Positions 1 to 46,245 of a stretch of DNA of 46,245 nt are shown piece by piece. Source of the stretch: an uncultured bacterium (lineage in GTDB: Bacteria > Bacillota > CAZWXO01); contig CAZWXO010000005.1 in assembly GCA_964637885.1 (NCBI GenBank), positions 1 through 46,245 of the forward strand, read 5' to 3'. The position numbers and the translations under genes are program-made. Below the pieces are notes generated by a model. That model saw only the letters and a list, made by a program, of their open reading frames with translations. It had not been told where the DNA came from and ran no database searches. Each line of letters begins with the position of its first letter. The stretch's first letter is position 1.

Positions 1-159
1 CGAATCCACGTGAACATGAAGCCCTGCCCCAAAGCGGCGTTGTGATTGATTGTATTGCGCAAGTGAATTGCCCCTATGGAACGGAGACTTGTTGATGTAT
101 TGGGAATGCCGTTGTTTTTTAGCAATTCCCTGCAGCCCCTCGGGGTTGGCAAGATGTGT

Positions 160-188
160 TTGCGGTGGTCTGTATCCTTTGCTATACT
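160..188 (+). promoter_or_regulatory. Putative sigmaA promoter for the polysaccharide locus
   Basis: TTGCGG (160-165), 17 bp spacer, TATACT (183-188) preceded by TGn (extended -10), about 37 bp upstream of the DUF4330 start. Confidence 0.55.
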
Positions 189-225
189 CTTATGCGGATA
201 GTTAACCAAGAAAGGGGTCGGACAG

Positions 226-711
226 ATGATTATTGATAACAAGGGGCGGCTTTTTGGGAAAGTCAGTATTATTGACATCATCGTGGTGGTGGCCGTCATT
301 GTTGTGGCTGTTGCTTATCTGTATAAGGATCAGGGAACTCAGGTAATCAGCGGGGGTGGAAAAACCGTGACGATGCAAATCGTCTGTAATTATGCCTTTC
401 CAGGAGCGGCAGATAGCCTGGAGGTGGGGGATCAGCTGGTAGCCAGCAGTGGTCTCACCAATGCTTTTATCGAGGAAATCACAGCGGAGCAGGCATGGGA
501 GACAGCACCAGATGCCGCAGGGCAAATGCAGCTTTCCCGCAATCCGTTTCGCGAGGATATTTATTTAACGATCGTCGCCGAGAACGCCCAAGTGACTCCG
601 GCTGAGATCGTCGTGGCGGGGCAAAAGGTACGCGCCGGCAAAGAAGATTTTTATATGAAGACGCAAACCGTTGAGCTAAAAGGCACGGTCTTATCTGTCA
701 AGGTGGATTAG
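226..711 (+). CDS. DUF4330-family protein (single N-terminal membrane anchor)
   Basis: The N-terminus MIIDNKGRLFGKVSIIDIIVVVAV matches the IDxKGRLFGKxxIID-TM start I recognise for DUF4330. RBS AAAGGGG upstream. Confidence 0.75.
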   Translation: MIIDNKGRLFGKVSIIDIIVVVAVIVVAVAYLYKDQGTQVISGGGKTVTMQIVCNYAFPGAADSLEVGDQLVASSGLTNAFIEEITAEQAWETAPDAAGQMQLSRNPFREDIYLTIVAENAQVTPAEIVVAGQKVRAGKEDFYMKTQTVELKGTVLSVKVD

Positions 712-713
712 CG

Positions 714-1031
714 ATGTTTAGATATTTAGCGGCCTTTCGGGCGCTGAGCAAGGCAACTTGGGAAGCAAGCCTGAGCCGCAACTTATTACGGGGCAGTTTT
801 TTTTGCCGCTGGCTCGTACCTGAGGAAGCAACGGATCATGATTCTTTCCCGGCTGGCTCGTGGATCGCTCGGGGCGGTGAGACTCTACTTAGACCGATAC
901 TTACAGCCTTGTGGTGGCTGGGTAAGCAATTCCGCACTCTAGCAGGAGCGAGTCAGGTCTTGCTTTTTTTGGAGCGGGCTTGGCAGGCTTCCTGGGCCGG
1001 CCGTGGACTAGCCTGGTGGCGCAACAATTAG
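714..1031 (+). CDS. Hypothetical Trp-rich amphipathic protein (105 aa)
   Basis: ATG 2 nt after the DUF4330 stop with an AGGTGG RBS. It fills the gap to the next gene and carries recurring WxxS/GS motifs. Confidence 0.5.
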   Translation: MFRYLAAFRALSKATWEASLSRNLLRGSFFCRWLVPEEATDHDSFPAGSWIARGGETLLRPILTALWWLGKQFRTLAGASQVLLFLERAWQASWAGRGLAWWRNN

Positions 1032-1061
1032 GCGCTGATAGACCTTGGGAACTGATATGAG

Positions 1062-2327
1062 GTGGTGTTCTCTGTGGAGATGAATTTGCTGAGGCAACGG
1101 CAGATCGTGCCGGAGCTGTACCCGGTTTTGGCCTATGTCGGAGTGGATTGGCTCATTCGCAATTCTGCGTTTTCGTATTTGGCCGGGAGTTGGGATGAGC
1201 TGGCTTTTTTAGCAATCGGTTTTATTTTGCTGGCCCGGATAGCTGTGTATCATCTGAGCCCTAGATTTGGTGCGGTCTTCCCCGTATTTTTGCTGTATTT
1301 AGCGATTATGGTTGGTTTGTTCTTGTTTAATTCCCCTGATGATCCGGCTGGAGTTGAGGGGCTTAGGGTCATGGTGCAGTATGTTTTATGGATGTTTATC
1401 GGCATGAATCTTCTCTTTTCCTGGCGAGAGCTGGAATGGATGGCGGATTTTTTTGTTGCAGTCTGCACTGTAGTGGCACTTTACGGTATGTATCAGTATT
1501 TTACTGGTTTAGAAATTCCTTTAACATGGATCGACTCGAAGGTTGAGACTACTCTTAAAACCAGGGTTTACTCGATTATCGGCAGCCCCAATATCTTAGG
1601 CAGTCTGATGGTCTTGTCCATTCCCGTTGCCCTGGCTCTCTTTAAGACTTGCGAGGCAAAAATTAAAAAGTATTACTATCTAGGTGCGATGTCGGTGATG
1701 CTTTTATGCCTGGTTTTTACCTTTTCCCGAGGAGCCTGGTTGGGATTTATGCTGGCAGCCTTGTTGTGTGGCCTTTGGCTGGATCGTCGCATTTTAGTGG
1801 CGATGATTTTATTGGTTGTCCTTAGCCCGATTTTAATGCCCTCGGTCTATGACCGGATGGCCTATATGATGTCTTCCGATTATCAGGCCAGCTCTGCCCG
1901 GGGAGGGCGGATTAGCCGCTGGACCTTGGCTCTAGCGGCCTGGGAGAAACAACCGGTAATTGGGGTGGGGCTAGGACGTTTTGGTGGGGCGGTAGCTGCG
2001 CGCTATTACCCTGAAGACAGCTTTTATGTGGATAGCTGGTACCTGAAGGTTGGCACAGAAAGCGGCTGGGTTGGTTTGGGGGCGACGGGATTATTCATTC
2101 TCTTTGTCCTGGGAGCAGCCCGTCGTGGCATTAATCAGGCCCGGGCCCCGAGCCTAAAGATGCTGGGGAGCGGATTATTGGCCGGGATGGTGGGCGTCCT
2201 GCTGCATAACCTGGTGGAGAATGTTTTCGAGGTTCCGATGATGGCGACTTATTTCTGGCTGTTTGCCGGATTTACTATTGCACTTCCCTGGCTGAATGGG
2301 CAGGAAGAGGAAGCAACCGATGAATGA
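1062..2327 (+). CDS. O-antigen ligase/polymerase (Wzy_C) family membrane protein
   Basis: Polytopic membrane protein with RVYSIIGSPNILG, LVFTFSRGAWLG, a large loop with GVGLGRF and LLHNLVEN. True start may be 1074 or 1080. Confidence 0.8.
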   Translation: MVFSVEMNLLRQRQIVPELYPVLAYVGVDWLIRNSAFSYLAGSWDELAFLAIGFILLARIAVYHLSPRFGAVFPVFLLYLAIMVGLFLFNSPDDPAGVEGLRVMVQYVLWMFIGMNLLFSWRELEWMADFFVAVCTVVALYGMYQYFTGLEIPLTWIDSKVETTLKTRVYSIIGSPNILGSLMVLSIPVALALFKTCEAKIKKYYYLGAMSVMLLCLVFTFSRGAWLGFMLAALLCGLWLDRRILVAMILLVVLSPILMPSVYDRMAYMMSSDYQASSARGGRISRWTLALAAWEKQPVIGVGLGRFGGAVAARYYPEDSFYVDSWYLKVGTESGWVGLGATGLFILFVLGAARRGINQARAPSLKMLGSGLLAGMVGVLLHNLVENVFEVPMMATYFWLFAGFTIALPWLNGQEEEATDE

Positions 2328-3438
2328 AAAAAAGGTGTTGCACCTAATCGGGGGCGGCGAATTTGGTGGGGCTGAGCGCCACGTTCTTTCACTAATGCAG
2401 GCGACAGATCGGCAAAACTTTACTCCGATGCTCGCCTGTCTCTGTGAAGGACCTTTTGCTGCCATGGCGGAGGCGTCCGGGTTTACCACTGCAACCTGGC
2501 CGATGGCGCATAAACTGGATTTAGCGCCTCGACGTCAGCTGCAGAGATTTGTCGAGGAGCAGGGAATTGAATTGCTGCACACCCACGGAGTCCGGGCCAA
2601 TTACTTAGCCCGTCCCTTGGCAGCCCGGATGAAGTTGCCGGTAGTGACAACTTTTCACAGCGATTTGGCTTTTGATTATCGGCATCGGCTGGAGTTTTAC
2701 TTTGCTTCGTTCCTGACACGGATTGGCAACCGCTATACTGATATTTTTATTGCCGTTTCGGCCTCAATTGCCAAAGGGATGGCGAAAATGGGGATCCCCT
2801 CCAGCAAAACGGTGACGATTCACAACGGTATCGATCCGGCCTCTTTCTCCCAAGCCTTGACAGGACCTGAATTACGGGCTCGCTTTGGTATTCCGGCAGA
2901 GGCCAGGGTAATCGGCACTGTCGCTCGCCTGCATCCGGTCAAAGGTCACCCATTTCTCCTTCAGGCAGCCGCCCGACTCGCCCCGGTTTTTCCCGATGTT
3001 TTCTTTCTGCTCATCGGCGATGGCCAGGATAGAAAAGCTCTGGAAAAAATGGCGGTGGATTTAGGGATTGCGCAGCATGTTGTCTTTGCTGGCTTTGTCA
3101 AAGATGTCGAAAGTCTCTATGCCGGGATGGATATATTTTGCCTGCCATCGCTGATGGAGGGGATGGGTTTATCCTTGGTGGAGTCGATGTATTGCGGGAC
3201 GCCGGTTGTTGCTTCACGCGTTGGAGGGATTCCGGAATTGGTGACGGATCAGACAGATGGGCTGTTGGTTCCCCCGGAAAACGTCGCAGCTTTAGTAGAT
3301 GCCTTGACGAAATTGTTGGATGACCCGGATTATGGCCGTCAGCTAGCTGCCCGGGGAAAAGTTACGGGTGGACGTTTTACGATTGAGGCCATGGCCCGCC
3401 AAGTTGAAGATGTGTATCGGAGGCTATTGGATTCATGA
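2320..3438 (+). CDS. GT4 family glycosyltransferase
   Basis: GGGEFGGAERHV N-terminal motif, RLHPVKGH, and the EGMGLSLVESM (Ex7E) motif. ATG at 2320 overlaps the upstream stop. Confidence 0.9.
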   Translation: MNEKKVLHLIGGGEFGGAERHVLSLMQATDRQNFTPMLACLCEGPFAAMAEASGFTTATWPMAHKLDLAPRRQLQRFVEEQGIELLHTHGVRANYLARPLAARMKLPVVTTFHSDLAFDYRHRLEFYFASFLTRIGNRYTDIFIAVSASIAKGMAKMGIPSSKTVTIHNGIDPASFSQALTGPELRARFGIPAEARVIGTVARLHPVKGHPFLLQAAARLAPVFPDVFFLLIGDGQDRKALEKMAVDLGIAQHVVFAGFVKDVESLYAGMDIFCLPSLMEGMGLSLVESMYCGTPVVASRVGGIPELVTDQTDGLLVPPENVAALVDALTKLLDDPDYGRQLAARGKVTGGRFTIEAMARQVEDVYRRLLDS

Positions 3439-3494
3439 TGCGGGAGAGCAAATTTATCGATAGGAACTGAAGTAAAGAGGGGACTAGACATAAT

Positions 3495-4664
3495 ATGAAG
3501 GAATTAACCGGTCAAGACATCATCTGCGTTTCGACTGTGGATTGGGAACCTTTGTGGACGCGCAAACAGCAGATTATGTCGCGGCTACCGGCGTCAAACC
3601 GGATCCTCTATGTGGAGCCGCCGCAAAGCTATATCGCGCATTTTAAAGACCCCGGACTGCGGGAAATTGCCTGCCGATGTGGGCTTCCGGCCCAGCGCCT
3701 TGGGGAAAATATGTGGATCTACAAACCCCGGCGGGTGCTTCCTTTTGCTAGCCGCTATCCGGGGATTAATCCACTCAACCAGCGCCGTTTGGCCGCGGAA
3801 ATCCAGACTCAGGCCGAGACAATCGGCATGAAAAACCCCGTTGTCTGGACCTACAATCACACCAGCTGTGATTTGTATCCGCACCTGCGGCATCAGCTAC
3901 TGGTCTATGATTGTGTGGATGAACATGGGGCTTACGCCGGCTTTAATCCGCTGCTTGTCCGGGGAATGGAAAAACGGCTCGTACAGGCCGCCGACATAAC
4001 TTTTTGCACGGCCCGGGGCCTCTATGAGACGCGGCAGGCGTGGGCCAAGGAAATCTGGCTGTCCCCTAATGCGGCCGATGTCGAACATTTTTCCCAGGCA
4101 GATGCTCCTGGTTGCGTCGTAGCGTCGGAGCTGCTTGAGCTCCCGCGCCCGATTTTGGGCTTCATCGGGGCTGTTAAAGAATGGATTGACTTGGATCTCT
4201 TCGCCGCCGCCGCCGCCGCTTTTCCTGCCGGATCGGTAGTGATTGTCGGGCCAGTGGGGGCAGGTCTGGACCTAGGCCAGTTAAAAAAGCACTCTAACAT
4301 TCACTTTCTCGGGCGCCAGAGCAAAGAAGAACTGCCTCACTTTCTTGCGGGGATGGATGTCTGCCTGAATCCCTTTCGGCAGGATGAACTGACAATCAGT
4401 GTCAGTCCGCTAAAATTTTATGAATATCTGGCCTCGGGGCGTCCGGTGGCATCAGTGCCGATGCCTGAATTGGCCGAATTTGCCGATCTCGTGGAGTTCG
4501 GTTCCGGGCCTCAGGGATTTGTCCAAGCGATTCATCGGGCCCTTAGCGATTCCCCCCGAAAAAAACAGGCCCGGATGGAGCGTTCCAGGGAAAATTCCTG
4601 GGAGAGCCGCACCAGCTTTATGATGGAAAAAATCGCTCCGCACTTGGCAGATGCCCATGTCTGA
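3495..4664 (+). CDS. Glycosyltransferase, TuaH-like GT-B family
   Basis: W-x3-W-TRKQQIM, VYDCVDEH, LGFIGAVKEWID and SPLKFYEYLASGRPV motifs. Confidence 0.8.
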   Translation: MKELTGQDIICVSTVDWEPLWTRKQQIMSRLPASNRILYVEPPQSYIAHFKDPGLREIACRCGLPAQRLGENMWIYKPRRVLPFASRYPGINPLNQRRLAAEIQTQAETIGMKNPVVWTYNHTSCDLYPHLRHQLLVYDCVDEHGAYAGFNPLLVRGMEKRLVQAADITFCTARGLYETRQAWAKEIWLSPNAADVEHFSQADAPGCVVASELLELPRPILGFIGAVKEWIDLDLFAAAAAAFPAGSVVIVGPVGAGLDLGQLKKHSNIHFLGRQSKEELPHFLAGMDVCLNPFRQDELTISVSPLKFYEYLASGRPVASVPMPELAEFADLVEFGSGPQGFVQAIHRALSDSPRKKQARMERSRENSWESRTSFMMEKIAPHLADAHV

Positions 4665-7305
4665 GCGGCAAATAGCCAGAGCAGCTGGCGTTTTACTTGT
4701 TATCAGCATCTTGGCCCGATTGGCAGGCTTTGTGCGGGAACAGGCATTGGCGGCTGTTTTTGGCACAAGCGCGGCAACGGATGCCTACCTGATGGCTTTC
4801 ACTCTTCCTAACCTTTTTTTTGTGGTCGTCGGCGGAGCTCTGGCGACGGCCTTTCTGCCTGTTATTACCCAACGTAAGGTCAGCGGGGATGCGGGGGACG
4901 ACAAGCGATTGGCGGCCTCGGTGCTGAATCTGACCTTGGTCGGGATGTTGATATTAGCCCTCATCGGGGTTATTTTTACACCCAGCTTTATTGCGCTTCT
5001 GGCCTATGGCTTTGCTCCGGATCAAATGGCCTTGACGGTTCGTTTGGCGCGGATTTTATTTCCCTGCGCGGTATTGTTGGCTATTTCCGGATTGCTCGGA
5101 GCCTTGCTCAATTCTTACAAAAAGTTTGCTGTCCCGGCCTTTACCTCGATCGCTTTTTCCTTGACTTTGATTGCCGGCATATTTTTGCTGACGCCGACGA
5201 TGGGCGTTGTCGGCTTGGCGTGGGCGACAGTTCTTGCGACGGTGGCGCAGGTGTCGGTACAACTCCCATCCCTGTACCGCAGCGGTTACCGGCACTCGCT
5301 GACGGCCTTTGATTGGCGGGATGAGGGTGTCCGCAAGGTTGGCAAGTTGATGCTTCCGGCGATGCTGGGCACATCCGTGGCGCAGATATATGTCACTGTG
5401 GACCGGATTCTGGCCTCGGGATTGCCGACAGGCAGTATCGCCGCTTTGAACTTTGCAAACAAATTGATGTTTCTGCCCTTTAATCTCTTTGTCATGACCG
5501 TCAGCACCGCCGTCTATCCCTATCTCTCTGAGCATGCGGCCCGCAAAGAATATAAAGAGCTAGGCGAAGCGACCGTATTTGGTCTGGTCCTGATTTCGAT
5601 TTTTACCATCCCGGCCTCAGTCGGGCTGTTTGTGCTGGCTGAGCCTCTTGTCGAGGTGTTGTTTCAGCGGGGTGCTTTTAACGATCACTCGACGGAGATG
5701 ACGGCCTTTGCTTTGCGTTTTTTGGCCTTGGGTCTGTTTGCCCAGGGGGCCTATAATATCGTCAACCGGACATTTTTCGCGATGCAGGACACCATGACAC
5801 CAGTTAAGGTGAGCGTGGTGGTCGTTGTCCTGAATATCTGTTTTAATCTGCTACTGATCGGTCCCCTACAGCATGGGGGTCTGGCATTGGCGAATTCGTT
5901 GGCCTCGATATGTAACCTCGTTTTCATTTATTATCTGCTGCGGCGGCGTTTGCCGCAAATGCCGGGCAAACGCCTAGCCCTTGATTTTGCCAAGCTGACG
6001 CTGGCTTCGGCTCTGATGGGTGGCGCAGTCTATTTTCTACAGTTTGAATATTTGCCGGGATTAATTGTGATGGACGACTTTGCTGGGCAGGCACAGGTTT
6101 TAGGCCTTTCAATTTTCGCAGGAGGGGCGGTCTATCTGTTTTTGATTCTTGCACTGAGGATTCATGAGGTAGAGCTACTGCGACACAAGGTGCACCGTCG
6201 GCTTTTTAAAAGCCCGCCAGGCCAGTCTCGCATTTTTATTTCTGGTTATTATGGATTTGGCAACACTGGCGATGAAGCGGTGTTGGCGGTTTTAGTCCGG
6301 CATCTCAGTCAATTGACCCAGGTTAAAAGAATTTCGGTTTTAGCTGCCAAGGCAGGCAGTACTCTGGAAGGGGTGCAAGTCGTCGGGCGACGCTCTCCCC
6401 TGCGCGTCTTAAAAGCGATTTTGCGTAGCGATGTCCTTATCAGCGGCGGGGGCGGGCTTTTGCAGAATGCGACCAGCAATCGTTCGCTGTGGTATTATCT
6501 TGCGATTATTTCTGTAGCCAAGCTGTCTGGGTGCCGCGTCTTGATTGTGGCCAACGGCATCGGCCCTTTGCGGGGCGACTTTAGTCGCTGGATGGTTGGG
6601 AGAGCGGTCGCCGGGTGCGACTATATCAGCGTTCGCGACGATGTTTCCCGGGAAGATCTGATTGCGATGAAGGTTGCGCCGGACCAGATCCGGCAGGTGG
6701 CTGATCCGGCCTTTTTGTTGCAGCGAGCGGATGTGGTGCCCTTGACACCTGACACTCCGATCGGCGAGAGTGGTGGAGCCTATATTGCAATCGCTTTACG
6801 CTTTTGGAAACGGCTTCCCTTGACAGGAAAATTGATTGCTTTGGTCAGCCATATTCAGCGCCAGACGGGGTATACCGTGTGTTTGGTTCCGATGCAGGAA
6901 CCGGCGGATCGCGAGCTGGCGGAAATTATTCGGGCAGCGGTTCCCGGGGTAGTTGTCACAGCGCCCCAGCTAGGCCCGCGACAAATTGCGGCTGTTTTTG
7001 CCAGTTCCGAGATGACAGTCGCGATGCGTTTACACGGTCTTATTTTTGCCGTTGCGGCCGGAGTGCCGGTCTTGGCGCTGGCCTACGATCCGAAGGTAGC
7101 TGCCCTAGCGGAGCAGACAGCTCAGCCCTGTGTAGCGGATTTAAAAGGGGCGACGGAAGAAGAATTGATGGCGGCTTTTGACCAGGCCTTCCAAAACAGA
7201 GCCGATTCAGCGCAGGCGTTGCATCTTCGCATGCCGGATTTGATGGCCGCTTCCCAGCAGGGGATGGAAGAAATGCAACGAGCTGTGGTGAGTGGAGGTC
7301 AGTAA
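4657..7305 (+). CDS. murJ: MurJ/MviN-family lipid-linked glycan flippase fused to a CsaB-type polysaccharide pyruvyltransferase
   Basis: The N-terminal ~525 aa show MviN signatures (ARLAGFVRE, TDAYLMAFTLPNLF, FANKLMFLP, VLFQRGAF, FFAMQDTMTP). From 6229 the same frame continues RIFISGYYGFGNTGDEA...SGGGGLLQ...SVRD...MRLH...YDPKV, which is CsaB-like. No stop between domains. Alternative start at 4651. Confidence 0.88.
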   Translation: MSERQIARAAGVLLVISILARLAGFVREQALAAVFGTSAATDAYLMAFTLPNLFFVVVGGALATAFLPVITQRKVSGDAGDDKRLAASVLNLTLVGMLILALIGVIFTPSFIALLAYGFAPDQMALTVRLARILFPCAVLLAISGLLGALLNSYKKFAVPAFTSIAFSLTLIAGIFLLTPTMGVVGLAWATVLATVAQVSVQLPSLYRSGYRHSLTAFDWRDEGVRKVGKLMLPAMLGTSVAQIYVTVDRILASGLPTGSIAALNFANKLMFLPFNLFVMTVSTAVYPYLSEHAARKEYKELGEATVFGLVLISIFTIPASVGLFVLAEPLVEVLFQRGAFNDHSTEMTAFALRFLALGLFAQGAYNIVNRTFFAMQDTMTPVKVSVVVVVLNICFNLLLIGPLQHGGLALANSLASICNLVFIYYLLRRRLPQMPGKRLALDFAKLTLASALMGGAVYFLQFEYLPGLIVMDDFAGQAQVLGLSIFAGGAVYLFLILALRIHEVELLRHKVHRRLFKSPPGQSRIFISGYYGFGNTGDEAVLAVLVRHLSQLTQVKRISVLAAKAGSTLEGVQVVGRRSPLRVLKAILRSDVLISGGGGLLQNATSNRSLWYYLAIISVAKLSGCRVLIVANGIGPLRGDFSRWMVGRAVAGCDYISVRDDVSREDLIAMKVAPDQIRQVADPAFLLQRADVVPLTPDTPIGESGGAYIAIALRFWKRLPLTGKLIALVSHIQRQTGYTVCLVPMQEPADRELAEIIRAAVPGVVVTAPQLGPRQIAAVFASSEMTVAMRLHGLIFAVAAGVPVLALAYDPKVAALAEQTAQPCVADLKGATEEELMAAFDQAFQNRADSAQALHLRMPDLMAASQQGMEEMQRAVVSGGQ

Positions 7306-7307
7306 AA

Positions 7308-8087
7308 ATGGCGATACTAACATCTTTGCCAACTTGTCGTGTCTTGGACTTTGATTTTGCTAAGCTGACCTTGGCGGAATCTCTCGCCTGGTTAAAAAAT
7401 TCTTTGGAAAATGAGGGATTGCCCCAGCACATCGTGACCGCTAATCCGGAAATAGTGATGCTGGCCCGTAAAAATCCCTTGTTAAAAACGATTATCCTCC
7501 AATCGTCAATGATTACGGCTGACGGCACCGGAATTGTCTGGGCGGCCAAATTCCTGGGCCGGCCTTTGCCGGCACGGGTGACTGGTGTGGAATTGACGGA
7601 TGGATTGTTGTCTCTGGCCGCCACAGCGGGCTTATCGGTTGGCCTTGTGGGCGGCAAGCCCGGGATTGCCGAAGCAGCAGCCATTAAGATGCGGCAACGC
7701 TACCCAGGGCTTCAGATTCCGGTGGTATGCCACGGCTATTTGCAGGATGTCGATCCGGCTCTGCCGGCTCGGTTGATGCGGGAAAATCGTGTGTCCATCG
7801 CCTTGGTCGCGATGGGAGCCCCCCGCCAGGAAGAGTGGATTAGTGCCCACAAGGAGCTGGCCGGGGCTCGGGTTTTAATAGGAATCGGTGGAGTCCTAGA
7901 CATCTGGGCCGGTTGCCAGCGAAGGGCTCCGGCTTTTTGCTGTCGTTGGGGCATGGAATGGGCCTGGCGCCTCCTTTGCCAGCCGACGCGTCTGGTGCGG
8001 GCTCTGGCGATTCCAGCTTTTATTTGGGCAGTGGTGAAGGATCGTTACAGCGGAAAAACTGGCAACAATTCCCGTGAAAATGCATGA
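7308..8087 (+). CDS. tagA: WecB/TagA/CpsF (GT26) glycosyltransferase
   Basis: HIVTANPEIV, ADGTGIVWA, RVTGVEL, VAMGAPRQEEW, GIGGVLD and EWAWRL motifs. Confidence 0.9.
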   Translation: MAILTSLPTCRVLDFDFAKLTLAESLAWLKNSLENEGLPQHIVTANPEIVMLARKNPLLKTIILQSSMITADGTGIVWAAKFLGRPLPARVTGVELTDGLLSLAATAGLSVGLVGGKPGIAEAAAIKMRQRYPGLQIPVVCHGYLQDVDPALPARLMRENRVSIALVAMGAPRQEEWISAHKELAGARVLIGIGGVLDIWAGCQRRAPAFCCRWGMEWAWRLLCQPTRLVRALAIPAFIWAVVKDRYSGKTGNNSRENA

Positions 8088-8228
8088 TTTAGCCAATAAT
8101 CCGAGCGAGCATCTTGAGCAGCACGAAGGCTAATTTATGAGATAGGTGGGGTTGGTCGTGGCAATAAGCTGGCAAGCATCGGGCAGATGCGGTAAAATAG
8201 GGACATCAATCGAGTCGGAGGAAATATT

Positions 8229-9065
8229 ATGGATTTAACTACTCGCCAGGAACTTGAAGATCAGGCCCGGCAGATTCGCTGCCACATCATCAAAATGCTA
8301 GAAGCGTCCGGCTCCGGTCATCCGGGAGGCTCGCTTTCGGAAACTGACATTCTTACATATTTGTATTTTTACAAGATGAAAATCGATCCCCAGCAACCTA
8401 AGCTGGATGATCGGGATCGTTTTGTTCTTTCCAAGGGGCACGGTGCCCCGGGGTTGTACGCGACCCTTGCGACGCGGGGTTTCTTTTCCGTCGATGACCT
8501 GACGTCCCTGCGCAAGCTGCATTCGCCTTTGCAGGGGCATCCGGACATGCGTAAACTTGTCGGAATCGAGATGTCGACCGGCTCCCTTGGTCAAGGTTTC
8601 TCGGCAGCCTGCGGAATGGCTATGGCTGGCAAAATGGATCAATCGCCTTGGCGGGTTTACGTCTTGCTGGGGGATGGCGAAATGCAGGAGGGGCAGGTGT
8701 GGGAAGCTGCGATGGCGGCCGCCCATTACCGCTTACATAATCTAACGGCAATTCTCGATTATAATGGGTTGCAAATAGATGGAACTAATGAGTGCGTGAT
8801 GTGTCTAGGAGACGTGGGTGCGAAATGGAAGGCCTTTGGCTGGAATGTACTGCCATGCGATGGCCACTCGATGGAAGAACTTGACAAGGCATTTAGCCAG
8901 GCTGTCGCATATGGTGCAGGCCCATCGATTATCATTGCTAAAACCGTCAAGGGAAAAGGGGTTTCCTTTATGGAAAACGCCGTCGACTGGCATGGAAAAG
9001 CTCCGGACAAAGCACAGGCGGCTCAAGCCTTAGCTGATTTAGGTTGTCAGGAGGTGGTGGCATGA
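8229..9065 (+). CDS. Transketolase, N-terminal (TPP-binding) subunit
   Basis: SGHPGGSLS, DRFVLSKGH, LQGHP, STGSLGQG and the GDGEMQEG...N TPP-binding motif. Confidence 0.95.
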   Translation: MDLTTRQELEDQARQIRCHIIKMLEASGSGHPGGSLSETDILTYLYFYKMKIDPQQPKLDDRDRFVLSKGHGAPGLYATLATRGFFSVDDLTSLRKLHSPLQGHPDMRKLVGIEMSTGSLGQGFSAACGMAMAGKMDQSPWRVYVLLGDGEMQEGQVWEAAMAAAHYRLHNLTAILDYNGLQIDGTNECVMCLGDVGAKWKAFGWNVLPCDGHSMEELDKAFSQAVAYGAGPSIIIAKTVKGKGVSFMENAVDWHGKAPDKAQAAQALADLGCQEVVA

Positions 9066-10015
9066 GTCAGATTAAGGTTGCTACGAGAGATGCCTACGGG
9101 AAGGCGCTGGCTCGCCTAGGTGAGGAAAACCCGCAAGTTGTCGTACTGGATGCGGATTTATCGAAATCGACTAAAACGGTGGACTTTGCCAAGGCGTTTC
9201 CTGAGAGGTTTTTCAACATGGGCATCGCTGAAGCGAATATGATGGGAACGGCAGCTGGCCTTGCCGCAGCCGGCAAAATTCCCTTTGCCAGTACCTTTGC
9301 AATTTTTGCCACCGGGCGCGCCTTTGAGCAGGTCCGCAACTCGATTGCTTATCCTTCCTTGAACGTCAAGATTGCTGCTTCCCACGCCGGGGTCACCGTT
9401 GGCGAGGATGGGGGCTCGCACCAAGCTATCGAAGACATCGCTTTGATGCGCGTCTTGCCGCACATGACCGTCATTGTCCCCTCGGACGGACCTTCGACAG
9501 AGGCAGCTGTGTTTGCGGCGGCTGAGCATCAAGGGCCGGTTTATCTGCGTCTGGGTCGACCTGGGGTTCCAATTCTATATCCGGAGGGGATCGACTTTAA
9601 GATTGGCCAGGCCGTAGTATTGCGTCCGGGGCACGACCTGACGATTATTGCTTGCGGAATAATGGTCTCAATTGCTTTGGAAGCCGCTGAAATATTGGCC
9701 GGCAAAGGGATTGATGCCCGGGTGCTGGACTGTCATACGATCAAGCCTCTGGACGTCGTCGCGGTGCTGGCTGCCGCCAAGGAAACCGGGCTGATCGTGA
9801 CGGCTGAAGAACATAGCGTCCTAGGGGGGCTTGGCGGTGCAGTCGCAGAAACAGTTGCTTCGTGCTATCCGGTACCGGTTCTTCGCGTTGGACTCGAGGA
9901 TTGCTTTGGTCAATCCGGGAAGCCAGACGAGCTGTTAAAAGAATACAACCTGACAGCGGAGCGGATTGTCGCTAAGGCTCAGTCGGGTTTAAAGATGCGA
10001 AGCAAAAATATTTAG
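9062..10015 (+). CDS. Transketolase, C-terminal subunit
   Basis: ATRDAYG, DADLSKST, MGIAEANM, GEDGGSHQ and EEHS motifs. ATGA overlap with the N-subunit gene. Confidence 0.95.
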   Translation: MSQIKVATRDAYGKALARLGEENPQVVVLDADLSKSTKTVDFAKAFPERFFNMGIAEANMMGTAAGLAAAGKIPFASTFAIFATGRAFEQVRNSIAYPSLNVKIAASHAGVTVGEDGGSHQAIEDIALMRVLPHMTVIVPSDGPSTEAAVFAAAEHQGPVYLRLGRPGVPILYPEGIDFKIGQAVVLRPGHDLTIIACGIMVSIALEAAEILAGKGIDARVLDCHTIKPLDVVAVLAAAKETGLIVTAEEHSVLGGLGGAVAETVASCYPVPVLRVGLEDCFGQSGKPDELLKEYNLTAERIVAKAQSGLKMRSKNI

Positions 10016-10072
10016 TTCCAGCACTGATGGCCGCAAGGCAAAGTCAGGATAGTTAATGAGAGGGTGGTGCGG

Positions 10073-10753
10073 ATGATTCAAGCTTTTAATCTTTCTTCAA
10101 GTTATGGCGGCGTAAATAATTCTTTGACTGATATCAATTTACATATTCATCGCGGGGAGTTTGCCTTTCTTGTTGGACCGAGCGGGGCGGGTAAGTCCAC
10201 CTTGATGAAAATCATTACTCGGGAAGTGGTCCCGACGCGGGGGCAGATGTTTATCAACGGCAAAAGCATTATTCGCCTGCGTAATTCCAAGGTTCCCCAT
10301 CTGCGACGTTCGATAGGGATCGTTTTTCAGGATTTCCGTCTTTTAGAGAACCGCACTGCCATCGACAATGTCAGTTTTGCCTTGCGGGTTGTGGAAACTC
10401 CCAAGCGGGAGATTCACTCCCGGGCGATGGCGGCACTGGAAATGGTTGGCTTGATGGGTAAGGCCCAGTCGTTGCCAAACGAAATGTCCGGAGGAGAGCA
10501 ACAACGGGTGGCGATTGCCCGGGCCATTGTCAACAATCCTCTATTAATCATTGCCGATGAGCCGACGGGGAATTTGGACCCGGATACATCTTGGGAAATA
10601 ATCAAACTGTTAGCGGAGATAAATCGCCGCGGGACAACTATTTTTATCGCCACTCATGACAAAGAAATGGTGAATAAAACCAAAAAAAGAGTTATTGCCC
10701 TGGAAAACGGCCGGATTGTCCGGGACGAGCAAAGGGGTGAGTACGAGGCATGA
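10073..10753 (+). CDS. ftsE: Cell-division ABC ATPase FtsE
   Basis: Walker A GPSGAGKST, VFQDFRLL, SGGEQQRV, ADEPTGNLD. Directly followed by ftsX. Confidence 0.95.
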   Translation: MIQAFNLSSSYGGVNNSLTDINLHIHRGEFAFLVGPSGAGKSTLMKIITREVVPTRGQMFINGKSIIRLRNSKVPHLRRSIGIVFQDFRLLENRTAIDNVSFALRVVETPKREIHSRAMAALEMVGLMGKAQSLPNEMSGGEQQRVAIARAIVNNPLLIIADEPTGNLDPDTSWEIIKLLAEINRRGTTIFIATHDKEMVNKTKKRVIALENGRIVRDEQRGEYEA

Positions 10754-11634
10754 GTGTACAATCATGGATTTACTATTTCAAAGAAGCCTTCGGCAGCATC
10801 CGGCGGAATATCTGGATGTCATTTGCTTCGACGGGTGTGGTCACCGTCACCCTGCTGATATTTGGTACCTTCTTGCTGACAGCCACTAATCTGGCAGTGA
10901 TGACTAAAAATTTAGAAACGACAGTCGAGATATCCGTCTTCCTGGACAAGGAGATTAAGGATGACGACCGGGTCCTTTTAGGGCGTGAGCTCGCCGCTAC
11001 CAAACACGTCGAGTCGGCCCGATTTGTCTCCAAGGAAGAGGGACTGAAACAGCTTCAACGTGAAATGGGTTGGGAAGACGAGGATCTTGAGGTTCTCGGG
11101 GCCAACCCGCTACCTGACGCCTACTATGTGCGGGTTGACAGCCCCGCTAATGTGGATTTGCTGGCGCGGACAATCACCCGGATGGAGGGAGTCGAAACCG
11201 TCCGCTATGGCAAAGACATCGTTGAAAAACTATTTCGCCTGACCCAGGCTCTCCGCTACACCGGGATAGTGCTTATTGTTCTGTTGGCTTTCGCAGCGGT
11301 TTTTATAATCGCAAATACGATTAAATTGACAGTGGTAGCCCGGCGCAAAGAGATTTCTATCATGAAAAGTGTGGGAGCGACGAATTGGTTTATTCGCTGG
11401 CCTTTTGCCCTCGAGGGATTGATTCTCGGGCTGGTCGGTAGCCTGATCGCGACTGGGGTGCTTTTTTGGGGATATCAATGGGTCCAGGTCAAGGTCAGCG
11501 AGCTCTTGCCTTTTATAGTGCTGGTTAAGGATGCCAATTTGTTGGGCATGAATTATTGGACAGTCATCAGCTTAGGTTGTTTGTTGGGTCTGGTGGGCAG
11601 CGCTGTGTCAATCAGGCGATATTTGAAAGTTTAG
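10750..11634 (+). CDS. ftsX: Cell-division permease FtsX
   Basis: Four-TM layout with an extracellular loop (NPLP), NTIKLTVVARRKEISIMKSVGATNWFIRWPFALEG. Confidence 0.95.
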   Translation: MSVQSWIYYFKEAFGSIRRNIWMSFASTGVVTVTLLIFGTFLLTATNLAVMTKNLETTVEISVFLDKEIKDDDRVLLGRELAATKHVESARFVSKEEGLKQLQREMGWEDEDLEVLGANPLPDAYYVRVDSPANVDLLARTITRMEGVETVRYGKDIVEKLFRLTQALRYTGIVLIVLLAFAAVFIIANTIKLTVVARRKEISIMKSVGATNWFIRWPFALEGLILGLVGSLIATGVLFWGYQWVQVKVSELLPFIVLVKDANLLGMNYWTVISLGCLLGLVGSAVSIRRYLKV

Positions 11635-11660
11635 TTAGTCTTTTTTATGGGGGTGTAAAG

Positions 11661-12827
11661 GTGGAAAGTATTAAATGTAAAAAATTAGCGCGCGTGGTGA
11701 CAGCTCTTGTCATCGGTGTGACGTTGGTTGCGGGATCGCTTCTAGTGCCGGGCATTGCCGCGGCGGACAATTTAGATGAAAAACAACAAGAGCTAAAAAA
11801 TGTTCAGAAACAGATTGATCAAAAACAAAAGGAACTGAACAAGGTCAAGAGTCAGCAAAGATCCGTTATTAACCAGTTGAACTCAGCGGAAACAAAGATG
11901 CGTACGGCGGAAAAGGATATCAAGACCATCGACTCCAAACTAGGAACGACCAAGCACACGATAGCGTCGACAAAAAAGGCGCTGGAGGAGACGACTAAAG
12001 AGCTGGAGCACACCCAGAAAGTGATGTCGACCCGTATCGAGAATATTTATATGACAGGGAAAGTCAGCTATCTGGAAGTGTTGGTCAATTCTGTCACCTT
12101 TGCTGATTTTCTCGATCGGATGGATATGATTCGGGAGATCTCCCGTCAGGATGTCGAAGTTTTTAAGGAAGTCCGGGCCAAAAAAATTGCCATTCAAAAG
12201 CAAAAGGCTGTACTGGAGGCCGAAGAAGAAAATCTGTCCAACTTGCTCCACGATCAACTGGAAAAGAAATTGGAATATGCCCAAACCGCCGAAGAGCGGG
12301 AAAAAGTCCTGAAACAGATTAACAGTGAGAAAAAGAAGCTCGAAGCGGCTCTGGATGAGATGGAACGCATCGCTCAACAGATGAATTCGACCATCGTGGC
12401 CTTGATGAAGGAAAATGGCATCAGCTCCGAGCAGTCCTATTCCGGCGGGGCGATGCTCAAGCCCGTCAATGGCAGGCTTTCCTCGCCGTACGGCTACCGG
12501 ATTCATCCGATTTTGAAGACCAAGAAATTCCATTCCGGAATTGATCTGGCGGCATCGTCAGGGACGCCGATTAAGGCTGCTAATGATGGCAAAGTCATCA
12601 AATCCGGCTGGAGCAGCGGCTATGGCAACACTGTTATTATTGATCATGGCGGCGGCATCACAACCTTGTATGCCCACGCCTCGGTGCTCAATTGCAAGGT
12701 GGGAGAATGGGTAAGCCGCGGGCAAACTATCGCCAAGGTCGGAAGCACGGGAATGTCGACCGGGCCTCACTTGCATTTTGAAGTTCGGATTAACGGCAAG
12801 ACCCAAAATCCGCAAAACTATATTTAA
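11661..12827 (+). CDS. EnvC/CwlO-like coiled-coil protein with C-terminal M23 peptidase domain
   Basis: Signal peptide, long coiled coil, then HSGIDLAA (HxxxD) and GPHLHFEV (HxH). Follows ftsEX. GTG start at 11661 chosen from the upstream GGGG RBS. Confidence 0.88.
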   Translation: MESIKCKKLARVVTALVIGVTLVAGSLLVPGIAAADNLDEKQQELKNVQKQIDQKQKELNKVKSQQRSVINQLNSAETKMRTAEKDIKTIDSKLGTTKHTIASTKKALEETTKELEHTQKVMSTRIENIYMTGKVSYLEVLVNSVTFADFLDRMDMIREISRQDVEVFKEVRAKKIAIQKQKAVLEAEEENLSNLLHDQLEKKLEYAQTAEEREKVLKQINSEKKKLEAALDEMERIAQQMNSTIVALMKENGISSEQSYSGGAMLKPVNGRLSSPYGYRIHPILKTKKFHSGIDLAASSGTPIKAANDGKVIKSGWSSGYGNTVIIDHGGGITTLYAHASVLNCKVGEWVSRGQTIAKVGSTGMSTGPHLHFEVRINGKTQNPQNYI

Positions 12828-12848
12828 AGAAAAGAGCAAGCGAGATAC

Positions 12849-14006
12849 ATGTTGATTAAAATATTCGGAAACCGTCACTTGCGACAGACGATGGTAACAG
12901 TCTTGGTGACTTTTGCAGTTACTTCCGCAGGATTTCTGGCTGCATATACTGTCTTTGTTCGCCCGCAACTCCGGGAGGGTGCTGTTGTGCTGGATGTCTT
13001 ACATCGGGTGCAGCGCAGCGCCTTAAACGAGCCAGAGATGGTCCGGCTCAAGCAGGGAGCCATCGACGGCATTATTGCCAGCACCGGTGACCCATATTCA
13101 TATTACCTTCCTCCACGGCGTTATTTGGAGATGGCTCATGAAAACGAGGGCTACTTCGAAGGTGTCGGCATCGAAGTGATGATGGAAAAGGATGGTTTGC
13201 GGGTGATTGCCCCGATTCGGGATACTCCTGCTGACTTAGGGGGGATGCAGCCCAAAGACTTGATCGTTGCTGTGGACGGCACCAGCACGGCTGGAATGAC
13301 TGTCAATCAGGCGATTAGCCGTATTCGCGGACCCGAGGGGACAGAGGTTGACCTTGAAGTCCTCCGCGAGGGGGAGAGCAAGTCCCTGCATTTTCGGTTG
13401 ACCCGCAGCAAAATCCCTATCGAGACAGTTGACGGAGAGATGCTGGAGGATAAAATCGGGTATATTGTCGTCGATAACTTTTCCGAAACCACTGCGGCGG
13501 AGTTTGACGTGATTTACAAGCGCTTACAGGACGAGGGAGCCAGGGGATGGGTTCTGGATCTACGGAATAATCCGGGGGGCTCGGTTCAAAGTTGTGCGGA
13601 GATTGCCCAGCGAATTGTCCCTAAGGGGAGAATAGTTACGGTTCGCTATCGGGATGGATCAGAAAATGTCTATGAGTCTGAGCTTGCTAAACTTGCGATG
13701 CCCTATGTGGTCTTAGTTAACGGAGGTAGCGCCAGCGCCTCGGAAATTTTAACTGGTGCCGTGCAGGACAATCAGGTTGCCCCCATTATCGGAACGACCA
13801 CCTTTGGTAAGGGTGTGGTGCAAACCGTCTCATCCTTGGGTAATGGTGGTGGTCTGATCTTGACTGTGGCCGAATATATGACTCCTAAAGGCAGGAAAAT
13901 ACACGAAAAGGGCATCACACCGGACTTTATTGTCGAGCAGCCAGATGAAGGTGAGGCTGATGTGCAGCTAGAATTTGCTGTTGATAAATTGTTGGAGAGC
14001 TTGTAA
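12849..14006 (+). CDS. S41 C-terminal processing peptidase (CtpA/CtpB family) with PDZ domain
   Basis: GDPYSYY, FEGVGI (PDZ), DLRNNPGG, NGGSASASEI (catalytic Ser) and FGKG (catalytic Lys). Confidence 0.93.
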   Translation: MLIKIFGNRHLRQTMVTVLVTFAVTSAGFLAAYTVFVRPQLREGAVVLDVLHRVQRSALNEPEMVRLKQGAIDGIIASTGDPYSYYLPPRRYLEMAHENEGYFEGVGIEVMMEKDGLRVIAPIRDTPADLGGMQPKDLIVAVDGTSTAGMTVNQAISRIRGPEGTEVDLEVLREGESKSLHFRLTRSKIPIETVDGEMLEDKIGYIVVDNFSETTAAEFDVIYKRLQDEGARGWVLDLRNNPGGSVQSCAEIAQRIVPKGRIVTVRYRDGSENVYESELAKLAMPYVVLVNGGSASASEILTGAVQDNQVAPIIGTTTFGKGVVQTVSSLGNGGGLILTVAEYMTPKGRKIHEKGITPDFIVEQPDEGEADVQLEFAVDKLLESL

Positions 14007-14022
14007 ATTAAGAAATCTAATC

Positions 14023-14047
14023 AAACCGCCCCCAAGGGCGGTTTTTT
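14023..14047 (+). terminator. Rho-independent terminator after the S41 gene
   Basis: AAACCGCCC-CCAA-GGGCGGTTT stem-loop followed by a T run. Confidence 0.85.
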
Positions 14048-14049
14048 AG

Positions 14050-14076
14050 CAGGGTTTTTGCAGCACTTTGTCGAAG
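14050..14076 (+). promoter_or_regulatory. Putative sigmaH-type promoter upstream of the histidine kinase
   Basis: CAGGGTTT-N12-GTCGAAG, resembling the sigmaH consensus RNAGGAWWW-N11/12-RNNGAAT. Confidence 0.4.
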
Positions 14077-14127
14077 TCTAACGAAAAGGGAAAGGTTTTT
14101 CGATTTTTATAACTCGAGGTGGCGCGT

Positions 14128-15876
14128 ATGACCCAGGACAATAGTCAAGAAAGAGATGCTTGTCAGCAGGAAGCTGATATCTATCGCTCGATTGCCCAAG
14201 CGATGAAGCCGGGGTACGCTGTGCTCCGCATAAATCGCAATGCTGCGGGCGAGGTTGAGACGCTAGTGTGGTACGATTTTGACCATGAATTTAGCCGACT
14301 TTTTGGGCCGCAGCTTAATAACGCAGTGGGGCTTTCCTTGCAGGATTGCCCTCTAAGCGATTTGGAAATGACTGATACTATTTTGGCAGTCGCCCGGACT
14401 GGGCAGGACTCCTGGTGCGAGCATGAAAATATCTTGACCCGCCATCTCATCGACTGCTATATTTATCGACCTTACCCCGATTATTTGTGTGTTTTATCCC
14501 ACGACCAGACGGTGGATAAAGAAATTAGAGCCGACTTGCGGCGTTACCAGTTAATTTCCGAGCATGGTCGGGATGCAATCCTTTATGTACGCCAATCGGA
14601 TGGTAAGATTGTCGAAGCCAACTTAGCCGCGGAAAAACTATACGGATACACTAAAAAAGAGTTGCTTGCACTGAAGATTCACGATTTAAGGAGAGCCGAT
14701 TTGCCAGCGAGTATCCGCAAGCAAATGACCAATTCTAGCGGAAACGGTGTATTGTTTGAAACTGTTCACTTGGACAAATCCGGTCATCAACTTGAGGTCG
14801 AGGTGTCCTCCAGGGGAATCGAGATCAAGGGAGAAGTGATTTTACTGTCGATTATCCGAGACATCCGGCAGCGGAGGGTTTTAGAACGTGAGCGGAACCA
14901 GGCGATGGAGAATATGCAGGAATCCTTGCTCCGGGAGAGAGGATTGCGCCACGAACTCGAGAAGAATAATCGCTCCTTGTCCGATTCTTTTGAAGCAGTC
15001 TGGAAAACGCAGTCGCAATTCGTCCAGCAGGAAAAGTTGGCGGGGATTGGTCAACTCGCTGCCGGAGTAGCGCATGAGATCAATAATCCCCTTGGATTTG
15101 TTTCGAGTAATATTGAAGTTCTAAAAAATTATGTCCAAAGTATTCAAACTAATTACGTTGCCTTCGAAGAATTGCTGCTTCTGATTGAAGGTAGCGGGCA
15201 GTTTGTCGAGGAAATAGGTATAATCCGCGACACTGAAAAGAAGACGAAGCTGTTCCGGGTTTTACAGGACCTGTCTGCCCTTGTGCAGGAGACGATGGAA
15301 GGAATCGAAAGGATGGCAAAGATTGTTAGCGGCTTGCGCAAATTTGCCCGCAGTGATCCCAACGAGGATTTTACTATTTACGACCTCAACGATGGAATCC
15401 GAACAACATTGATTGTCGCGCGGAACGAGATCAAGTACTATGCCAATGTTGAAGAGGATTTAGCCGAGGATCTCCCCACCATCGAAGCGAAGGGGGGCGA
15501 GATCAATCAGGTGTTGCTAAATATCATTGTGAATGCAGCGCAGGCTATCCAAGGAAAAAACTCTGATTCACTTGGCACCATCAGGGTAAAGACCTGGGAC
15601 GACGTAAAAAATGTCTATTGTCAGGTGATCGATGATGGGGTAGGAATGACGGACGAAGTCAGACAACATATCATCGAACCATTCTTTACAACCAAAGCGA
15701 TCGGTCAAGGCACGGGCCTGGGCTTGTCCATCTCTCATGAAATAATTGTCAATCACCATCTGGGGGGAATCGAAGTTGCGAGCGTTCCGAATCAGGGAAG
15801 CACTTTCACGATTCGCTTGCCGATTAGACAGGGGGAAGCGACGATCAATAAAAATGGCATCGAAGAGATGAGGTGA
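14128..15876 (+). CDS. Cytoplasmic PAS-domain sensor histidine kinase (HisKA/HATPase)
   Basis: PAS (DAILYVRQSDGKIVEANLAAEKLYGY), H-box GVAHEINNPL, N-box QVLLNIIVNAAQA, G1 DDGVGM, F-box PFFTTK, G2 GTGLGL. No TM segment seen. Alternative GTG start at 14119. Confidence 0.93.
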   Translation: MTQDNSQERDACQQEADIYRSIAQAMKPGYAVLRINRNAAGEVETLVWYDFDHEFSRLFGPQLNNAVGLSLQDCPLSDLEMTDTILAVARTGQDSWCEHENILTRHLIDCYIYRPYPDYLCVLSHDQTVDKEIRADLRRYQLISEHGRDAILYVRQSDGKIVEANLAAEKLYGYTKKELLALKIHDLRRADLPASIRKQMTNSSGNGVLFETVHLDKSGHQLEVEVSSRGIEIKGEVILLSIIRDIRQRRVLERERNQAMENMQESLLRERGLRHELEKNNRSLSDSFEAVWKTQSQFVQQEKLAGIGQLAAGVAHEINNPLGFVSSNIEVLKNYVQSIQTNYVAFEELLLLIEGSGQFVEEIGIIRDTEKKTKLFRVLQDLSALVQETMEGIERMAKIVSGLRKFARSDPNEDFTIYDLNDGIRTTLIVARNEIKYYANVEEDLAEDLPTIEAKGGEINQVLLNIIVNAAQAIQGKNSDSLGTIRVKTWDDVKNVYCQVIDDGVGMTDEVRQHIIEPFFTTKAIGQGTGLGLSISHEIIVNHHLGGIEVASVPNQGSTFTIRLPIRQGEATINKNGIEEMR

Positions 15877-15880
15877 AAAA

Positions 15881-17059
15881 ATGGCTAAGATTCTAGTTGT
15901 CGATGACGAGGACTATATCCTGCATTCCCTGGAGCGGACTTTTATCATGACGGATCATCAATTGGAGACAGCAATATCTGGAGCTGCTGCCTTGGCGATG
16001 CTGCGGGAAGCTAAATACGATGTGTTAATTTCTGACATGCGGATGCCGGTGATGAACGGACAGCAATTTCTTGCTCAGGCACGGCGCCTTTATCCCGATT
16101 CGATCCGCTTTATCCTTAGCGGATATGCGGACCGGGATATCGTTCTTGAGGCAGCCAGGCTTGGTGATGCTAAGGCTTTCTTGCTCAAGCCGTGGCAGAA
16201 TGAAGAAATGATCAAGCTTGTCGAGGAAGCGCTGGAAATGCGAGCCAGGCATCAGGCAGAAGGCCTTCAGTATTCCTTGGCAGCCTATTATGACCTGCCG
16301 GTCACAAAATATGTTAGGGATGAGCTCGTCGCTCTTTTGGCAACGGATAAGACAACTTCGACAATAACTGAAGCAGTGGCGAAACATGCGGGCGTAGTCG
16401 CCGCTCTGTTACGGATTTCCTGGGTGGCATTTTCCGGCAATCGTCCGTCTGGCTTGTACCATGCTTTGTCTTTGCTGGGTTGGGAAAATACAATGCATAT
16501 TTTGAAAAACCTACCTCTGAGGCAGGCAGATGAAACCGATGATTTATGCGATGGGCTGGCGGAAGGGGTAGATATGCATAGCCACTCTGTACAACGTGAG
16601 CTGGTGCGCTTGCTACAGTTCCTAAAGTTTAGCCGCCAGGAAATTGATTGCGATTACCTTGGATTGGTTCACGATATTGGTCTCGCCTGTTTGGCCGAGT
16701 TCCAGCCAGATCAATTGTCCCGGATTAGAACTGCGGCAGTAGCGGAGGGGATCTGCCTCCACGAAGCGGAGCAGAAAATTCTTGGCTTTGATCACGCTTT
16801 GCTGGGAGCCTCAATGTTGGAGTGGTGGGGTATTCCCAGCTACGTCTGCCAGGCAGTCCGGTGGCATCTGCAGCCGGGGATGGCTGCGCAAGAGGGGCAA
16901 AAGCCAGCGGCACTATTGCATCTGGCGAACTATTTAGCCCAGCAGGCTAGCGCCGGCGAACCGACAGATTCCCTGGACCGGGTAGCATTAGAAATACTTG
17001 GTATCGACGATCTGACCTGGCTCGCCTTGCAGGAGGGTCGCAGCGATGAACGAAAATAA
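15881..17059 (+). CDS. Response regulator with REC and HDOD domains
   Basis: REC (VVDD, ISDMRMP, SG, KPW) followed by HDOD-like HDIG...EAEQKILGFDHALLGASMLEWWGIP...RWH. Confidence 0.85.
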   Translation: MAKILVVDDEDYILHSLERTFIMTDHQLETAISGAAALAMLREAKYDVLISDMRMPVMNGQQFLAQARRLYPDSIRFILSGYADRDIVLEAARLGDAKAFLLKPWQNEEMIKLVEEALEMRARHQAEGLQYSLAAYYDLPVTKYVRDELVALLATDKTTSTITEAVAKHAGVVAALLRISWVAFSGNRPSGLYHALSLLGWENTMHILKNLPLRQADETDDLCDGLAEGVDMHSHSVQRELVRLLQFLKFSRQEIDCDYLGLVHDIGLACLAEFQPDQLSRIRTAAVAEGICLHEAEQKILGFDHALLGASMLEWWGIPSYVCQAVRWHLQPGMAAQEGQKPAALLHLANYLAQQASAGEPTDSLDRVALEILGIDDLTWLALQEGRSDERK

Positions 17060-18107
17060 TCGGATTCTCTTTGTCGACGACGAAAACCAAATCTTGCACG
17101 CCTTGCGGCGGGCTTTAATTGACGAAGGTTTCGAGATGCATTTTGCCGCTTCTGGGGCCGAAGCCCTTGCCATTCTTGAAACAAAAGAAATGGCTGTTAT
17201 TGTAGCCGACATGCGAATGCCGGGGATGGACGGGCTGACTTTGCTCAAAGAAGTTAAGCGGCGATGGCCTCTGACAGTGCGGATGGTTTTATCCGGCTAT
17301 GCCCAGATGCAGCAGATCATCGCCACAGTAAATAATGTCGACGTTTTTCGTTATTTATTGAAGCCCTGGAAACTCGACGATGGCTTTGTCGAGGCGCTGC
17401 ATCAGGCAGTTGAGTATCACAATTTATTAAAAGACAAGGAACTTCGCCAAATTTCCTTAGAGAAGAAAAATGCGACGTATCAGGGGATTATCCGCATCAC
17501 CGACGAATCTCTCAAGCGCCATCAGGAAGTTATCCGGTTTTTGACGGAATTAAACAAAGTGATGTGGCGGACAGTTAAGGATAATCTGGAACAAGGTGTT
17601 TTTGATGTGGAGATGGCGGGTGTTATGGAAGGCTTTGCGAACTCTATCTACGGAGGGTTTCTAGCTGATTCGGGCCGCTTCTCTCCTCAGGAGTTGTTGG
17701 TGGGACTGCGGGATCAATTAGTGAAAACACATAGCCTAGAGAAGGAAAAAATTTCCATCGTTGAAACGAATAAGAGTTATTTTTTGGGTCATAGCCCGCT
17801 ATTCGCAGTTTTACTTTCCTGCGCTATTTCGGCGGCGATGCTACGACGGAAGGTGAGCGCGATATTTATGGAGTGGCAGCTTGGCGAGAGTGATGCGGCT
17901 GAATTCCATTTAGCTTTTCTCGTCGAAATGGCGATGCCGGGGGAAGAGCCAATAGCGCTACTGCAAGATGGCAAGATTCCCTATCGGCAAATAGAAATCA
18001 TTTTAGGCTCGGTGGCTAAATTTCTTGGGGGCAACATTGTCATCTTGCAGCACCAGGCGGCTGTGGTCATACGCTTAGAGGTGGCTGTCAAAAAAACATC
18101 GGAATAA
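17046..18107 (+). CDS. Response regulator REC domain plus uncharacterised C-terminal domain
   Basis: ILFVDDE, VADMRMPGMDG, LSG, KPW, then a coiled coil and about 200 aa with no DNA-binding motif I can recognise. Confidence 0.8.
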   Translation: MNENNRILFVDDENQILHALRRALIDEGFEMHFAASGAEALAILETKEMAVIVADMRMPGMDGLTLLKEVKRRWPLTVRMVLSGYAQMQQIIATVNNVDVFRYLLKPWKLDDGFVEALHQAVEYHNLLKDKELRQISLEKKNATYQGIIRITDESLKRHQEVIRFLTELNKVMWRTVKDNLEQGVFDVEMAGVMEGFANSIYGGFLADSGRFSPQELLVGLRDQLVKTHSLEKEKISIVETNKSYFLGHSPLFAVLLSCAISAAMLRRKVSAIFMEWQLGESDAAEFHLAFLVEMAMPGEEPIALLQDGKIPYRQIEIILGSVAKFLGGNIVILQHQAAVVIRLEVAVKKTSE

Positions 18108-18123
18108 TGCCTCGAAGCCGCGT

Positions 18124-18708
18124 CTACAGGTGTTGCGTCCCCCAAAGAAAAATGTTGATTGTCAAGGCAAATTTCTGTCGCACGGTTTCTAGAGGTTCCT
18201 TGTTCCACAGCCAGTCGTCGACAATCCCGTCCAAGGAAGATAGCAAGACCTCGCCTAGAATGCGACTGTCGTAGGATCCGGCTAGCCCGTTTTCCTGCGC
18301 CTTTTTAATTCGGTCGGCCAGCATCTGCGGCTCAAAGGCAAAGCATTCCACCAAGCGCTGGCGATAGGGCGAATCCATGTTCACCCAGTAAAACTCGGGG
18401 AAGGTGTGGAAGAGAGGAAACTCCAGGGAGTCGCAATAGAGTTGACCGTAGCGGTGCAGCCAGGTGGCAAAATCTTCTATTTTGGCCAGCTCCGGATCAA
18501 TTATCTTGCGCCAATCCTCCATCCATTTCTCCAACATGCTGACGAAGATATCTTCCTTGCTCTTGAAATGGTGATAGATGCCGCCCTTGCTGATGCCTGA
18601 GAGCACGCGGATATCGTCTACCGAAGTATGGGAGTAGCCCTTGCGGCTGAAACAAACCATGGCAGCCTGAAGAATCCCTTGGCGCGTCGCTGAAGTTGCT
18701 GCATTCAA
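18124..18708 (-). CDS. TetR/AcrR-family transcriptional regulator
   Basis: HTH region FSRKGYSHTSVDDI...ISKGGIYHHFKSKEDIF. TTG start with GGAGG RBS. Confidence 0.92.
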   Translation of the reverse strand: MNAATSATRQGILQAAMVCFSRKGYSHTSVDDIRVLSGISKGGIYHHFKSKEDIFVSMLEKWMEDWRKIIDPELAKIEDFATWLHRYGQLYCDSLEFPLFHTFPEFYWVNMDSPYRQRLVECFAFEPQMLADRIKKAQENGLAGSYDSRILGEVLLSSLDGIVDDWLWNKEPLETVRQKFALTINIFLWGTQHL

Positions 18709-18730
18709 AAAAGGCCACCTCCTGTTCTAG

Positions 18731-18750
18731 GACAGACTAATCAGTTTGTC
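18731..18750. promoter_or_regulatory. Putative TetR autoregulatory operator
   Basis: Inverted repeat GACAGACT-AATC-AGTTTGTC (1 mismatch) overlapping the predicted tetR transcription start. Confidence 0.6.
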
Positions 18751-18755
18751 ACCGC

Positions 18756-18784
18756 AATATAGCAAAACCTCGCTGATTCGTCAA
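18756..18784 (-). promoter_or_regulatory. Putative sigmaA promoter of tetR
   Basis: Minus strand TTGACG-N17-TATATT with a TGn extension. Confidence 0.65.
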
Positions 18785-18805
18785 GAAATTTCTTTTTTGA
18801 CTGGG

Positions 18806-18834
18806 TTGCAGTTAATTTTATCCTTGGTTAAAAT
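18806..18834 (+). promoter_or_regulatory. Putative sigmaA promoter of uvrBAC
   Basis: TTGCAG (18806-18811)-N17-TAAAAT (18829-18834). Confidence 0.5.
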
Positions 18835-18920
18835 GAGGTTTGGCCACTTGTGCAAATTCCTATTTTGTTATGGAATAGGTTGACGACAATGGTCGGGGAT
18901 AGAAGGTGGAGTGAAGAACA

Positions 18921-21020
18921 ATGCATGAAAACAATTTTAAACTAAGGGCTGCTTACCACCCGACGGGGGATCAGCCGGAGGCGATTCAGGCGCTCGTCGC
19001 CGGGGTGGAATCGGGGCAGCGCTGCCAAACATTGTTGGGGGTGACCGGGTCCGGGAAGACCTTTACAATGGCCAACGTTATCGCCCAAACCGGTCGTCCG
19101 GCATTGATTATCGCGCACAACAAGACGCTAGCTGCGCAGCTATGCAGCGAATTCAGGGAGTTCTTCCCCGAAAACGCTGTTGAATATTTCGTCAGCTATT
19201 ACGATTATTATCAGCCAGAGGCTTATCTCCCGCAATCGGACACATATATCGAAAAGGATGCTTCGGTTAACGATGAGATTGACAAGCTGCGGCATTCGGC
19301 GACGATGTCTCTCTTTGAGCGGCGGGATGTCATCATCGTCGCCTCGGTTTCTTGTATCTATGGACTAGGCTCGCCGGAAGAGTATAGCGAGCTCGTGCTT
19401 TCCCTGAGGCCGGGCATGGAAAAGAGCCGCGAGGCACTGGTGCGCCGCTTAGTCGAGATCCAATACGAGCGCAACGACATCGCCTTGGAGCGGAACCGCT
19501 TTCGGGTTCGTGGGGATGTAGTGGAGATTTTTCCAGCGTCCTATACCTCTCGGGCAATTCGGGTCGAGTTGCTTGGTGACGAGATTGAAAAAATAACGGA
19601 AATCGATGTTTTGACGGGGCAGGTCATCGGTAGTCGTAACCATGTCGCGATCTATCCAGCCTCGCATTATGTCACCTCTACGGAGACAAGGGAGAGGGCG
19701 ATTGGCGGCATCGAAGCTGAGCTTGAAACCCAACTGGCATATTTTCGCGCTAACAATAAATTGCTCGAAGCCCAGCGCCTCGAACAACGCACCCGCTACG
19801 ATTTAGAAATGATGGAACAGTTGGGCTACTGCAACGGCATCGAAAATTATTCCAGGCATCTGTCGGGACGGGCTCCCGGCCAGGCGCCTTATACATTGTT
19901 GGATTTTTTCCCCGAAGACTGGCTATTGTTTGTCGATGAATCTCATCAGACATTGCCCCAGGTACGGGCGATGTACGCTGGGGATCGTTCCCGGAAAGAA
20001 GTTCTGGTAGCAAATGGCTTCCGACTCCCCTCGGCTTTTGACAATCGTCCGTTGCAATTCGAGGAGTTTAAGGCGACGGTCAAGCAGAGCATTTTCGTTT
20101 CGGCAACGCCAGGGGATTACGAATTAGGGGAATCGAGCCAGGTGGCCGAGCAGCTGATTCGCCCGACAGGACTGGTCGACCCCGAGGTCACAGTTAGCCC
20201 TGTCGAAGGACAGGTCGACGACCTGATTCATCAAATCCGGATTCAAGTCAGCAAGGGAGATCGCACCCTGGTAACTACTCTGACCAAGAAAATGGCGGAA
20301 GACCTCACCACCTATTTAGACGACGCCGATATCCGCGTCCGCTATCTACACTCGGAAATCGCGACTTTGGATCGGATGCGGATTATCCACGAGCTGCGAG
20401 CCGGGGAATACGATGTCCTGGTCGGAATCAATCTGCTGCGGGAGGGCCTTGATCTGCCGGAGGTTTCCTTGGTGGCAATTCTTGATGCGGACAAGGAGGG
20501 CTTTCTCCGTTCCGAGCGATCACTGATTCAGACGATGGGGCGGGCCGCCCGTAATGTCGACGGGAGGGTCATTCTCTATGCGGATAAGATTACCGATTCC
20601 ATGGCGAGGGCGATGGATGAAACGCGGCGGCGGCGGGAAAAACAAGTTGCCTACAATGAAGCCAACGGGATCACTCCCCAGAGTATCAAAAAGAACCTGC
20701 AGGAAATTATTGAGGCGACCAAGGTGGCAGAAGTTGCCGGCAATTATCGACTGGATAAAGAGAGCAAGGATGAGGCGGCCCAAATGGCGCAAGCCTTGCG
20801 AGGGGAAATGCAGGAAGCTGCCAAGCTATTGCAATTTGAGCGGGCTGCGGAATTGCGTGACGCCATCGCGGAGCTGGAAGCGGCGGTGGGTATTCACTCG
20901 GATTTGTACGTACTGCGGCCAGCCCAAGCTAAACGGACGCAGCCTGGGGCTCCCGGGGCATCGAGTAAAGGCGGTCGCCGCAGTAGCCGCAATAAAGATG
21001 GCAAACCCAAACGCAAGTAA
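18921..21020 (+). CDS. uvrB: Excinuclease ABC subunit B
   Basis: [44 protein letters not shown] and the C-terminal UVR motif FERAAELRD. Confidence 0.98.
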
Positions 21021-21054
21021 TCGTGCAGTTATTTAATATTCACAACAAATTTTA

Positions 21055-23883
21055 GTGGAGCAGGTGCATTTTTTGGATAAGATAATCATTAAAGGAGCTC
21101 GGCAGCATAATCTTAAAAATATTGATCTCGAACTTCCTCGGGACAGGTTGATTGTTTTTACGGGACTGTCCGGATCGGGCAAGTCTTCCCTGGCTTTTGA
21201 TACGATTTATGCCGAAGGGCAGCGACGGTATGTCGAGTCATTGTCGTCGTATGCTCGCCAGTTTCTGGGGCAGATGGATAAACCGGATGTGGACCAGATC
21301 GATGGATTGTCCCCGGCAATTTCTATCGATCAGAAAACTACCAACCGGAACCCGCGTTCGACGGTGGGAACTGTAACCGAAGTTTACGATTATATGCGGC
21401 TGATGTATGCCCGCATCGGTGTGCCTCATTGTCCTGAGTGTGGCAAGGTGATTGCCCGGCAGACGGTGGACCAGGTGGTGGATCAGCTAATGGAGCTTCC
21501 GGAGGCAACCAAATTGGTACTCCTTGCCCCACTGATCCGCGGACGTAAAGGCGAGCACAAAAAAATCATCACGGACCTAATGTCCCGGGGCTACACCCGG
21601 GTTAGAGTTGACGGCGAAATGCAGGAAATCAGTGAAGATATCGAGCTAGATCGCAATCGCAAGCATACCATCGAAGCAGTTGTGGATCGGATAGTTATCA
21701 AGGAAGGCATCGCCTCCCGTTTAGCCGACTCTCTGGAAACAGCCTTTGCTTTGGGAGATGGGCTGGCGCTAGCCCTCCCCGCTCAAGGCGGCGAAATGCT
21801 TTTTTCCCAGGATCTGGCCTGCCCGGATTGCAACTTCGCCCTCGAAGAATTGACACCGCGGATGTTTTCCTTTAACAGCCCTTATGGTGCGTGTCCGGTT
21901 TGCGATGGCTTGGGGGTCAAAAAAGAGGTGGACTTGAGCCTGGTTGTGCCCGATCCAACCAAGCCCTTGCTCGAAGCAGTCGTGGCCTTAAATCGTTCTC
22001 CAGACAGTTGGTTTTCCCAGGCGATGGCTTCAGTGGCTAAGCACTACGGGGTCGATCCGCAAACACCTTTTGAGAAAGTGCCACAGAAAACACAGCAGGT
22101 CATTTTATACGGCTCCGGGAGCGAGGCTATTGAAATGCGCTATGTGGGCGATGACGGGCGTGTCTGGCAAAACCGTCGCCCTTTTGAGGGGGTTATCCCC
22201 CGTCTAGTGCGCTTTTACAAGGATTCGACCTCGGAGCATGTCCGCGAGGAAGTCGATCATTACATGAATGAAGTGCCTTGCCCGACATGTCATGGGCAGC
22301 GGCTGAAGCCGGAAGTGCTGGCGGTGAAAGTCGGGGGGCTTTCCATCAGCCAGACGACAACAATGTCGGTGCGGGACGCCTTGGCTTTTTATCAGCACCT
22401 AACCTTGGGGCAACGGGATCAGACGATTGCCCGGGATATTCTTAAAGAGATTGTTGCGCGACTGGGTTTCCTGGTCGCTGTCGGCCTCGATTATCTGACT
22501 CTTGAACGCATGGCAGGCAGTTTATCCGGTGGGGAGTCCCAGCGGATCCGTCTGGCAACCCAGATTGGGTCGGCCTTGGTGGGAGTATTGTATGTCCTGG
22601 ACGAGCCAAGTATCGGGCTGCATCAGCGGGATAATGCGATGTTGCTTAAAACACTGCTACACCTTAGAGATCTGGGCAATACACTGATTGTGGTGGAGCA
22701 CGATGAAGACACCGTCCGGGCGGCTGATTTTATTGTCGATATCGGCCCCGGCGCCGGTAAGCACGGTGGAGAGATTGTGGCTTATGGAGGGCTACAGGAT
22801 GTCATGGATGAACCGCGCTCGATTACCGGGGCCTACTTTGCTGGTCGTCAAGGGATTCCCTTGCCAGAGAAGCGGCGCCGCCCGGAGAAATGGCTCAAAA
22901 TCTTAGGAGCAGAGGAGAATAATTTAAAAAATATCGATGTCGATATTCCTCTGGGCTGTTTTACGGCTGTGACGGGAGTCTCCGGATCGGGTAAAAGCTC
23001 CTTGATCAATGAAATCCTGCATAAAAGGTTGGCGCAGGCTCTACACGGGGCCCGGAAGCGGCCAGGCAAGCATCATGCGATCAAGGGACTGATTCACGTC
23101 GACAAGGTTATCGACATCGATCAATCTCCGATAGGGCGGACGCCTCGCTCCAACCCGGCCACCTACACCGGTGTCTTCGACAGTATCCGCGAGCTTTTTT
23201 CCTTGACGGCGGAGGCCAAAGCACGCGGCTACAAACCGGGGCGGTTTTCTTTTAATGTGCGGGGGGGCAGATGTGAGGCTTGCTCGGGCGATGGAATCAT
23301 TAAAATCGAGATGCATTTTTTGCCGGATGTGTATGTACCCTGCGAGGTCTGCAAAGGAAAGAGATACAATCGCGAGACTCTGGAGGTGCAGTACAAAGGG
23401 CGCAATATTGCTGAAGTTTTGGATATGACTGTTGAGGAAGCCTGGGAGTTTTTTCAGAACATTCCTAAAATCGAGCGCAAACTGCGGACCTTGTCCGAAG
23501 TTGGCTTGGGCTATATTCATCTGGGGCAGTCGGCGACGACTCTGTCCGGGGGCGAAGCTCAACGGGTCAAACTGGCCACCGAGCTTTCCCGGCGCAGCAC
23601 CGGCAAGACCTTATATATTTTAGACGAACCGACGACAGGTTTGCATATGGATGATATTTCCCGACTGTTACTGATGTTGCAGCGCCTGGTGGAGAATGGG
23701 GACAGCGTCGTCGTTATTGAGCATAACCTGGATGTGATAAAAACAGCGGATTATGTCATCGACTTGGGGCCCGAAGGCGGGGATCGAGGCGGTGAAGTCT
23801 TGGTGGCCGGGACGCCTGAGGAAGTGGCGGCTTTCGCTGATTCCTATACCGGTACATATCTGGCGAAGGTCCTGGCGCCGTGA
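21055..23883 (+). CDS. uvrA: Excinuclease ABC subunit A
   Basis: GARQHNLKN, two ABC cassettes (GLSGSGKSS; GVSGSGKSS), zinc fingers, LSGGE signatures. A TTG at 21073 is an alternative start. Confidence 0.98.
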
Positions 23884-25733
23884 AGGGGGCAGAGCTTTCC
23901 GGGCAATTGCAGGCACGCTTAGCGGCTTTGCCGGAGGCTCCCGGAGTCTACCTGATGAAGGACGCCAAGGGAAAAATCATTTATATTGGTAAAGCGATCC
24001 TCTTGAAGAACCGGGTCCGCTCATATTTTCAGGAAAGCAAAGGCATGGCGGCCCGCACCCGTATGATGGTCAGCAAGATCGATGAGATCGATTGGATTGT
24101 GACCGATTCGGAAATGGAAGCGCTGGTTTTGGAGTGCAGCCTGATCAAGCAGCATCGCCCCTACTTTAACATACGGCTCAAGGACGATAAGTCTTATCCC
24201 TATTTAAAAATTACTCTTGGCGAGGAATGGCCCCGGATGTTTTTAACCCGAACGCTGGTGCGGGATGGTTCCCGCTACTTTGGTCCCTACACCAATGTCA
24301 CCGAAGTGCGGCAGTTGTTACGGACCTTGGAGAAAGTTTTTCCCTTGCGCCAATGTTCGGGTGATGCTCCCCGGGAAAAGGGGCGAGGCTGCCTGAATCG
24401 CCAGATTGGACTCTGCCTAGGTCCGTGCCTTGGCGGAGCCAGCTCCGGACAGTATCGGGATCTGGTCAACGAAGCTATCATGTTCTTCGAGGGGCGTGGC
24501 GATTCCCTGCTGCGGCATCTTAAACAGGAAATGGAAAAGGCGGCTACAGCCTTTGCTTATGAAGATGCGGCGCGCTACCGCGACCAATTGCAAGCCGTGA
24601 CGCAGGTGGTGGCGCGACAAAAGGTTTTGCGGGAAGGCGGTGGCGACATGGATGCTATCGCTTGGGCCCGGAGCAAGGATGAAACTTCTGTTTCGATTTT
24701 TATTATTCGCAGTGGGCGGCTTGTGCGCCAGGAAAACCTATGGCTGACAGCTTCAGAGGGGTATGCTGACGGGCAGCTGGCCAGTGAGACGATTAAACAG
24801 TTTTATGGCGAAGGGATCCAGGTGCCCAAGGAGATTTTATTGCTGCATCGCCCGGATGATTATGCTTTGCTGACAGACTGGCTGTCGCATTTGCGAGGTG
24901 GGAGTGCGGAGCTCCAGGTGCCGCAACGGGGCTTAAAAAAAGAGATAGTCCAGATGGCGGAAAAAAATGCCGCTGAGATTTTACGCCGTGAGACGCTGCG
25001 GTTGCAGATGGAAACGACGCAGGTGGCGGAAGCGCTGCAAAGCCTGGCCAAGCATCTGACGTTGCCGGAGGAACCGCAGCGCATCGAATGCTTTGATATT
25101 TCGAATATTCAGGGGAGCGAGCCGGTTGCTTCGATGGTTGTCTTTACGGATGGGCGCAAGGATACCGCCAGCTATCGCCGTTTTAAAATTCGCGGGCTGG
25201 AGGGACCGGATGATTTTGCCATGATGGCTCAGGTGCTGCGCCGGCGCTGGCAGAATCAAGCGGAGCGTGGCGAAGCATTTGCCCTTACTCCCCAGTTACT
25301 GGTCGTCGATGGCGGGCGGGGGCAGGTCAGTGCCGCCGCAGCTGTTCTCAGGGAAGTCGGACAGGAGGATTTAATGTTGATTGGCCTGGCGAAGAAAAAC
25401 GAGGAAATCTGGCGGCCTGGCCGCAGTGAGCCCCTGTGCCTGGCCAAGGACGATCCAGGTCTCCACCTCCTGCAGAGGGTGCGGGATGAAGCGCATCGCT
25501 TTGCGATCACGTATCACCGCAAGTTAAGGGATAACCGCACCTTGCATTCACGCTTGGACGAAGTCAAGGGGGTTGGTCCGGCCAAGCGGACCTTGCTCCT
25601 GCGAACCTTTGGCTCAATTGATACTATTAGTCGCCTGACGCCGGAAGAAATCGCCGCTGTTCCGGGTATCACCATCGAAATAGCGGAGGAAATCAAAGCT
25701 GCGCTTAATTCGTTGCCCCAGAACCGTGTTTAA
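23880..25733 (+). CDS. uvrC: Excinuclease ABC subunit C
   Basis: GIY-YIG (GVYLM...IYIGKA), [29 protein letters not shown] and C-terminal HhH motifs. Confidence 0.97.
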
Positions 25734-25790
25734 CCTGGCGCACAGATGCGCTATAATGATATGCACACAAAATTTGGAGGTAGATGGTTA

Positions 25791-26765
25791 ATGAGAATCC
25801 TTTCCGGTATCCAGCCTTCGGGGAATTTACATTTAGGTAATTACTTTGCGATGATGCAGCGCATGATCCAGCAGCAGGACGAGCACGAGTTATACTGTTT
25901 TTTGGTCAACCTGCATGCCTTGACCTCGGTCTTCGATCCTGACAAACTTCGTCAGCAGACTTTTGAAGCTGCCTGCGACTTTCTAGCTCTCGGCCTCGAT
26001 CCAGAGAAGGCCGTCTTTTATGTTCAATCGGATGTTCCCGAGGTCACCGAGCTGACCTGGCTTCTCTCCAACGTGACGGGAATGGGATTGCTGGAGAGAG
26101 GGCACTCCTACAAAGATAAGACTGCTAAAGGCATTCCTGCCAGCCACGGGCTTTTTTCTTATCCGGTGCTGATGGCAGCCGATATCCTGCTCTATGGAGC
26201 GGATCGGGTCCCCGTCGGCAAGGATCAGAAGCAACATTTGGAGATGGCGCGGGATATCGCCAATAGCTTTAATACGACCTACGGCGAAGTCTTTGTCATT
26301 CCCGAACCGGACATCGCGGAAGATGTCGCCATGGTCCCTGGAATCGATGGCCTTAAAATGTCCAAATCCTACGGCAACACGATTGACATTTTTGCCAGTG
26401 AAAAAGAGGTGCGGGATAAAGTGATGCGCATCACCACCGACTCGACTCCTGTCGATCAGCCAAAACCCTTGGAGGACAATACGCTTTTGGAAATTTACTC
26501 GTTGTTTTTAGATAAGGCTGGCCGAGAGGATCTCCGGCAGCGATTTCTCACTCCGGGGCTGAAGTATGGTGAAATGAAGAAAGAACTTTTTGGGGTAGTG
26601 TGGGAATATTTTGCGCCGTATCGTGTCGAGCACGCCAAATTGGTTGACAATCGGGACCACGTTGTCCAGGTAATGCGACGCGGAGCCGAGAAGGCCCGGG
26701 CGACGGCCAGCATCTATTTAGAGAAGGCCCGCCATGCGGTTGGACTCGACTACGCCACAAAGTAA
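25791..26765 (+). CDS. trpS: Tryptophanyl-tRNA synthetase
   Basis: SGIQPSGNLHLGNY (HIGH-like), YPVLMAADIL, VPVGKDQKQH and KMSKS. GGAGG RBS before the ATG at 25791. Confidence 0.96.
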   Translation: MRILSGIQPSGNLHLGNYFAMMQRMIQQQDEHELYCFLVNLHALTSVFDPDKLRQQTFEAACDFLALGLDPEKAVFYVQSDVPEVTELTWLLSNVTGMGLLERGHSYKDKTAKGIPASHGLFSYPVLMAADILLYGADRVPVGKDQKQHLEMARDIANSFNTTYGEVFVIPEPDIAEDVAMVPGIDGLKMSKSYGNTIDIFASEKEVRDKVMRITTDSTPVDQPKPLEDNTLLEIYSLFLDKAGREDLRQRFLTPGLKYGEMKKELFGVVWEYFAPYRVEHAKLVDNRDHVVQVMRRGAEKARATASIYLEKARHAVGLDYATK

Positions 26766-26778
26766 GGAGGGCGAAGCT

Positions 26779-26928
26779 ATGTTGTACGGAATCATTTTCG
26801 CCGGGGTTTTTTGGGTATCTTTTTTGACCGCGACAGTATATCGCGTCGAGCGGCAAAATCGCAAAATTATTGATTTATTAGAAGACATTCGGATGAAAAC
26901 CATCGATGCGGACTGGAAAAAAGAATAG
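26779..26928 (+). CDS. Small single-TM membrane protein (49 aa)
   Basis: Strong RBS AAGGAGG, hydrophobic N-terminus MLYGIIFAGVFWVSFLTATVY, then a charged helix. Lies between trpS and a terminator. Confidence 0.65.
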   Translation: MLYGIIFAGVFWVSFLTATVYRVERQNRKIIDLLEDIRMKTIDADWKKE

Positions 26929-26963
26929 CTGAAACGCTTCCGGCTCAGCATGTTTCCGATTAG

Positions 26964-27018
26964 AAAACCCTTGGCGAAGTTGCGCTTATATCCGCACTTC
27001 TTCGCCAAGGGTTTTTTT
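26964..27018. terminator. Bidirectional intrinsic terminator between convergent genes
   Basis: Perfect 16-bp inverted repeat AAAACCCTTGGCGAAG / CTTCGCCAAGGGTTTT with A/T tracts on both sides. Confidence 0.85.
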
Positions 27019-27036
27019 GACGCTCCGAATGGCAGA

Positions 27037-27819
27037 TTATTTAATCGCGAACTGGCAAGTGACGACGGCCGTGATGTCCTTGTCGATGGAGCTGGTGTCG
27101 TTCATTCCGTAATCGGATACTTCGTTGGAATAAAGCGGAGTAATCTGGATGACTCCCATTTTTGCGAAGCGCAGCTCTCCGACTTTGCTGCCGGCACTTT
27201 CGGCGATTTGTTCCGCGCGGAGGCGGGCATCCTTTGTCGCTTCCGATAGCATTTCCACTTTGAGATCGGCAATTTGGGTGTAGATATATTGCGGTGGATC
27301 CGAGCTGAAGTCGACCCCTTCGTTGATCAGGTCTGTGGCTTTGCGGGAAAGCTCAGTGATTTTTTCGACATCGGAGGACCGAATCGTCACGCTTTGCCCC
27401 AGCTGATAGGCGCTGACGTAGTTGCTATAGTTTCCGTTAGGTAAAATTTCGTAAATCGGCGTAGTATTAATCGACGAAAAGACCATGTCTGTCTCTTTAA
27501 GACCTTGATCGACAAAATAGTTCTTAACTTTTTCCTGGTTGCCCTTTAATTGGGCGTAAGCCTCGGAGGTGGAAAACGATGTGGCGGAAAAATAGCCGCT
27601 CCAGACAATCAAGTCCGAAGTAATTGGCTTTTTCGCTGACCCTGTAACCGTAATCGTCGTGTCTTGGGATTTGATTTTGACAAGTCCTCCCGTGGTGATG
27701 GCTGCGGACAAGACTAGCCCCAAGGCCAAGATTGAGGCGATTAAGGCATAGCCCACTAGGCGGACCTTCAATTTATCATCTTTCCAGCTATTAGGTTTTG
27801 CTCCTTTGACTGGTTCCAT
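27037..27819 (-). CDS. SIMPL (DUF541) domain protein
   Basis: N-terminal TM, ITVTGSAKK, EATKDARLRAEQIAESAGSKVG and the KxxxxVVxxxF C-terminus. Confidence 0.85.
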   Translation of the reverse strand: MEPVKGAKPNSWKDDKLKVRLVGYALIASILALGLVLSAAITTGGLVKIKSQDTTITVTGSAKKPITSDLIVWSGYFSATSFSTSEAYAQLKGNQEKVKNYFVDQGLKETDMVFSSINTTPIYEILPNGNYSNYVSAYQLGQSVTIRSSDVEKITELSRKATDLINEGVDFSSDPPQYIYTQIADLKVEMLSEATKDARLRAEQIAESAGSKVGELRFAKMGVIQITPLYSNEVSDYGMNDTSSIDKDITAVVTCQFAIK

Positions 27820-27925
27820 AAAATCATCTCCTTTTTCCGTTTTTCAGTTTCTCAGACTGAGTGGCAATCTATTTTGTTCCTGAGACTAACTGGCTTTGTT
27901 TTTCGACATTATCATTCTTCGTCTA

Positions 27926-27952
27926 ATTCGACATAAATATGCGGAATCCTTT
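27926..27952 (-). promoter_or_regulatory. Putative sigmaH promoter for the SIMPL gene
   Basis: Minus strand AAAGGATT-N12-GTCGAAT, a close match to the sigmaH consensus. Confidence 0.6.
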
Positions 27953-28084
27953 GTTTTAAAAAAAATTGCTAAGAAGTATTATATTTTCAACGGTTGCTAT
28001 GCTAATATGTAATGGAAGAGATGGTAGAAACAAAAGTTAGCTTTTAAAACTTAATTTGGATCTCACATTATGAGGAGGATAAAA

Positions 28085-29290
28085 ATGAAGAATGATCAGC
28101 TCCTAAGGGTCCATACTAATACAAAATGCCGTAAAAAGCCTGATTTGGAGAAGCTGAGTTTTCTAATGCCTGGGGAAGCGGGCGTGGTGGAAAGATTTCA
28201 CCAAAGCATCCCAGGTTATTCCCCGACTCCGCTGCATAATCTAAAAGCGCTGGCTAAAATGTACGGACTGGGGGGCATCTGGGTCAAAGATGAGTCCCTC
28301 CGTTTTGGTCTTAATTCCTTTAAAGCTTTGGGTGGCATCGCAGCTGTTGCCAAAATTGTTGCCGAGCGGCTTGAGCTGGACCCTGGCGAGCTGGACTATT
28401 CTCAGTTGGTGGCGGAGGAAACAAAGGAAAAACTGGGGGAAGTCACTTTTATTACGGCTACCGACGGCAATCACGGCCGGGGTATTGCCTGGGCGGCGCA
28501 GCAAATGGGGCAAAAGGCGGTGGTCTTGCTCCCGGCTGGCACGGCGAGTCAGCGCTTGCAGGCAATTCTTGATTTGGGAGCTGAGGCAGAGATTGTGGAA
28601 TTGAATTACGACGATGCTGTGCGTTTAGCCGCGAAAAAGGCTAAAAAGAATAATTGGATTCTGGTCCAGGACACCGCTTCCAACGGTTATGAGAAGGTTC
28701 CCCGTTGGGTGATGCAGGGCTATATGACGATGGCGGCTGAGGCCTCCAGGCAGATGTCTGATGCCGGCGCAGGGGCACCAACGCACATTTTTTTGCAGGC
28801 TGGCGTTGGCTCGATGGCGGCGGCGGTGCTGGGGTGGTTTGTCGTTAATCAGACTGAGAGCATTCCCCGGGTGGCGATTGTCGAGCCGGCCGATGCGGCT
28901 TGTTTTTACAAATCCTTGCGTAAAGCTGACGGCAAGGCCTATAAAGTTGCCGGCGACATGGAGACGATGATGGCTGGTCTGGCCTGTGGCGAGCCGAATC
29001 CTTTGGCCTGGAAAATCGTGCGGGACTACGCCTCCTGGGGGATCAAGTGTGCGGATTACGTCGCCGCTCGCGGGATGCGGATGCTAAAGAATCCTTTGTC
29101 AGGCGACCCGGAGATCGTCTCGGGAGAATCGGGGGCGGTTGGCCTGGGTGTCTTGGCGATGTTGATGGAAAATTCGATGAATCGCGAAACCGTCCAAGAG
29201 ATGGGCCTCAACGAGTCATCCCAGGTCCTCTTGATCAGCACTGAAGGAAATACCGATCCGATCAATTATCAGCGTGTTTTATGGGGATGA
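28085..29290 (+). CDS. dpaL: Diaminopropionate ammonia-lyase (PLP-dependent, fold type II)
   Basis: YSPTPL, KDESLRFGLNSFKALGG (PLP Lys), TATDGNHGRG, QDTA, LQAGVGSMA, MAGLACGEP, SGESGA and STEG motifs. Confidence 0.92.
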   Translation: MKNDQLLRVHTNTKCRKKPDLEKLSFLMPGEAGVVERFHQSIPGYSPTPLHNLKALAKMYGLGGIWVKDESLRFGLNSFKALGGIAAVAKIVAERLELDPGELDYSQLVAEETKEKLGEVTFITATDGNHGRGIAWAAQQMGQKAVVLLPAGTASQRLQAILDLGAEAEIVELNYDDAVRLAAKKAKKNNWILVQDTASNGYEKVPRWVMQGYMTMAAEASRQMSDAGAGAPTHIFLQAGVGSMAAAVLGWFVVNQTESIPRVAIVEPADAACFYKSLRKADGKAYKVAGDMETMMAGLACGEPNPLAWKIVRDYASWGIKCADYVAARGMRMLKNPLSGDPEIVSGESGAVGLGVLAMLMENSMNRETVQEMGLNESSQVLLISTEGNTDPINYQRVLWG

Positions 29291-29322
29291 GTTAGCAAAT
29301 CAATGGAGAGAGTGGATTAGAG

Positions 29323-30285
29323 ATGGAAGCAAAGCCGAAAATCTTAGTCGTCGATGATCAAAAAACCAATTTGGCTCTTTTGCGCCTGCAGTTAAAAGAA
29401 TACGAGATCAAGGAAGCTCAAACCAGCGGTGAGGCGATGAAGCATTTTGCCAATTGGCAGCCGGATTTGGTCATCATGGACATGCTAATGCCGGGGATGG
29501 ATGGATTCTCATTGTTGTCGGTCTTGCGGAAGTCGGCCAAAGAAGACCGGACCCCGATTATTACTTTGACGGCCCTCGACGCCGTGGAAGATAAGGTCCG
29601 TTGCTTGGATTTGGGGGCGGATGTCTATCTGGCTAAGCCATTTGCAGTGGCGGAACTTAAAGCGATGATTCGCTCCTTGCTGCGCTCTCATGAATATACC
29701 GGCGAGCTTTTGTCACTTAAAGACTTAACTTTAAATTTGGCCGTCAGGCTGGAGGAAGATGACCGCTATTTCGCGGGACATTCCCAGAGGGTGGCTGGGT
29801 ATGCCTATGAGTTGGTTCGGGCGACGACACCCCTCAAGGCGGATCGGGAGCAGGTGCGGATGGCTGCGCTGCTCCACGACATCGGCAAATTCAGCGTCAA
29901 CAACGGGATTTATCATAAAGAGGGCTCTTTGTCGGAGGAAGATTGGGACATCATCAAGGCTCATCCGGTGCGTGGTGGGAAAATCCTAAGCGAATATTCG
30001 GGGTTTTCCACGATTGTCTCGTATGTCAAGCATCATCATGAGCACTGGGACGGAAGTGGTTATCCTGAGGGGCTAACCAAGCTTGCCATTCCTACGGGTG
30101 CAAGAATTATTGGCATTGCCGATGCCTACGATGCGATGCTACATGGCCGCGCGTACCGAGCAGCATTGACCCCTGAAGCGGCGATTGCCGAACTGGAAAA
30201 AGGCAAGGAAACCTTTTGGGATCCAAAGCTTTGTGACACTTTTATCGGTCTTTTTCACGAGGGCAAACTTGCGACAATTGTTTGA
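29323..30285 (+). CDS. REC-HD-GYP c-di-GMP phosphodiesterase (RpfG-like)
   Basis: REC (VVDD, IMDMLMP, KP), then GHSQRV, LHDIGK, HHEHWDGSGYPEGL and ADAYDAM. Confidence 0.9.
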   Translation: MEAKPKILVVDDQKTNLALLRLQLKEYEIKEAQTSGEAMKHFANWQPDLVIMDMLMPGMDGFSLLSVLRKSAKEDRTPIITLTALDAVEDKVRCLDLGADVYLAKPFAVAELKAMIRSLLRSHEYTGELLSLKDLTLNLAVRLEEDDRYFAGHSQRVAGYAYELVRATTPLKADREQVRMAALLHDIGKFSVNNGIYHKEGSLSEEDWDIIKAHPVRGGKILSEYSGFSTIVSYVKHHHEHWDGSGYPEGLTKLAIPTGARIIGIADAYDAMLHGRAYRAALTPEAAIAELEKGKETFWDPKLCDTFIGLFHEGKLATIV

Positions 30286-30300
30286 TTGGTTTGTGGTAAA

Positions 30301-30621
30301 TCAATGCGCTGCTTTTTTTAGATTGGCAATTTCAGTTTTCAGCATGGGTAACAAATTGTCGATTACTCGGGTTTTTTTCGTTTTGGCACCTTCTTCGAGC
30401 TTGACAGTCAGGCTGTTCAGTTTTTCCAGGCGGAGATTAGCTGATGAGCCCTTAAGGGCGTGGAGTTTCTCTGCCAGGATAGCCCAATCAACTTTGGCGT
30501 AGGCTGCTTCCGCTTCTGTGATGAGGGTTTCGGCCTCTTCAAAAAATATCCCGAGGACGTTTAAAAGGTCGCCTCGTTCAACGGTCAACTCTTCGGCAAT
30601 TTTATCAAAATCGTAGCTCAT
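30301..30621 (-). CDS. Stand-alone Hpt (histidine phosphotransfer) protein
   Basis: All-helical ~106 aa protein with LHALKGSSANL. GGAGG RBS before the ATG at 30621. Confidence 0.85.
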   Translation of the reverse strand: MSYDFDKIAEELTVERGDLLNVLGIFFEEAETLITEAEAAYAKVDWAILAEKLHALKGSSANLRLEKLNSLTVKLEEGAKTKKTRVIDNLLPMLKTEIANLKKAAH

Positions 30622-30768
30622 GCTCCATTCCTCCTTTGATGATAAACGCATTATAACATTTTTATCGAGATGGGCGCATCTTTGGGGCGGACAATTTTTT
30701 GCAAGAAATAATTTATATGGATTCCGTGTAGGCTTAACGCCTTTTAATACGGCAGCAGAAAGGGCAAA

Positions 30769-31560
30769 ATGGATAAGAAAAATAAGGCATTTTTAGTTGA
30801 TTCCCATGTGCATTTAGACGACAAGGCCTTTGACGCTGATCGCCAGGAAGTAATTCTTTTCGCCGACCAAATCGGGGTGAAGTGGATGCTTAATCCCGGA
30901 GCCGACCTAGCCTCATCAAGGCGCGCCATTGCTTTGGCGGAAAAGCATTCCTCCGTTTATGCCGGAGTGGGGATTCATCCCCACGATGCCAAGGATGTCC
31001 CGGAGGATTGGGAAGCACAGCTCCGGATTCTGGCAGCCCATCCAAAGGCTGTTGCTCTCGGAGAAATGGGGCTGGATTATCATTACGATCATTCTCCCCG
31101 AGAGGTGCAACAGGATGTTTTTCGCCAGCAACTGCGCCTCGCCGTTGAGCTTGCCATGCCTGTCATCATCCACGAAAGAGAGGCTCCGTCTGATACGCTG
31201 ACAATTTTACAGCAGGAGAGGGTGCACAGTGTCGGAGGGGTGATGCATTGCTTTTCCGGTAGTCGTGAAACGGCAGAATTGTGTATGAAAATGGGTTTGT
31301 ATATCTCATTTGCCGGGCCCGTGACCTTCAAAAATGCCAGGCGGAGCCTGGAGGTTGCTTCGACGATTCCTCTCGATCGCCTCTTGGTCGAGACGGATGC
31401 CCCCTATCTGGCGCCCGAGCCGTATCGGGGAAAACGCAACGAGCCCGGCCATGTACTTCTCGTGGCGCAGAAGATCGCCGAAATGCGCGGGATGACGCTT
31501 CAGGAGCTAGGTGCGGCTGTCACTTTTAACGCCGAACAATTGTTCGGGATAACTGCTTGA
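30769..31560 (+). CDS. tatD: TatD family hydrolase (YabD/YcfH-like)
   Basis: DSHVHL, GIHPH, LGEMGLDYHY, IIHER, MHCFSG and VETDAPYL motifs. Confidence 0.95.
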   Translation: MDKKNKAFLVDSHVHLDDKAFDADRQEVILFADQIGVKWMLNPGADLASSRRAIALAEKHSSVYAGVGIHPHDAKDVPEDWEAQLRILAAHPKAVALGEMGLDYHYDHSPREVQQDVFRQQLRLAVELAMPVIIHEREAPSDTLTILQQERVHSVGGVMHCFSGSRETAELCMKMGLYISFAGPVTFKNARRSLEVASTIPLDRLLVETDAPYLAPEPYRGKRNEPGHVLLVAQKIAEMRGMTLQELGAAVTFNAEQLFGITA

Positions 31561-31585
31561 CATTTATTTAACTATCTGTTACAAT
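31557..31585 (+). promoter_or_regulatory. sigmaA promoter of the yabE-like gene
   Basis: TTGACA-N17-TACAAT with TGn, overlapping the tatD stop codon. Confidence 0.75.
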
Positions 31586-31663
31586 ATGCTCGACTCGGGG
31601 CCTATTGTGTCCTTTTACTAGGATGTAATAGGCTATTTTATTAGGGAAAGAGGAGGAAGCAGA

Positions 31664-32638
31664 ATGCACAACATTGTGGCACGGCGGATCATTATCTGTC
31701 TTGGCGCGGTGCTGCTTGCGATTACGGGCTTTTCACTCAACAACAAAAAGGTAGACATCTACGACGGCACAACCAAGGTGAGTCGCATGACAAGTGCGGC
31801 GACGGTGGCCGAATTCATCGAAGAAGCCGACATCATCATCAATGAGGGTGAGAAATTAGTTCCTCACGGTGGAACGCAGCTCCGTGCAGGAACAGAGATA
31901 CGAATTATGCAAGCAGTGCCGGTGACGATCGTCGTCGACGGAAAAGTTATCGAAAAAAAGCTTCACGCATTAACCATCGCCGACGCTCTCCGTGAAACAA
32001 ATGTCGTTTTAGGAAAGTATGACAAGGTTGACCACGCTTTGACGGAGAGATTAGTTTCAGGGATGGTTATCGAGGTTAAGCGGATTCAAGTGCAGGCGGA
32101 AATTGCCGAGCAGGACGTCCCTTTCGGGACGGAAATCATTCTCGATGATCGTTTGGAAAAAGGTCTTAGCAAGGTGATACGCCCTGGTCAAGCGGGACGG
32201 GCCCGTATCATTCAGGAAAAGGTCCTGGTCAACCATCAGATCTCACATCATCGAACCGGTGCAAAACATATCATTGAGCACCCGATTGCCGAGTTGGTGG
32301 CGATGGGGAACAAGACGACGATTTCCCGGAGTGGACAGAATATCAATTTCGCCCGGGCGATGGTTCTAGAGGCGACTGCTTATGAGCCGGGGTATCGCAG
32401 CAATGGTCAGTGGGCCGGGATAACGGCCATGGGAACCAAGCTGCGGCATGGAGTGGTTGCGGTAGACCCGAGGGTCATCCCGCTGGGGACCAGGCTCTAT
32501 GTCGATGGCTATGGTTTTGCAGTGGCGGAGGACACCGGAGGAGCGATCAAGGGCAAGCGGATTGATTTGCTCTATCCGACCTACGAGGCAGCGATGAGCT
32601 TTGGTCGGCAGCAAGTCAAAGTTTATATTCTTGATTAA
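31664..32638 (+). CDS. YabE/RpfB-like cell-wall protein (DUF348 + G5 + 3D domain)
   Basis: N-terminal TM, ubiquitin-like DUF348 repeats, G5 segment, and a 3D domain ATAY...AVDPRVIPLGT...AEDTGGAIKGKRIDL. Sits at the canonical yabE position between tatD and rnmV. Confidence 0.88.
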   Translation: MHNIVARRIIICLGAVLLAITGFSLNNKKVDIYDGTTKVSRMTSAATVAEFIEEADIIINEGEKLVPHGGTQLRAGTEIRIMQAVPVTIVVDGKVIEKKLHALTIADALRETNVVLGKYDKVDHALTERLVSGMVIEVKRIQVQAEIAEQDVPFGTEIILDDRLEKGLSKVIRPGQAGRARIIQEKVLVNHQISHHRTGAKHIIEHPIAELVAMGNKTTISRSGQNINFARAMVLEATAYEPGYRSNGQWAGITAMGTKLRHGVVAVDPRVIPLGTRLYVDGYGFAVAEDTGGAIKGKRIDLLYPTYEAAMSFGRQQVKVYILD

Positions 32639-32704
32639 GGTTGCTGTTGCAAATACAACAGAACAAATAGCAGCAATGCCTTTTGCTGATTTTTCCGCAA
32701 GGCT

Positions 32705-32734
32705 GAGGCTACCGTCACGGTGGCCTCTTTTTTT
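32705..32734 (+). terminator. Rho-independent terminator after the yabE-like gene
   Basis: GAGGCTACCG-TCA-CGGTGGCCTC followed by T7. Confidence 0.85.
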
Positions 32735-32820
32735 GCTATAATAAGCCGTCACCAGATTGGCGGGCAAATTATTTTGTTTAGCTCACCTAGAACGGATAAT
32801 GCGGTAAAAGAGGTGTTTTC

Positions 32821-33369
32821 TTGCTCCAGGAAGTAATCGTTGTCGAAGGCTATCACGACGCTGAAGCGGTCAAACGGGCAGTATCTGCCGAGGTGATCGT
32901 CACCAGCGGGTATGCGGTTTCCGCCCAGACTTTTGCGCTGATTGCCCATGCTCAAGCCCGCTGCGGGGTGGTAATCCTGACCGACCCTGATTTTGTCGGT
33001 GAACAGATTCGGCGACGAATCGCAGAAGTGGTGCCAGGGTGCCTGCACGCCTTCCTTAGCCAAAGTGATGCGGAGAAGAATCGGGATATTGGGATTGAGC
33101 ACGCGAAGCCTGAAGTGATACGCGAGGCCCTTGAGAAGGCCAAGGTTCATTCCGTAGACAACGGGTCTCAGGAATTTAGCAGTGCGGACATGATTGCTTG
33201 GGGACTAGCGGGGGCCCCTGCTGCTGCCCAGCGCCGTCGGGCCCTAGGGAAGATTCTTGGAATAGGCAATGCCTCGGCCAAGGCATTTCGGCAACGTCTG
33301 AACGCTTTCATGGTCGCCAGGGCAGACTTTGAGGCGGCGATGGCCCAGATTGTGGAGGATAAAGGATGA
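32821..33369 (+). CDS. rnmV: Ribonuclease M5
   Basis: Toprim EVIVVEG, ILTDPDFVGEQIR, GIEHA, and synteny with rsmA. TTG start. Confidence 0.93.
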   Translation: MLQEVIVVEGYHDAEAVKRAVSAEVIVTSGYAVSAQTFALIAHAQARCGVVILTDPDFVGEQIRRRIAEVVPGCLHAFLSQSDAEKNRDIGIEHAKPEVIREALEKAKVHSVDNGSQEFSSADMIAWGLAGAPAAAQRRRALGKILGIGNASAKAFRQRLNAFMVARADFEAAMAQIVEDKG

Positions 33370-34247
33370 ACCAGGTAAATACTCCGGCGGCGACCGCTGC
33401 CTTGATGAAGCAGTATAAAATAGTTCCCAGCAAAGCTCTGGGGCAAAATTTTCTTGTCGACCCTAATATTCTAGAGAAAATCACCAAGCTTGCCCAGCTA
33501 TCTGCCAGCGATGGTGTCCTCGAAGTGGGGCCGGGCCTAGGGGCCTTGACGAGCAAGCTAATTCAGGACGCGGGCAAGGTAGTCGCGATTGAGATCGATG
33601 ACCGGCTTTTTGGAGCGCTAAAAAATATTTTTGCTGCCGAAGCAAAGCTTTCTCTATTGCATCAGGATGCTTTGACGGCAGATTTTGAGGAAATTATCCG
33701 CACCGAATTTACCCCGGAGCAGCGCCGCAGATTGAAGGTCGTGGCTAATATTCCTTATTCGATAACTGGCCCCCTGGTGGCAACAATTTTGCGCGATGTT
33801 GCACCGATGATGTCGGTTTTGATGGTTCAGGGTGAAGTAGCCCGTCGGATGGCGGCACCTCCCGGGGGGAAAGATTACGGTTCTTTTAGCGTTTTGTGTC
33901 AGTTTTTTTGTCGCGTGACGATTGCCTTTAAGGTGCCGGGCAGCGTTTTTATTCCGCGGCCGGAAATCGAGTCGGCTGTTGTAGTGATGTCGCCCCGGTC
34001 CGAACCGCTGCCTGTCGCTGACGAAGGAGATTTTTTTCGGGTTGTGCGGACGATTTTCACGGTGCGCCGCAAGACGCTGGTTAATGGAATGCTGCTATTG
34101 CCGGAGCTGGCGGGTAGCAGGGATTTGGCAACTGAGATTGTTACTGGACTGGGCTGGTCGGAAAAGGTCCGGGGAGAAACTCTGCATGTGGAAGAATTTG
34201 TCGCCTTGTACCATCGCATCAAAGCAACTGGGGAAAAGTTATCCTAG
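33366..34247 (+). CDS. rsmA: 16S rRNA m6,2A dimethyltransferase
   Basis: LGQNFLVD, EVGPGLGALT, VANIPY, MVQGEVARR and FIPRPEIES motifs. Confidence 0.96.
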   Translation: MNQVNTPAATAALMKQYKIVPSKALGQNFLVDPNILEKITKLAQLSASDGVLEVGPGLGALTSKLIQDAGKVVAIEIDDRLFGALKNIFAAEAKLSLLHQDALTADFEEIIRTEFTPEQRRRLKVVANIPYSITGPLVATILRDVAPMMSVLMVQGEVARRMAAPPGGKDYGSFSVLCQFFCRVTIAFKVPGSVFIPRPEIESAVVVMSPRSEPLPVADEGDFFRVVRTIFTVRRKTLVNGMLLLPELAGSRDLATEIVTGLGWSEKVRGETLHVEEFVALYHRIKATGEKLS

Positions 34248-34308
34248 CGAAATTAGTGGGTAATTTGTTTTGTAAAGAGACAAAAGTCCTTATTTCTTTA
34301 AATATTTG

Positions 34309-34337
34309 TTGACAAGGAAATATCCTCTTGCTATAAT
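34309..34337 (+). promoter_or_regulatory. sigmaA promoter P1 of veg
   Basis: Perfect TTGACA-N17-TATAAT with TGn. Confidence 0.85.
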
Positions 34338-34346
34338 ACTACACTT

Positions 34347-34375
34347 TTGACATTTCGCTATTTTTCATGTATAAT
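34347..34375 (+). promoter_or_regulatory. sigmaA promoter P2 of veg
   Basis: A second perfect TTGACA-N17-TATAAT. Confidence 0.85.
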
Positions 34376-34398
34376 CAAGTTAAATCTGTGCGAGGGGT

Positions 34399-34680
34399 GT
34401 GATATATTTGCAAGCGGCCACCATCATCGCTGACATCAAGAAAGGCTTGGAGCCTTACCTGGGTTGCCGGATCAGGTTGCGGGCCAACAAGGGGAGGCGA
34501 AAATATATTGAGAGGGAAGGCGTCCTGGAGAGCGTTTACCCGAATATTTTTGTTATCAAGCTGGATGAAAGCCAAAACCGACGAGTCTCCTTTAATTACA
34601 CTGATATCTTGACACAGACGATTCAGCTCCAGGTGCTGCGTAGTGAGCAGCCCCAAGTTGAACCAGGATTTGCAACTTAA
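34399..34680 (+). CDS. veg: Veg family protein
   Basis: RLRANKGRRK...GVLESVYPNIFVIKLD...RVSFNYTDILTQTI. TTG at 34408 is a plausible true start. Confidence 0.92.
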   Translation: MIYLQAATIIADIKKGLEPYLGCRIRLRANKGRRKYIEREGVLESVYPNIFVIKLDESQNRRVSFNYTDILTQTIQLQVLRSEQPQVEPGFAT

Positions 34681-34687
34681 ACGAGCA

Positions 34688-34716
34688 GCAGGCTCTCCGC
34701 TTAGCGGGGAGCCTGC
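34688..34716 (+). terminator. Stem-loop/terminator after veg
   Basis: GCAGGCTCTCCGC-TTA-GCGGGGAGCCTGC, 13-bp stem. The downstream U tract is weak. Confidence 0.6.
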
Positions 34717-34863
34717 GTCTTTATGCACACTTTTTCACCCGGAGGGACACCAGTTCCCATGCTATAACTTTCTCTTGGAGAAAGTTTTTATGGGGATAAC
34801 TATTGACCTTCGGTACGCTTTTTGCAATGATATAGTCCAATGAGACTAGATTCGTGAAAGGCT

Positions 34864-35775
34864 GTGTTAACTTTGTCCAGCAGTAGCAAAAAAATGTACT
34901 TGGCGGACGCGTCCCTGGTATTGGTCGCTCTTTTTTGGGGAGGCGGTTTTGTCGTCATCAAGGATGCCCTGGATGACATTACCCCCTTGTACATGATGGC
35001 GATTCGCTTTGTTTTCGCTTTTGTGCTAATGGGATTGGTATTTCATCGTTACTTGCGGGAAATGAATCGGAGGGATTTGCGGGCAGGCTTGTTGATTGGA
35101 GTGTTTCTATTTGCGGCATTTGCAATTCAGACGATAGCCTTGCAATACACTACCGCCGGAAAACAAGCATTCTTGACGGCAGTGTACGTAGTCATGACCC
35201 CGTTTCTTTATTGGGCCGTAACACGCAAAGCTCCGGACCGCTACTCGTTAGCGGGGGCATTTTTGGCTTTCTTTGGTATCGGATTTTTGACTCTGCAGGA
35301 GAGTATGAGCATCGGAATTGGGGATGGCTTGACTTTGGTGGCAGCCTTCTTTTTTGCGGCGCATATCGTCGCTGTCGGTTATTTTGCCCCGTCGGGCAAT
35401 GTTGTGGTCTTATCCATCGTGCAAACGGGGATGGCGGCAGCAATTTTTGTCGTTGCGGCTTTTTTCTTCGAACCGATGCCGGCCACGATTACGACCAAGG
35501 CCTGGATTTCCATCGCCTATCAAGTAATTTTTTCTACAATGGCGGCGATTATGATTCAGAATATCGCGCAGAAGTTTACGACCTCGACTCATGCCGCTAT
35601 TGCCATGAGCCTCGAGGCTGTGTTTGGAGTGCTTTTGGCCTTGATTTTTCTTGGAGAATCCCTGACTTTTCGGATTGTAGTGGGTTGTATTTTAATATTT
35701 ATTGCTATAATAACAACAGAAACTAAATTAGATTTCTTGAAGCCTCCAGTGAAAAAATACAAGGATGCGGCTTAA
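34864..35775 (+). CDS. EamA/DMT family transporter
   Basis: Ten-TM duplicated EamA pattern (LFWGGGF, AIRF, TTAGKQAFLT, EAVFG). Exact start uncertain (34864, 34873 or 34894). Confidence 0.9.
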   Translation: MLTLSSSSKKMYLADASLVLVALFWGGGFVVIKDALDDITPLYMMAIRFVFAFVLMGLVFHRYLREMNRRDLRAGLLIGVFLFAAFAIQTIALQYTTAGKQAFLTAVYVVMTPFLYWAVTRKAPDRYSLAGAFLAFFGIGFLTLQESMSIGIGDGLTLVAAFFFAAHIVAVGYFAPSGNVVVLSIVQTGMAAAIFVVAAFFFEPMPATITTKAWISIAYQVIFSTMAAIMIQNIAQKFTTSTHAAIAMSLEAVFGVLLALIFLGESLTFRIVVGCILIFIAIITTETKLDFLKPPVKKYKDAA

Positions 35776-35804
35776 ATTTTAGGCCGGCGAGAGGATGAAG
35801 CAGG

Positions 35805-36188
35805 ATGAGAATACTAGTTGCCGACGATTCAAATTTTATGCGAGGGCAAGTAATCCGAATGCTCAAAACTAAATTTCCACAGGCTGAAATCGACGATGCC
35901 CCGGATGGCGCCGTGGCAGTGGAGAAGTTTGTTCAGGGATCCTACGATTTAGTCTTGCTGGATTTGTTGATGCCAAAAATTAGCGGTGACGGCGCTTTAA
36001 AACGCATTCGGGAAATTAACCAGGATGTCTTAGTGGCCATTCTGTCTGCTGATGTGCAAAAGATGACTCGGGAAGAGTTGATGCTTTCGGGGGCGGATTT
36101 GTTCTTGAATAAACCCATCAGCTTTGAAAAAATTGATCAAATCATAAGTCTCATGCAAGAGCGAGGGATTAAATTTGAGGAGGCATAG
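35805..36188 (+). CDS. Single-domain CheY-like response regulator
   Basis: ILVADDS, LLDLLMP (phospho-Asp), LSAD and NKP motifs; 127 aa. Confidence 0.9.
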   Translation: MRILVADDSNFMRGQVIRMLKTKFPQAEIDDAPDGAVAVEKFVQGSYDLVLLDLLMPKISGDGALKRIREINQDVLVAILSADVQKMTREELMLSGADLFLNKPISFEKIDQIISLMQERGIKFEEA

Positions 36189-36190
36189 AG

Positions 36191-36841
36191 ATGCAGCAGT
36201 TATTTACTGAAGACGAGAGCGATGTCCTGCGGGAAATTATGAATTTGCATATCGGCGAAGCTGCCGCTATCTTATCAGAAATGGTCGACCGGCGGATTGT
36301 TCTTGCGGTACCGGAAATAAAACTGATTCGCCTCGGTCAGAATGCCAATGAAGTGCGGGAAGGCCTGCGAGATGTCTTTGATGGTCAGGTAGTCTCCTCC
36401 TCGTTAAGCTTTGGGGATGATTTTTCCGGCCGGGCCTACTTTGTCTTTCCAAGTCGGCAGGCGCGGTCGCTAGTGGCGCTTTGCCTGGGACAATCACCAG
36501 CCGAAGCGCCAGTAAATGCCGATTTGCCCTTTATGGACGATGATGTGGATGTGGTACGCGAGATTGGCAATGTCATTCTCAATTCGATTATCGGTGGTTT
36601 CTCAAATATTTTAGAACTGCGGCTCAATTACTCTCTTCCCGAGGTCGAGGTGTTTGATTTTAATTCCGCGGAAAACACCAGTCATAACTTGACTGGAATG
36701 CATCTCCTGATTATCAGAGCAAGCTTTCTGGTGGAGAAGGATACAGTCGAAGGAGCGGTTTTGATTGTTTTTAGCCTGCGCAGTATCGAAATGTTAAAAG
36801 CTAAGATGGCGGCTTTGCTTCTGGCAAATTTAGATGGATAG
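36191..36841 (+). CDS. CheC-family aspartyl-phosphate phosphatase
   Basis: Two D-x3-E-x2-N motifs (DVLREIMN; DVVREIGN) with downstream Pro residues. Confidence 0.85.
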   Translation: MQQLFTEDESDVLREIMNLHIGEAAAILSEMVDRRIVLAVPEIKLIRLGQNANEVREGLRDVFDGQVVSSSLSFGDDFSGRAYFVFPSRQARSLVALCLGQSPAEAPVNADLPFMDDDVDVVREIGNVILNSIIGGFSNILELRLNYSLPEVEVFDFNSAENTSHNLTGMHLLIIRASFLVEKDTVEGAVLIVFSLRSIEMLKAKMAALLLANLDG

Positions 36842-38885
36842 GATGCTCGAAGCGGCCTTTAATTTGGCTGATAGTGGGACAATAATCGTCGATGCTGGCT
36901 TGCGGATCGTCTTTTGCAATAAGTGGTTTTCGGATCGGGTAGGAATCGAAGCCGCTCTTTTAAACGGGCAGATTCTCGGCGACGTTTTCCCCAGGTGGCA
37001 GGACCCGGGGCAGCGGGAGGCCTTGCAAAAGGCCTTGGAACATGGTTTGGGCCGCTATCTCTCGGGGGCGCTGCATCCTGGACTCTTTGATATGGCTGTC
37101 GATGAGGGTGGAAAGCGCTATAATGTCGGGATCAAGCCATATTCGACGGACAATCGCACTTTTATTCTGTTGGATATCCATGATAATGCCACGCGCCAGA
37201 ACAGTTCGGCATCGATCAAAAGTTTTATCGGTGAGCTTGAGCAAGAGAATCGACGCAGACGGAGCAGTGAAAAGGTGGCCCGTCGCTTGGCGACCCGTGA
37301 CTCTCTAACAGGTTTGCCAAATCGGCGCGATTTTGAAATTAGTAGCGCAAAGTACATCGATGCTGCTAATCAGGGTGCCGAGATGGCGGCGGTGTTTTTA
37401 ATCGACTTGGATAGTTTAAAGGCAATCAACGAAAAAGACGGACACCACGCTGGGGATCAGGTGTTGGTGGAAATGGCCTCGAGAATTCAAAATTTTGCAG
37501 CTGACCGAGGATCTGTCGCCAGGTATGGCGGTGATGAATTTGCCATGTGTCTTCCTGGCCTTTCCAAGGTCGCAGATATTGTCGCGGAGCTGGATATCTT
37601 GATGGAGACAATCCGCCGTCCTTGTAAGTTTTGCGACGAGAATCACGTCGTAACAGCAAGTGTCGGCGTATCTCTTTGTCCGGTTGACGGGGTTGATTTG
37701 GTGCATCTCACGCAGCTGGCGGATGTGGCAATGCGTGGCGTGAAATACTCGGGGGGAGATAACTTTAGTTTTTATAGCCCTGCTTTGACAGAGCTGGTTC
37801 AGGAAATGGGAGCCCGTCGGGCCGCAGAACTGGCCCGAGAGGAAACCGAGTCCAAATACTATAATCTTTTTCACATTATGCCGGATGGGTTTCTATATTT
37901 AAAACTTCTCTTTGACCAATCGATGCGTATCGTCGACGGGGTGGTTATCGAGGTCAACGAGGCTTTCGAGCGGCAAGCAGGCGTGACCAAGGAACAAATT
38001 TTAGGTCAAAAAACCTCCATTTTGAATCAGATGCACAATCAGGCATCCTGGGATTTGAACAAGATGTACGATGATATTGTCGTCCACCACAAGCAACCGC
38101 GTTTTGAGGTGATGAGCAGTAGCGGCAAACACTTTATATCTCTTAGCTTTCATGTGCCCTTCCCTGGGTATATGGCGGTGCTTGCCACGGATATGCATAA
38201 ATCAGTTTTTGCAACATCTTCAGATACAGCAGGCAACGGAGCGACCGATACTCGTCTATGGGACGTTGTTCTGGGTGTGGCCGTTTATCTACAGAAAGTT
38301 ATGGCAGAGTTAGGGCAGAGCAAGTTTGCTCAATGTTGCCCAAGTGAGTTTTCTCAAATTGCCGCTGCCGCTTGCGCCACTTCGGAAACGTTGCAAACGG
38401 TAGCTGGCTTCAAGTCCGATGCACTTGAAATGCGGGAGGTCAACTCCGAACTTTTACTGGAAGTGATGCTGACAGATGCCGAGGAGCTTTTGCAGCAGTC
38501 GGGAAAATGCTTGGTTAGGCAGGGGGAAGAATCTTTGCCGCTGGTTTGCTGTTGTTCGGAAATAGTCGGGGATGTTTTTAGCCAGCTATTGCGTCTATTC
38601 CTCGATGGAAGCATCAATGGCCAGGAAGATATAATACTGGGAGCATATGTCGAAGAGAACATTGTTAAAATTCAGTTTTGCTCAGCTACCGGCAAGCTGA
38701 AGCTTCCCCCAGGCAATTTTTGGGATACCCAGGAAATTGATACTGCCGAGCCTCATACTCGACTGCGTCAGATCGCTTGGTTGTCTAAGGCTGGGGGAGT
38801 CCTGTTATCAAGAGATACGACAGTGCTCGAGGACTGCCTGACAGTTAGAATGAAAAAAAACTCAGAAATAAAGAGTGAGGTTTAG
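36834..38885 (+). CDS. PAS-GGDEF-PAS diguanylate cyclase with divergent C-terminal domain
   Basis: N-terminal PAS, DSLTGLPNRR, IDLDSLKAIN, ARYGGDEF, a second PAS (EVNEAFERQAG) and about 200 aa of unassigned C-terminus. Confidence 0.85.
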   Translation: MDRMLEAAFNLADSGTIIVDAGLRIVFCNKWFSDRVGIEAALLNGQILGDVFPRWQDPGQREALQKALEHGLGRYLSGALHPGLFDMAVDEGGKRYNVGIKPYSTDNRTFILLDIHDNATRQNSSASIKSFIGELEQENRRRRSSEKVARRLATRDSLTGLPNRRDFEISSAKYIDAANQGAEMAAVFLIDLDSLKAINEKDGHHAGDQVLVEMASRIQNFAADRGSVARYGGDEFAMCLPGLSKVADIVAELDILMETIRRPCKFCDENHVVTASVGVSLCPVDGVDLVHLTQLADVAMRGVKYSGGDNFSFYSPALTELVQEMGARRAAELAREETESKYYNLFHIMPDGFLYLKLLFDQSMRIVDGVVIEVNEAFERQAGVTKEQILGQKTSILNQMHNQASWDLNKMYDDIVVHHKQPRFEVMSSSGKHFISLSFHVPFPGYMAVLATDMHKSVFATSSDTAGNGATDTRLWDVVLGVAVYLQKVMAELGQSKFAQCCPSEFSQIAAAACATSETLQTVAGFKSDALEMREVNSELLLEVMLTDAEELLQQSGKCLVRQGEESLPLVCCCSEIVGDVFSQLLRLFLDGSINGQEDIILGAYVEENIVKIQFCSATGKLKLPPGNFWDTQEIDTAEPHTRLRQIAWLSKAGGVLLSRDTTVLEDCLTVRMKKNSEIKSEV

Positions 38886-38890
38886 CTGGA

Positions 38891-39559
38891 ATGGCTAAAT
38901 TATGGTGGGTAATCTTACTTGCATTTTGCCTGGCAGGAGTTTCCGGCATCGAAGCCGAAGCGGGCAAGCATGTCGAGGAGGAGCCTGTTTTCGTGTGCCG
39001 GCATCTTTCAACGGCAGTCGCGCAAAAAATAACCGGACTTTCTTATCGGAAAGGTTGCCCCGTTGGTTATCAGGATCTGCGGCTCGTAGAGGTCGGCTAT
39101 TGGGATTTTAGTGGCCAGCCACGTCAGGGAGAGCTGATTGTTCATGCGAGTGTTGCCCGGGAAGTGCGAGATATATTCATGGAGCTATATGAACAAAAAT
39201 ATCCTATTGCCAAAATGCGTCTCATTGATGAATATGGCGCCGATGATATGCGGTCGATGGCTGACAATAATTCTTCTGCTTTTAACTATCGGGTTATGAG
39301 CGGGACTTCGGGTAAGCTTTCACGCCATGCCTACGGCGTTGCCATCGATATTAACCCGATTCAAAACCCTTATGTGAAAAACGGCCTCGTCAAACCTGCG
39401 GCAGGCAAAGCTTATCTGGACCGCAGTCAAGTTCAGCCAGGGATGATAACGAAAGATGATGTAGTTTACGACGCCTTCATCCGACGGGGGTGGAGTTGGG
39501 GCGGTGAGTGGAGCAGCCTCAAAGATTATCAGCACTTTGAAAAGCCGATCCCCCGCTAG
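38891..39559 (+). CDS. Secreted M15-family zinc peptidase (D-Ala-D-Ala/L-Ala-D-Glu peptidase-like)
   Basis: Signal peptide, SAFNYR, SRHAYGVAID (SxHxxGxAxD) and DYQHFE motifs. Confidence 0.88.
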   Translation: MAKLWWVILLAFCLAGVSGIEAEAGKHVEEEPVFVCRHLSTAVAQKITGLSYRKGCPVGYQDLRLVEVGYWDFSGQPRQGELIVHASVAREVRDIFMELYEQKYPIAKMRLIDEYGADDMRSMADNNSSAFNYRVMSGTSGKLSRHAYGVAIDINPIQNPYVKNGLVKPAAGKAYLDRSQVQPGMITKDDVVYDAFIRRGWSWGGEWSSLKDYQHFEKPIPR

Positions 39560-41223
39560 TCCTTCCACGCAAAGAGGGTCAATCGGCCTGAATTGAGTAT
39601 TGCGAGCATCGCTCCGCTGATATTGGCGATGACAGCACCCCAGATTGAAGCAACCCCAAAAAATCCGGCCAGCAGGATCAAGGCCTTAATGACTAAGACC
39701 AAGGCGATGTTTTGACGGGCGATCAGAGCCGTTTTTCGGGCCACGGCAATCGCTAAGGAAATGCTGTTTAATTGATTTGTCATTAAGACAACGTCGGCGG
39801 CGTTGATTGCCGTGGCCGACGCCGGGGATCCCATGGCTAAACCAACTTCACACATCGTCAGCGCTGATGCATCGGCAGCACTGGAGCCGACATAGATGAC
39901 GGCCTTTTTGGGATCGGCGTTGCGGGATAGATTAGCGACAAGTTCAATTTTATCCGCTGGCTGTAATTCTGCGTAAACCTCGCCGATCCCAAGGCGAGCG
40001 GCTTGTTCGCCAGCTGATTCGTGATTGCCGCTACTGAGAAGAATTATGCGGGCAATGCCCATGCGGCGCAACTTTTCGATGGCAACCGGAGCATCCTGTC
40101 GGACATACTCCTTTAGAGTAATCACTCCGAGATAGCTTCCGGCAGTGCTGACAAGGAGGTAATGCTCAGCTTCGGGGGGCGAGATAAGCCCGGCAATTTG
40201 ATTTCGGGCGAAGTAATCGAAGCTGCCTGTCATAAACTCAGCCCCCCGAGATGTGACAGTGATTCCGTGGCCGGTATTTTCGACAGATGAATCCCCTTCG
40301 TAAGCGGAAGGGACCTCCCCGAACATTTCCAGCACTCCGGTTGCATAGTTACTTGTCGAGCGGCTCTGTGCGATTGCGGCTGCCTCGATGACAGTTTCAG
40401 CTGAAACGCCGGGGGCAGGAATAATCTGGTCGACACAAAAGGAATCCTTGGTCAGGACGCCCTTACTATCGAAGATTATCTCTCCCGCTCGCGCCAAAGC
40501 CGATAAATAGTTACTCCCTTTAAAGAAGATCTGTCTCCGAGAGGCTAGACCAATGCCGGCAAAGAAAGTAATCGGAATCGCTATAACCAGAGAGCAAGGG
40601 CAGGAAGCGACCAGGATAATCAAAGCGCGGTAGCTCCACACAGCAAAGTCACCCCCCCAAAAAACAGGCGGCAGCAAGGCCACAGCTAAAGCTAAAACGA
40701 TGACAATGGGAGTGTAGTAGCGGGCAAAGCCGGTAATCATTTTTTCTGCCGGGGCTTTGTCGTGGAGGACGCCGCTGATTTGCTCGGGGTACGGATCAGG
40801 TAAGGCGACAATGTCTTGCTTGGATCGGCGGACTGCATTAATTTCCAGCCTCTCTCCGAGCATGAAGAGGAGCATGATCAAGGCTGCCTCCCCATAAGCG
40901 CCTAAAAAAAAGGCACCTATTGAGGTTAGGGTCACGAGGAATTTTTCATCGAAAAATTTTCCATGAAGAATGTTGCGGGCAGCTTTTAACACAATGTCCC
41001 AGCCAGACAAGGCCCAAGCCCCCAAGGCCAGATATTTATCCAGCTGCTCGGGAGCAAGATTGCTTAGGAGTAGCAACAAAAAAAGGATAGCTAGCAAGGA
41101 GCGCGCAACACGGAGGCCTTTTTTTTCAAGCTGACTATCCTCCCACAAAAGCGCAGTGGCTGAGGGAAAAAGTTCACCGCCTGTGCTGTGAATTTTTTTT
41201 TGGTAATTCTCTTCCGAATCCAA
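39556..41223 (-). CDS. Degenerate P1B-type (CadA/ZntA-like) ATPase homologue lacking the actuator domain; probable pseudoenzyme
   Basis: The CadA-like backbone is clear (KAP..ITGFARYYTP, YRAL..LVASCPC, KGSNYL, AEL.PADK, AADVV, QNI), but TGES and the A-domain are absent and DKTGT, HP, TGD and GDGIND are substituted. ORF is uninterrupted. TTG start at 41223 after GGAGGG (alternative ATG at 41244). Confidence 0.85.
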   Translation of the reverse strand: MDSEENYQKKIHSTGGELFPSATALLWEDSQLEKKGLRVARSLLAILFLLLLLSNLAPEQLDKYLALGAWALSGWDIVLKAARNILHGKFFDEKFLVTLTSIGAFFLGAYGEAALIMLLFMLGERLEINAVRRSKQDIVALPDPYPEQISGVLHDKAPAEKMITGFARYYTPIVIVLALAVALLPPVFWGGDFAVWSYRALIILVASCPCSLVIAIPITFFAGIGLASRRQIFFKGSNYLSALARAGEIIFDSKGVLTKDSFCVDQIIPAPGVSAETVIEAAAIAQSRSTSNYATGVLEMFGEVPSAYEGDSSVENTGHGITVTSRGAEFMTGSFDYFARNQIAGLISPPEAEHYLLVSTAGSYLGVITLKEYVRQDAPVAIEKLRRMGIARIILLSSGNHESAGEQAARLGIGEVYAELQPADKIELVANLSRNADPKKAVIYVGSSAADASALTMCEVGLAMGSPASATAINAADVVLMTNQLNSISLAIAVARKTALIARQNIALVLVIKALILLAGFFGVASIWGAVIANISGAMLAILNSGRLTLFAWKD

Positions 41224-41253
41224 ATAAAAATGCCCTCCGAACATAATAATGCT

Positions 41254-42609
41254 TTAATACTTAAGGGCTCTCAGCCAATAATCGGTGATAATGCTTTGGC
41301 CGTAAGTCGTGCCCGGGACGGCCCACCGCGCATTCAACTCCAGCCAGTATGGTTGATTCGAGCGATTGACATAGACAAACCTAGGGCTAAGCAAGGTTTT
41401 GCCAGCTGGAAGGGGCTTGTTTGTCGCATATGCCCATAGATGCTGGATGTGGGCCTCGACGCCTGCCCGGGGAGAAGAAAAGATTGCCCCGTGTTTGCCG
41501 GCTTCAAAGCGCACCTGTTTGGGGTCGGCTCCGTTTAAGGGCTCACGCCCTGTACAGGGGGTGCCGACGGCTCCCAGTCCACAATAATTGTTTGTCCAAG
41601 GCTCGACATCGCCAGTGTACTGAAAATAACCTGTCTCTTTGGCTGCTTGAGCCAGGGCGACATCGCCACGGATGCCATACGCTTTGCCAATTTCAAGGTA
41701 AAGCTGCGCTATATTTGCGGGGATTGGGTATGCCCCTCGGCCGTATCGAGATTGCAGGGTTGGGGTAAGTCGCTTAACCTCGGCGGCAAGCCAGTTGCTT
41801 AGCTGGGTGGCATTGAGCCGAGACTCTCCAAAAATGCTGAAGGTCGCCAAGGTTAATTTTTCGCCGCTTGGCAGGGTGATGACAGGCTGGAATTTTTTGA
41901 GTTCAGCAAGCTGCACCCGAAAGCGGTCAAGCTGAGCCTGACTGTAATTCGCCGGGTCGGCGCTGGCTAAGGTGCGGAGATTAATAATTTTACTGTCGAG
42001 CAATCGGATATTTGTGCCATAAGTCGATAGCGATTGCAACATTTGCTTGTCAGCCAGATTAGTGATTGTCGGAACGACTGGCGCAGCAGGCTCTGGGGTC
42101 ACTGGCTCTGGAGTTATCGGTGCCGGGTTAACGCTCTGAGTCGAGTCAGTAAAGACAGCGTGGCGCTTGCTATTGTCCCAAGAGGCTGTGATCGCCAAGG
42201 CATTAGCCAAGACACGCATCGGAACATAGGTGCGTCCGTCTTTGCCGATGTAAGGCTTTCCAGTCGAAGCATCGGTGGCAACCTTGACCCCTTCGACGAT
42301 TATTTCTACATCCTCTCCCGCAGTAGTGCGGGTGGGGAGGGGGTAATTGAAGTCTTTATAGACAACGGCCTGCAGGCCAGGCTTATTCCAGCTGACCTTA
42401 ACCCCTAAGGCATCGCCAACCATCCGCAAAGGTACATAAACCCTTCCCTGGACAATGATGCCCCGGGTAGCATCCGTTGGGGTAATCGTTTTTCCATTCA
42501 CAATAATCGTGAAATCCTCTTCAAGAGGTAAGGCCAGAGCTGGCCCAGTATTTATTAAAGAAAAAGCAAGCATGAATGTGATCGTTAGAGCTGTATACTT
42601 AGATTTCAT
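41254..42609 (-). CDS. Secreted protein with two copper-amine-oxidase N-terminal (stalk) domains and a C-terminal glucosaminidase (GH73-like) domain
   Basis: Signal peptide, two GRxYVPxR...LG..xxWd modules, a Pro-rich linker, then AQAAKETGYF, NNYCGLGA and F.SPRAGVEAHIQHLWAYA. Confidence 0.82.
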   Translation of the reverse strand: MKSKYTALTITFMLAFSLINTGPALALPLEEDFTIIVNGKTITPTDATRGIIVQGRVYVPLRMVGDALGVKVSWNKPGLQAVVYKDFNYPLPTRTTAGEDVEIIVEGVKVATDASTGKPYIGKDGRTYVPMRVLANALAITASWDNSKRHAVFTDSTQSVNPAPITPEPVTPEPAAPVVPTITNLADKQMLQSLSTYGTNIRLLDSKIINLRTLASADPANYSQAQLDRFRVQLAELKKFQPVITLPSGEKLTLATFSIFGESRLNATQLSNWLAAEVKRLTPTLQSRYGRGAYPIPANIAQLYLEIGKAYGIRGDVALAQAAKETGYFQYTGDVEPWTNNYCGLGAVGTPCTGREPLNGADPKQVRFEAGKHGAIFSSPRAGVEAHIQHLWAYATNKPLPAGKTLLSPRFVYVNRSNQPYWLELNARWAVPGTTYGQSIITDYWLRALKY

Positions 42610-42821
42610 GGGTTCCTCCTGATTTAGAATGAATTTAAAGTGCCGAGATCCTTGGCCAATCTGCAAAAAGCCGAAGCGTCAGCTTCGCTGGGCCATGTCT
42701 CATTATAACTTATTGACACTGAAATTGGATACGATGTTCCATATTTTATTTGGAAATAAGAGTAGCGCAAAAAGGTTTTTCAGGTATAATGATAGCAAAA
42801 AGGTATAACTGAGGTGGAATT

Positions 42822-44096
42822 TTGAAGGTATTGTTGGTCGAAGACTCAATATCCGTCGGGAAAACACTGGCAGCTGAGTTGTCGGTCTACAACTATGAAA
42901 TAATGGGTCCTGTCGCAACCGGCGAGGAAGCGCTCGCAGTTTGCCGGCGTGAGACTCCGGATGTTGTCTTAATGGATATCGAACTATCCGGTGAGATGGA
43001 CGGAATTGAAGCCGCGCATCGACTTCAAGGCGGGCGACAGATTCCTGTCATCTATTTAACAGGGCGAGTCGAGACATCCACTTTAGAAAAAGCCATTGAG
43101 AGCGGTTCTTCCACCTATCTGATTAAACCAGTGCGGGCAGCCGAGTTGCATGCCAATATTCAGATGACTCTTCGGCTATCAAGTATGCAAAAAGCTTTGC
43201 AGGAGAGTGAATCAAAGTACAAGTATCTGCTGGATAATATTTACGATGGCTACGCATATCACCGTGTGGTGCGAGATTCCCAGGGTGAAGTAGTTAATTT
43301 TGTCATCACAGAAGTCAACGATGCTTTTGTAAAGCTTTTTAAAACCGACCTGCCCAGCTGCCTGGAAAAGCATCTCATCACGTTTTTTCCGGAGATTGCT
43401 GGTGCGGAAATCGACGCCATGACGGCCTTGGCAAACGTAGTCAAGTTCAAAAAGACCTGGCAATTGGCAAAGATTTTTGCCGCCGGACCGGGCCGATGGT
43501 TTTCGTTACAAGCAGCAAGCCCGCAGCCTGACCATTTGGCGATTGTCTTTGCAGACATTACCGAGCGGGTTAAAGCCGAGGAAAATATTCGCTTTCTGGG
43601 TTTTCATGATCCTTTGACTGCTCTGTTCAACCGGGCATTTTTTGAGACGGAGTATGAGAGGCTCGATCAAGAGCGGCAATTGCCCCTGTCCGTTATTTTT
43701 GCCGAGATGAACAATTTAAAATACATCAACGACACTTTCGGACATACTGTCGGCGACGATTGTCTGGTACAGGTGGCGGATATTTTGAAAGACGCCTGCC
43801 GCCGGGAGGATATTGTCTGTCGTTGGGGCGGTGATGAATTTGTGATTTTGCTACCGGAAACGACGAATGATGTCGGCAATAAAATATGTGACCGGATCAG
43901 ACGCCGGTGCCGGCAGATGGTGTGCCCTGGTGCTGATGCTCTCTGCCCCGGGATAGCTATGGGCTGCGCCACTAAGGGAATAGCTCGGCAAAATTCCAAG
44001 GACGTGTTCAAGGAAGCTGAGGCGAGAATGTATTTAGATAAGGCCGCGACGGCCGCGCTGCAGCGTTCAGCGGAAACATTAGACGAAGGAAAATAA
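42822..44096 (+). CDS. REC-PAS-GGDEF diguanylate cyclase response regulator
   Basis: REC (VED, LMDIEL, KP), PAS, HDPLTALFNR and RREDIVCRWGGDEF (RxxD I-site present). TTG start with GAGGTGG RBS. Confidence 0.88.
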   Translation: MKVLLVEDSISVGKTLAAELSVYNYEIMGPVATGEEALAVCRRETPDVVLMDIELSGEMDGIEAAHRLQGGRQIPVIYLTGRVETSTLEKAIESGSSTYLIKPVRAAELHANIQMTLRLSSMQKALQESESKYKYLLDNIYDGYAYHRVVRDSQGEVVNFVITEVNDAFVKLFKTDLPSCLEKHLITFFPEIAGAEIDAMTALANVVKFKKTWQLAKIFAAGPGRWFSLQAASPQPDHLAIVFADITERVKAEENIRFLGFHDPLTALFNRAFFETEYERLDQERQLPLSVIFAEMNNLKYINDTFGHTVGDDCLVQVADILKDACRREDIVCRWGGDEFVILLPETTNDVGNKICDRIRRRCRQMVCPGADALCPGIAMGCATKGIARQNSKDVFKEAEARMYLDKAATAALQRSAETLDEGK

Positions 44097-44102
44097 ACAG
44101 CG

Positions 44103-44462
44103 ATGAGAAAAAATGAATCCGGGAATATGGCAATCATTAACTTAGAGGAAGGGATGCCCACGGCTGATTTAGCCAAAAAGAAGATGATTGCTGGTTTAGA
44201 AAAGATTAAAAAACAGGGAGGAGGGCCAGTAAAAATCATCCATGGTTATGGGTCAAGTGGTCAAGGCGGAGCGATTCGGTTGGCGATCCAGAAGAGTCTA
44301 GCATTGCGGCGCGAGAGTGGTTGGATTAAAGCCTACGTGCCGGGTGAAAAGTGGGAAATTTTTAACGACGAAGCCCGCCGGATAATTGACCTGGCTCCTG
44401 GGATAAGACAAGATAAAGATTTGGGGCGCAGCAATCTGGGAGTATCAATTATTTTTTTATAG
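44103..44462 (+). CDS. Stand-alone Smr-domain protein
   Basis: INLEEGMPT..A, KIIHGYGSSG.GG.IR and N.G.SII motifs. True start possibly 44127. Confidence 0.8.
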   Translation: MRKNESGNMAIINLEEGMPTADLAKKKMIAGLEKIKKQGGGPVKIIHGYGSSGQGGAIRLAIQKSLALRRESGWIKAYVPGEKWEIFNDEARRIIDLAPGIRQDKDLGRSNLGVSIIFL

Positions 44463-44571
44463 TGGCAGGATAAACTCAAACAGATGTCGTAGAATCTATG
44501 ATAGGTCGCTAGCGGCAACTTTGTGAGGTTGCGTGCTTGGACAACCAAAATTTTTTAAGGGGGCGGTTTCC

Positions 44572-44829
44572 ATGATATTTGATGACAAGTACCTAGTTTT
44601 GAAGCTCAAAGACGTTGACAGGTTTCTTACTCCCATGGAAAAAGCGGAACTGGCGGGAATGATTCGTAAAATGGACGAAGAGCGGGAAAAATTAGGCAAA
44701 GAGACTGGCAACAGATACTATGTCGTAAATGTGGAATATCCCATGGCACGCGACATTGAAGGTGTGTTTGAGAAATACGGCATGGCCAAGACAGGAACGT
44801 CGACGCCAGATGCCGTATTTTTAAAATAG
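44572..44829 (+). CDS. Hypothetical protein (85 aa), possibly of a phage-associated family
   Basis: AAGGGGG RBS; sequence pattern KYLVLKLKDVDRFLT...G...RYYVVNVEYP. Confidence 0.6.
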   Translation: MIFDDKYLVLKLKDVDRFLTPMEKAELAGMIRKMDEEREKLGKETGNRYYVVNVEYPMARDIEGVFEKYGMAKTGTSTPDAVFLK

Positions 44830-44845
44830 GAAACGAGCAATATGC

Positions 44846-44887
44846 GTAACATTTGTTACTTCACTTGTCAGCAAGTTGTGGCATAAT
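44846..44887 (+). promoter_or_regulatory. Palindromic operator plus extended -10 promoter of the cupin gene
   Basis: GTAACA-TT-TGTTAC (44846-44859) and TGgCATAAT (44879-44887), with no good -35 hexamer. Confidence 0.6.
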
Positions 44888-44944
44888 CTCCCTACAGGGC
44901 GAAACTCCGAAAAACTGTTTTGCCCTTGAAGGGAGGCAACTATA

Positions 44945-45295
44945 ATGGGAATCAAAGTTGCAGAGGGTGGCACACTAAGCGCTGGTAAAGCTTACAGCGT
45001 CAAGGAATTATTGGCTTATCAGGATGGTGCGGTGATTAGTCGCCAATTAGCTGGCACTTCGGGCGGTACAGTGACAATGTTCGCTTTCGACCAGGGCCAA
45101 GGTCTCAGCGAGCACACTGCGCCATTCGATGCGATGGTGATGGTCTTGGATGGAGAGGTCGAAATTAGCATTTCGGGAGTCGCATTGCCGGTTGGCGCCG
45201 GTGAAGTGGTCATCATGCCAGCTAATGAGCCTCACGCCTTGCAGGGGATCACTGCTTTCAAGATGCTGCTTATAATGCTTAAATCGACAAAGTAA
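44945..45295 (+). CDS. Cupin domain protein
   Basis: FAFDQGQGLSEHTAPFDA...LDGE...MPANEPHAL. AAGGGAGG RBS. Confidence 0.9.
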   Translation: MGIKVAEGGTLSAGKAYSVKELLAYQDGAVISRQLAGTSGGTVTMFAFDQGQGLSEHTAPFDAMVMVLDGEVEISISGVALPVGAGEVVIMPANEPHALQGITAFKMLLIMLKSTK

Positions 45296-45314
45296 ACGGA
45301 AAATAACACTGCTT

Positions 45315-45348
45315 AGCCTTGGCATTTACGAAAGTGTCAAGGCTTTTT
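45315..45348 (+). terminator. Rho-independent terminator after the cupin gene
   Basis: AGCCTTGGCATTT-ACGA-AAGTGTCAAGGCT stem followed by TTTT. Confidence 0.8.
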
Positions 45349-45496
45349 CATCTAATTTTGACGAGCTGGCAGTTAAGCAAGCACTTGCCATACATTGTGC
45401 TATAATGTGAAAGGTGGCAGATGCTGCAAGGCTTTGATGTCAGATGTGCACTGTCAGCTACCGATGGAACATGAGGTCAGGAAAGGGGATAAAAGA

Positions 45497-46245
45497 ATGA
45501 AAAGGTTAGCATTGGTCTTTGGAATGGTTTTCTTGGTCGGAGCTTTCCTCGTTGCCTGTGGAGGAACAGGCGAAGAAGTCAGCGAATTGCAAAAGCCTCC
45601 GTTTATCGAAGTTGAGGACATGGATGCCGAGGGAGGCGCGGATTTGGCTGGAGCAGGCGGTGACAACCTCAATTCACGCTTTTACAAGCATAACGATTAC
45701 TACAATATGGTCGACGATGAAACTTTGACGATTATTGAAAAATATCGCCCTATCCTGCAGACGACAGAATGGACCTGCGGCAACTCGATGGCCGTCGGTG
45801 TCCTGAATCACTACGGGATTACAAAATATGACGAGCAGACCTGCGCCGCCATGGCCACGTCTAATGACGAGACTGGCACGACACTGGATGGTTTGGTAGA
45901 GTTCTTCAAAGGTGTGCCGGAAGTAAAAATTGTTGAAGCGGCACCGTATGGGACTCAGGATAAAACGAAAGCCCCATTTAGCTCCAGCTCCCTCTACGCT
46001 GGCGAAAATTCCGATGATACCGAAGCATGGGTTGACGATGCTGCGGATTCATATTTTATTCAGTGGCTGGTCGGCCATATTCAGGGGAATCGTCCGATAA
46101 TGGTCAACTGGGTTGACTGGGGCGGGCACTGGCAAGCGATCATCGGCTATGACAACAATGGCACACCTGTTATTTCTGACGACGTCCTAATTATGGCCGA
46201 TCCTTACGATACGACAGATCAATGGGAAGATGGCTACTATGTTGT
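45497..46245 (+). CDS. Lipoprotein with papain-like/C39-type cysteine peptidase domain (3' partial; absent from the ORF track)
   Basis: My own translation gives MKRLALVFGMVFLVGAFLVAC (lipobox), LQTTEWTCG (Gln...Cys), VNWVDWGGHWQAIIGYD (His) and IMADP (Asp). The frame is open to the window end. Confidence 0.82.
   Translation, partial: MKRLALVFGMVFLVGAFLVACGGTGEEVSELQKPPFIEVEDMDAEGGADLAGAGGDNLNSRFYKHNDYYNMVDDETLTIIEKYRPILQTTEWTCGNSMAVGVLNHYGITKYDEQTCAAMATSNDETGTTLDGLVEFFKGVPEVKIVEAAPYGTQDKTKAPFSSSSLYAGENSDDTEAWVDDAADSYFIQWLVGHIQGNRPIMVNWVDWGGHWQAIIGYDNNGTPVISDDVLIMADPYDTTDQWEDGYYV

Follow-up and report, generated by a model that had tools for sequence, protein, structure and literature searches.

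We detected that murJ and csaB form a genuine gene fusion, encoding one conserved protein, inside a secondary-cell-wall-polymer (SCWP) operon of an uncultured Clostridia-type Firmicute. The window, the whole stretch of DNA that was analysed (46,245 nucleotides), holds the fused gene as one uninterrupted open reading frame (Table 1). Its second in-frame ATG, at 4657, gives a protein of 882 aa and was also picked as the start by the JGI and NCBI gene callers. The preliminary description of a single polypeptide with apparently intact MurJ and CsaB domains was confirmed, since both domains lie in one ORF and score above the curated equivalog cut-offs (TIGR01695, 235 bits; TIGR03609, 213 bits). The E-values of 1e-106 and 1e-38 inside one open frame exclude chance. 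The linker and the motifs GYYG, GDEA, SGGG.LLQ, SVRD, MRLH and YDPK were found where they had been placed before.

Table 1. The fused murJ-csaB gene, its parts and its neighbours in the window.
Feature	Position	Strand	Evidence and remarks
DUF4330 protein	226..711	+	Pfam DUF4330, 107 bits; conserved on the upstream side of the locus
Wzy_C (O-antigen ligase/polymerase-like) membrane protein, candidate polymer polymerase	1062..2327	+	PF04932, 67 bits
GT4 glycosyltransferase	2296..3438	+	Pfam Glycos_transf_1 and Glyco_transf_4; syntenic in L001 and L009
GT-B glycosyltransferase, weakly TuaH-like	3495..4664	+	Pfam Glyco_trans_1_4; NCBIfam TuaH 83 bits, below cut-off
Fused murJ-csaB ORF	4651..7305	+	884 aa, stop codon within coordinates; ORF listing
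MurJ/MviN flippase domain, 14 TM helices, last TM helix aa 477-501	4681..6153	+	NCBIfam TIGR01695 murJ_mviN, aa 11-511, 368 bits, 506-position model; Pfam MurJ PF03023, aa 33-465, 354 bits
Cytoplasmic juxtamembrane helix HEVELLRHKVHRRLF (aa 505-519), formerly the MurJ C-terminal tail	6163..6207	+	AF2 model
T5A4 run at the fusion point	6203..6211	+	Direct sequence reading, three-frame translation
Linker KSPPGQ (aa 520-525), formerly the intergenic spacer	6208..6225	+	Non-regular residues in the AF2 model
CsaB ketal-pyruvyltransferase domain (aa 526-884)	6226..7302	+	NCBIfam TIGR03609 S_layer_CsaB, aa 527-830, 271 bits; Pfam PS_pyruv_trans PF04230, aa 538-814, 133 bits
TagA/TarA-type (WecG family) ManNAc transferase	7308..8087	+	PF03808, 175 bits; TIGR00696, 144 bits

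The MurJ half matched solved MurJ structures at 1e-63 to 1e-69 (phmmer), and its AF2 model aligned to 7waw with a TM-score of 0.90 and an rmsd of 2.6 Å over ~500 columns (Foldseek). The 14-TM fold with the extra TM13-14 pair is present in the model. Since its 14 helices match the solved structures, the MurJ C-terminus is predicted to be cytoplasmic, in line with the earlier view that the topology is compatible with a cytoplasmic CsaB. Among the charged cavity residues that E. coli needs (R18, R24, D39, R52, R270), the first three have retained equivalents (R23, R29, D44), while K271 stands at the R270 position and F57 at the R52 position. R52 is absent from all 24 of the Firmicutes/Chloroflexi sequences compared, suggesting that F57 is a clade trait. 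By sequence, the MurJ half resembles the usual MurJ orthologue found in related Clostridia, and its orthologues in isolate genomes carry the MurJ annotation.

The motifs GYYGF, LLQNAT, SVRD, RFWKR, MRLH and YDPK are all present in the CsaB half. The shown or predicted PEP-binding/acceptor sites of Paenibacillus alvei CsaB were mapped by motif, not through the P. alvei sequence itself; the columns so assigned to Y14, T94, R148, R207, R306, H308 and K328 are invariant in eight fused and unfused CsaBs. The F16 column is the exception in this alignment, and the predicted S88 position seems to be G in the CsaB clade of the window. The family-defining residues appear to be retained in both halves. 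Comparison with L009, a diverged relative (Nei-Gojobori), gave dN/dS of 0.029/1.56 (~0.02) for MurJ aa 37-194, 0.131/1.27 for tail, linker and CsaB together (CsaB half ~0.10) and ~0.11 across 32 junction-spanning codons. The MurJ half, the CsaB half and the junction are all under purifying selection.

The nearest relative, L001 (MurJ 59% and CsaB 42% identical to the window halves), has synteny identical to that of the window, GT4-GT-...-murJ-csaB-tagA-tktN-tktC, with murJ (4493-6067) and csaB (6064-7146) as separate genes. Their 4-nt overlap marks them as translationally coupled. The window fusion arose by the joining of such neighbouring genes: in its lineage the stop of murJ and the start of csaB disappeared, and the ~18-nt spacer turned into the linker KSPPGQ. 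The fusion point is the position where MurJ of relatives ends, the helix at aa 505-519 corresponds in the alignment to the tails ...SRLSR* and ...ERLARR* of stand-alone relatives, and CAG at 6223 occupies the site of the csaB ATG in relatives (MSRVMLCGYYG in L004, QSRIFISGYYG in the window). In the AF2 model of the fused protein (pLDDT 91.5, pTM 0.75; helix 505-519, strand 526-532), the cytoplasmic C-terminal helix of the 14-TM MurJ is predicted to run directly into the first CsaB beta-strand. The two genes are not generally linked: among the 80 nearest csaB loci, taken from species-representative genomes, MurJ was absent within 8 kb in 66 and fused in none.

The neighbouring genes are related to wall-polymer synthesis. 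The TuaH-like gene runs into the beginning of the fused ORF, and tagA, encoding the maker of the CsaB acceptor, begins 2 nt past its stop; the csaB-tagA order is kept in L001, L013 and 28/80 genome loci. Wzy_C, the two glycosyltransferases at 2296-4664, MurJ-CsaB and TagA together represent a Wzx/Wzy-type SCWP gene set (polymerase, tailoring enzyme, flippase, TagA). The Wzy_C gene has the equivalent position in L006 and L009, and the DUF4330 gene is found at wall-polymer loci of relatives, beside Wzy_C (L006), near Wzy_C (L009) or near LCP/TagO-like genes (L109). The placement of the fused gene in a wall-polymer pathway is thereby supported by tagA downstream and the Wzy_C and glycosyltransferase genes upstream. 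Neither a TagO-type initiating transferase nor an LCP ligase is encoded in the 46-kb window; both occur at the related loci L006, L105 and L109, so that in this organism they are probably encoded elsewhere in the genome. No SLH-domain protein was detected among the window ORFs. The orthologous murJ of Ca. Syntrophocurvum, D. reducens and Ammonifex lies among TagO-like, LCP, DUF4330, Wzy_C and SLH-protein genes, and in D. reducens it is flanked by SLH proteins.

The premise that CsaB proteins are stand-alone enzymes did not hold, as many fusions were found in public data, the reverse-order CsaB-MurJ in thousands of sequences. Both domains were present in 61 of the best 120 clusters, one of which comprises 3,328 sequences, with the reverse order being common. 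Further types are MurJ-CsaB, MurJ-GT4-CsaB, CsaB-TagA, GT4-CsaB and CsaB-GT4; our literature search found no paper describing any of these CsaB/MurJ/TagA/GT4 fusions. The preliminary description would have given way to an architecture both common and characterised; the pairing proved to be widespread, but no characterisation of it was found. There were at least four separate origins of the MurJ and CsaB pairing, covering both orders (the window clade; P0455; P0131; the P0151/P0402 and P0459 clades). Loci of other such fusions hold SCWP-type genes, including TagA/WecG (L013), TagO-like, LCP and Wzy_C (L105), and DUF5693 (L010, L105 and L106). The reverse-order fusions of Clostridia (for instance, MDY6019934.1 of Oscillospiraceae; P0151, P0402, P0459) resemble the window protein in combining CsaB and MurJ in one polypeptide, in the cytoplasmic CsaB, in their wall-polymer loci and in having no experimental characterisation. 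They differ in the N-terminal CsaB (MurJ is N-terminal in the window), in the linker of roughly 50-100 residues (six in the window), which is Pro- and Glu-rich in P0151, P0402 and P0480, and in the always adjacent DUF5693 gene, which the window lacks. The window halves are 25-35% identical to these fusions and closest to the unfused L001 pair, so that their origin is independent. The window gene shows a rare order of two domains whose pairing is frequent in sequence databases and yet uncharacterised.

Taken together, we consider it probable that the murJ-csaB fusion is selectively maintained in the SCWP operon for the benefit of co-localisation and hand-over. On the cytoplasmic side of the membrane, TagA would make ManNAc-GlcNAc-PP-undecaprenol, and the tethered CsaB domain would put a 4,6-ketal pyruvate from PEP on the lipid-linked ManNAc, as P. 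alvei CsaB does in vitro. The GT4 and TuaH-like transferases may lengthen the unit, the MurJ-family domain would flip the completed lipid-linked unit, and the Wzy_C protein would polymerise the units outside. An LCP ligase, encoded elsewhere, would join the polymer to peptidoglycan, where SLH-domain proteins would bind it. Fusion would set a 1:1 ratio and place CsaB, as the final tailoring enzyme in the cytoplasm, within a few residues of TM14. This helix contributes, in solved MurJ structures, to the groove proposed for the undecaprenyl tail, and it is this proximity of the tethered CsaB that points to co-localisation and hand-over as the benefit. The strict gate proposed earlier, through which only pyruvylated units pass, is not required by the evidence.

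A different reading, which we regard as unlikely, takes the MurJ half for an ordinary lipid II flippase with CsaB simply tethered at the sites of wall synthesis, or for a flippase of both substrates. Such an arrangement would involve neither a dedicated polymer flippase nor channelling. The orthodox character of the MurJ half is consistent with it: the TIGR01695 equivalog cut-off is well exceeded (368 vs 235), the match to lipid II MurJ structures is close, the R18, R24 and D39 equivalents are kept, evolution is very slow (dN/dS ~0.02), and the orthologues in isolate genomes are the proteins annotated as MurJ. Moreover, no other MOP-family flippase is encoded in the 46-kb window, and CsaB fuses to soluble partners as well (TagA, GT4), so that fusion may owe as much to operon neighbourhood as to mechanism. 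A second flippase is nevertheless plausible, since lipid II flippases in many Firmicutes are of the YtgP/SpoVB type or Amj. The independent recurrence of the MurJ and CsaB fusion in both orders argues against this reading, as does the consistent location of this murJ orthologue group in TagO/LCP/Wzy_C/SLH surroundings and not in a peptidoglycan (mur/dcw-type) cluster. In the same direction, surface PSII falls on knock-down of Clostridioides difficile MviN (PMC5065235).

More broadly, and with less conviction than for the hand-over explanation of the window gene, we suggest that the csaB-adjacent MurJ of a wide range of Clostridia might be a dedicated flippase for pyruvylated undecaprenyl-linked SCWP units and not for lipid II, forming a 'modify-then-flip' machine with CsaB. 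If this is true, the coupling was selected strongly enough for at least four separate fusions, with CsaB joined to one or the other end of the transporter. Having only a six-residue tether to TM14, the window protein would then be the tightest natural version, and for that reason a good structural subject for how a MOP flippase takes substrate from the last cytoplasmic enzyme.

The fusion point itself coincides with the T5A4 run, which L009 and the JGI assembly share. The junction is the same in the JGI and NCBI assemblies, although 15 SNPs and a single 2-nt indel separate them within 8.65 kb; the indel is a CC at 4063-4064, missing from the JGI assembly, where the TuaH-like gene is split. L009, from an unrelated dataset (SRR10133189), keeps the junction frame and the run at 76-80% nucleotide identity. 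Its contig is rearranged or possibly chimeric and most of murJ is missing, so that conservation of the junction frame is proven and that of the full-length fusion is not. Two products would result from a -1 slip on CUU-UUU-AAA, which reads UAA and yields MurJ alone (519 aa), with normal decoding yielding the fusion. A slip of this kind would set the ratio of MurJ to MurJ-CsaB. We find it very improbable: U5A4 is kept in the window and L009 though each codon has synonymous alternatives, and UAA follows the run directly in the -1 frame, but the basis is these two sequences, the run departs from the canonical X XXY YYZ heptamer, and the amino acids L-F-K are conserved in any case. It is scarcely credible that the real sequence has an indel in the run and the genes are separate, even with a fusion point exactly at a 9-nt homopolymer pair where one more T gives CTT TTT TAA, a stop, and a MurJ of the usual length (520 aa), with nearest full-length relatives all unfused and with assemblies differing by an indel nearby (4063-4064), because the two assemblies agree at the junction while disagreeing at 16 other sites, L009 shows the identical run and frame at ~76% identity, the junction-spanning codons are constrained (~0.11), CAG stands where relatives have the csaB ATG, and with T6 the csaB frame would lack any start codon close to its N-terminus (direct reading found no in-frame ATG, GTG or TTG between 6193 and 6229).

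The finding bears on which transporter exports the SLH-anchoring wall polymer, and on the cargo of MurJ paralogues other than lipid II. The fusion is 'Rosetta-stone' evidence that MurJ and CsaB act together, and its repeated occurrence in both orders and in thousands of public sequences is stronger evidence than the window case alone. Thousands of these public sequences are labelled just 'MurJ' or 'CsaB', as pipelines name bifunctional proteins by one domain. MurJ-CsaB opens to test a non-peptidoglycan substrate for a MurJ-family flippase and the coupling of tailoring to flipping.

The pairing of a flippase with a pyruvyltransferase follows the logic of the Bacillus anthracis csaA-csaB operon, in which a flippase-superfamily transporter gene adjoins csaB and the operon serves pyruvylation of the SLH-protein-anchoring SCWP (Mesnage et al. 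2000, cited in PMC3297441 and PMC3545897). There csaA and csaB are separate genes, whereas the window encodes one polypeptide with a six-residue linker. CsaA is of the Wzx/Polysacc_synt type, not of the MurJ (PF03023/TIGR01695) type. P. alvei CsaB, which acts in vitro on the lipid-linked ManNAc-GlcNAc-PP-Und made by TagA (PMC6030368), is a soluble 402-aa enzyme that stands alone, in contrast to the fused CsaB of the window. Its locus, orf1-csaB-tagA-tagO (PMC6030368, PMC10435577), shares the csaB-tagA order with the window and includes tagO, which the window lacks; the PEP-binding/acceptor residues are kept in the window CsaB half. C. difficile MviN (CD2781) of the PSII/AP locus, a proposed wall-glycopolymer flippase (PMC5065235, PMC4973711), is likewise a MurJ/MviN-family protein in a Wzx/Wzy-type wall-glycopolymer locus; its role is unproven because of polar effects. 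It is fused to no enzyme, unlike the window MurJ, and PSII binds CWB2 proteins and is not a pyruvylated SLH ligand. The lipid II MurJ proteins of E. coli, Arsenophonus and Thermosipho (6cc4, 7waw, 5t77) share the 14-TM MOP fold with the window protein (TM-score up to 0.90), which differs from them in F57 for R52, K for R270 and the added C-terminal enzyme domain.

The MurJ-CsaB fusion is real. The ORF listing of the window gave an 884-aa frame (4651..7305, +) that is open throughout; public gene callers choose the second in-frame ATG at 4657, giving 882 aa. Both domains were detected in this ORF by Pfam (MurJ, aa 33-465, 354 bits; PS_pyruv_trans, aa 538-814, 133 bits) and, above the family cut-offs, by NCBIfam (TIGR01695 murJ_mviN, aa 11-511, 368 bits vs cut-off 235; TIGR03609 S_layer_CsaB, aa 527-830, 271 bits vs cut-off 213), confirming the single ORF with MurJ and CsaB of the preliminary description, whose linker and CsaB motifs were all located where it had placed them.

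Coordinates of the MurJ-CsaB gene and its neighbours (window positions), of the modelled junction segments (aa of the fused protein) and of reverse-order loci
Feature	Coordinates	Strand	Remark
DUF4330	226-711		
Wzy_C, polymerase/ligase-like	1062-2327		
GT4	2296-3438		
GT, TuaH-like (weakly)	3495-4664		
MurJ-CsaB	4651-7305	+	
TagA/WecG-family ManNAc transferase	7308-8087		begins 2 nt past the MurJ-CsaB stop
Split transketolase, N-terminal TPP-binding half	8229-9065		pair directly 3' of tagA
Split transketolase, pyrimidine-binding and C-terminal half	9044-10015		
FtsE ATPase, FtsX, M23 peptidase with PcsB-like coiled coil, PDZ/S41 CtpA-like protease	10064-14006		
TM14	aa 477-501		AlphaFold2 model
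Juxtamembrane helix	aa 505-519		AlphaFold2 model
Six non-regular residues	aa 520-525		AlphaFold2 model
First CsaB strand	aa 526-532		AlphaFold2 model
Reverse-order fusion/DUF5693 neighbourhood	L010:2760-4805		
Reverse-order fusion/DUF5693 neighbourhood	L105:12613-14634		
Reverse-order fusion/DUF5693 neighbourhood	L106:7825-10008		

The PEP/acceptor residues shown or predicted for P. alvei CsaB (Y14, F16, T94, R148, R207, R306, H308, K328; PMC10435577) map to GYYGF, LLQNAT, SVRD, RFWKR, MRLH and YDPK of the window protein, and in an alignment of eight fused and unfused CsaBs these columns, except F16, are invariant. The MurJ half matched solved MurJ structures at 1e-63 to 1e-69 (phmmer). It retains counterparts of E. 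coli R18, R24 and D39, with K at the R270 position and F at the R52 position. The R52-to-F replacement was rejected as a sign of altered substrate: none of the 24 Firmicutes/Chloroflexi sequences compared, fused or unfused, has R52, and its loss is therefore uninformative about the substrate. An AlphaFold2 model of the fused protein (33-row alignment) reached a mean pLDDT of 91.5 and a pTM of 0.75. Foldseek aligned its MurJ part with 7waw (TM-score 0.90, rmsd 2.6 A) and matched the non-MurJ part to GT-B-like folds. Such a fold is expected of a pyruvyltransferase. Both MurJ termini are cytoplasmic, and the topology is compatible with an attached CsaB, as had been proposed.

The wall-polymer context suggested earlier for the fusion holds, with Wzy_C, GTs and TagA around MurJ-CsaB. 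The split transketolase pair also lies 3' of tagA in L001, the contig of the closest MurJ homologue, so its place beside the wall-polymer operon is conserved. Genes for cell division and wall hydrolysis, from FtsE to the CtpA-like protease, cluster just 3' of the polymer operon. The remaining window genes are housekeeping (two-component systems, uvrBAC, trpS, tatD, ksgA, GGDEF proteins), and no SLH protein, TagO, LCP ligase or second flippase is encoded within the 46-kb window. Promoter-like sites in the window were no more frequent than expected by chance, and terminator-like sites exceeded the shuffle mean only by a modest margin; none was informative. In the TuaH-like GT gene, the CC dinucleotide at 4063-4064 is missing from the JGI assembly of the same region (L008), where the frameshift breaks the gene into two calls (190 and 212 aa). 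The difference reflects either strain variation (a pseudogene) or a mistake in the assembly of one record. Protein searches found named relatives of the MurJ half in Syntrophomonadaceae, Desulfotomaculia-type Clostridia and similar groups, from which the source organism is inferred to be a Firmicute of the class Clostridia.

We propose that TagA would make an acceptor to be pyruvylated by the tethered CsaB, that the GTs possibly extend the unit, and that the MurJ-family domain would flip it for polymerisation by Wzy_C outside the membrane. Joint function is suggested by the presence of MurJ and CsaB in one polypeptide (Rosetta-stone argument), and the suggestion is strengthened by the independent recurrence of such fusions in both domain orders. 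Loci of other fusions hold genes typical of secondary cell wall polymers: TagA/WecG at L013, TagO-like, LCP and Wzy_C at L105, and DUF5693 at L010, L105 and L106. MviN of the C. difficile PSII locus is a proposed polymer flippase (PMC5065235, PMC4973711). Orthologous murJ genes of Ca. Syntrophocurvum, D. reducens and Ammonifex stand among TagO-like, LCP, DUF4330 and SLH-protein genes. In D. reducens MI-1 (L108), an S8 peptidase-SLH and a Big_4/TIG-SLH protein (5774-8824 and 14210-17017) flank the stand-alone orthologous murJ, tying this orthologue group to SLH biology even without an adjacent csaB; TagO-like, NTP-transferase and phosphoglucomutase genes are its neighbours there. The MurJ half also resembles the ordinary MurJ orthologue found in these Clostridia. 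It might then be an ordinary lipid II flippase to which CsaB is only anchored, or might serve both lipid II and the polymer; given the standard-looking MurJ half, this explanation keeps a minor, still appreciable likelihood beside polymer export by the fused protein. Of the earlier ideas, a strict quality-control gate found no support, and substrate channelling and the assignment of this MurJ to wall polymer are hypotheses.

Loci of the reverse order (CsaB N-terminal, MurJ C-terminal) have a further feature. A gene for DUF5693 (PF18949, 670-730 aa) immediately adjoins every reverse-order fusion examined, often overlapping it; the protein appears to be a third conserved component of the reverse-order module. 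None was found in the window.

At the fusion point, a T5A4 run (6203-6211) follows the ...HRRLF position. Comparison of the NCBI record with the JGI contig (P0121 and P0001, respectively; JGI metagenome 3300020048) detected 15 SNPs and one 2-nt indel over 8.65 kb, the junction being identical. The exhaustive search, covering 1.84 billion representatives, found P0122, a 79% identical protein that begins within the MurJ tail and reads across the junction (...HHRLFKSPAGQRRVFISGYYG). Its contig L009 (Logan SRR10133189_540) comes from an unrelated run, has 76-80% DNA identity to the window, and keeps the T5A4 run and the frame amid many surrounding substitutions. Between the window and the L009 lineage, dN and dS (Nei-Gojobori) were 0.131 and 1.27 for the MurJ tail, linker and CsaB (344 codons), 0.12 and 1.13 for the 32 junction-spanning codons, and 0.029 and 1.56 for MurJ aa 37-194. 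By these ratios, purifying selection has maintained the fused frame while the two lineages diverged far apart. A -1 slip on the U5A4 run, conserved in L009 and directly followed by UAA in that frame, would free a normal-length MurJ without CsaB; we assign it a low probability. A homopolymer error, with a true T6 run that would read CTT TTT TAA and restore a normal 520-aa MurJ separate from csaB, is very improbable, because the two assemblies agree, the diverged relative stays in frame and dN/dS is low.

L009 itself is rearranged (L009:1-1900): it lacks murJ aa 195-497, and its csaB piece has the opposite orientation to the GT genes. L009 6412-1302 corresponds to window 151-5232 in reverse, L009 281-1310 to window 6143-7175 in the forward direction, and the two blocks have about 9 nt in common where they meet; the csaB piece opens with new ATGs (MMAMILSLRV...). 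Either a true inversion/deletion or a chimeric assembly of the contig could account for this. L009 demonstrates a conserved junction, not a second intact fusion.

The fused state is derived, since the window halves are closer to an unfused pair (L001; 59% for MurJ, 42% for CsaB) than to other fusions. Among homologues of the MurJ half, P0002 on L001 is the closest, and the gene order there (GT4, GT, UDP-sugar dehydrogenase, murJ, csaB, tagA, tktN, tktC) is syntenic with the window, murJ (4493-6067) and csaB (6064-7146) being separate genes with a 4-nt overlap (ATGA). The two genes are 68 nt apart in L004, and the wall-polymer cluster of Ca. Syntrophocurvum alkaliphilum (L006) has csaB 2.9 kb 3' of murJ. 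L004 (GCA_050259135.1) encodes a MurJ, P0003, 57% identical to the window's and next to a Firmicutes-type csaB; the contig, labelled 'Methylocystaceae bacterium' by NCBI, is probably mis-binned in that MAG. MurJ tails of relatives stop (...SRLSR*, ...ERLARR*) at the column aligned to the window ...HRRLF, and the window CAG (QSRIFISGYYG) aligns with the csaB ATG of L004 (MSRVMLCGYYG). An independent CsaB start was rejected: the csaB frame holds no ATG, GTG or TTG from 6193 up to the conserved RIFISGYYG (6193-6229), and the GTG at 6190 has no spaced Shine-Dalgarno. From the tail alignment, the T5A4 run and the start-less csaB frame, the fusion arose through loss of the murJ stop and the csaB start, a short spacer turning into the linker.

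The premise of uniqueness, with CsaB always a stand-alone enzyme, did not survive the exhaustive search and a search seeded with P0151; many MurJ+CsaB proteins are present in databases. Pfam coordinates gave CsaB-then-MurJ order in eight fusions, including P0151 (880 aa), and MurJ-GT4-CsaB in P0131 (1287 aa). In the P0151-seeded search, PF04230 and PF03023 occurred together in 61 of the 120 best clusters (90% identity clusters), at identities spanning 28-98%; the cluster P0459 alone comprises 3,328 sequences, on contigs as long as 715 kb. The window order was found in P0455 (900 aa, three contigs), whose halves are only 36% and 33% identical to the window's and whose unrelated linker still holds the old csaB Met (...GGRAMTEILIAGYYG). 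On this evidence, MurJ and CsaB were fused on at least four separate occasions. MurJ is fused elsewhere to GT4, GT2 or GDSL/SGNH domains (P0186, P0252, P0219).

A four-sequence CsaB alignment was used to scan GTDB species representatives, and among the 80 csaB loci nearest the window CsaB none was fused to MurJ. MurJ directly adjoined csaB at 4/80 and lay within 8 kb at 14/80, leaving 66/80 without it; TagA adjoined csaB at 28/80. CsaB-TagA was fused at three loci and GT4-CsaB at eight; at each of these eight, MurJ is encoded about 3.7-4.9 kb upstream. Many database clusters also have CsaB-TagA, and CsaB-GT4 exists too. CsaB with other partners was seen at L018, L020, L027, L028, L029, L049, L053 and L062 (about 6800-9100), at L046, L084 and L094, and in P0351 and P0454. 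A junction-spanning metagenome query gave, among the matches listed, distant CsaB only, with neither further window-type fusions nor the source contig, and has little bearing on rarity. Judged from the database cluster counts and the 80-locus scan, the domain pair is common in databases but lineage-restricted, the window order being rare.

The architecture was thus already common in databases, while no description of a MurJ-CsaB fusion of any kind was found in the literature. Annotation follows one half: MDY6019934.1 is named only 'polysaccharide pyruvyl transferase CsaB [Oscillospiraceae bacterium]' by NCBI, and other members are labelled 'putative peptidoglycan lipid II flippase' by JGI. A recurrent fusion overlooked by annotation and literature is a more useful result than a single case. 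The same domains make up the window protein and the abundant reverse-order CsaB-MurJ proteins, but the two types are not related by descent. The window system would work similarly to the csaA-csaB and csaB-tagA-tagO modules of Bacillus/Paenibacillus but, unlike them, its transporter is of the MurJ type, not the Wzx type, and it is a single polypeptide.

Follow-up and report, generated by a model that had tools for sequence, protein, structure and literature searches.

The gene at positions 39556–41223 of the minus strand in the window (the whole stretch of DNA that was analysed, 46,245 nucleotides) can with fair confidence be regarded as a selectively maintained pseudo-pump, that is a non-pumping protein derived from a P1B-2 ATPase by a lineage-specific loss of the actuator (A) domain. 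It probably acquired a new role in which pumping has no part.

Reading frame, family members and selection

The gene and its 5'-terminal elements are the following.

39556..41223, minus strand: pseudo-pump gene, an A-domain-less homologue of P1B-2 ATPases, 555 amino acids plus stop codon, TTG start
41233..41238, minus strand: GGAGGG, ribosome-binding site that precedes the TTG start by 9 nt
41137..41169, minus strand: N-terminal cytoplasmic motif FPSATALLWED (residues 19–29), not present in canonical pumps

The open reading frame of the locus (39556..41244, minus strand) codes for 562 amino acids from an ATG. The likely start codon is the TTG at 41223–41221, located 9 nt downstream of GGAGGG and giving 555 amino acids, and it was this version of the frame that the earlier note had delimited. 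Genomic loci L001 and L002 have AGGAGG at an equal distance from their own TTG starts, and the ribosome-binding site together with the TTG start is conserved in all three family members. The same is true for the FPSATALLWED motif, in which 11 consecutive residues are invariant in all members with variable sequence on either side, while the whole segment of residues 1–33 has pLDDT below 50 in the AF2 model, with a short helix at 22–30.

Homologues sharing the deletion, by which the earlier note had proposed to check its suggestion, do exist, but are very rare. A word-indexed search in 5.8 billion proteins returned only two of them, P0002 (80% identity) and P0003 (57% identity), both with the same deletion and the same rewritten motifs. 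An exhaustive HMMER profile search among 1.84 billion representatives gave nothing further: the score of the next match falls from 1045 to 393 bits, and the remaining matches align in two or three stretches, as expected for proteins with the A domain present. Scanning of 185,579 GTDB species genomes revealed only canonical pumps with 36–39% identity, and the scan of metagenomes added only L008, which comes from another sample, belongs to the same species as L001 (99.7% nucleotide identity) and has the same architecture. In the GTDB scan L004 matched from residue 20 onwards, but was rejected because it proved to be an ordinary pump of 699 amino acids that includes an HMA domain. The A-domain-less architecture was found, therefore, in four independent assemblies from different samples, which represent three lineages, and the family makes up one 50%-identity cluster among the 1.84 billion representatives, belonging to a deep-branching uncultured lineage of Bacillota. 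Its closest relatives are clostridial CadA-like pumps of 620 amino acids without N-terminal metal-binding domain (~40% identity); identity to diverse family members is 36–37% versus 51% among real pumps. The stem of the clade is the longest internal branch of the neighbour-joining tree (0.286 versus a median of 0.014). Midpoint rooting placed the clade outside all canonical sequences, which we regard as a long-branch effect.

Domain loss and changed motifs could likewise be produced by decay, and this is the sole point in favour of a recent pseudogene; the other trivial explanation is that the junction was created by an error of assembly or a false frameshift. Both have a negligible probability. 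The frame is intact over 552–555 codons in three lineages that differ at 20–43% of residues, the junction is identical in all four independent assemblies, the ribosome-binding site and start codon are preserved, and the replacement motifs are conserved in their own right. Synonymous sites are saturated, so that ratios of substitution rates are approximate: comparison of the window with L001 gave pN of 0.12 and a saturated pS of 0.71, pN/pS ranged, with the same saturation, from 0.17 to 0.40, and Nei–Gojobori omega was 0.06–0.14 across all pairs, not exceeding 0.12 in any 60-codon window. These values are far below 1, the comparison of dN and dS being another check that had been proposed. The dN of the pseudo-pump (0.133) falls inside the range spanned by neighbouring genes, housekeeping ones among them (KsgA, 0.118; RnmV, 0.113; M15_4, 0.144; PAS-GGDEF, 0.184). 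Polymorphism between L001 and L008, comprising two synonymous and two conservative non-synonymous differences, is too scarce to be used. By domains, the profile of constraint within the family resembles that of real pumps, the P/N-like module being equally constrained, and M3–M4, M5–M6 and the linker between M2 and M3 are conserved even more than in real pumps (M3–M4 identity is 78–85% versus 66% in canonical pairs of equal divergence). Thus, the shared deletion, the low omega and the junction common to four assemblies bear out the previous opinion that selection acts on the protein and that the gene is no pseudogene in decay, and contradict an assembly error, which had been named as a possible refutation.

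Missing actuator domain and altered catalytic motifs

Features of the deletion site and of the P- and N-domain motifs are listed below.

40741..40806, minus strand: M2–M3 junction ALPDPYPEQISGVLHDKAPAEK (residues 140–161), standing in for the actuator domain of ~95–100 amino acids
40450..40470, minus strand: DSKGVLT, degenerate phosphorylation motif (canonical DKTGTLT), Asp252 kept
40345..40365, minus strand: SRSTSNY of the N-domain, replacing the nucleotide-binding E-x-x-S-x-HP (E286Q; H291S/G)
40264..40272, minus strand: GHG, the N-domain GxG (residues 318–320), kept according to alignment and audit
40027..40041, minus strand: LLSSG, counterpart of L-TGD, with an invariant Ser397 for Thr and with G and D lost
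39949..39951, minus strand: Lys425, the conserved P-domain lysine (HAD motif III), kept and invariant
39871..39888, minus strand: GSSAAD, counterpart of GDGIND, keeping the last Asp (D451) but neither the first one nor Asn

At the junction an 8-residue linker QISGVLHD connects ALPDPYPE (residues 140–147) with KAPAEK (156–161). The match to ZntA (4umv, E=1e-60) obtained with phmmer is split there into two stretches: query residue 156 corresponds to ZntA 239, residue 161 to ZntA 338, and ~98 residues (ZntA 240–337) have no counterpart in the pseudo-pump. Of the 181 positions of Pfam model PF00122 only 104–181 are matched and 1–103 are not. Canonical relatives have 94 extra residues at this site, TGES among them, and seven A-domain columns conserved in pumps, including T-G-E, are gapped in all three members. 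The previously claimed disappearance of the A domain with its TGES between ALPDPYPE and KAPAEK was confirmed, therefore, at the very same positions, by the two-piece match to ZntA as well as by the half-matched Pfam model. The linker itself is well conserved within the family (identity 72–89%, whereas the columns flanking this site reach 57% in canonical pairs). Searching for an A domain encoded in trans by tblastn with the canonical domain registered only the gene's own M3 flank in the window, L001, L002 and L008.

Changes outside the deletion were estimated by an unbiased motif audit, in which the three family members were compared with 149 diverse canonical representatives at columns conserved by at least 90% in real pumps. 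Out of 105 such columns 60 are kept in all three members, 7 are deleted with the A domain and 38 are changed, the changed ones clustering in the catalytic motifs. Many of them were altered to an identical residue in all members (V256, D260, Q286, S398, A450, N474, N534). The phosphorylation motif reads DSKGV, DNKGV or DSTGV, so that D252, G255 and T258 are kept, while K253, T254 and T256 have been substituted or persist in only some of the members. Pro292 of the N-domain HP motif is retained in two members out of three, the counterpart of TGD is SS(G/S/D), and that of GDGxND is GSSAAD in two members and GHNAAD in the third. Invariant are Asp252 (the phospho-acceptor), Gly255, Thr258, Ser397, Lys425, Asp451 and Asp477. 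Of the HAD core, D252, S397, K425 and D451 are invariant, but at D447, with which the acidic pair of motif IV begins, the members have Ser or His.

All motif changes described earlier (DSKGVLT, STSNY, SSG, GSSAAD and, in M6, NIS) were found where they had been reported. The more general statement that catalytic motifs have been rewritten holds for most residues; it does not hold for Asp252 and the HAD-core residues Ser397, Lys425 and Asp451. The surviving catalytic aspartate with its HAD core, as well as the P/N-like module constrained as in real pumps, had been overlooked by the earlier note.

The motifs in question are required for the phosphorylation cycle of P-type ATPases. Judging from these motifs and from established enzymology of such pumps, pumping has very probably been lost. 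Since the A domain with TGES is absent, neither the E1P to E2P rotation nor catalysed dephosphorylation would be expected, and because His and Glu of the N-domain and the first Asp of GDGxND are lost, ATP-driven phosphorylation should fail. Taken together, the losses of TGES, of the N-domain residues and of GDGxND mean that the Post-Albers transport cycle presumably cannot run. Some phosphoryl chemistry is nevertheless conceivable, because the phospho-acceptor Asp and three other residues of the HAD core are invariant.

Membrane core, gene neighbourhood and possible functions

Elements of the membrane core and the genes adjacent to the pseudo-pump are as follows.

40594..40602, minus strand: CPC motif of helix M4 (C208-P209-C210), kept
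39685..39687, minus strand: Lys513 of M5, counterpart of ZntA K693, kept according to alignment and audit
39616..39624, minus strand: NIS, counterpart of DVG in M6, with Asn534 invariant at the position of the P1B-2 metal-ligand Asp (ZntA D714)
41254..42609, minus strand: upstream co-oriented gene for a secreted protein with ‘stalk’ (Cu_amine_oxidN1) and glucosaminidase domains, assigned by Pfam
38891..39559, plus strand: convergent Peptidase_M15_4 gene, assigned by Pfam, its stop codon overlapping that of the pseudo-pump by 4 nt

In agreement with the initial description, the CPC motif and the QNI...K513 helix proved to be kept in the alignment of the members. CPC is invariant in the three members as well as in every one of the 149 canonical representatives, and Glu112 of M2 is invariant in all three members, although with three distinct sequences in the family per-residue conservation, for instance that of two cysteines, has little statistical power. 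In the M6 Asp-x-Gly, Asp is replaced by Asn in all three members and the position of Gly is occupied by S, G or C. The AF2 model (pLDDT 79.8, pTM 0.71) retains eight transmembrane helices (35–53, 59–86, 93–106, 110–139, 158–189, 193–229 with a kink at CPC, 486–521 and 527–550) and the P/N fold as an alpha/beta module at 232–480, with outward-facing loops of only 3–6 residues each. Comparison of the model with ZntA, asked for by the earlier note, showed that ZntA (4umw) is its best match in PDB (TMq 0.70). Pfam assigns to the protein PF00702 (60.4 against a cut-off of 26.4) and, of PF00122, the C-terminal half. TIGR01494, the generic model of P-type ATPases, is also passed (107.9 bits against 62.3), while all P1B models of NCBIfam remain below their curated cut-offs (TIGR01525, 270.7 against 346.25; TIGR01512, 248.6 against 313.5; NF033775, 247.2 against 1240).

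The glucosaminidase gene ends 30 nt before the start of the pseudo-pump, no terminator-like site was seen in the gap, and the order glucosaminidase, pseudo-pump and convergent M15_4 is the same in the window, L001 and L002, that is in three lineages. These genomes are relatives, and synteny between them extends over at least 20 kb. A wider pairing of glucosaminidase with the ATPase was rejected, since three more distant orthologues (from Desulforamulus and two other genomes) have unrelated neighbours. On its flanks the locus has c-di-GMP and response-regulator genes. Neither a canonical cadA nor any other P-type ATPase was found in the 46-kb window or in 21 kb around the L001 copy, no metal regulator of ArsR/CadC type or other metal gene was detected in the window or the L001 flanks, and none of the neighbouring genes points to a specific partner.

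Based on this data the gene looks like one that codes for a genuine, expressed membrane protein. One can propose that in an ancestor of a small uncultured lineage of Bacillota the whole actuator domain was lost from a Zn/Cd-type (P1B-2) ATPase, and that the same ancestor would have lost most residues for binding of ATP and Mg2+ and for phosphoryl transfer, as well as the metal-ligand Asp of M6. Ordinary purifying selection has maintained the gene ever since. Retained are a membrane core of eight helices, including CPC and Lys of M5, and a folded P/N-like module in which the HAD-core residues Asp, Ser, Lys and Asp persist; two strongly conserved cytoplasmic elements, the tail with FPSATALLWED and the short M2–M3 linker, have been newly acquired. 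Tentatively, and with somewhat less than even confidence, we infer that such a protein is fixed in an E1-like conformation, moves no ions and acts as a non-cycling ligand-binding or regulatory membrane protein. It may bind a thiophilic metal or a phosphorylated ligand and relay the signal by protein–protein contacts through its new cytoplasmic surfaces. Mutation of the M6 Asp in ZntA abolishes metal binding (PMC10246665), so the invariant Asn makes binding of Zn or Cd at the membrane site less likely, as far as can be judged from the sequence, and weakens the metal-based roles in the form in which they had been suggested.

A narrower version, in which the P-type scaffold has been turned into a non-cycling membrane receptor or switch, is rather unlikely. 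Because Asp, Ser, Lys and Asp of the HAD core are kept and both the A domain and the ATP site are absent, the P-like domain, having no built-in phosphatase, might carry a phosphoryl group for a long time, or bind a nucleotide or a phosphorylated ligand. Coupling of this domain to a membrane or metal cue would then be provided by the FPSATALLWED tail or by the cavity lined with CPC, and the output might be directed to the flanking c-di-GMP and response-regulator genes or to cell-wall hydrolases.

Other functions compatible with a preserved membrane core seem improbable. If soft metal crossed the membrane down its gradient along the CPC-lined path, the protein would be a facilitator or a gated channel, and it is the membrane helices, M3–M4 among them, that are conserved best, with invariant CPC, Glu112 and Lys513 and a transmembrane fold preserved in the AF2 model. 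This path would have to operate, however, with Asn in place of the M6 ligand in all members, a position whose mutation deprives ZntA of bound metal (PMC10246665), in a P-type core, which has no continuous open pore in any normal state, and without metal-related genes nearby; the P/N module, constrained as in real pumps, would not be needed for a bare conduit. A dead paralogue could instead pair with a canonical P1B pump encoded elsewhere and tune or dominate it. Pseudoenzymes often tune their active relatives, the entire membrane core and P/N fold have been kept and would serve as the interface with the paralogue, and purifying selection acts on all domains. This suggestion is likewise improbable, as there is no genetic linkage to a canonical P-type ATPase in the 46 kb of the window and the 21 kb around the L001 copy, and we know of no established mechanism by which P1B pumps form functional heteromers.

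The gene neighbourhood invites one more explanation, namely that the pseudo-pump controls from the membrane the export, anchoring or activity of the glucosaminidase or of the M15 D-Ala-D-Ala peptidase, for which FtsEX with its hydrolase offers a loose analogy. The idea supposes a common transcript of the glucosaminidase and pseudo-pump genes; the 30-nt gap without a terminator and the gene order common to three lineages are consistent with it. Yet this order may be merely inherited by related, syntenic genomes, and the orthologous glucosaminidases of Desulforamulus and two other genomes have no ATPase nearby. Predicted outward loops of 3–6 residues leave almost no surface for an extracellular enzyme, and the glucosaminidase carries a typical N-terminal signal sequence (ALA|LP), as read from its translation. 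Participation in cell-wall remodelling is, therefore, very unlikely.

Relation to known systems and significance

The P1B-2 exporters of Zn(II), Cd(II) and Pb(II), ZntA and CadA (4umv/4umw; TIGR01512, TIGR01525), are the best match of the pseudo-pump both in sequence and in fold. It shares with them eight transmembrane helices (MA, MB, M1–M6), CPC in M4, the M2 Glu and M5 Lys, the P- and N-domain folds, the phospho-acceptor Asp, the P-domain Lys and the N-domain GxG. Unlike them it has no actuator domain with TGES, carries D(S/N)(K/T)GV for DKTGT, SS(G/S/D) for TGD, G(S/H)(S/N)AAD for GDGxND and Asn for the M6 Asp, has lost HP with the upstream Glu, possesses an extra N-terminal tail with FPSATALLWED and scores below all P1B cut-offs. 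With other P-type ATPases of the HAD superfamily it has in common Asp of motif I, Ser of motif II, Lys of motif III and one Asp of motif IV. To our knowledge, possession of A, P and N domains and of an intact DKTGT is common to every P-type ATPase characterised so far, whereas the pseudo-pump has neither the A domain nor this motif. Archaeal soluble homologues consisting only of P and N domains, such as MJ0968, have the catalytic motifs but no membrane domain. They are also partial in architecture, but in the opposite way, since in the pseudo-pump it is the membrane domain that remains and the A domain and motifs that are lost. Sensors derived from transporters are known as sugar and amino-acid ‘transceptors’ and as transporter-like co-sensors of two-component systems. 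The pseudo-pump resembles transceptors and pseudoenzymes in its logic alone: it is related to an active family, has lost essential catalytic residues, shows purifying selection across lineages and has presumably been reused for binding or regulation. Full-text literature searches yielded no precedent for A-domain-less or pseudo P-type ATPases or for sensors of P-type origin, and a review of 2023 makes no mention of the A-domain-less or pseudo forms (PMC10654040). Identifiers of the samples and contigs were not found cited in any paper.

The rarity of the family, a single 50%-identity cluster in one uncultured lineage, limits the significance of this finding. The JGI label ‘Cd2+/Zn2+-exporting ATPase’ is almost certainly wrong for the pseudo-pump, and such calls inflate the counts of metal-resistance genes in metagenomes. 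If the receptor or switch function were true, this would be the first known signalling protein derived from a P-type pump. As a natural ‘A-domain-less’ construct the protein would offer a way to examine how the membrane core and the P/N module function by themselves. Few membrane machines are understood as well as P-type ATPases, and a selected member without the A domain and most catalytic residues would show that their scaffold is reusable beyond pumping.

Gene boundaries and database matches

The gene of the pseudo-pump, a homologue of ZntA/CadA pumps without an actuator (A) domain, lies within a longer reading frame:

41256-41254, minus strand: stop codon of the upstream gene (glucosaminidase)
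39556-41244, minus strand: long ORF, 562 aa counted from ATG
41238-41233, minus strand: GGAGGG, ribosome-binding site 9 nt ahead of TTG at 41223

We take the gene as 39556-41223, since GGAGGG lies 9 nt from this TTG, the gene callers of the public collection also chose it (giving P0001, 555 aa), as does the earlier note, and AGGAGG precedes at the same spacing the TTG starts of the related copies on contigs L001 and L002. In Pfam the product shows PF00702 (60.4 bits) and aligns to the 181-position E1-E2_ATPase model over profile positions 104-181 alone. Its nearest NCBIfam models are those of heavy-metal P1B pumps, yet it falls under every one of their cut-offs (270.7 versus 346.25 for TIGR01525, 248.6 versus 313.5 for TIGR01512), and the only cut-off passed is that of the generic P-type model TIGR01494. 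The top sequence match among solved structures is ZntA (4umv, E=1e-60), aligned in two pieces (query 40-156 with ZntA 119-239, query 161-555 with ZntA 338-728), which leaves about 98 ZntA residues, those of the actuator domain, unmatched. The linker EQISGVLHD (residues 147-155; 40759-40785) aligns with EVISGCINQ, an A-domain strand of canonical relatives, and the domain may have gone in two deletions (of about 64 and 30 residues) flanking this very short remnant rather than in one.

As judged by sequence, the pseudo-pump descends from the ZntA/CadA family, but it misses six of the seven sequence-testable features defining that family: the A domain, DKTGT, HP, TGD/GDGxND, the M6 Asp and the curated score cut-offs.

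An AlphaFold2 model built from a 26-row alignment (mean pLDDT 79.8, pTM 0.71) has eight long helices in the expected order, kinked at CPC and joined on the outward-facing side by loops of 3-6 residues, with an alpha/beta P/N module at residues 232-480. The M2-M3 junction is less confident (pLDDT 55-69), and the N-terminal tail 1-33 is disordered (pLDDT <50) apart from a short helix across the conserved motif FPSATALLWED. Foldseek ranked highest ZntA (4umw, TMq 0.70), the Cd/Co pump 7qbz and structures of CopA and ATP7B.

A small family with shared replacements

Homologues with the same deletion do exist. In a word-indexed search of 5.8 billion proteins two had the length and architecture of the pseudo-pump: P0002 (80% identity, on a 180-kb JGI contig) and P0003 (57%, on a 4.3-kb ENA contig). 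All remaining matches were pumps of about 620 aa with about 40% identity and both Pfam domains. When 1.84 billion 50%-identity representatives were searched exhaustively with a HMMER profile, one family representative came up, P0003 (1045 bits), followed by a score of 393 bits; the other matches listed all align in two or three stretches and hence carry the A domain. No member was registered among 185,579 GTDB species genomes. A metagenome scan added L008, which comes from a separate sample and whose DNA matches that of L001 at 99.7% identity. With four independent assemblies showing the junction, an assembly error is excluded.

P0002 (L001 10001-11665) bears the automated JGI name 'Cd2+/Zn2+-exporting ATPase', which is almost certainly wrong, because the A domain and catalytic motifs are missing; the pseudo-pump should not be filed as a Zn/Cd exporter.

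The deletion and altered motifs are common to all three aligned members, as is an invariant 11-residue N-terminal motif, FPSATALLWED, that canonical pumps do not have. We aligned the family with 149 mutually diverse canonical representatives and considered the 105 columns at least 90% conserved in the latter. All three members keep 60 of them; 7 A-domain columns, T-G-E among them, are deleted; 38 are changed. The changes affect DKTGTLTxG (K253, T254, T256, G260), the nucleotide-binding E...HP (E286, H291, P292), TGD (G398, D399), GDGxND (D447, G448, N450), the M6 metal-ligand motif (D534, G536), as well as E474 and D483. Residues kept include E93 and E112 (M2), CPC 208-210, D252, G255, T258, GxG 318/320, K425, D451, D477, N505 and K513. 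Alignment and coordinate check bore out all six statements on motifs and deletion in the earlier note; its description of the motifs as rewritten goes too far for the HAD core, where the phospho-acceptor Asp and the residues at the Ser, Lys and Asp positions are invariant. Since many replacements are identical in all three members (V256, D260, Q286, S398, A450, N474 and N534), they were fixed once and have been conserved since.

The three sequences group as a single clade in a neighbour-joining tree, and the branch leading to it is the longest internal one (0.286; median 0.014, 95th percentile 0.064). Over columns at which real pumps are 51% identical, their identity to the diverse representatives is 36-37%. 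The family changed in a burst along its stem and was conserved thereafter.

Selection acting on the gene

By the Nei-Gojobori method, pN is 0.122 and pS 0.709 between the window and L001, giving omega of about 0.06 with pS saturated; the remaining two pairs give 0.09 and 0.13. Omega is at most 0.12 in every 60-codon window, degenerate catalytic motifs included. The dN of 0.133 is close to the values for neighbouring genes compared between the same two genomes (KsgA 0.118, RnmV 0.113, M15_4 0.144, PAS-GGDEF 0.184), and the gene evolves as an ordinary working gene does. Differences between L001 and L008, within one species, are too few to be informative. The suggestion that this is not a decaying pseudogene is thereby upheld, because omega is at most 0.14 and dN lies within the neighbours' range.

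Compared with 816 canonical pairs at similar overall divergence, family conservation is higher in M3-M4 (0.78-0.83 versus 0.66), M5-M6 (0.65-0.68 versus 0.56) and the new M2-M3 linker (0.72-0.78 versus 0.57), and about equal in the N-like domain (0.45-0.49 versus 0.42) and the second half of the P-like domain (0.50-0.55 versus 0.55). By the latter values the cytosolic module is not drifting; selection holds it, on a sequence unlike that of real pumps.

Genomic setting and possible role

The host belongs to an uncultured Bacillota lineage. Found in the window are uvrBAC, ftsEX, envelope polysaccharide genes and the order yabD-yabE-rnmV-ksgA, known from Bacillus subtilis. The UvrA encoded there shares 96% identity with its L001 counterpart and at most 73% with any other, the best named match being Thermincola potens (69%); the glucosaminidase has its closest counterparts (45-48%) in Desulforamulus, Desulfotomaculum, Desulforudis and Moorella. 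An 884-aa ORF (4651-7305, plus strand), within a cluster of glycosyltransferase, Wzy_C and WecG/TagA genes, looks like an unusual fusion of a flippase with a modifying enzyme: MurJ-type lipid II flippase (33-465) and polysaccharide pyruvyl transferase (538-814). Consecutive genes at 10064-14006 (plus strand) for FtsE (ABC ATPase), FtsX, a PcsB-like coiled-coil M23 peptidase and an S41 (CtpA-like) PDZ protease constitute a complete FtsEX-hydrolase module, which thus shares the window with the pseudo-pump.

GGDEF, response-regulator and CheC-like genes flank the pseudo-pump on both sides. Second-messenger and phosphorelay genes around the locus (RR-HD_5, HD-GYP-like; CheC/CheX-like; PAS-GGDEF; RR-GGDEF) occupy:

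29323-30285, window
36191-38885, window
42822-44096, window
7128-8408, L001
12351-15410, L001

L001 has in addition a stand-alone receiver and an Hpt protein. Stop codons of M15_4 (plus strand) and the pseudo-pump (minus strand) overlap by 4 nt (39556-39559; likewise 11662-11665 in L001). Beside P0003, M15_4 is split into ORFs of 98 and 143 aa (L002 2352-3101, minus strand); with coverage of about 4x according to the contig name, this may be a sequencing frameshift instead of a real disruption. Identity between the window and L002 lineages is 92% over the C-terminal 221 residues of the glucosaminidase, 56% for the pseudo-pump and 40% for PAS-GGDEF, and evolutionary rates are very uneven over this small locus; GC content is 61% in L002 versus 51% and 49% in the other two.

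In P-type ATPases the TGES loop of the A domain drives the E1P to E2P transition and catalyses dephosphorylation, the N-domain His and Glu serve adenine nucleotide binding, and the first Asp of GDGxND holds Mg2+. Since all of these are gone, the protein, judging from its residues, cannot go through the Post-Albers cycle; nor is it a pseudogene, given an omega of at most 0.14, and we accept it as a selectively maintained pseudo-pump. It satisfies the operational definition of a pseudoenzyme.

As to positive function, we favour a non-cycling, ligand-binding or regulatory membrane protein, because constraint persists in all domains, the tail motif and the linker, both new cytoplasmic elements, rank among the best conserved segments, and the HAD core is kept while the ATP site and built-in phosphatase are lost. 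The same protein could be read as a passive conduit or as a partner of a canonical pump; neither a canonical P-type ATPase, nor a separate A domain, nor an ArsR/CadC-type regulator was found in the window or in the sequence around the related copies. It might also act alongside putatively co-transcribed wall hydrolases; against each of these three rivals there is specific evidence. In all three lineages the gene for the secreted 'stalk' plus glucosaminidase protein precedes the pseudo-pump on the same strand, followed by convergent Peptidase_M15_4, and in the window the 30 nt between glucosaminidase stop and pseudo-pump start contain no terminator-like site. The three genomes are syntenic across at least 20 kb, so the common arrangement may be due to descent; glucosaminidase orthologues of three more distant genomes sit among unrelated neighbours.

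No A-domain-less or catalytically dead P-type ATPase turned up in full-text searches of the literature open without subscription or in a recent field review (PMC10654040); a published precedent may exist. The significance is limited by confinement to one rare uncultured lineage. For the P-type ATPase field the pseudo-pump is a real surprise, and one that is directly testable.
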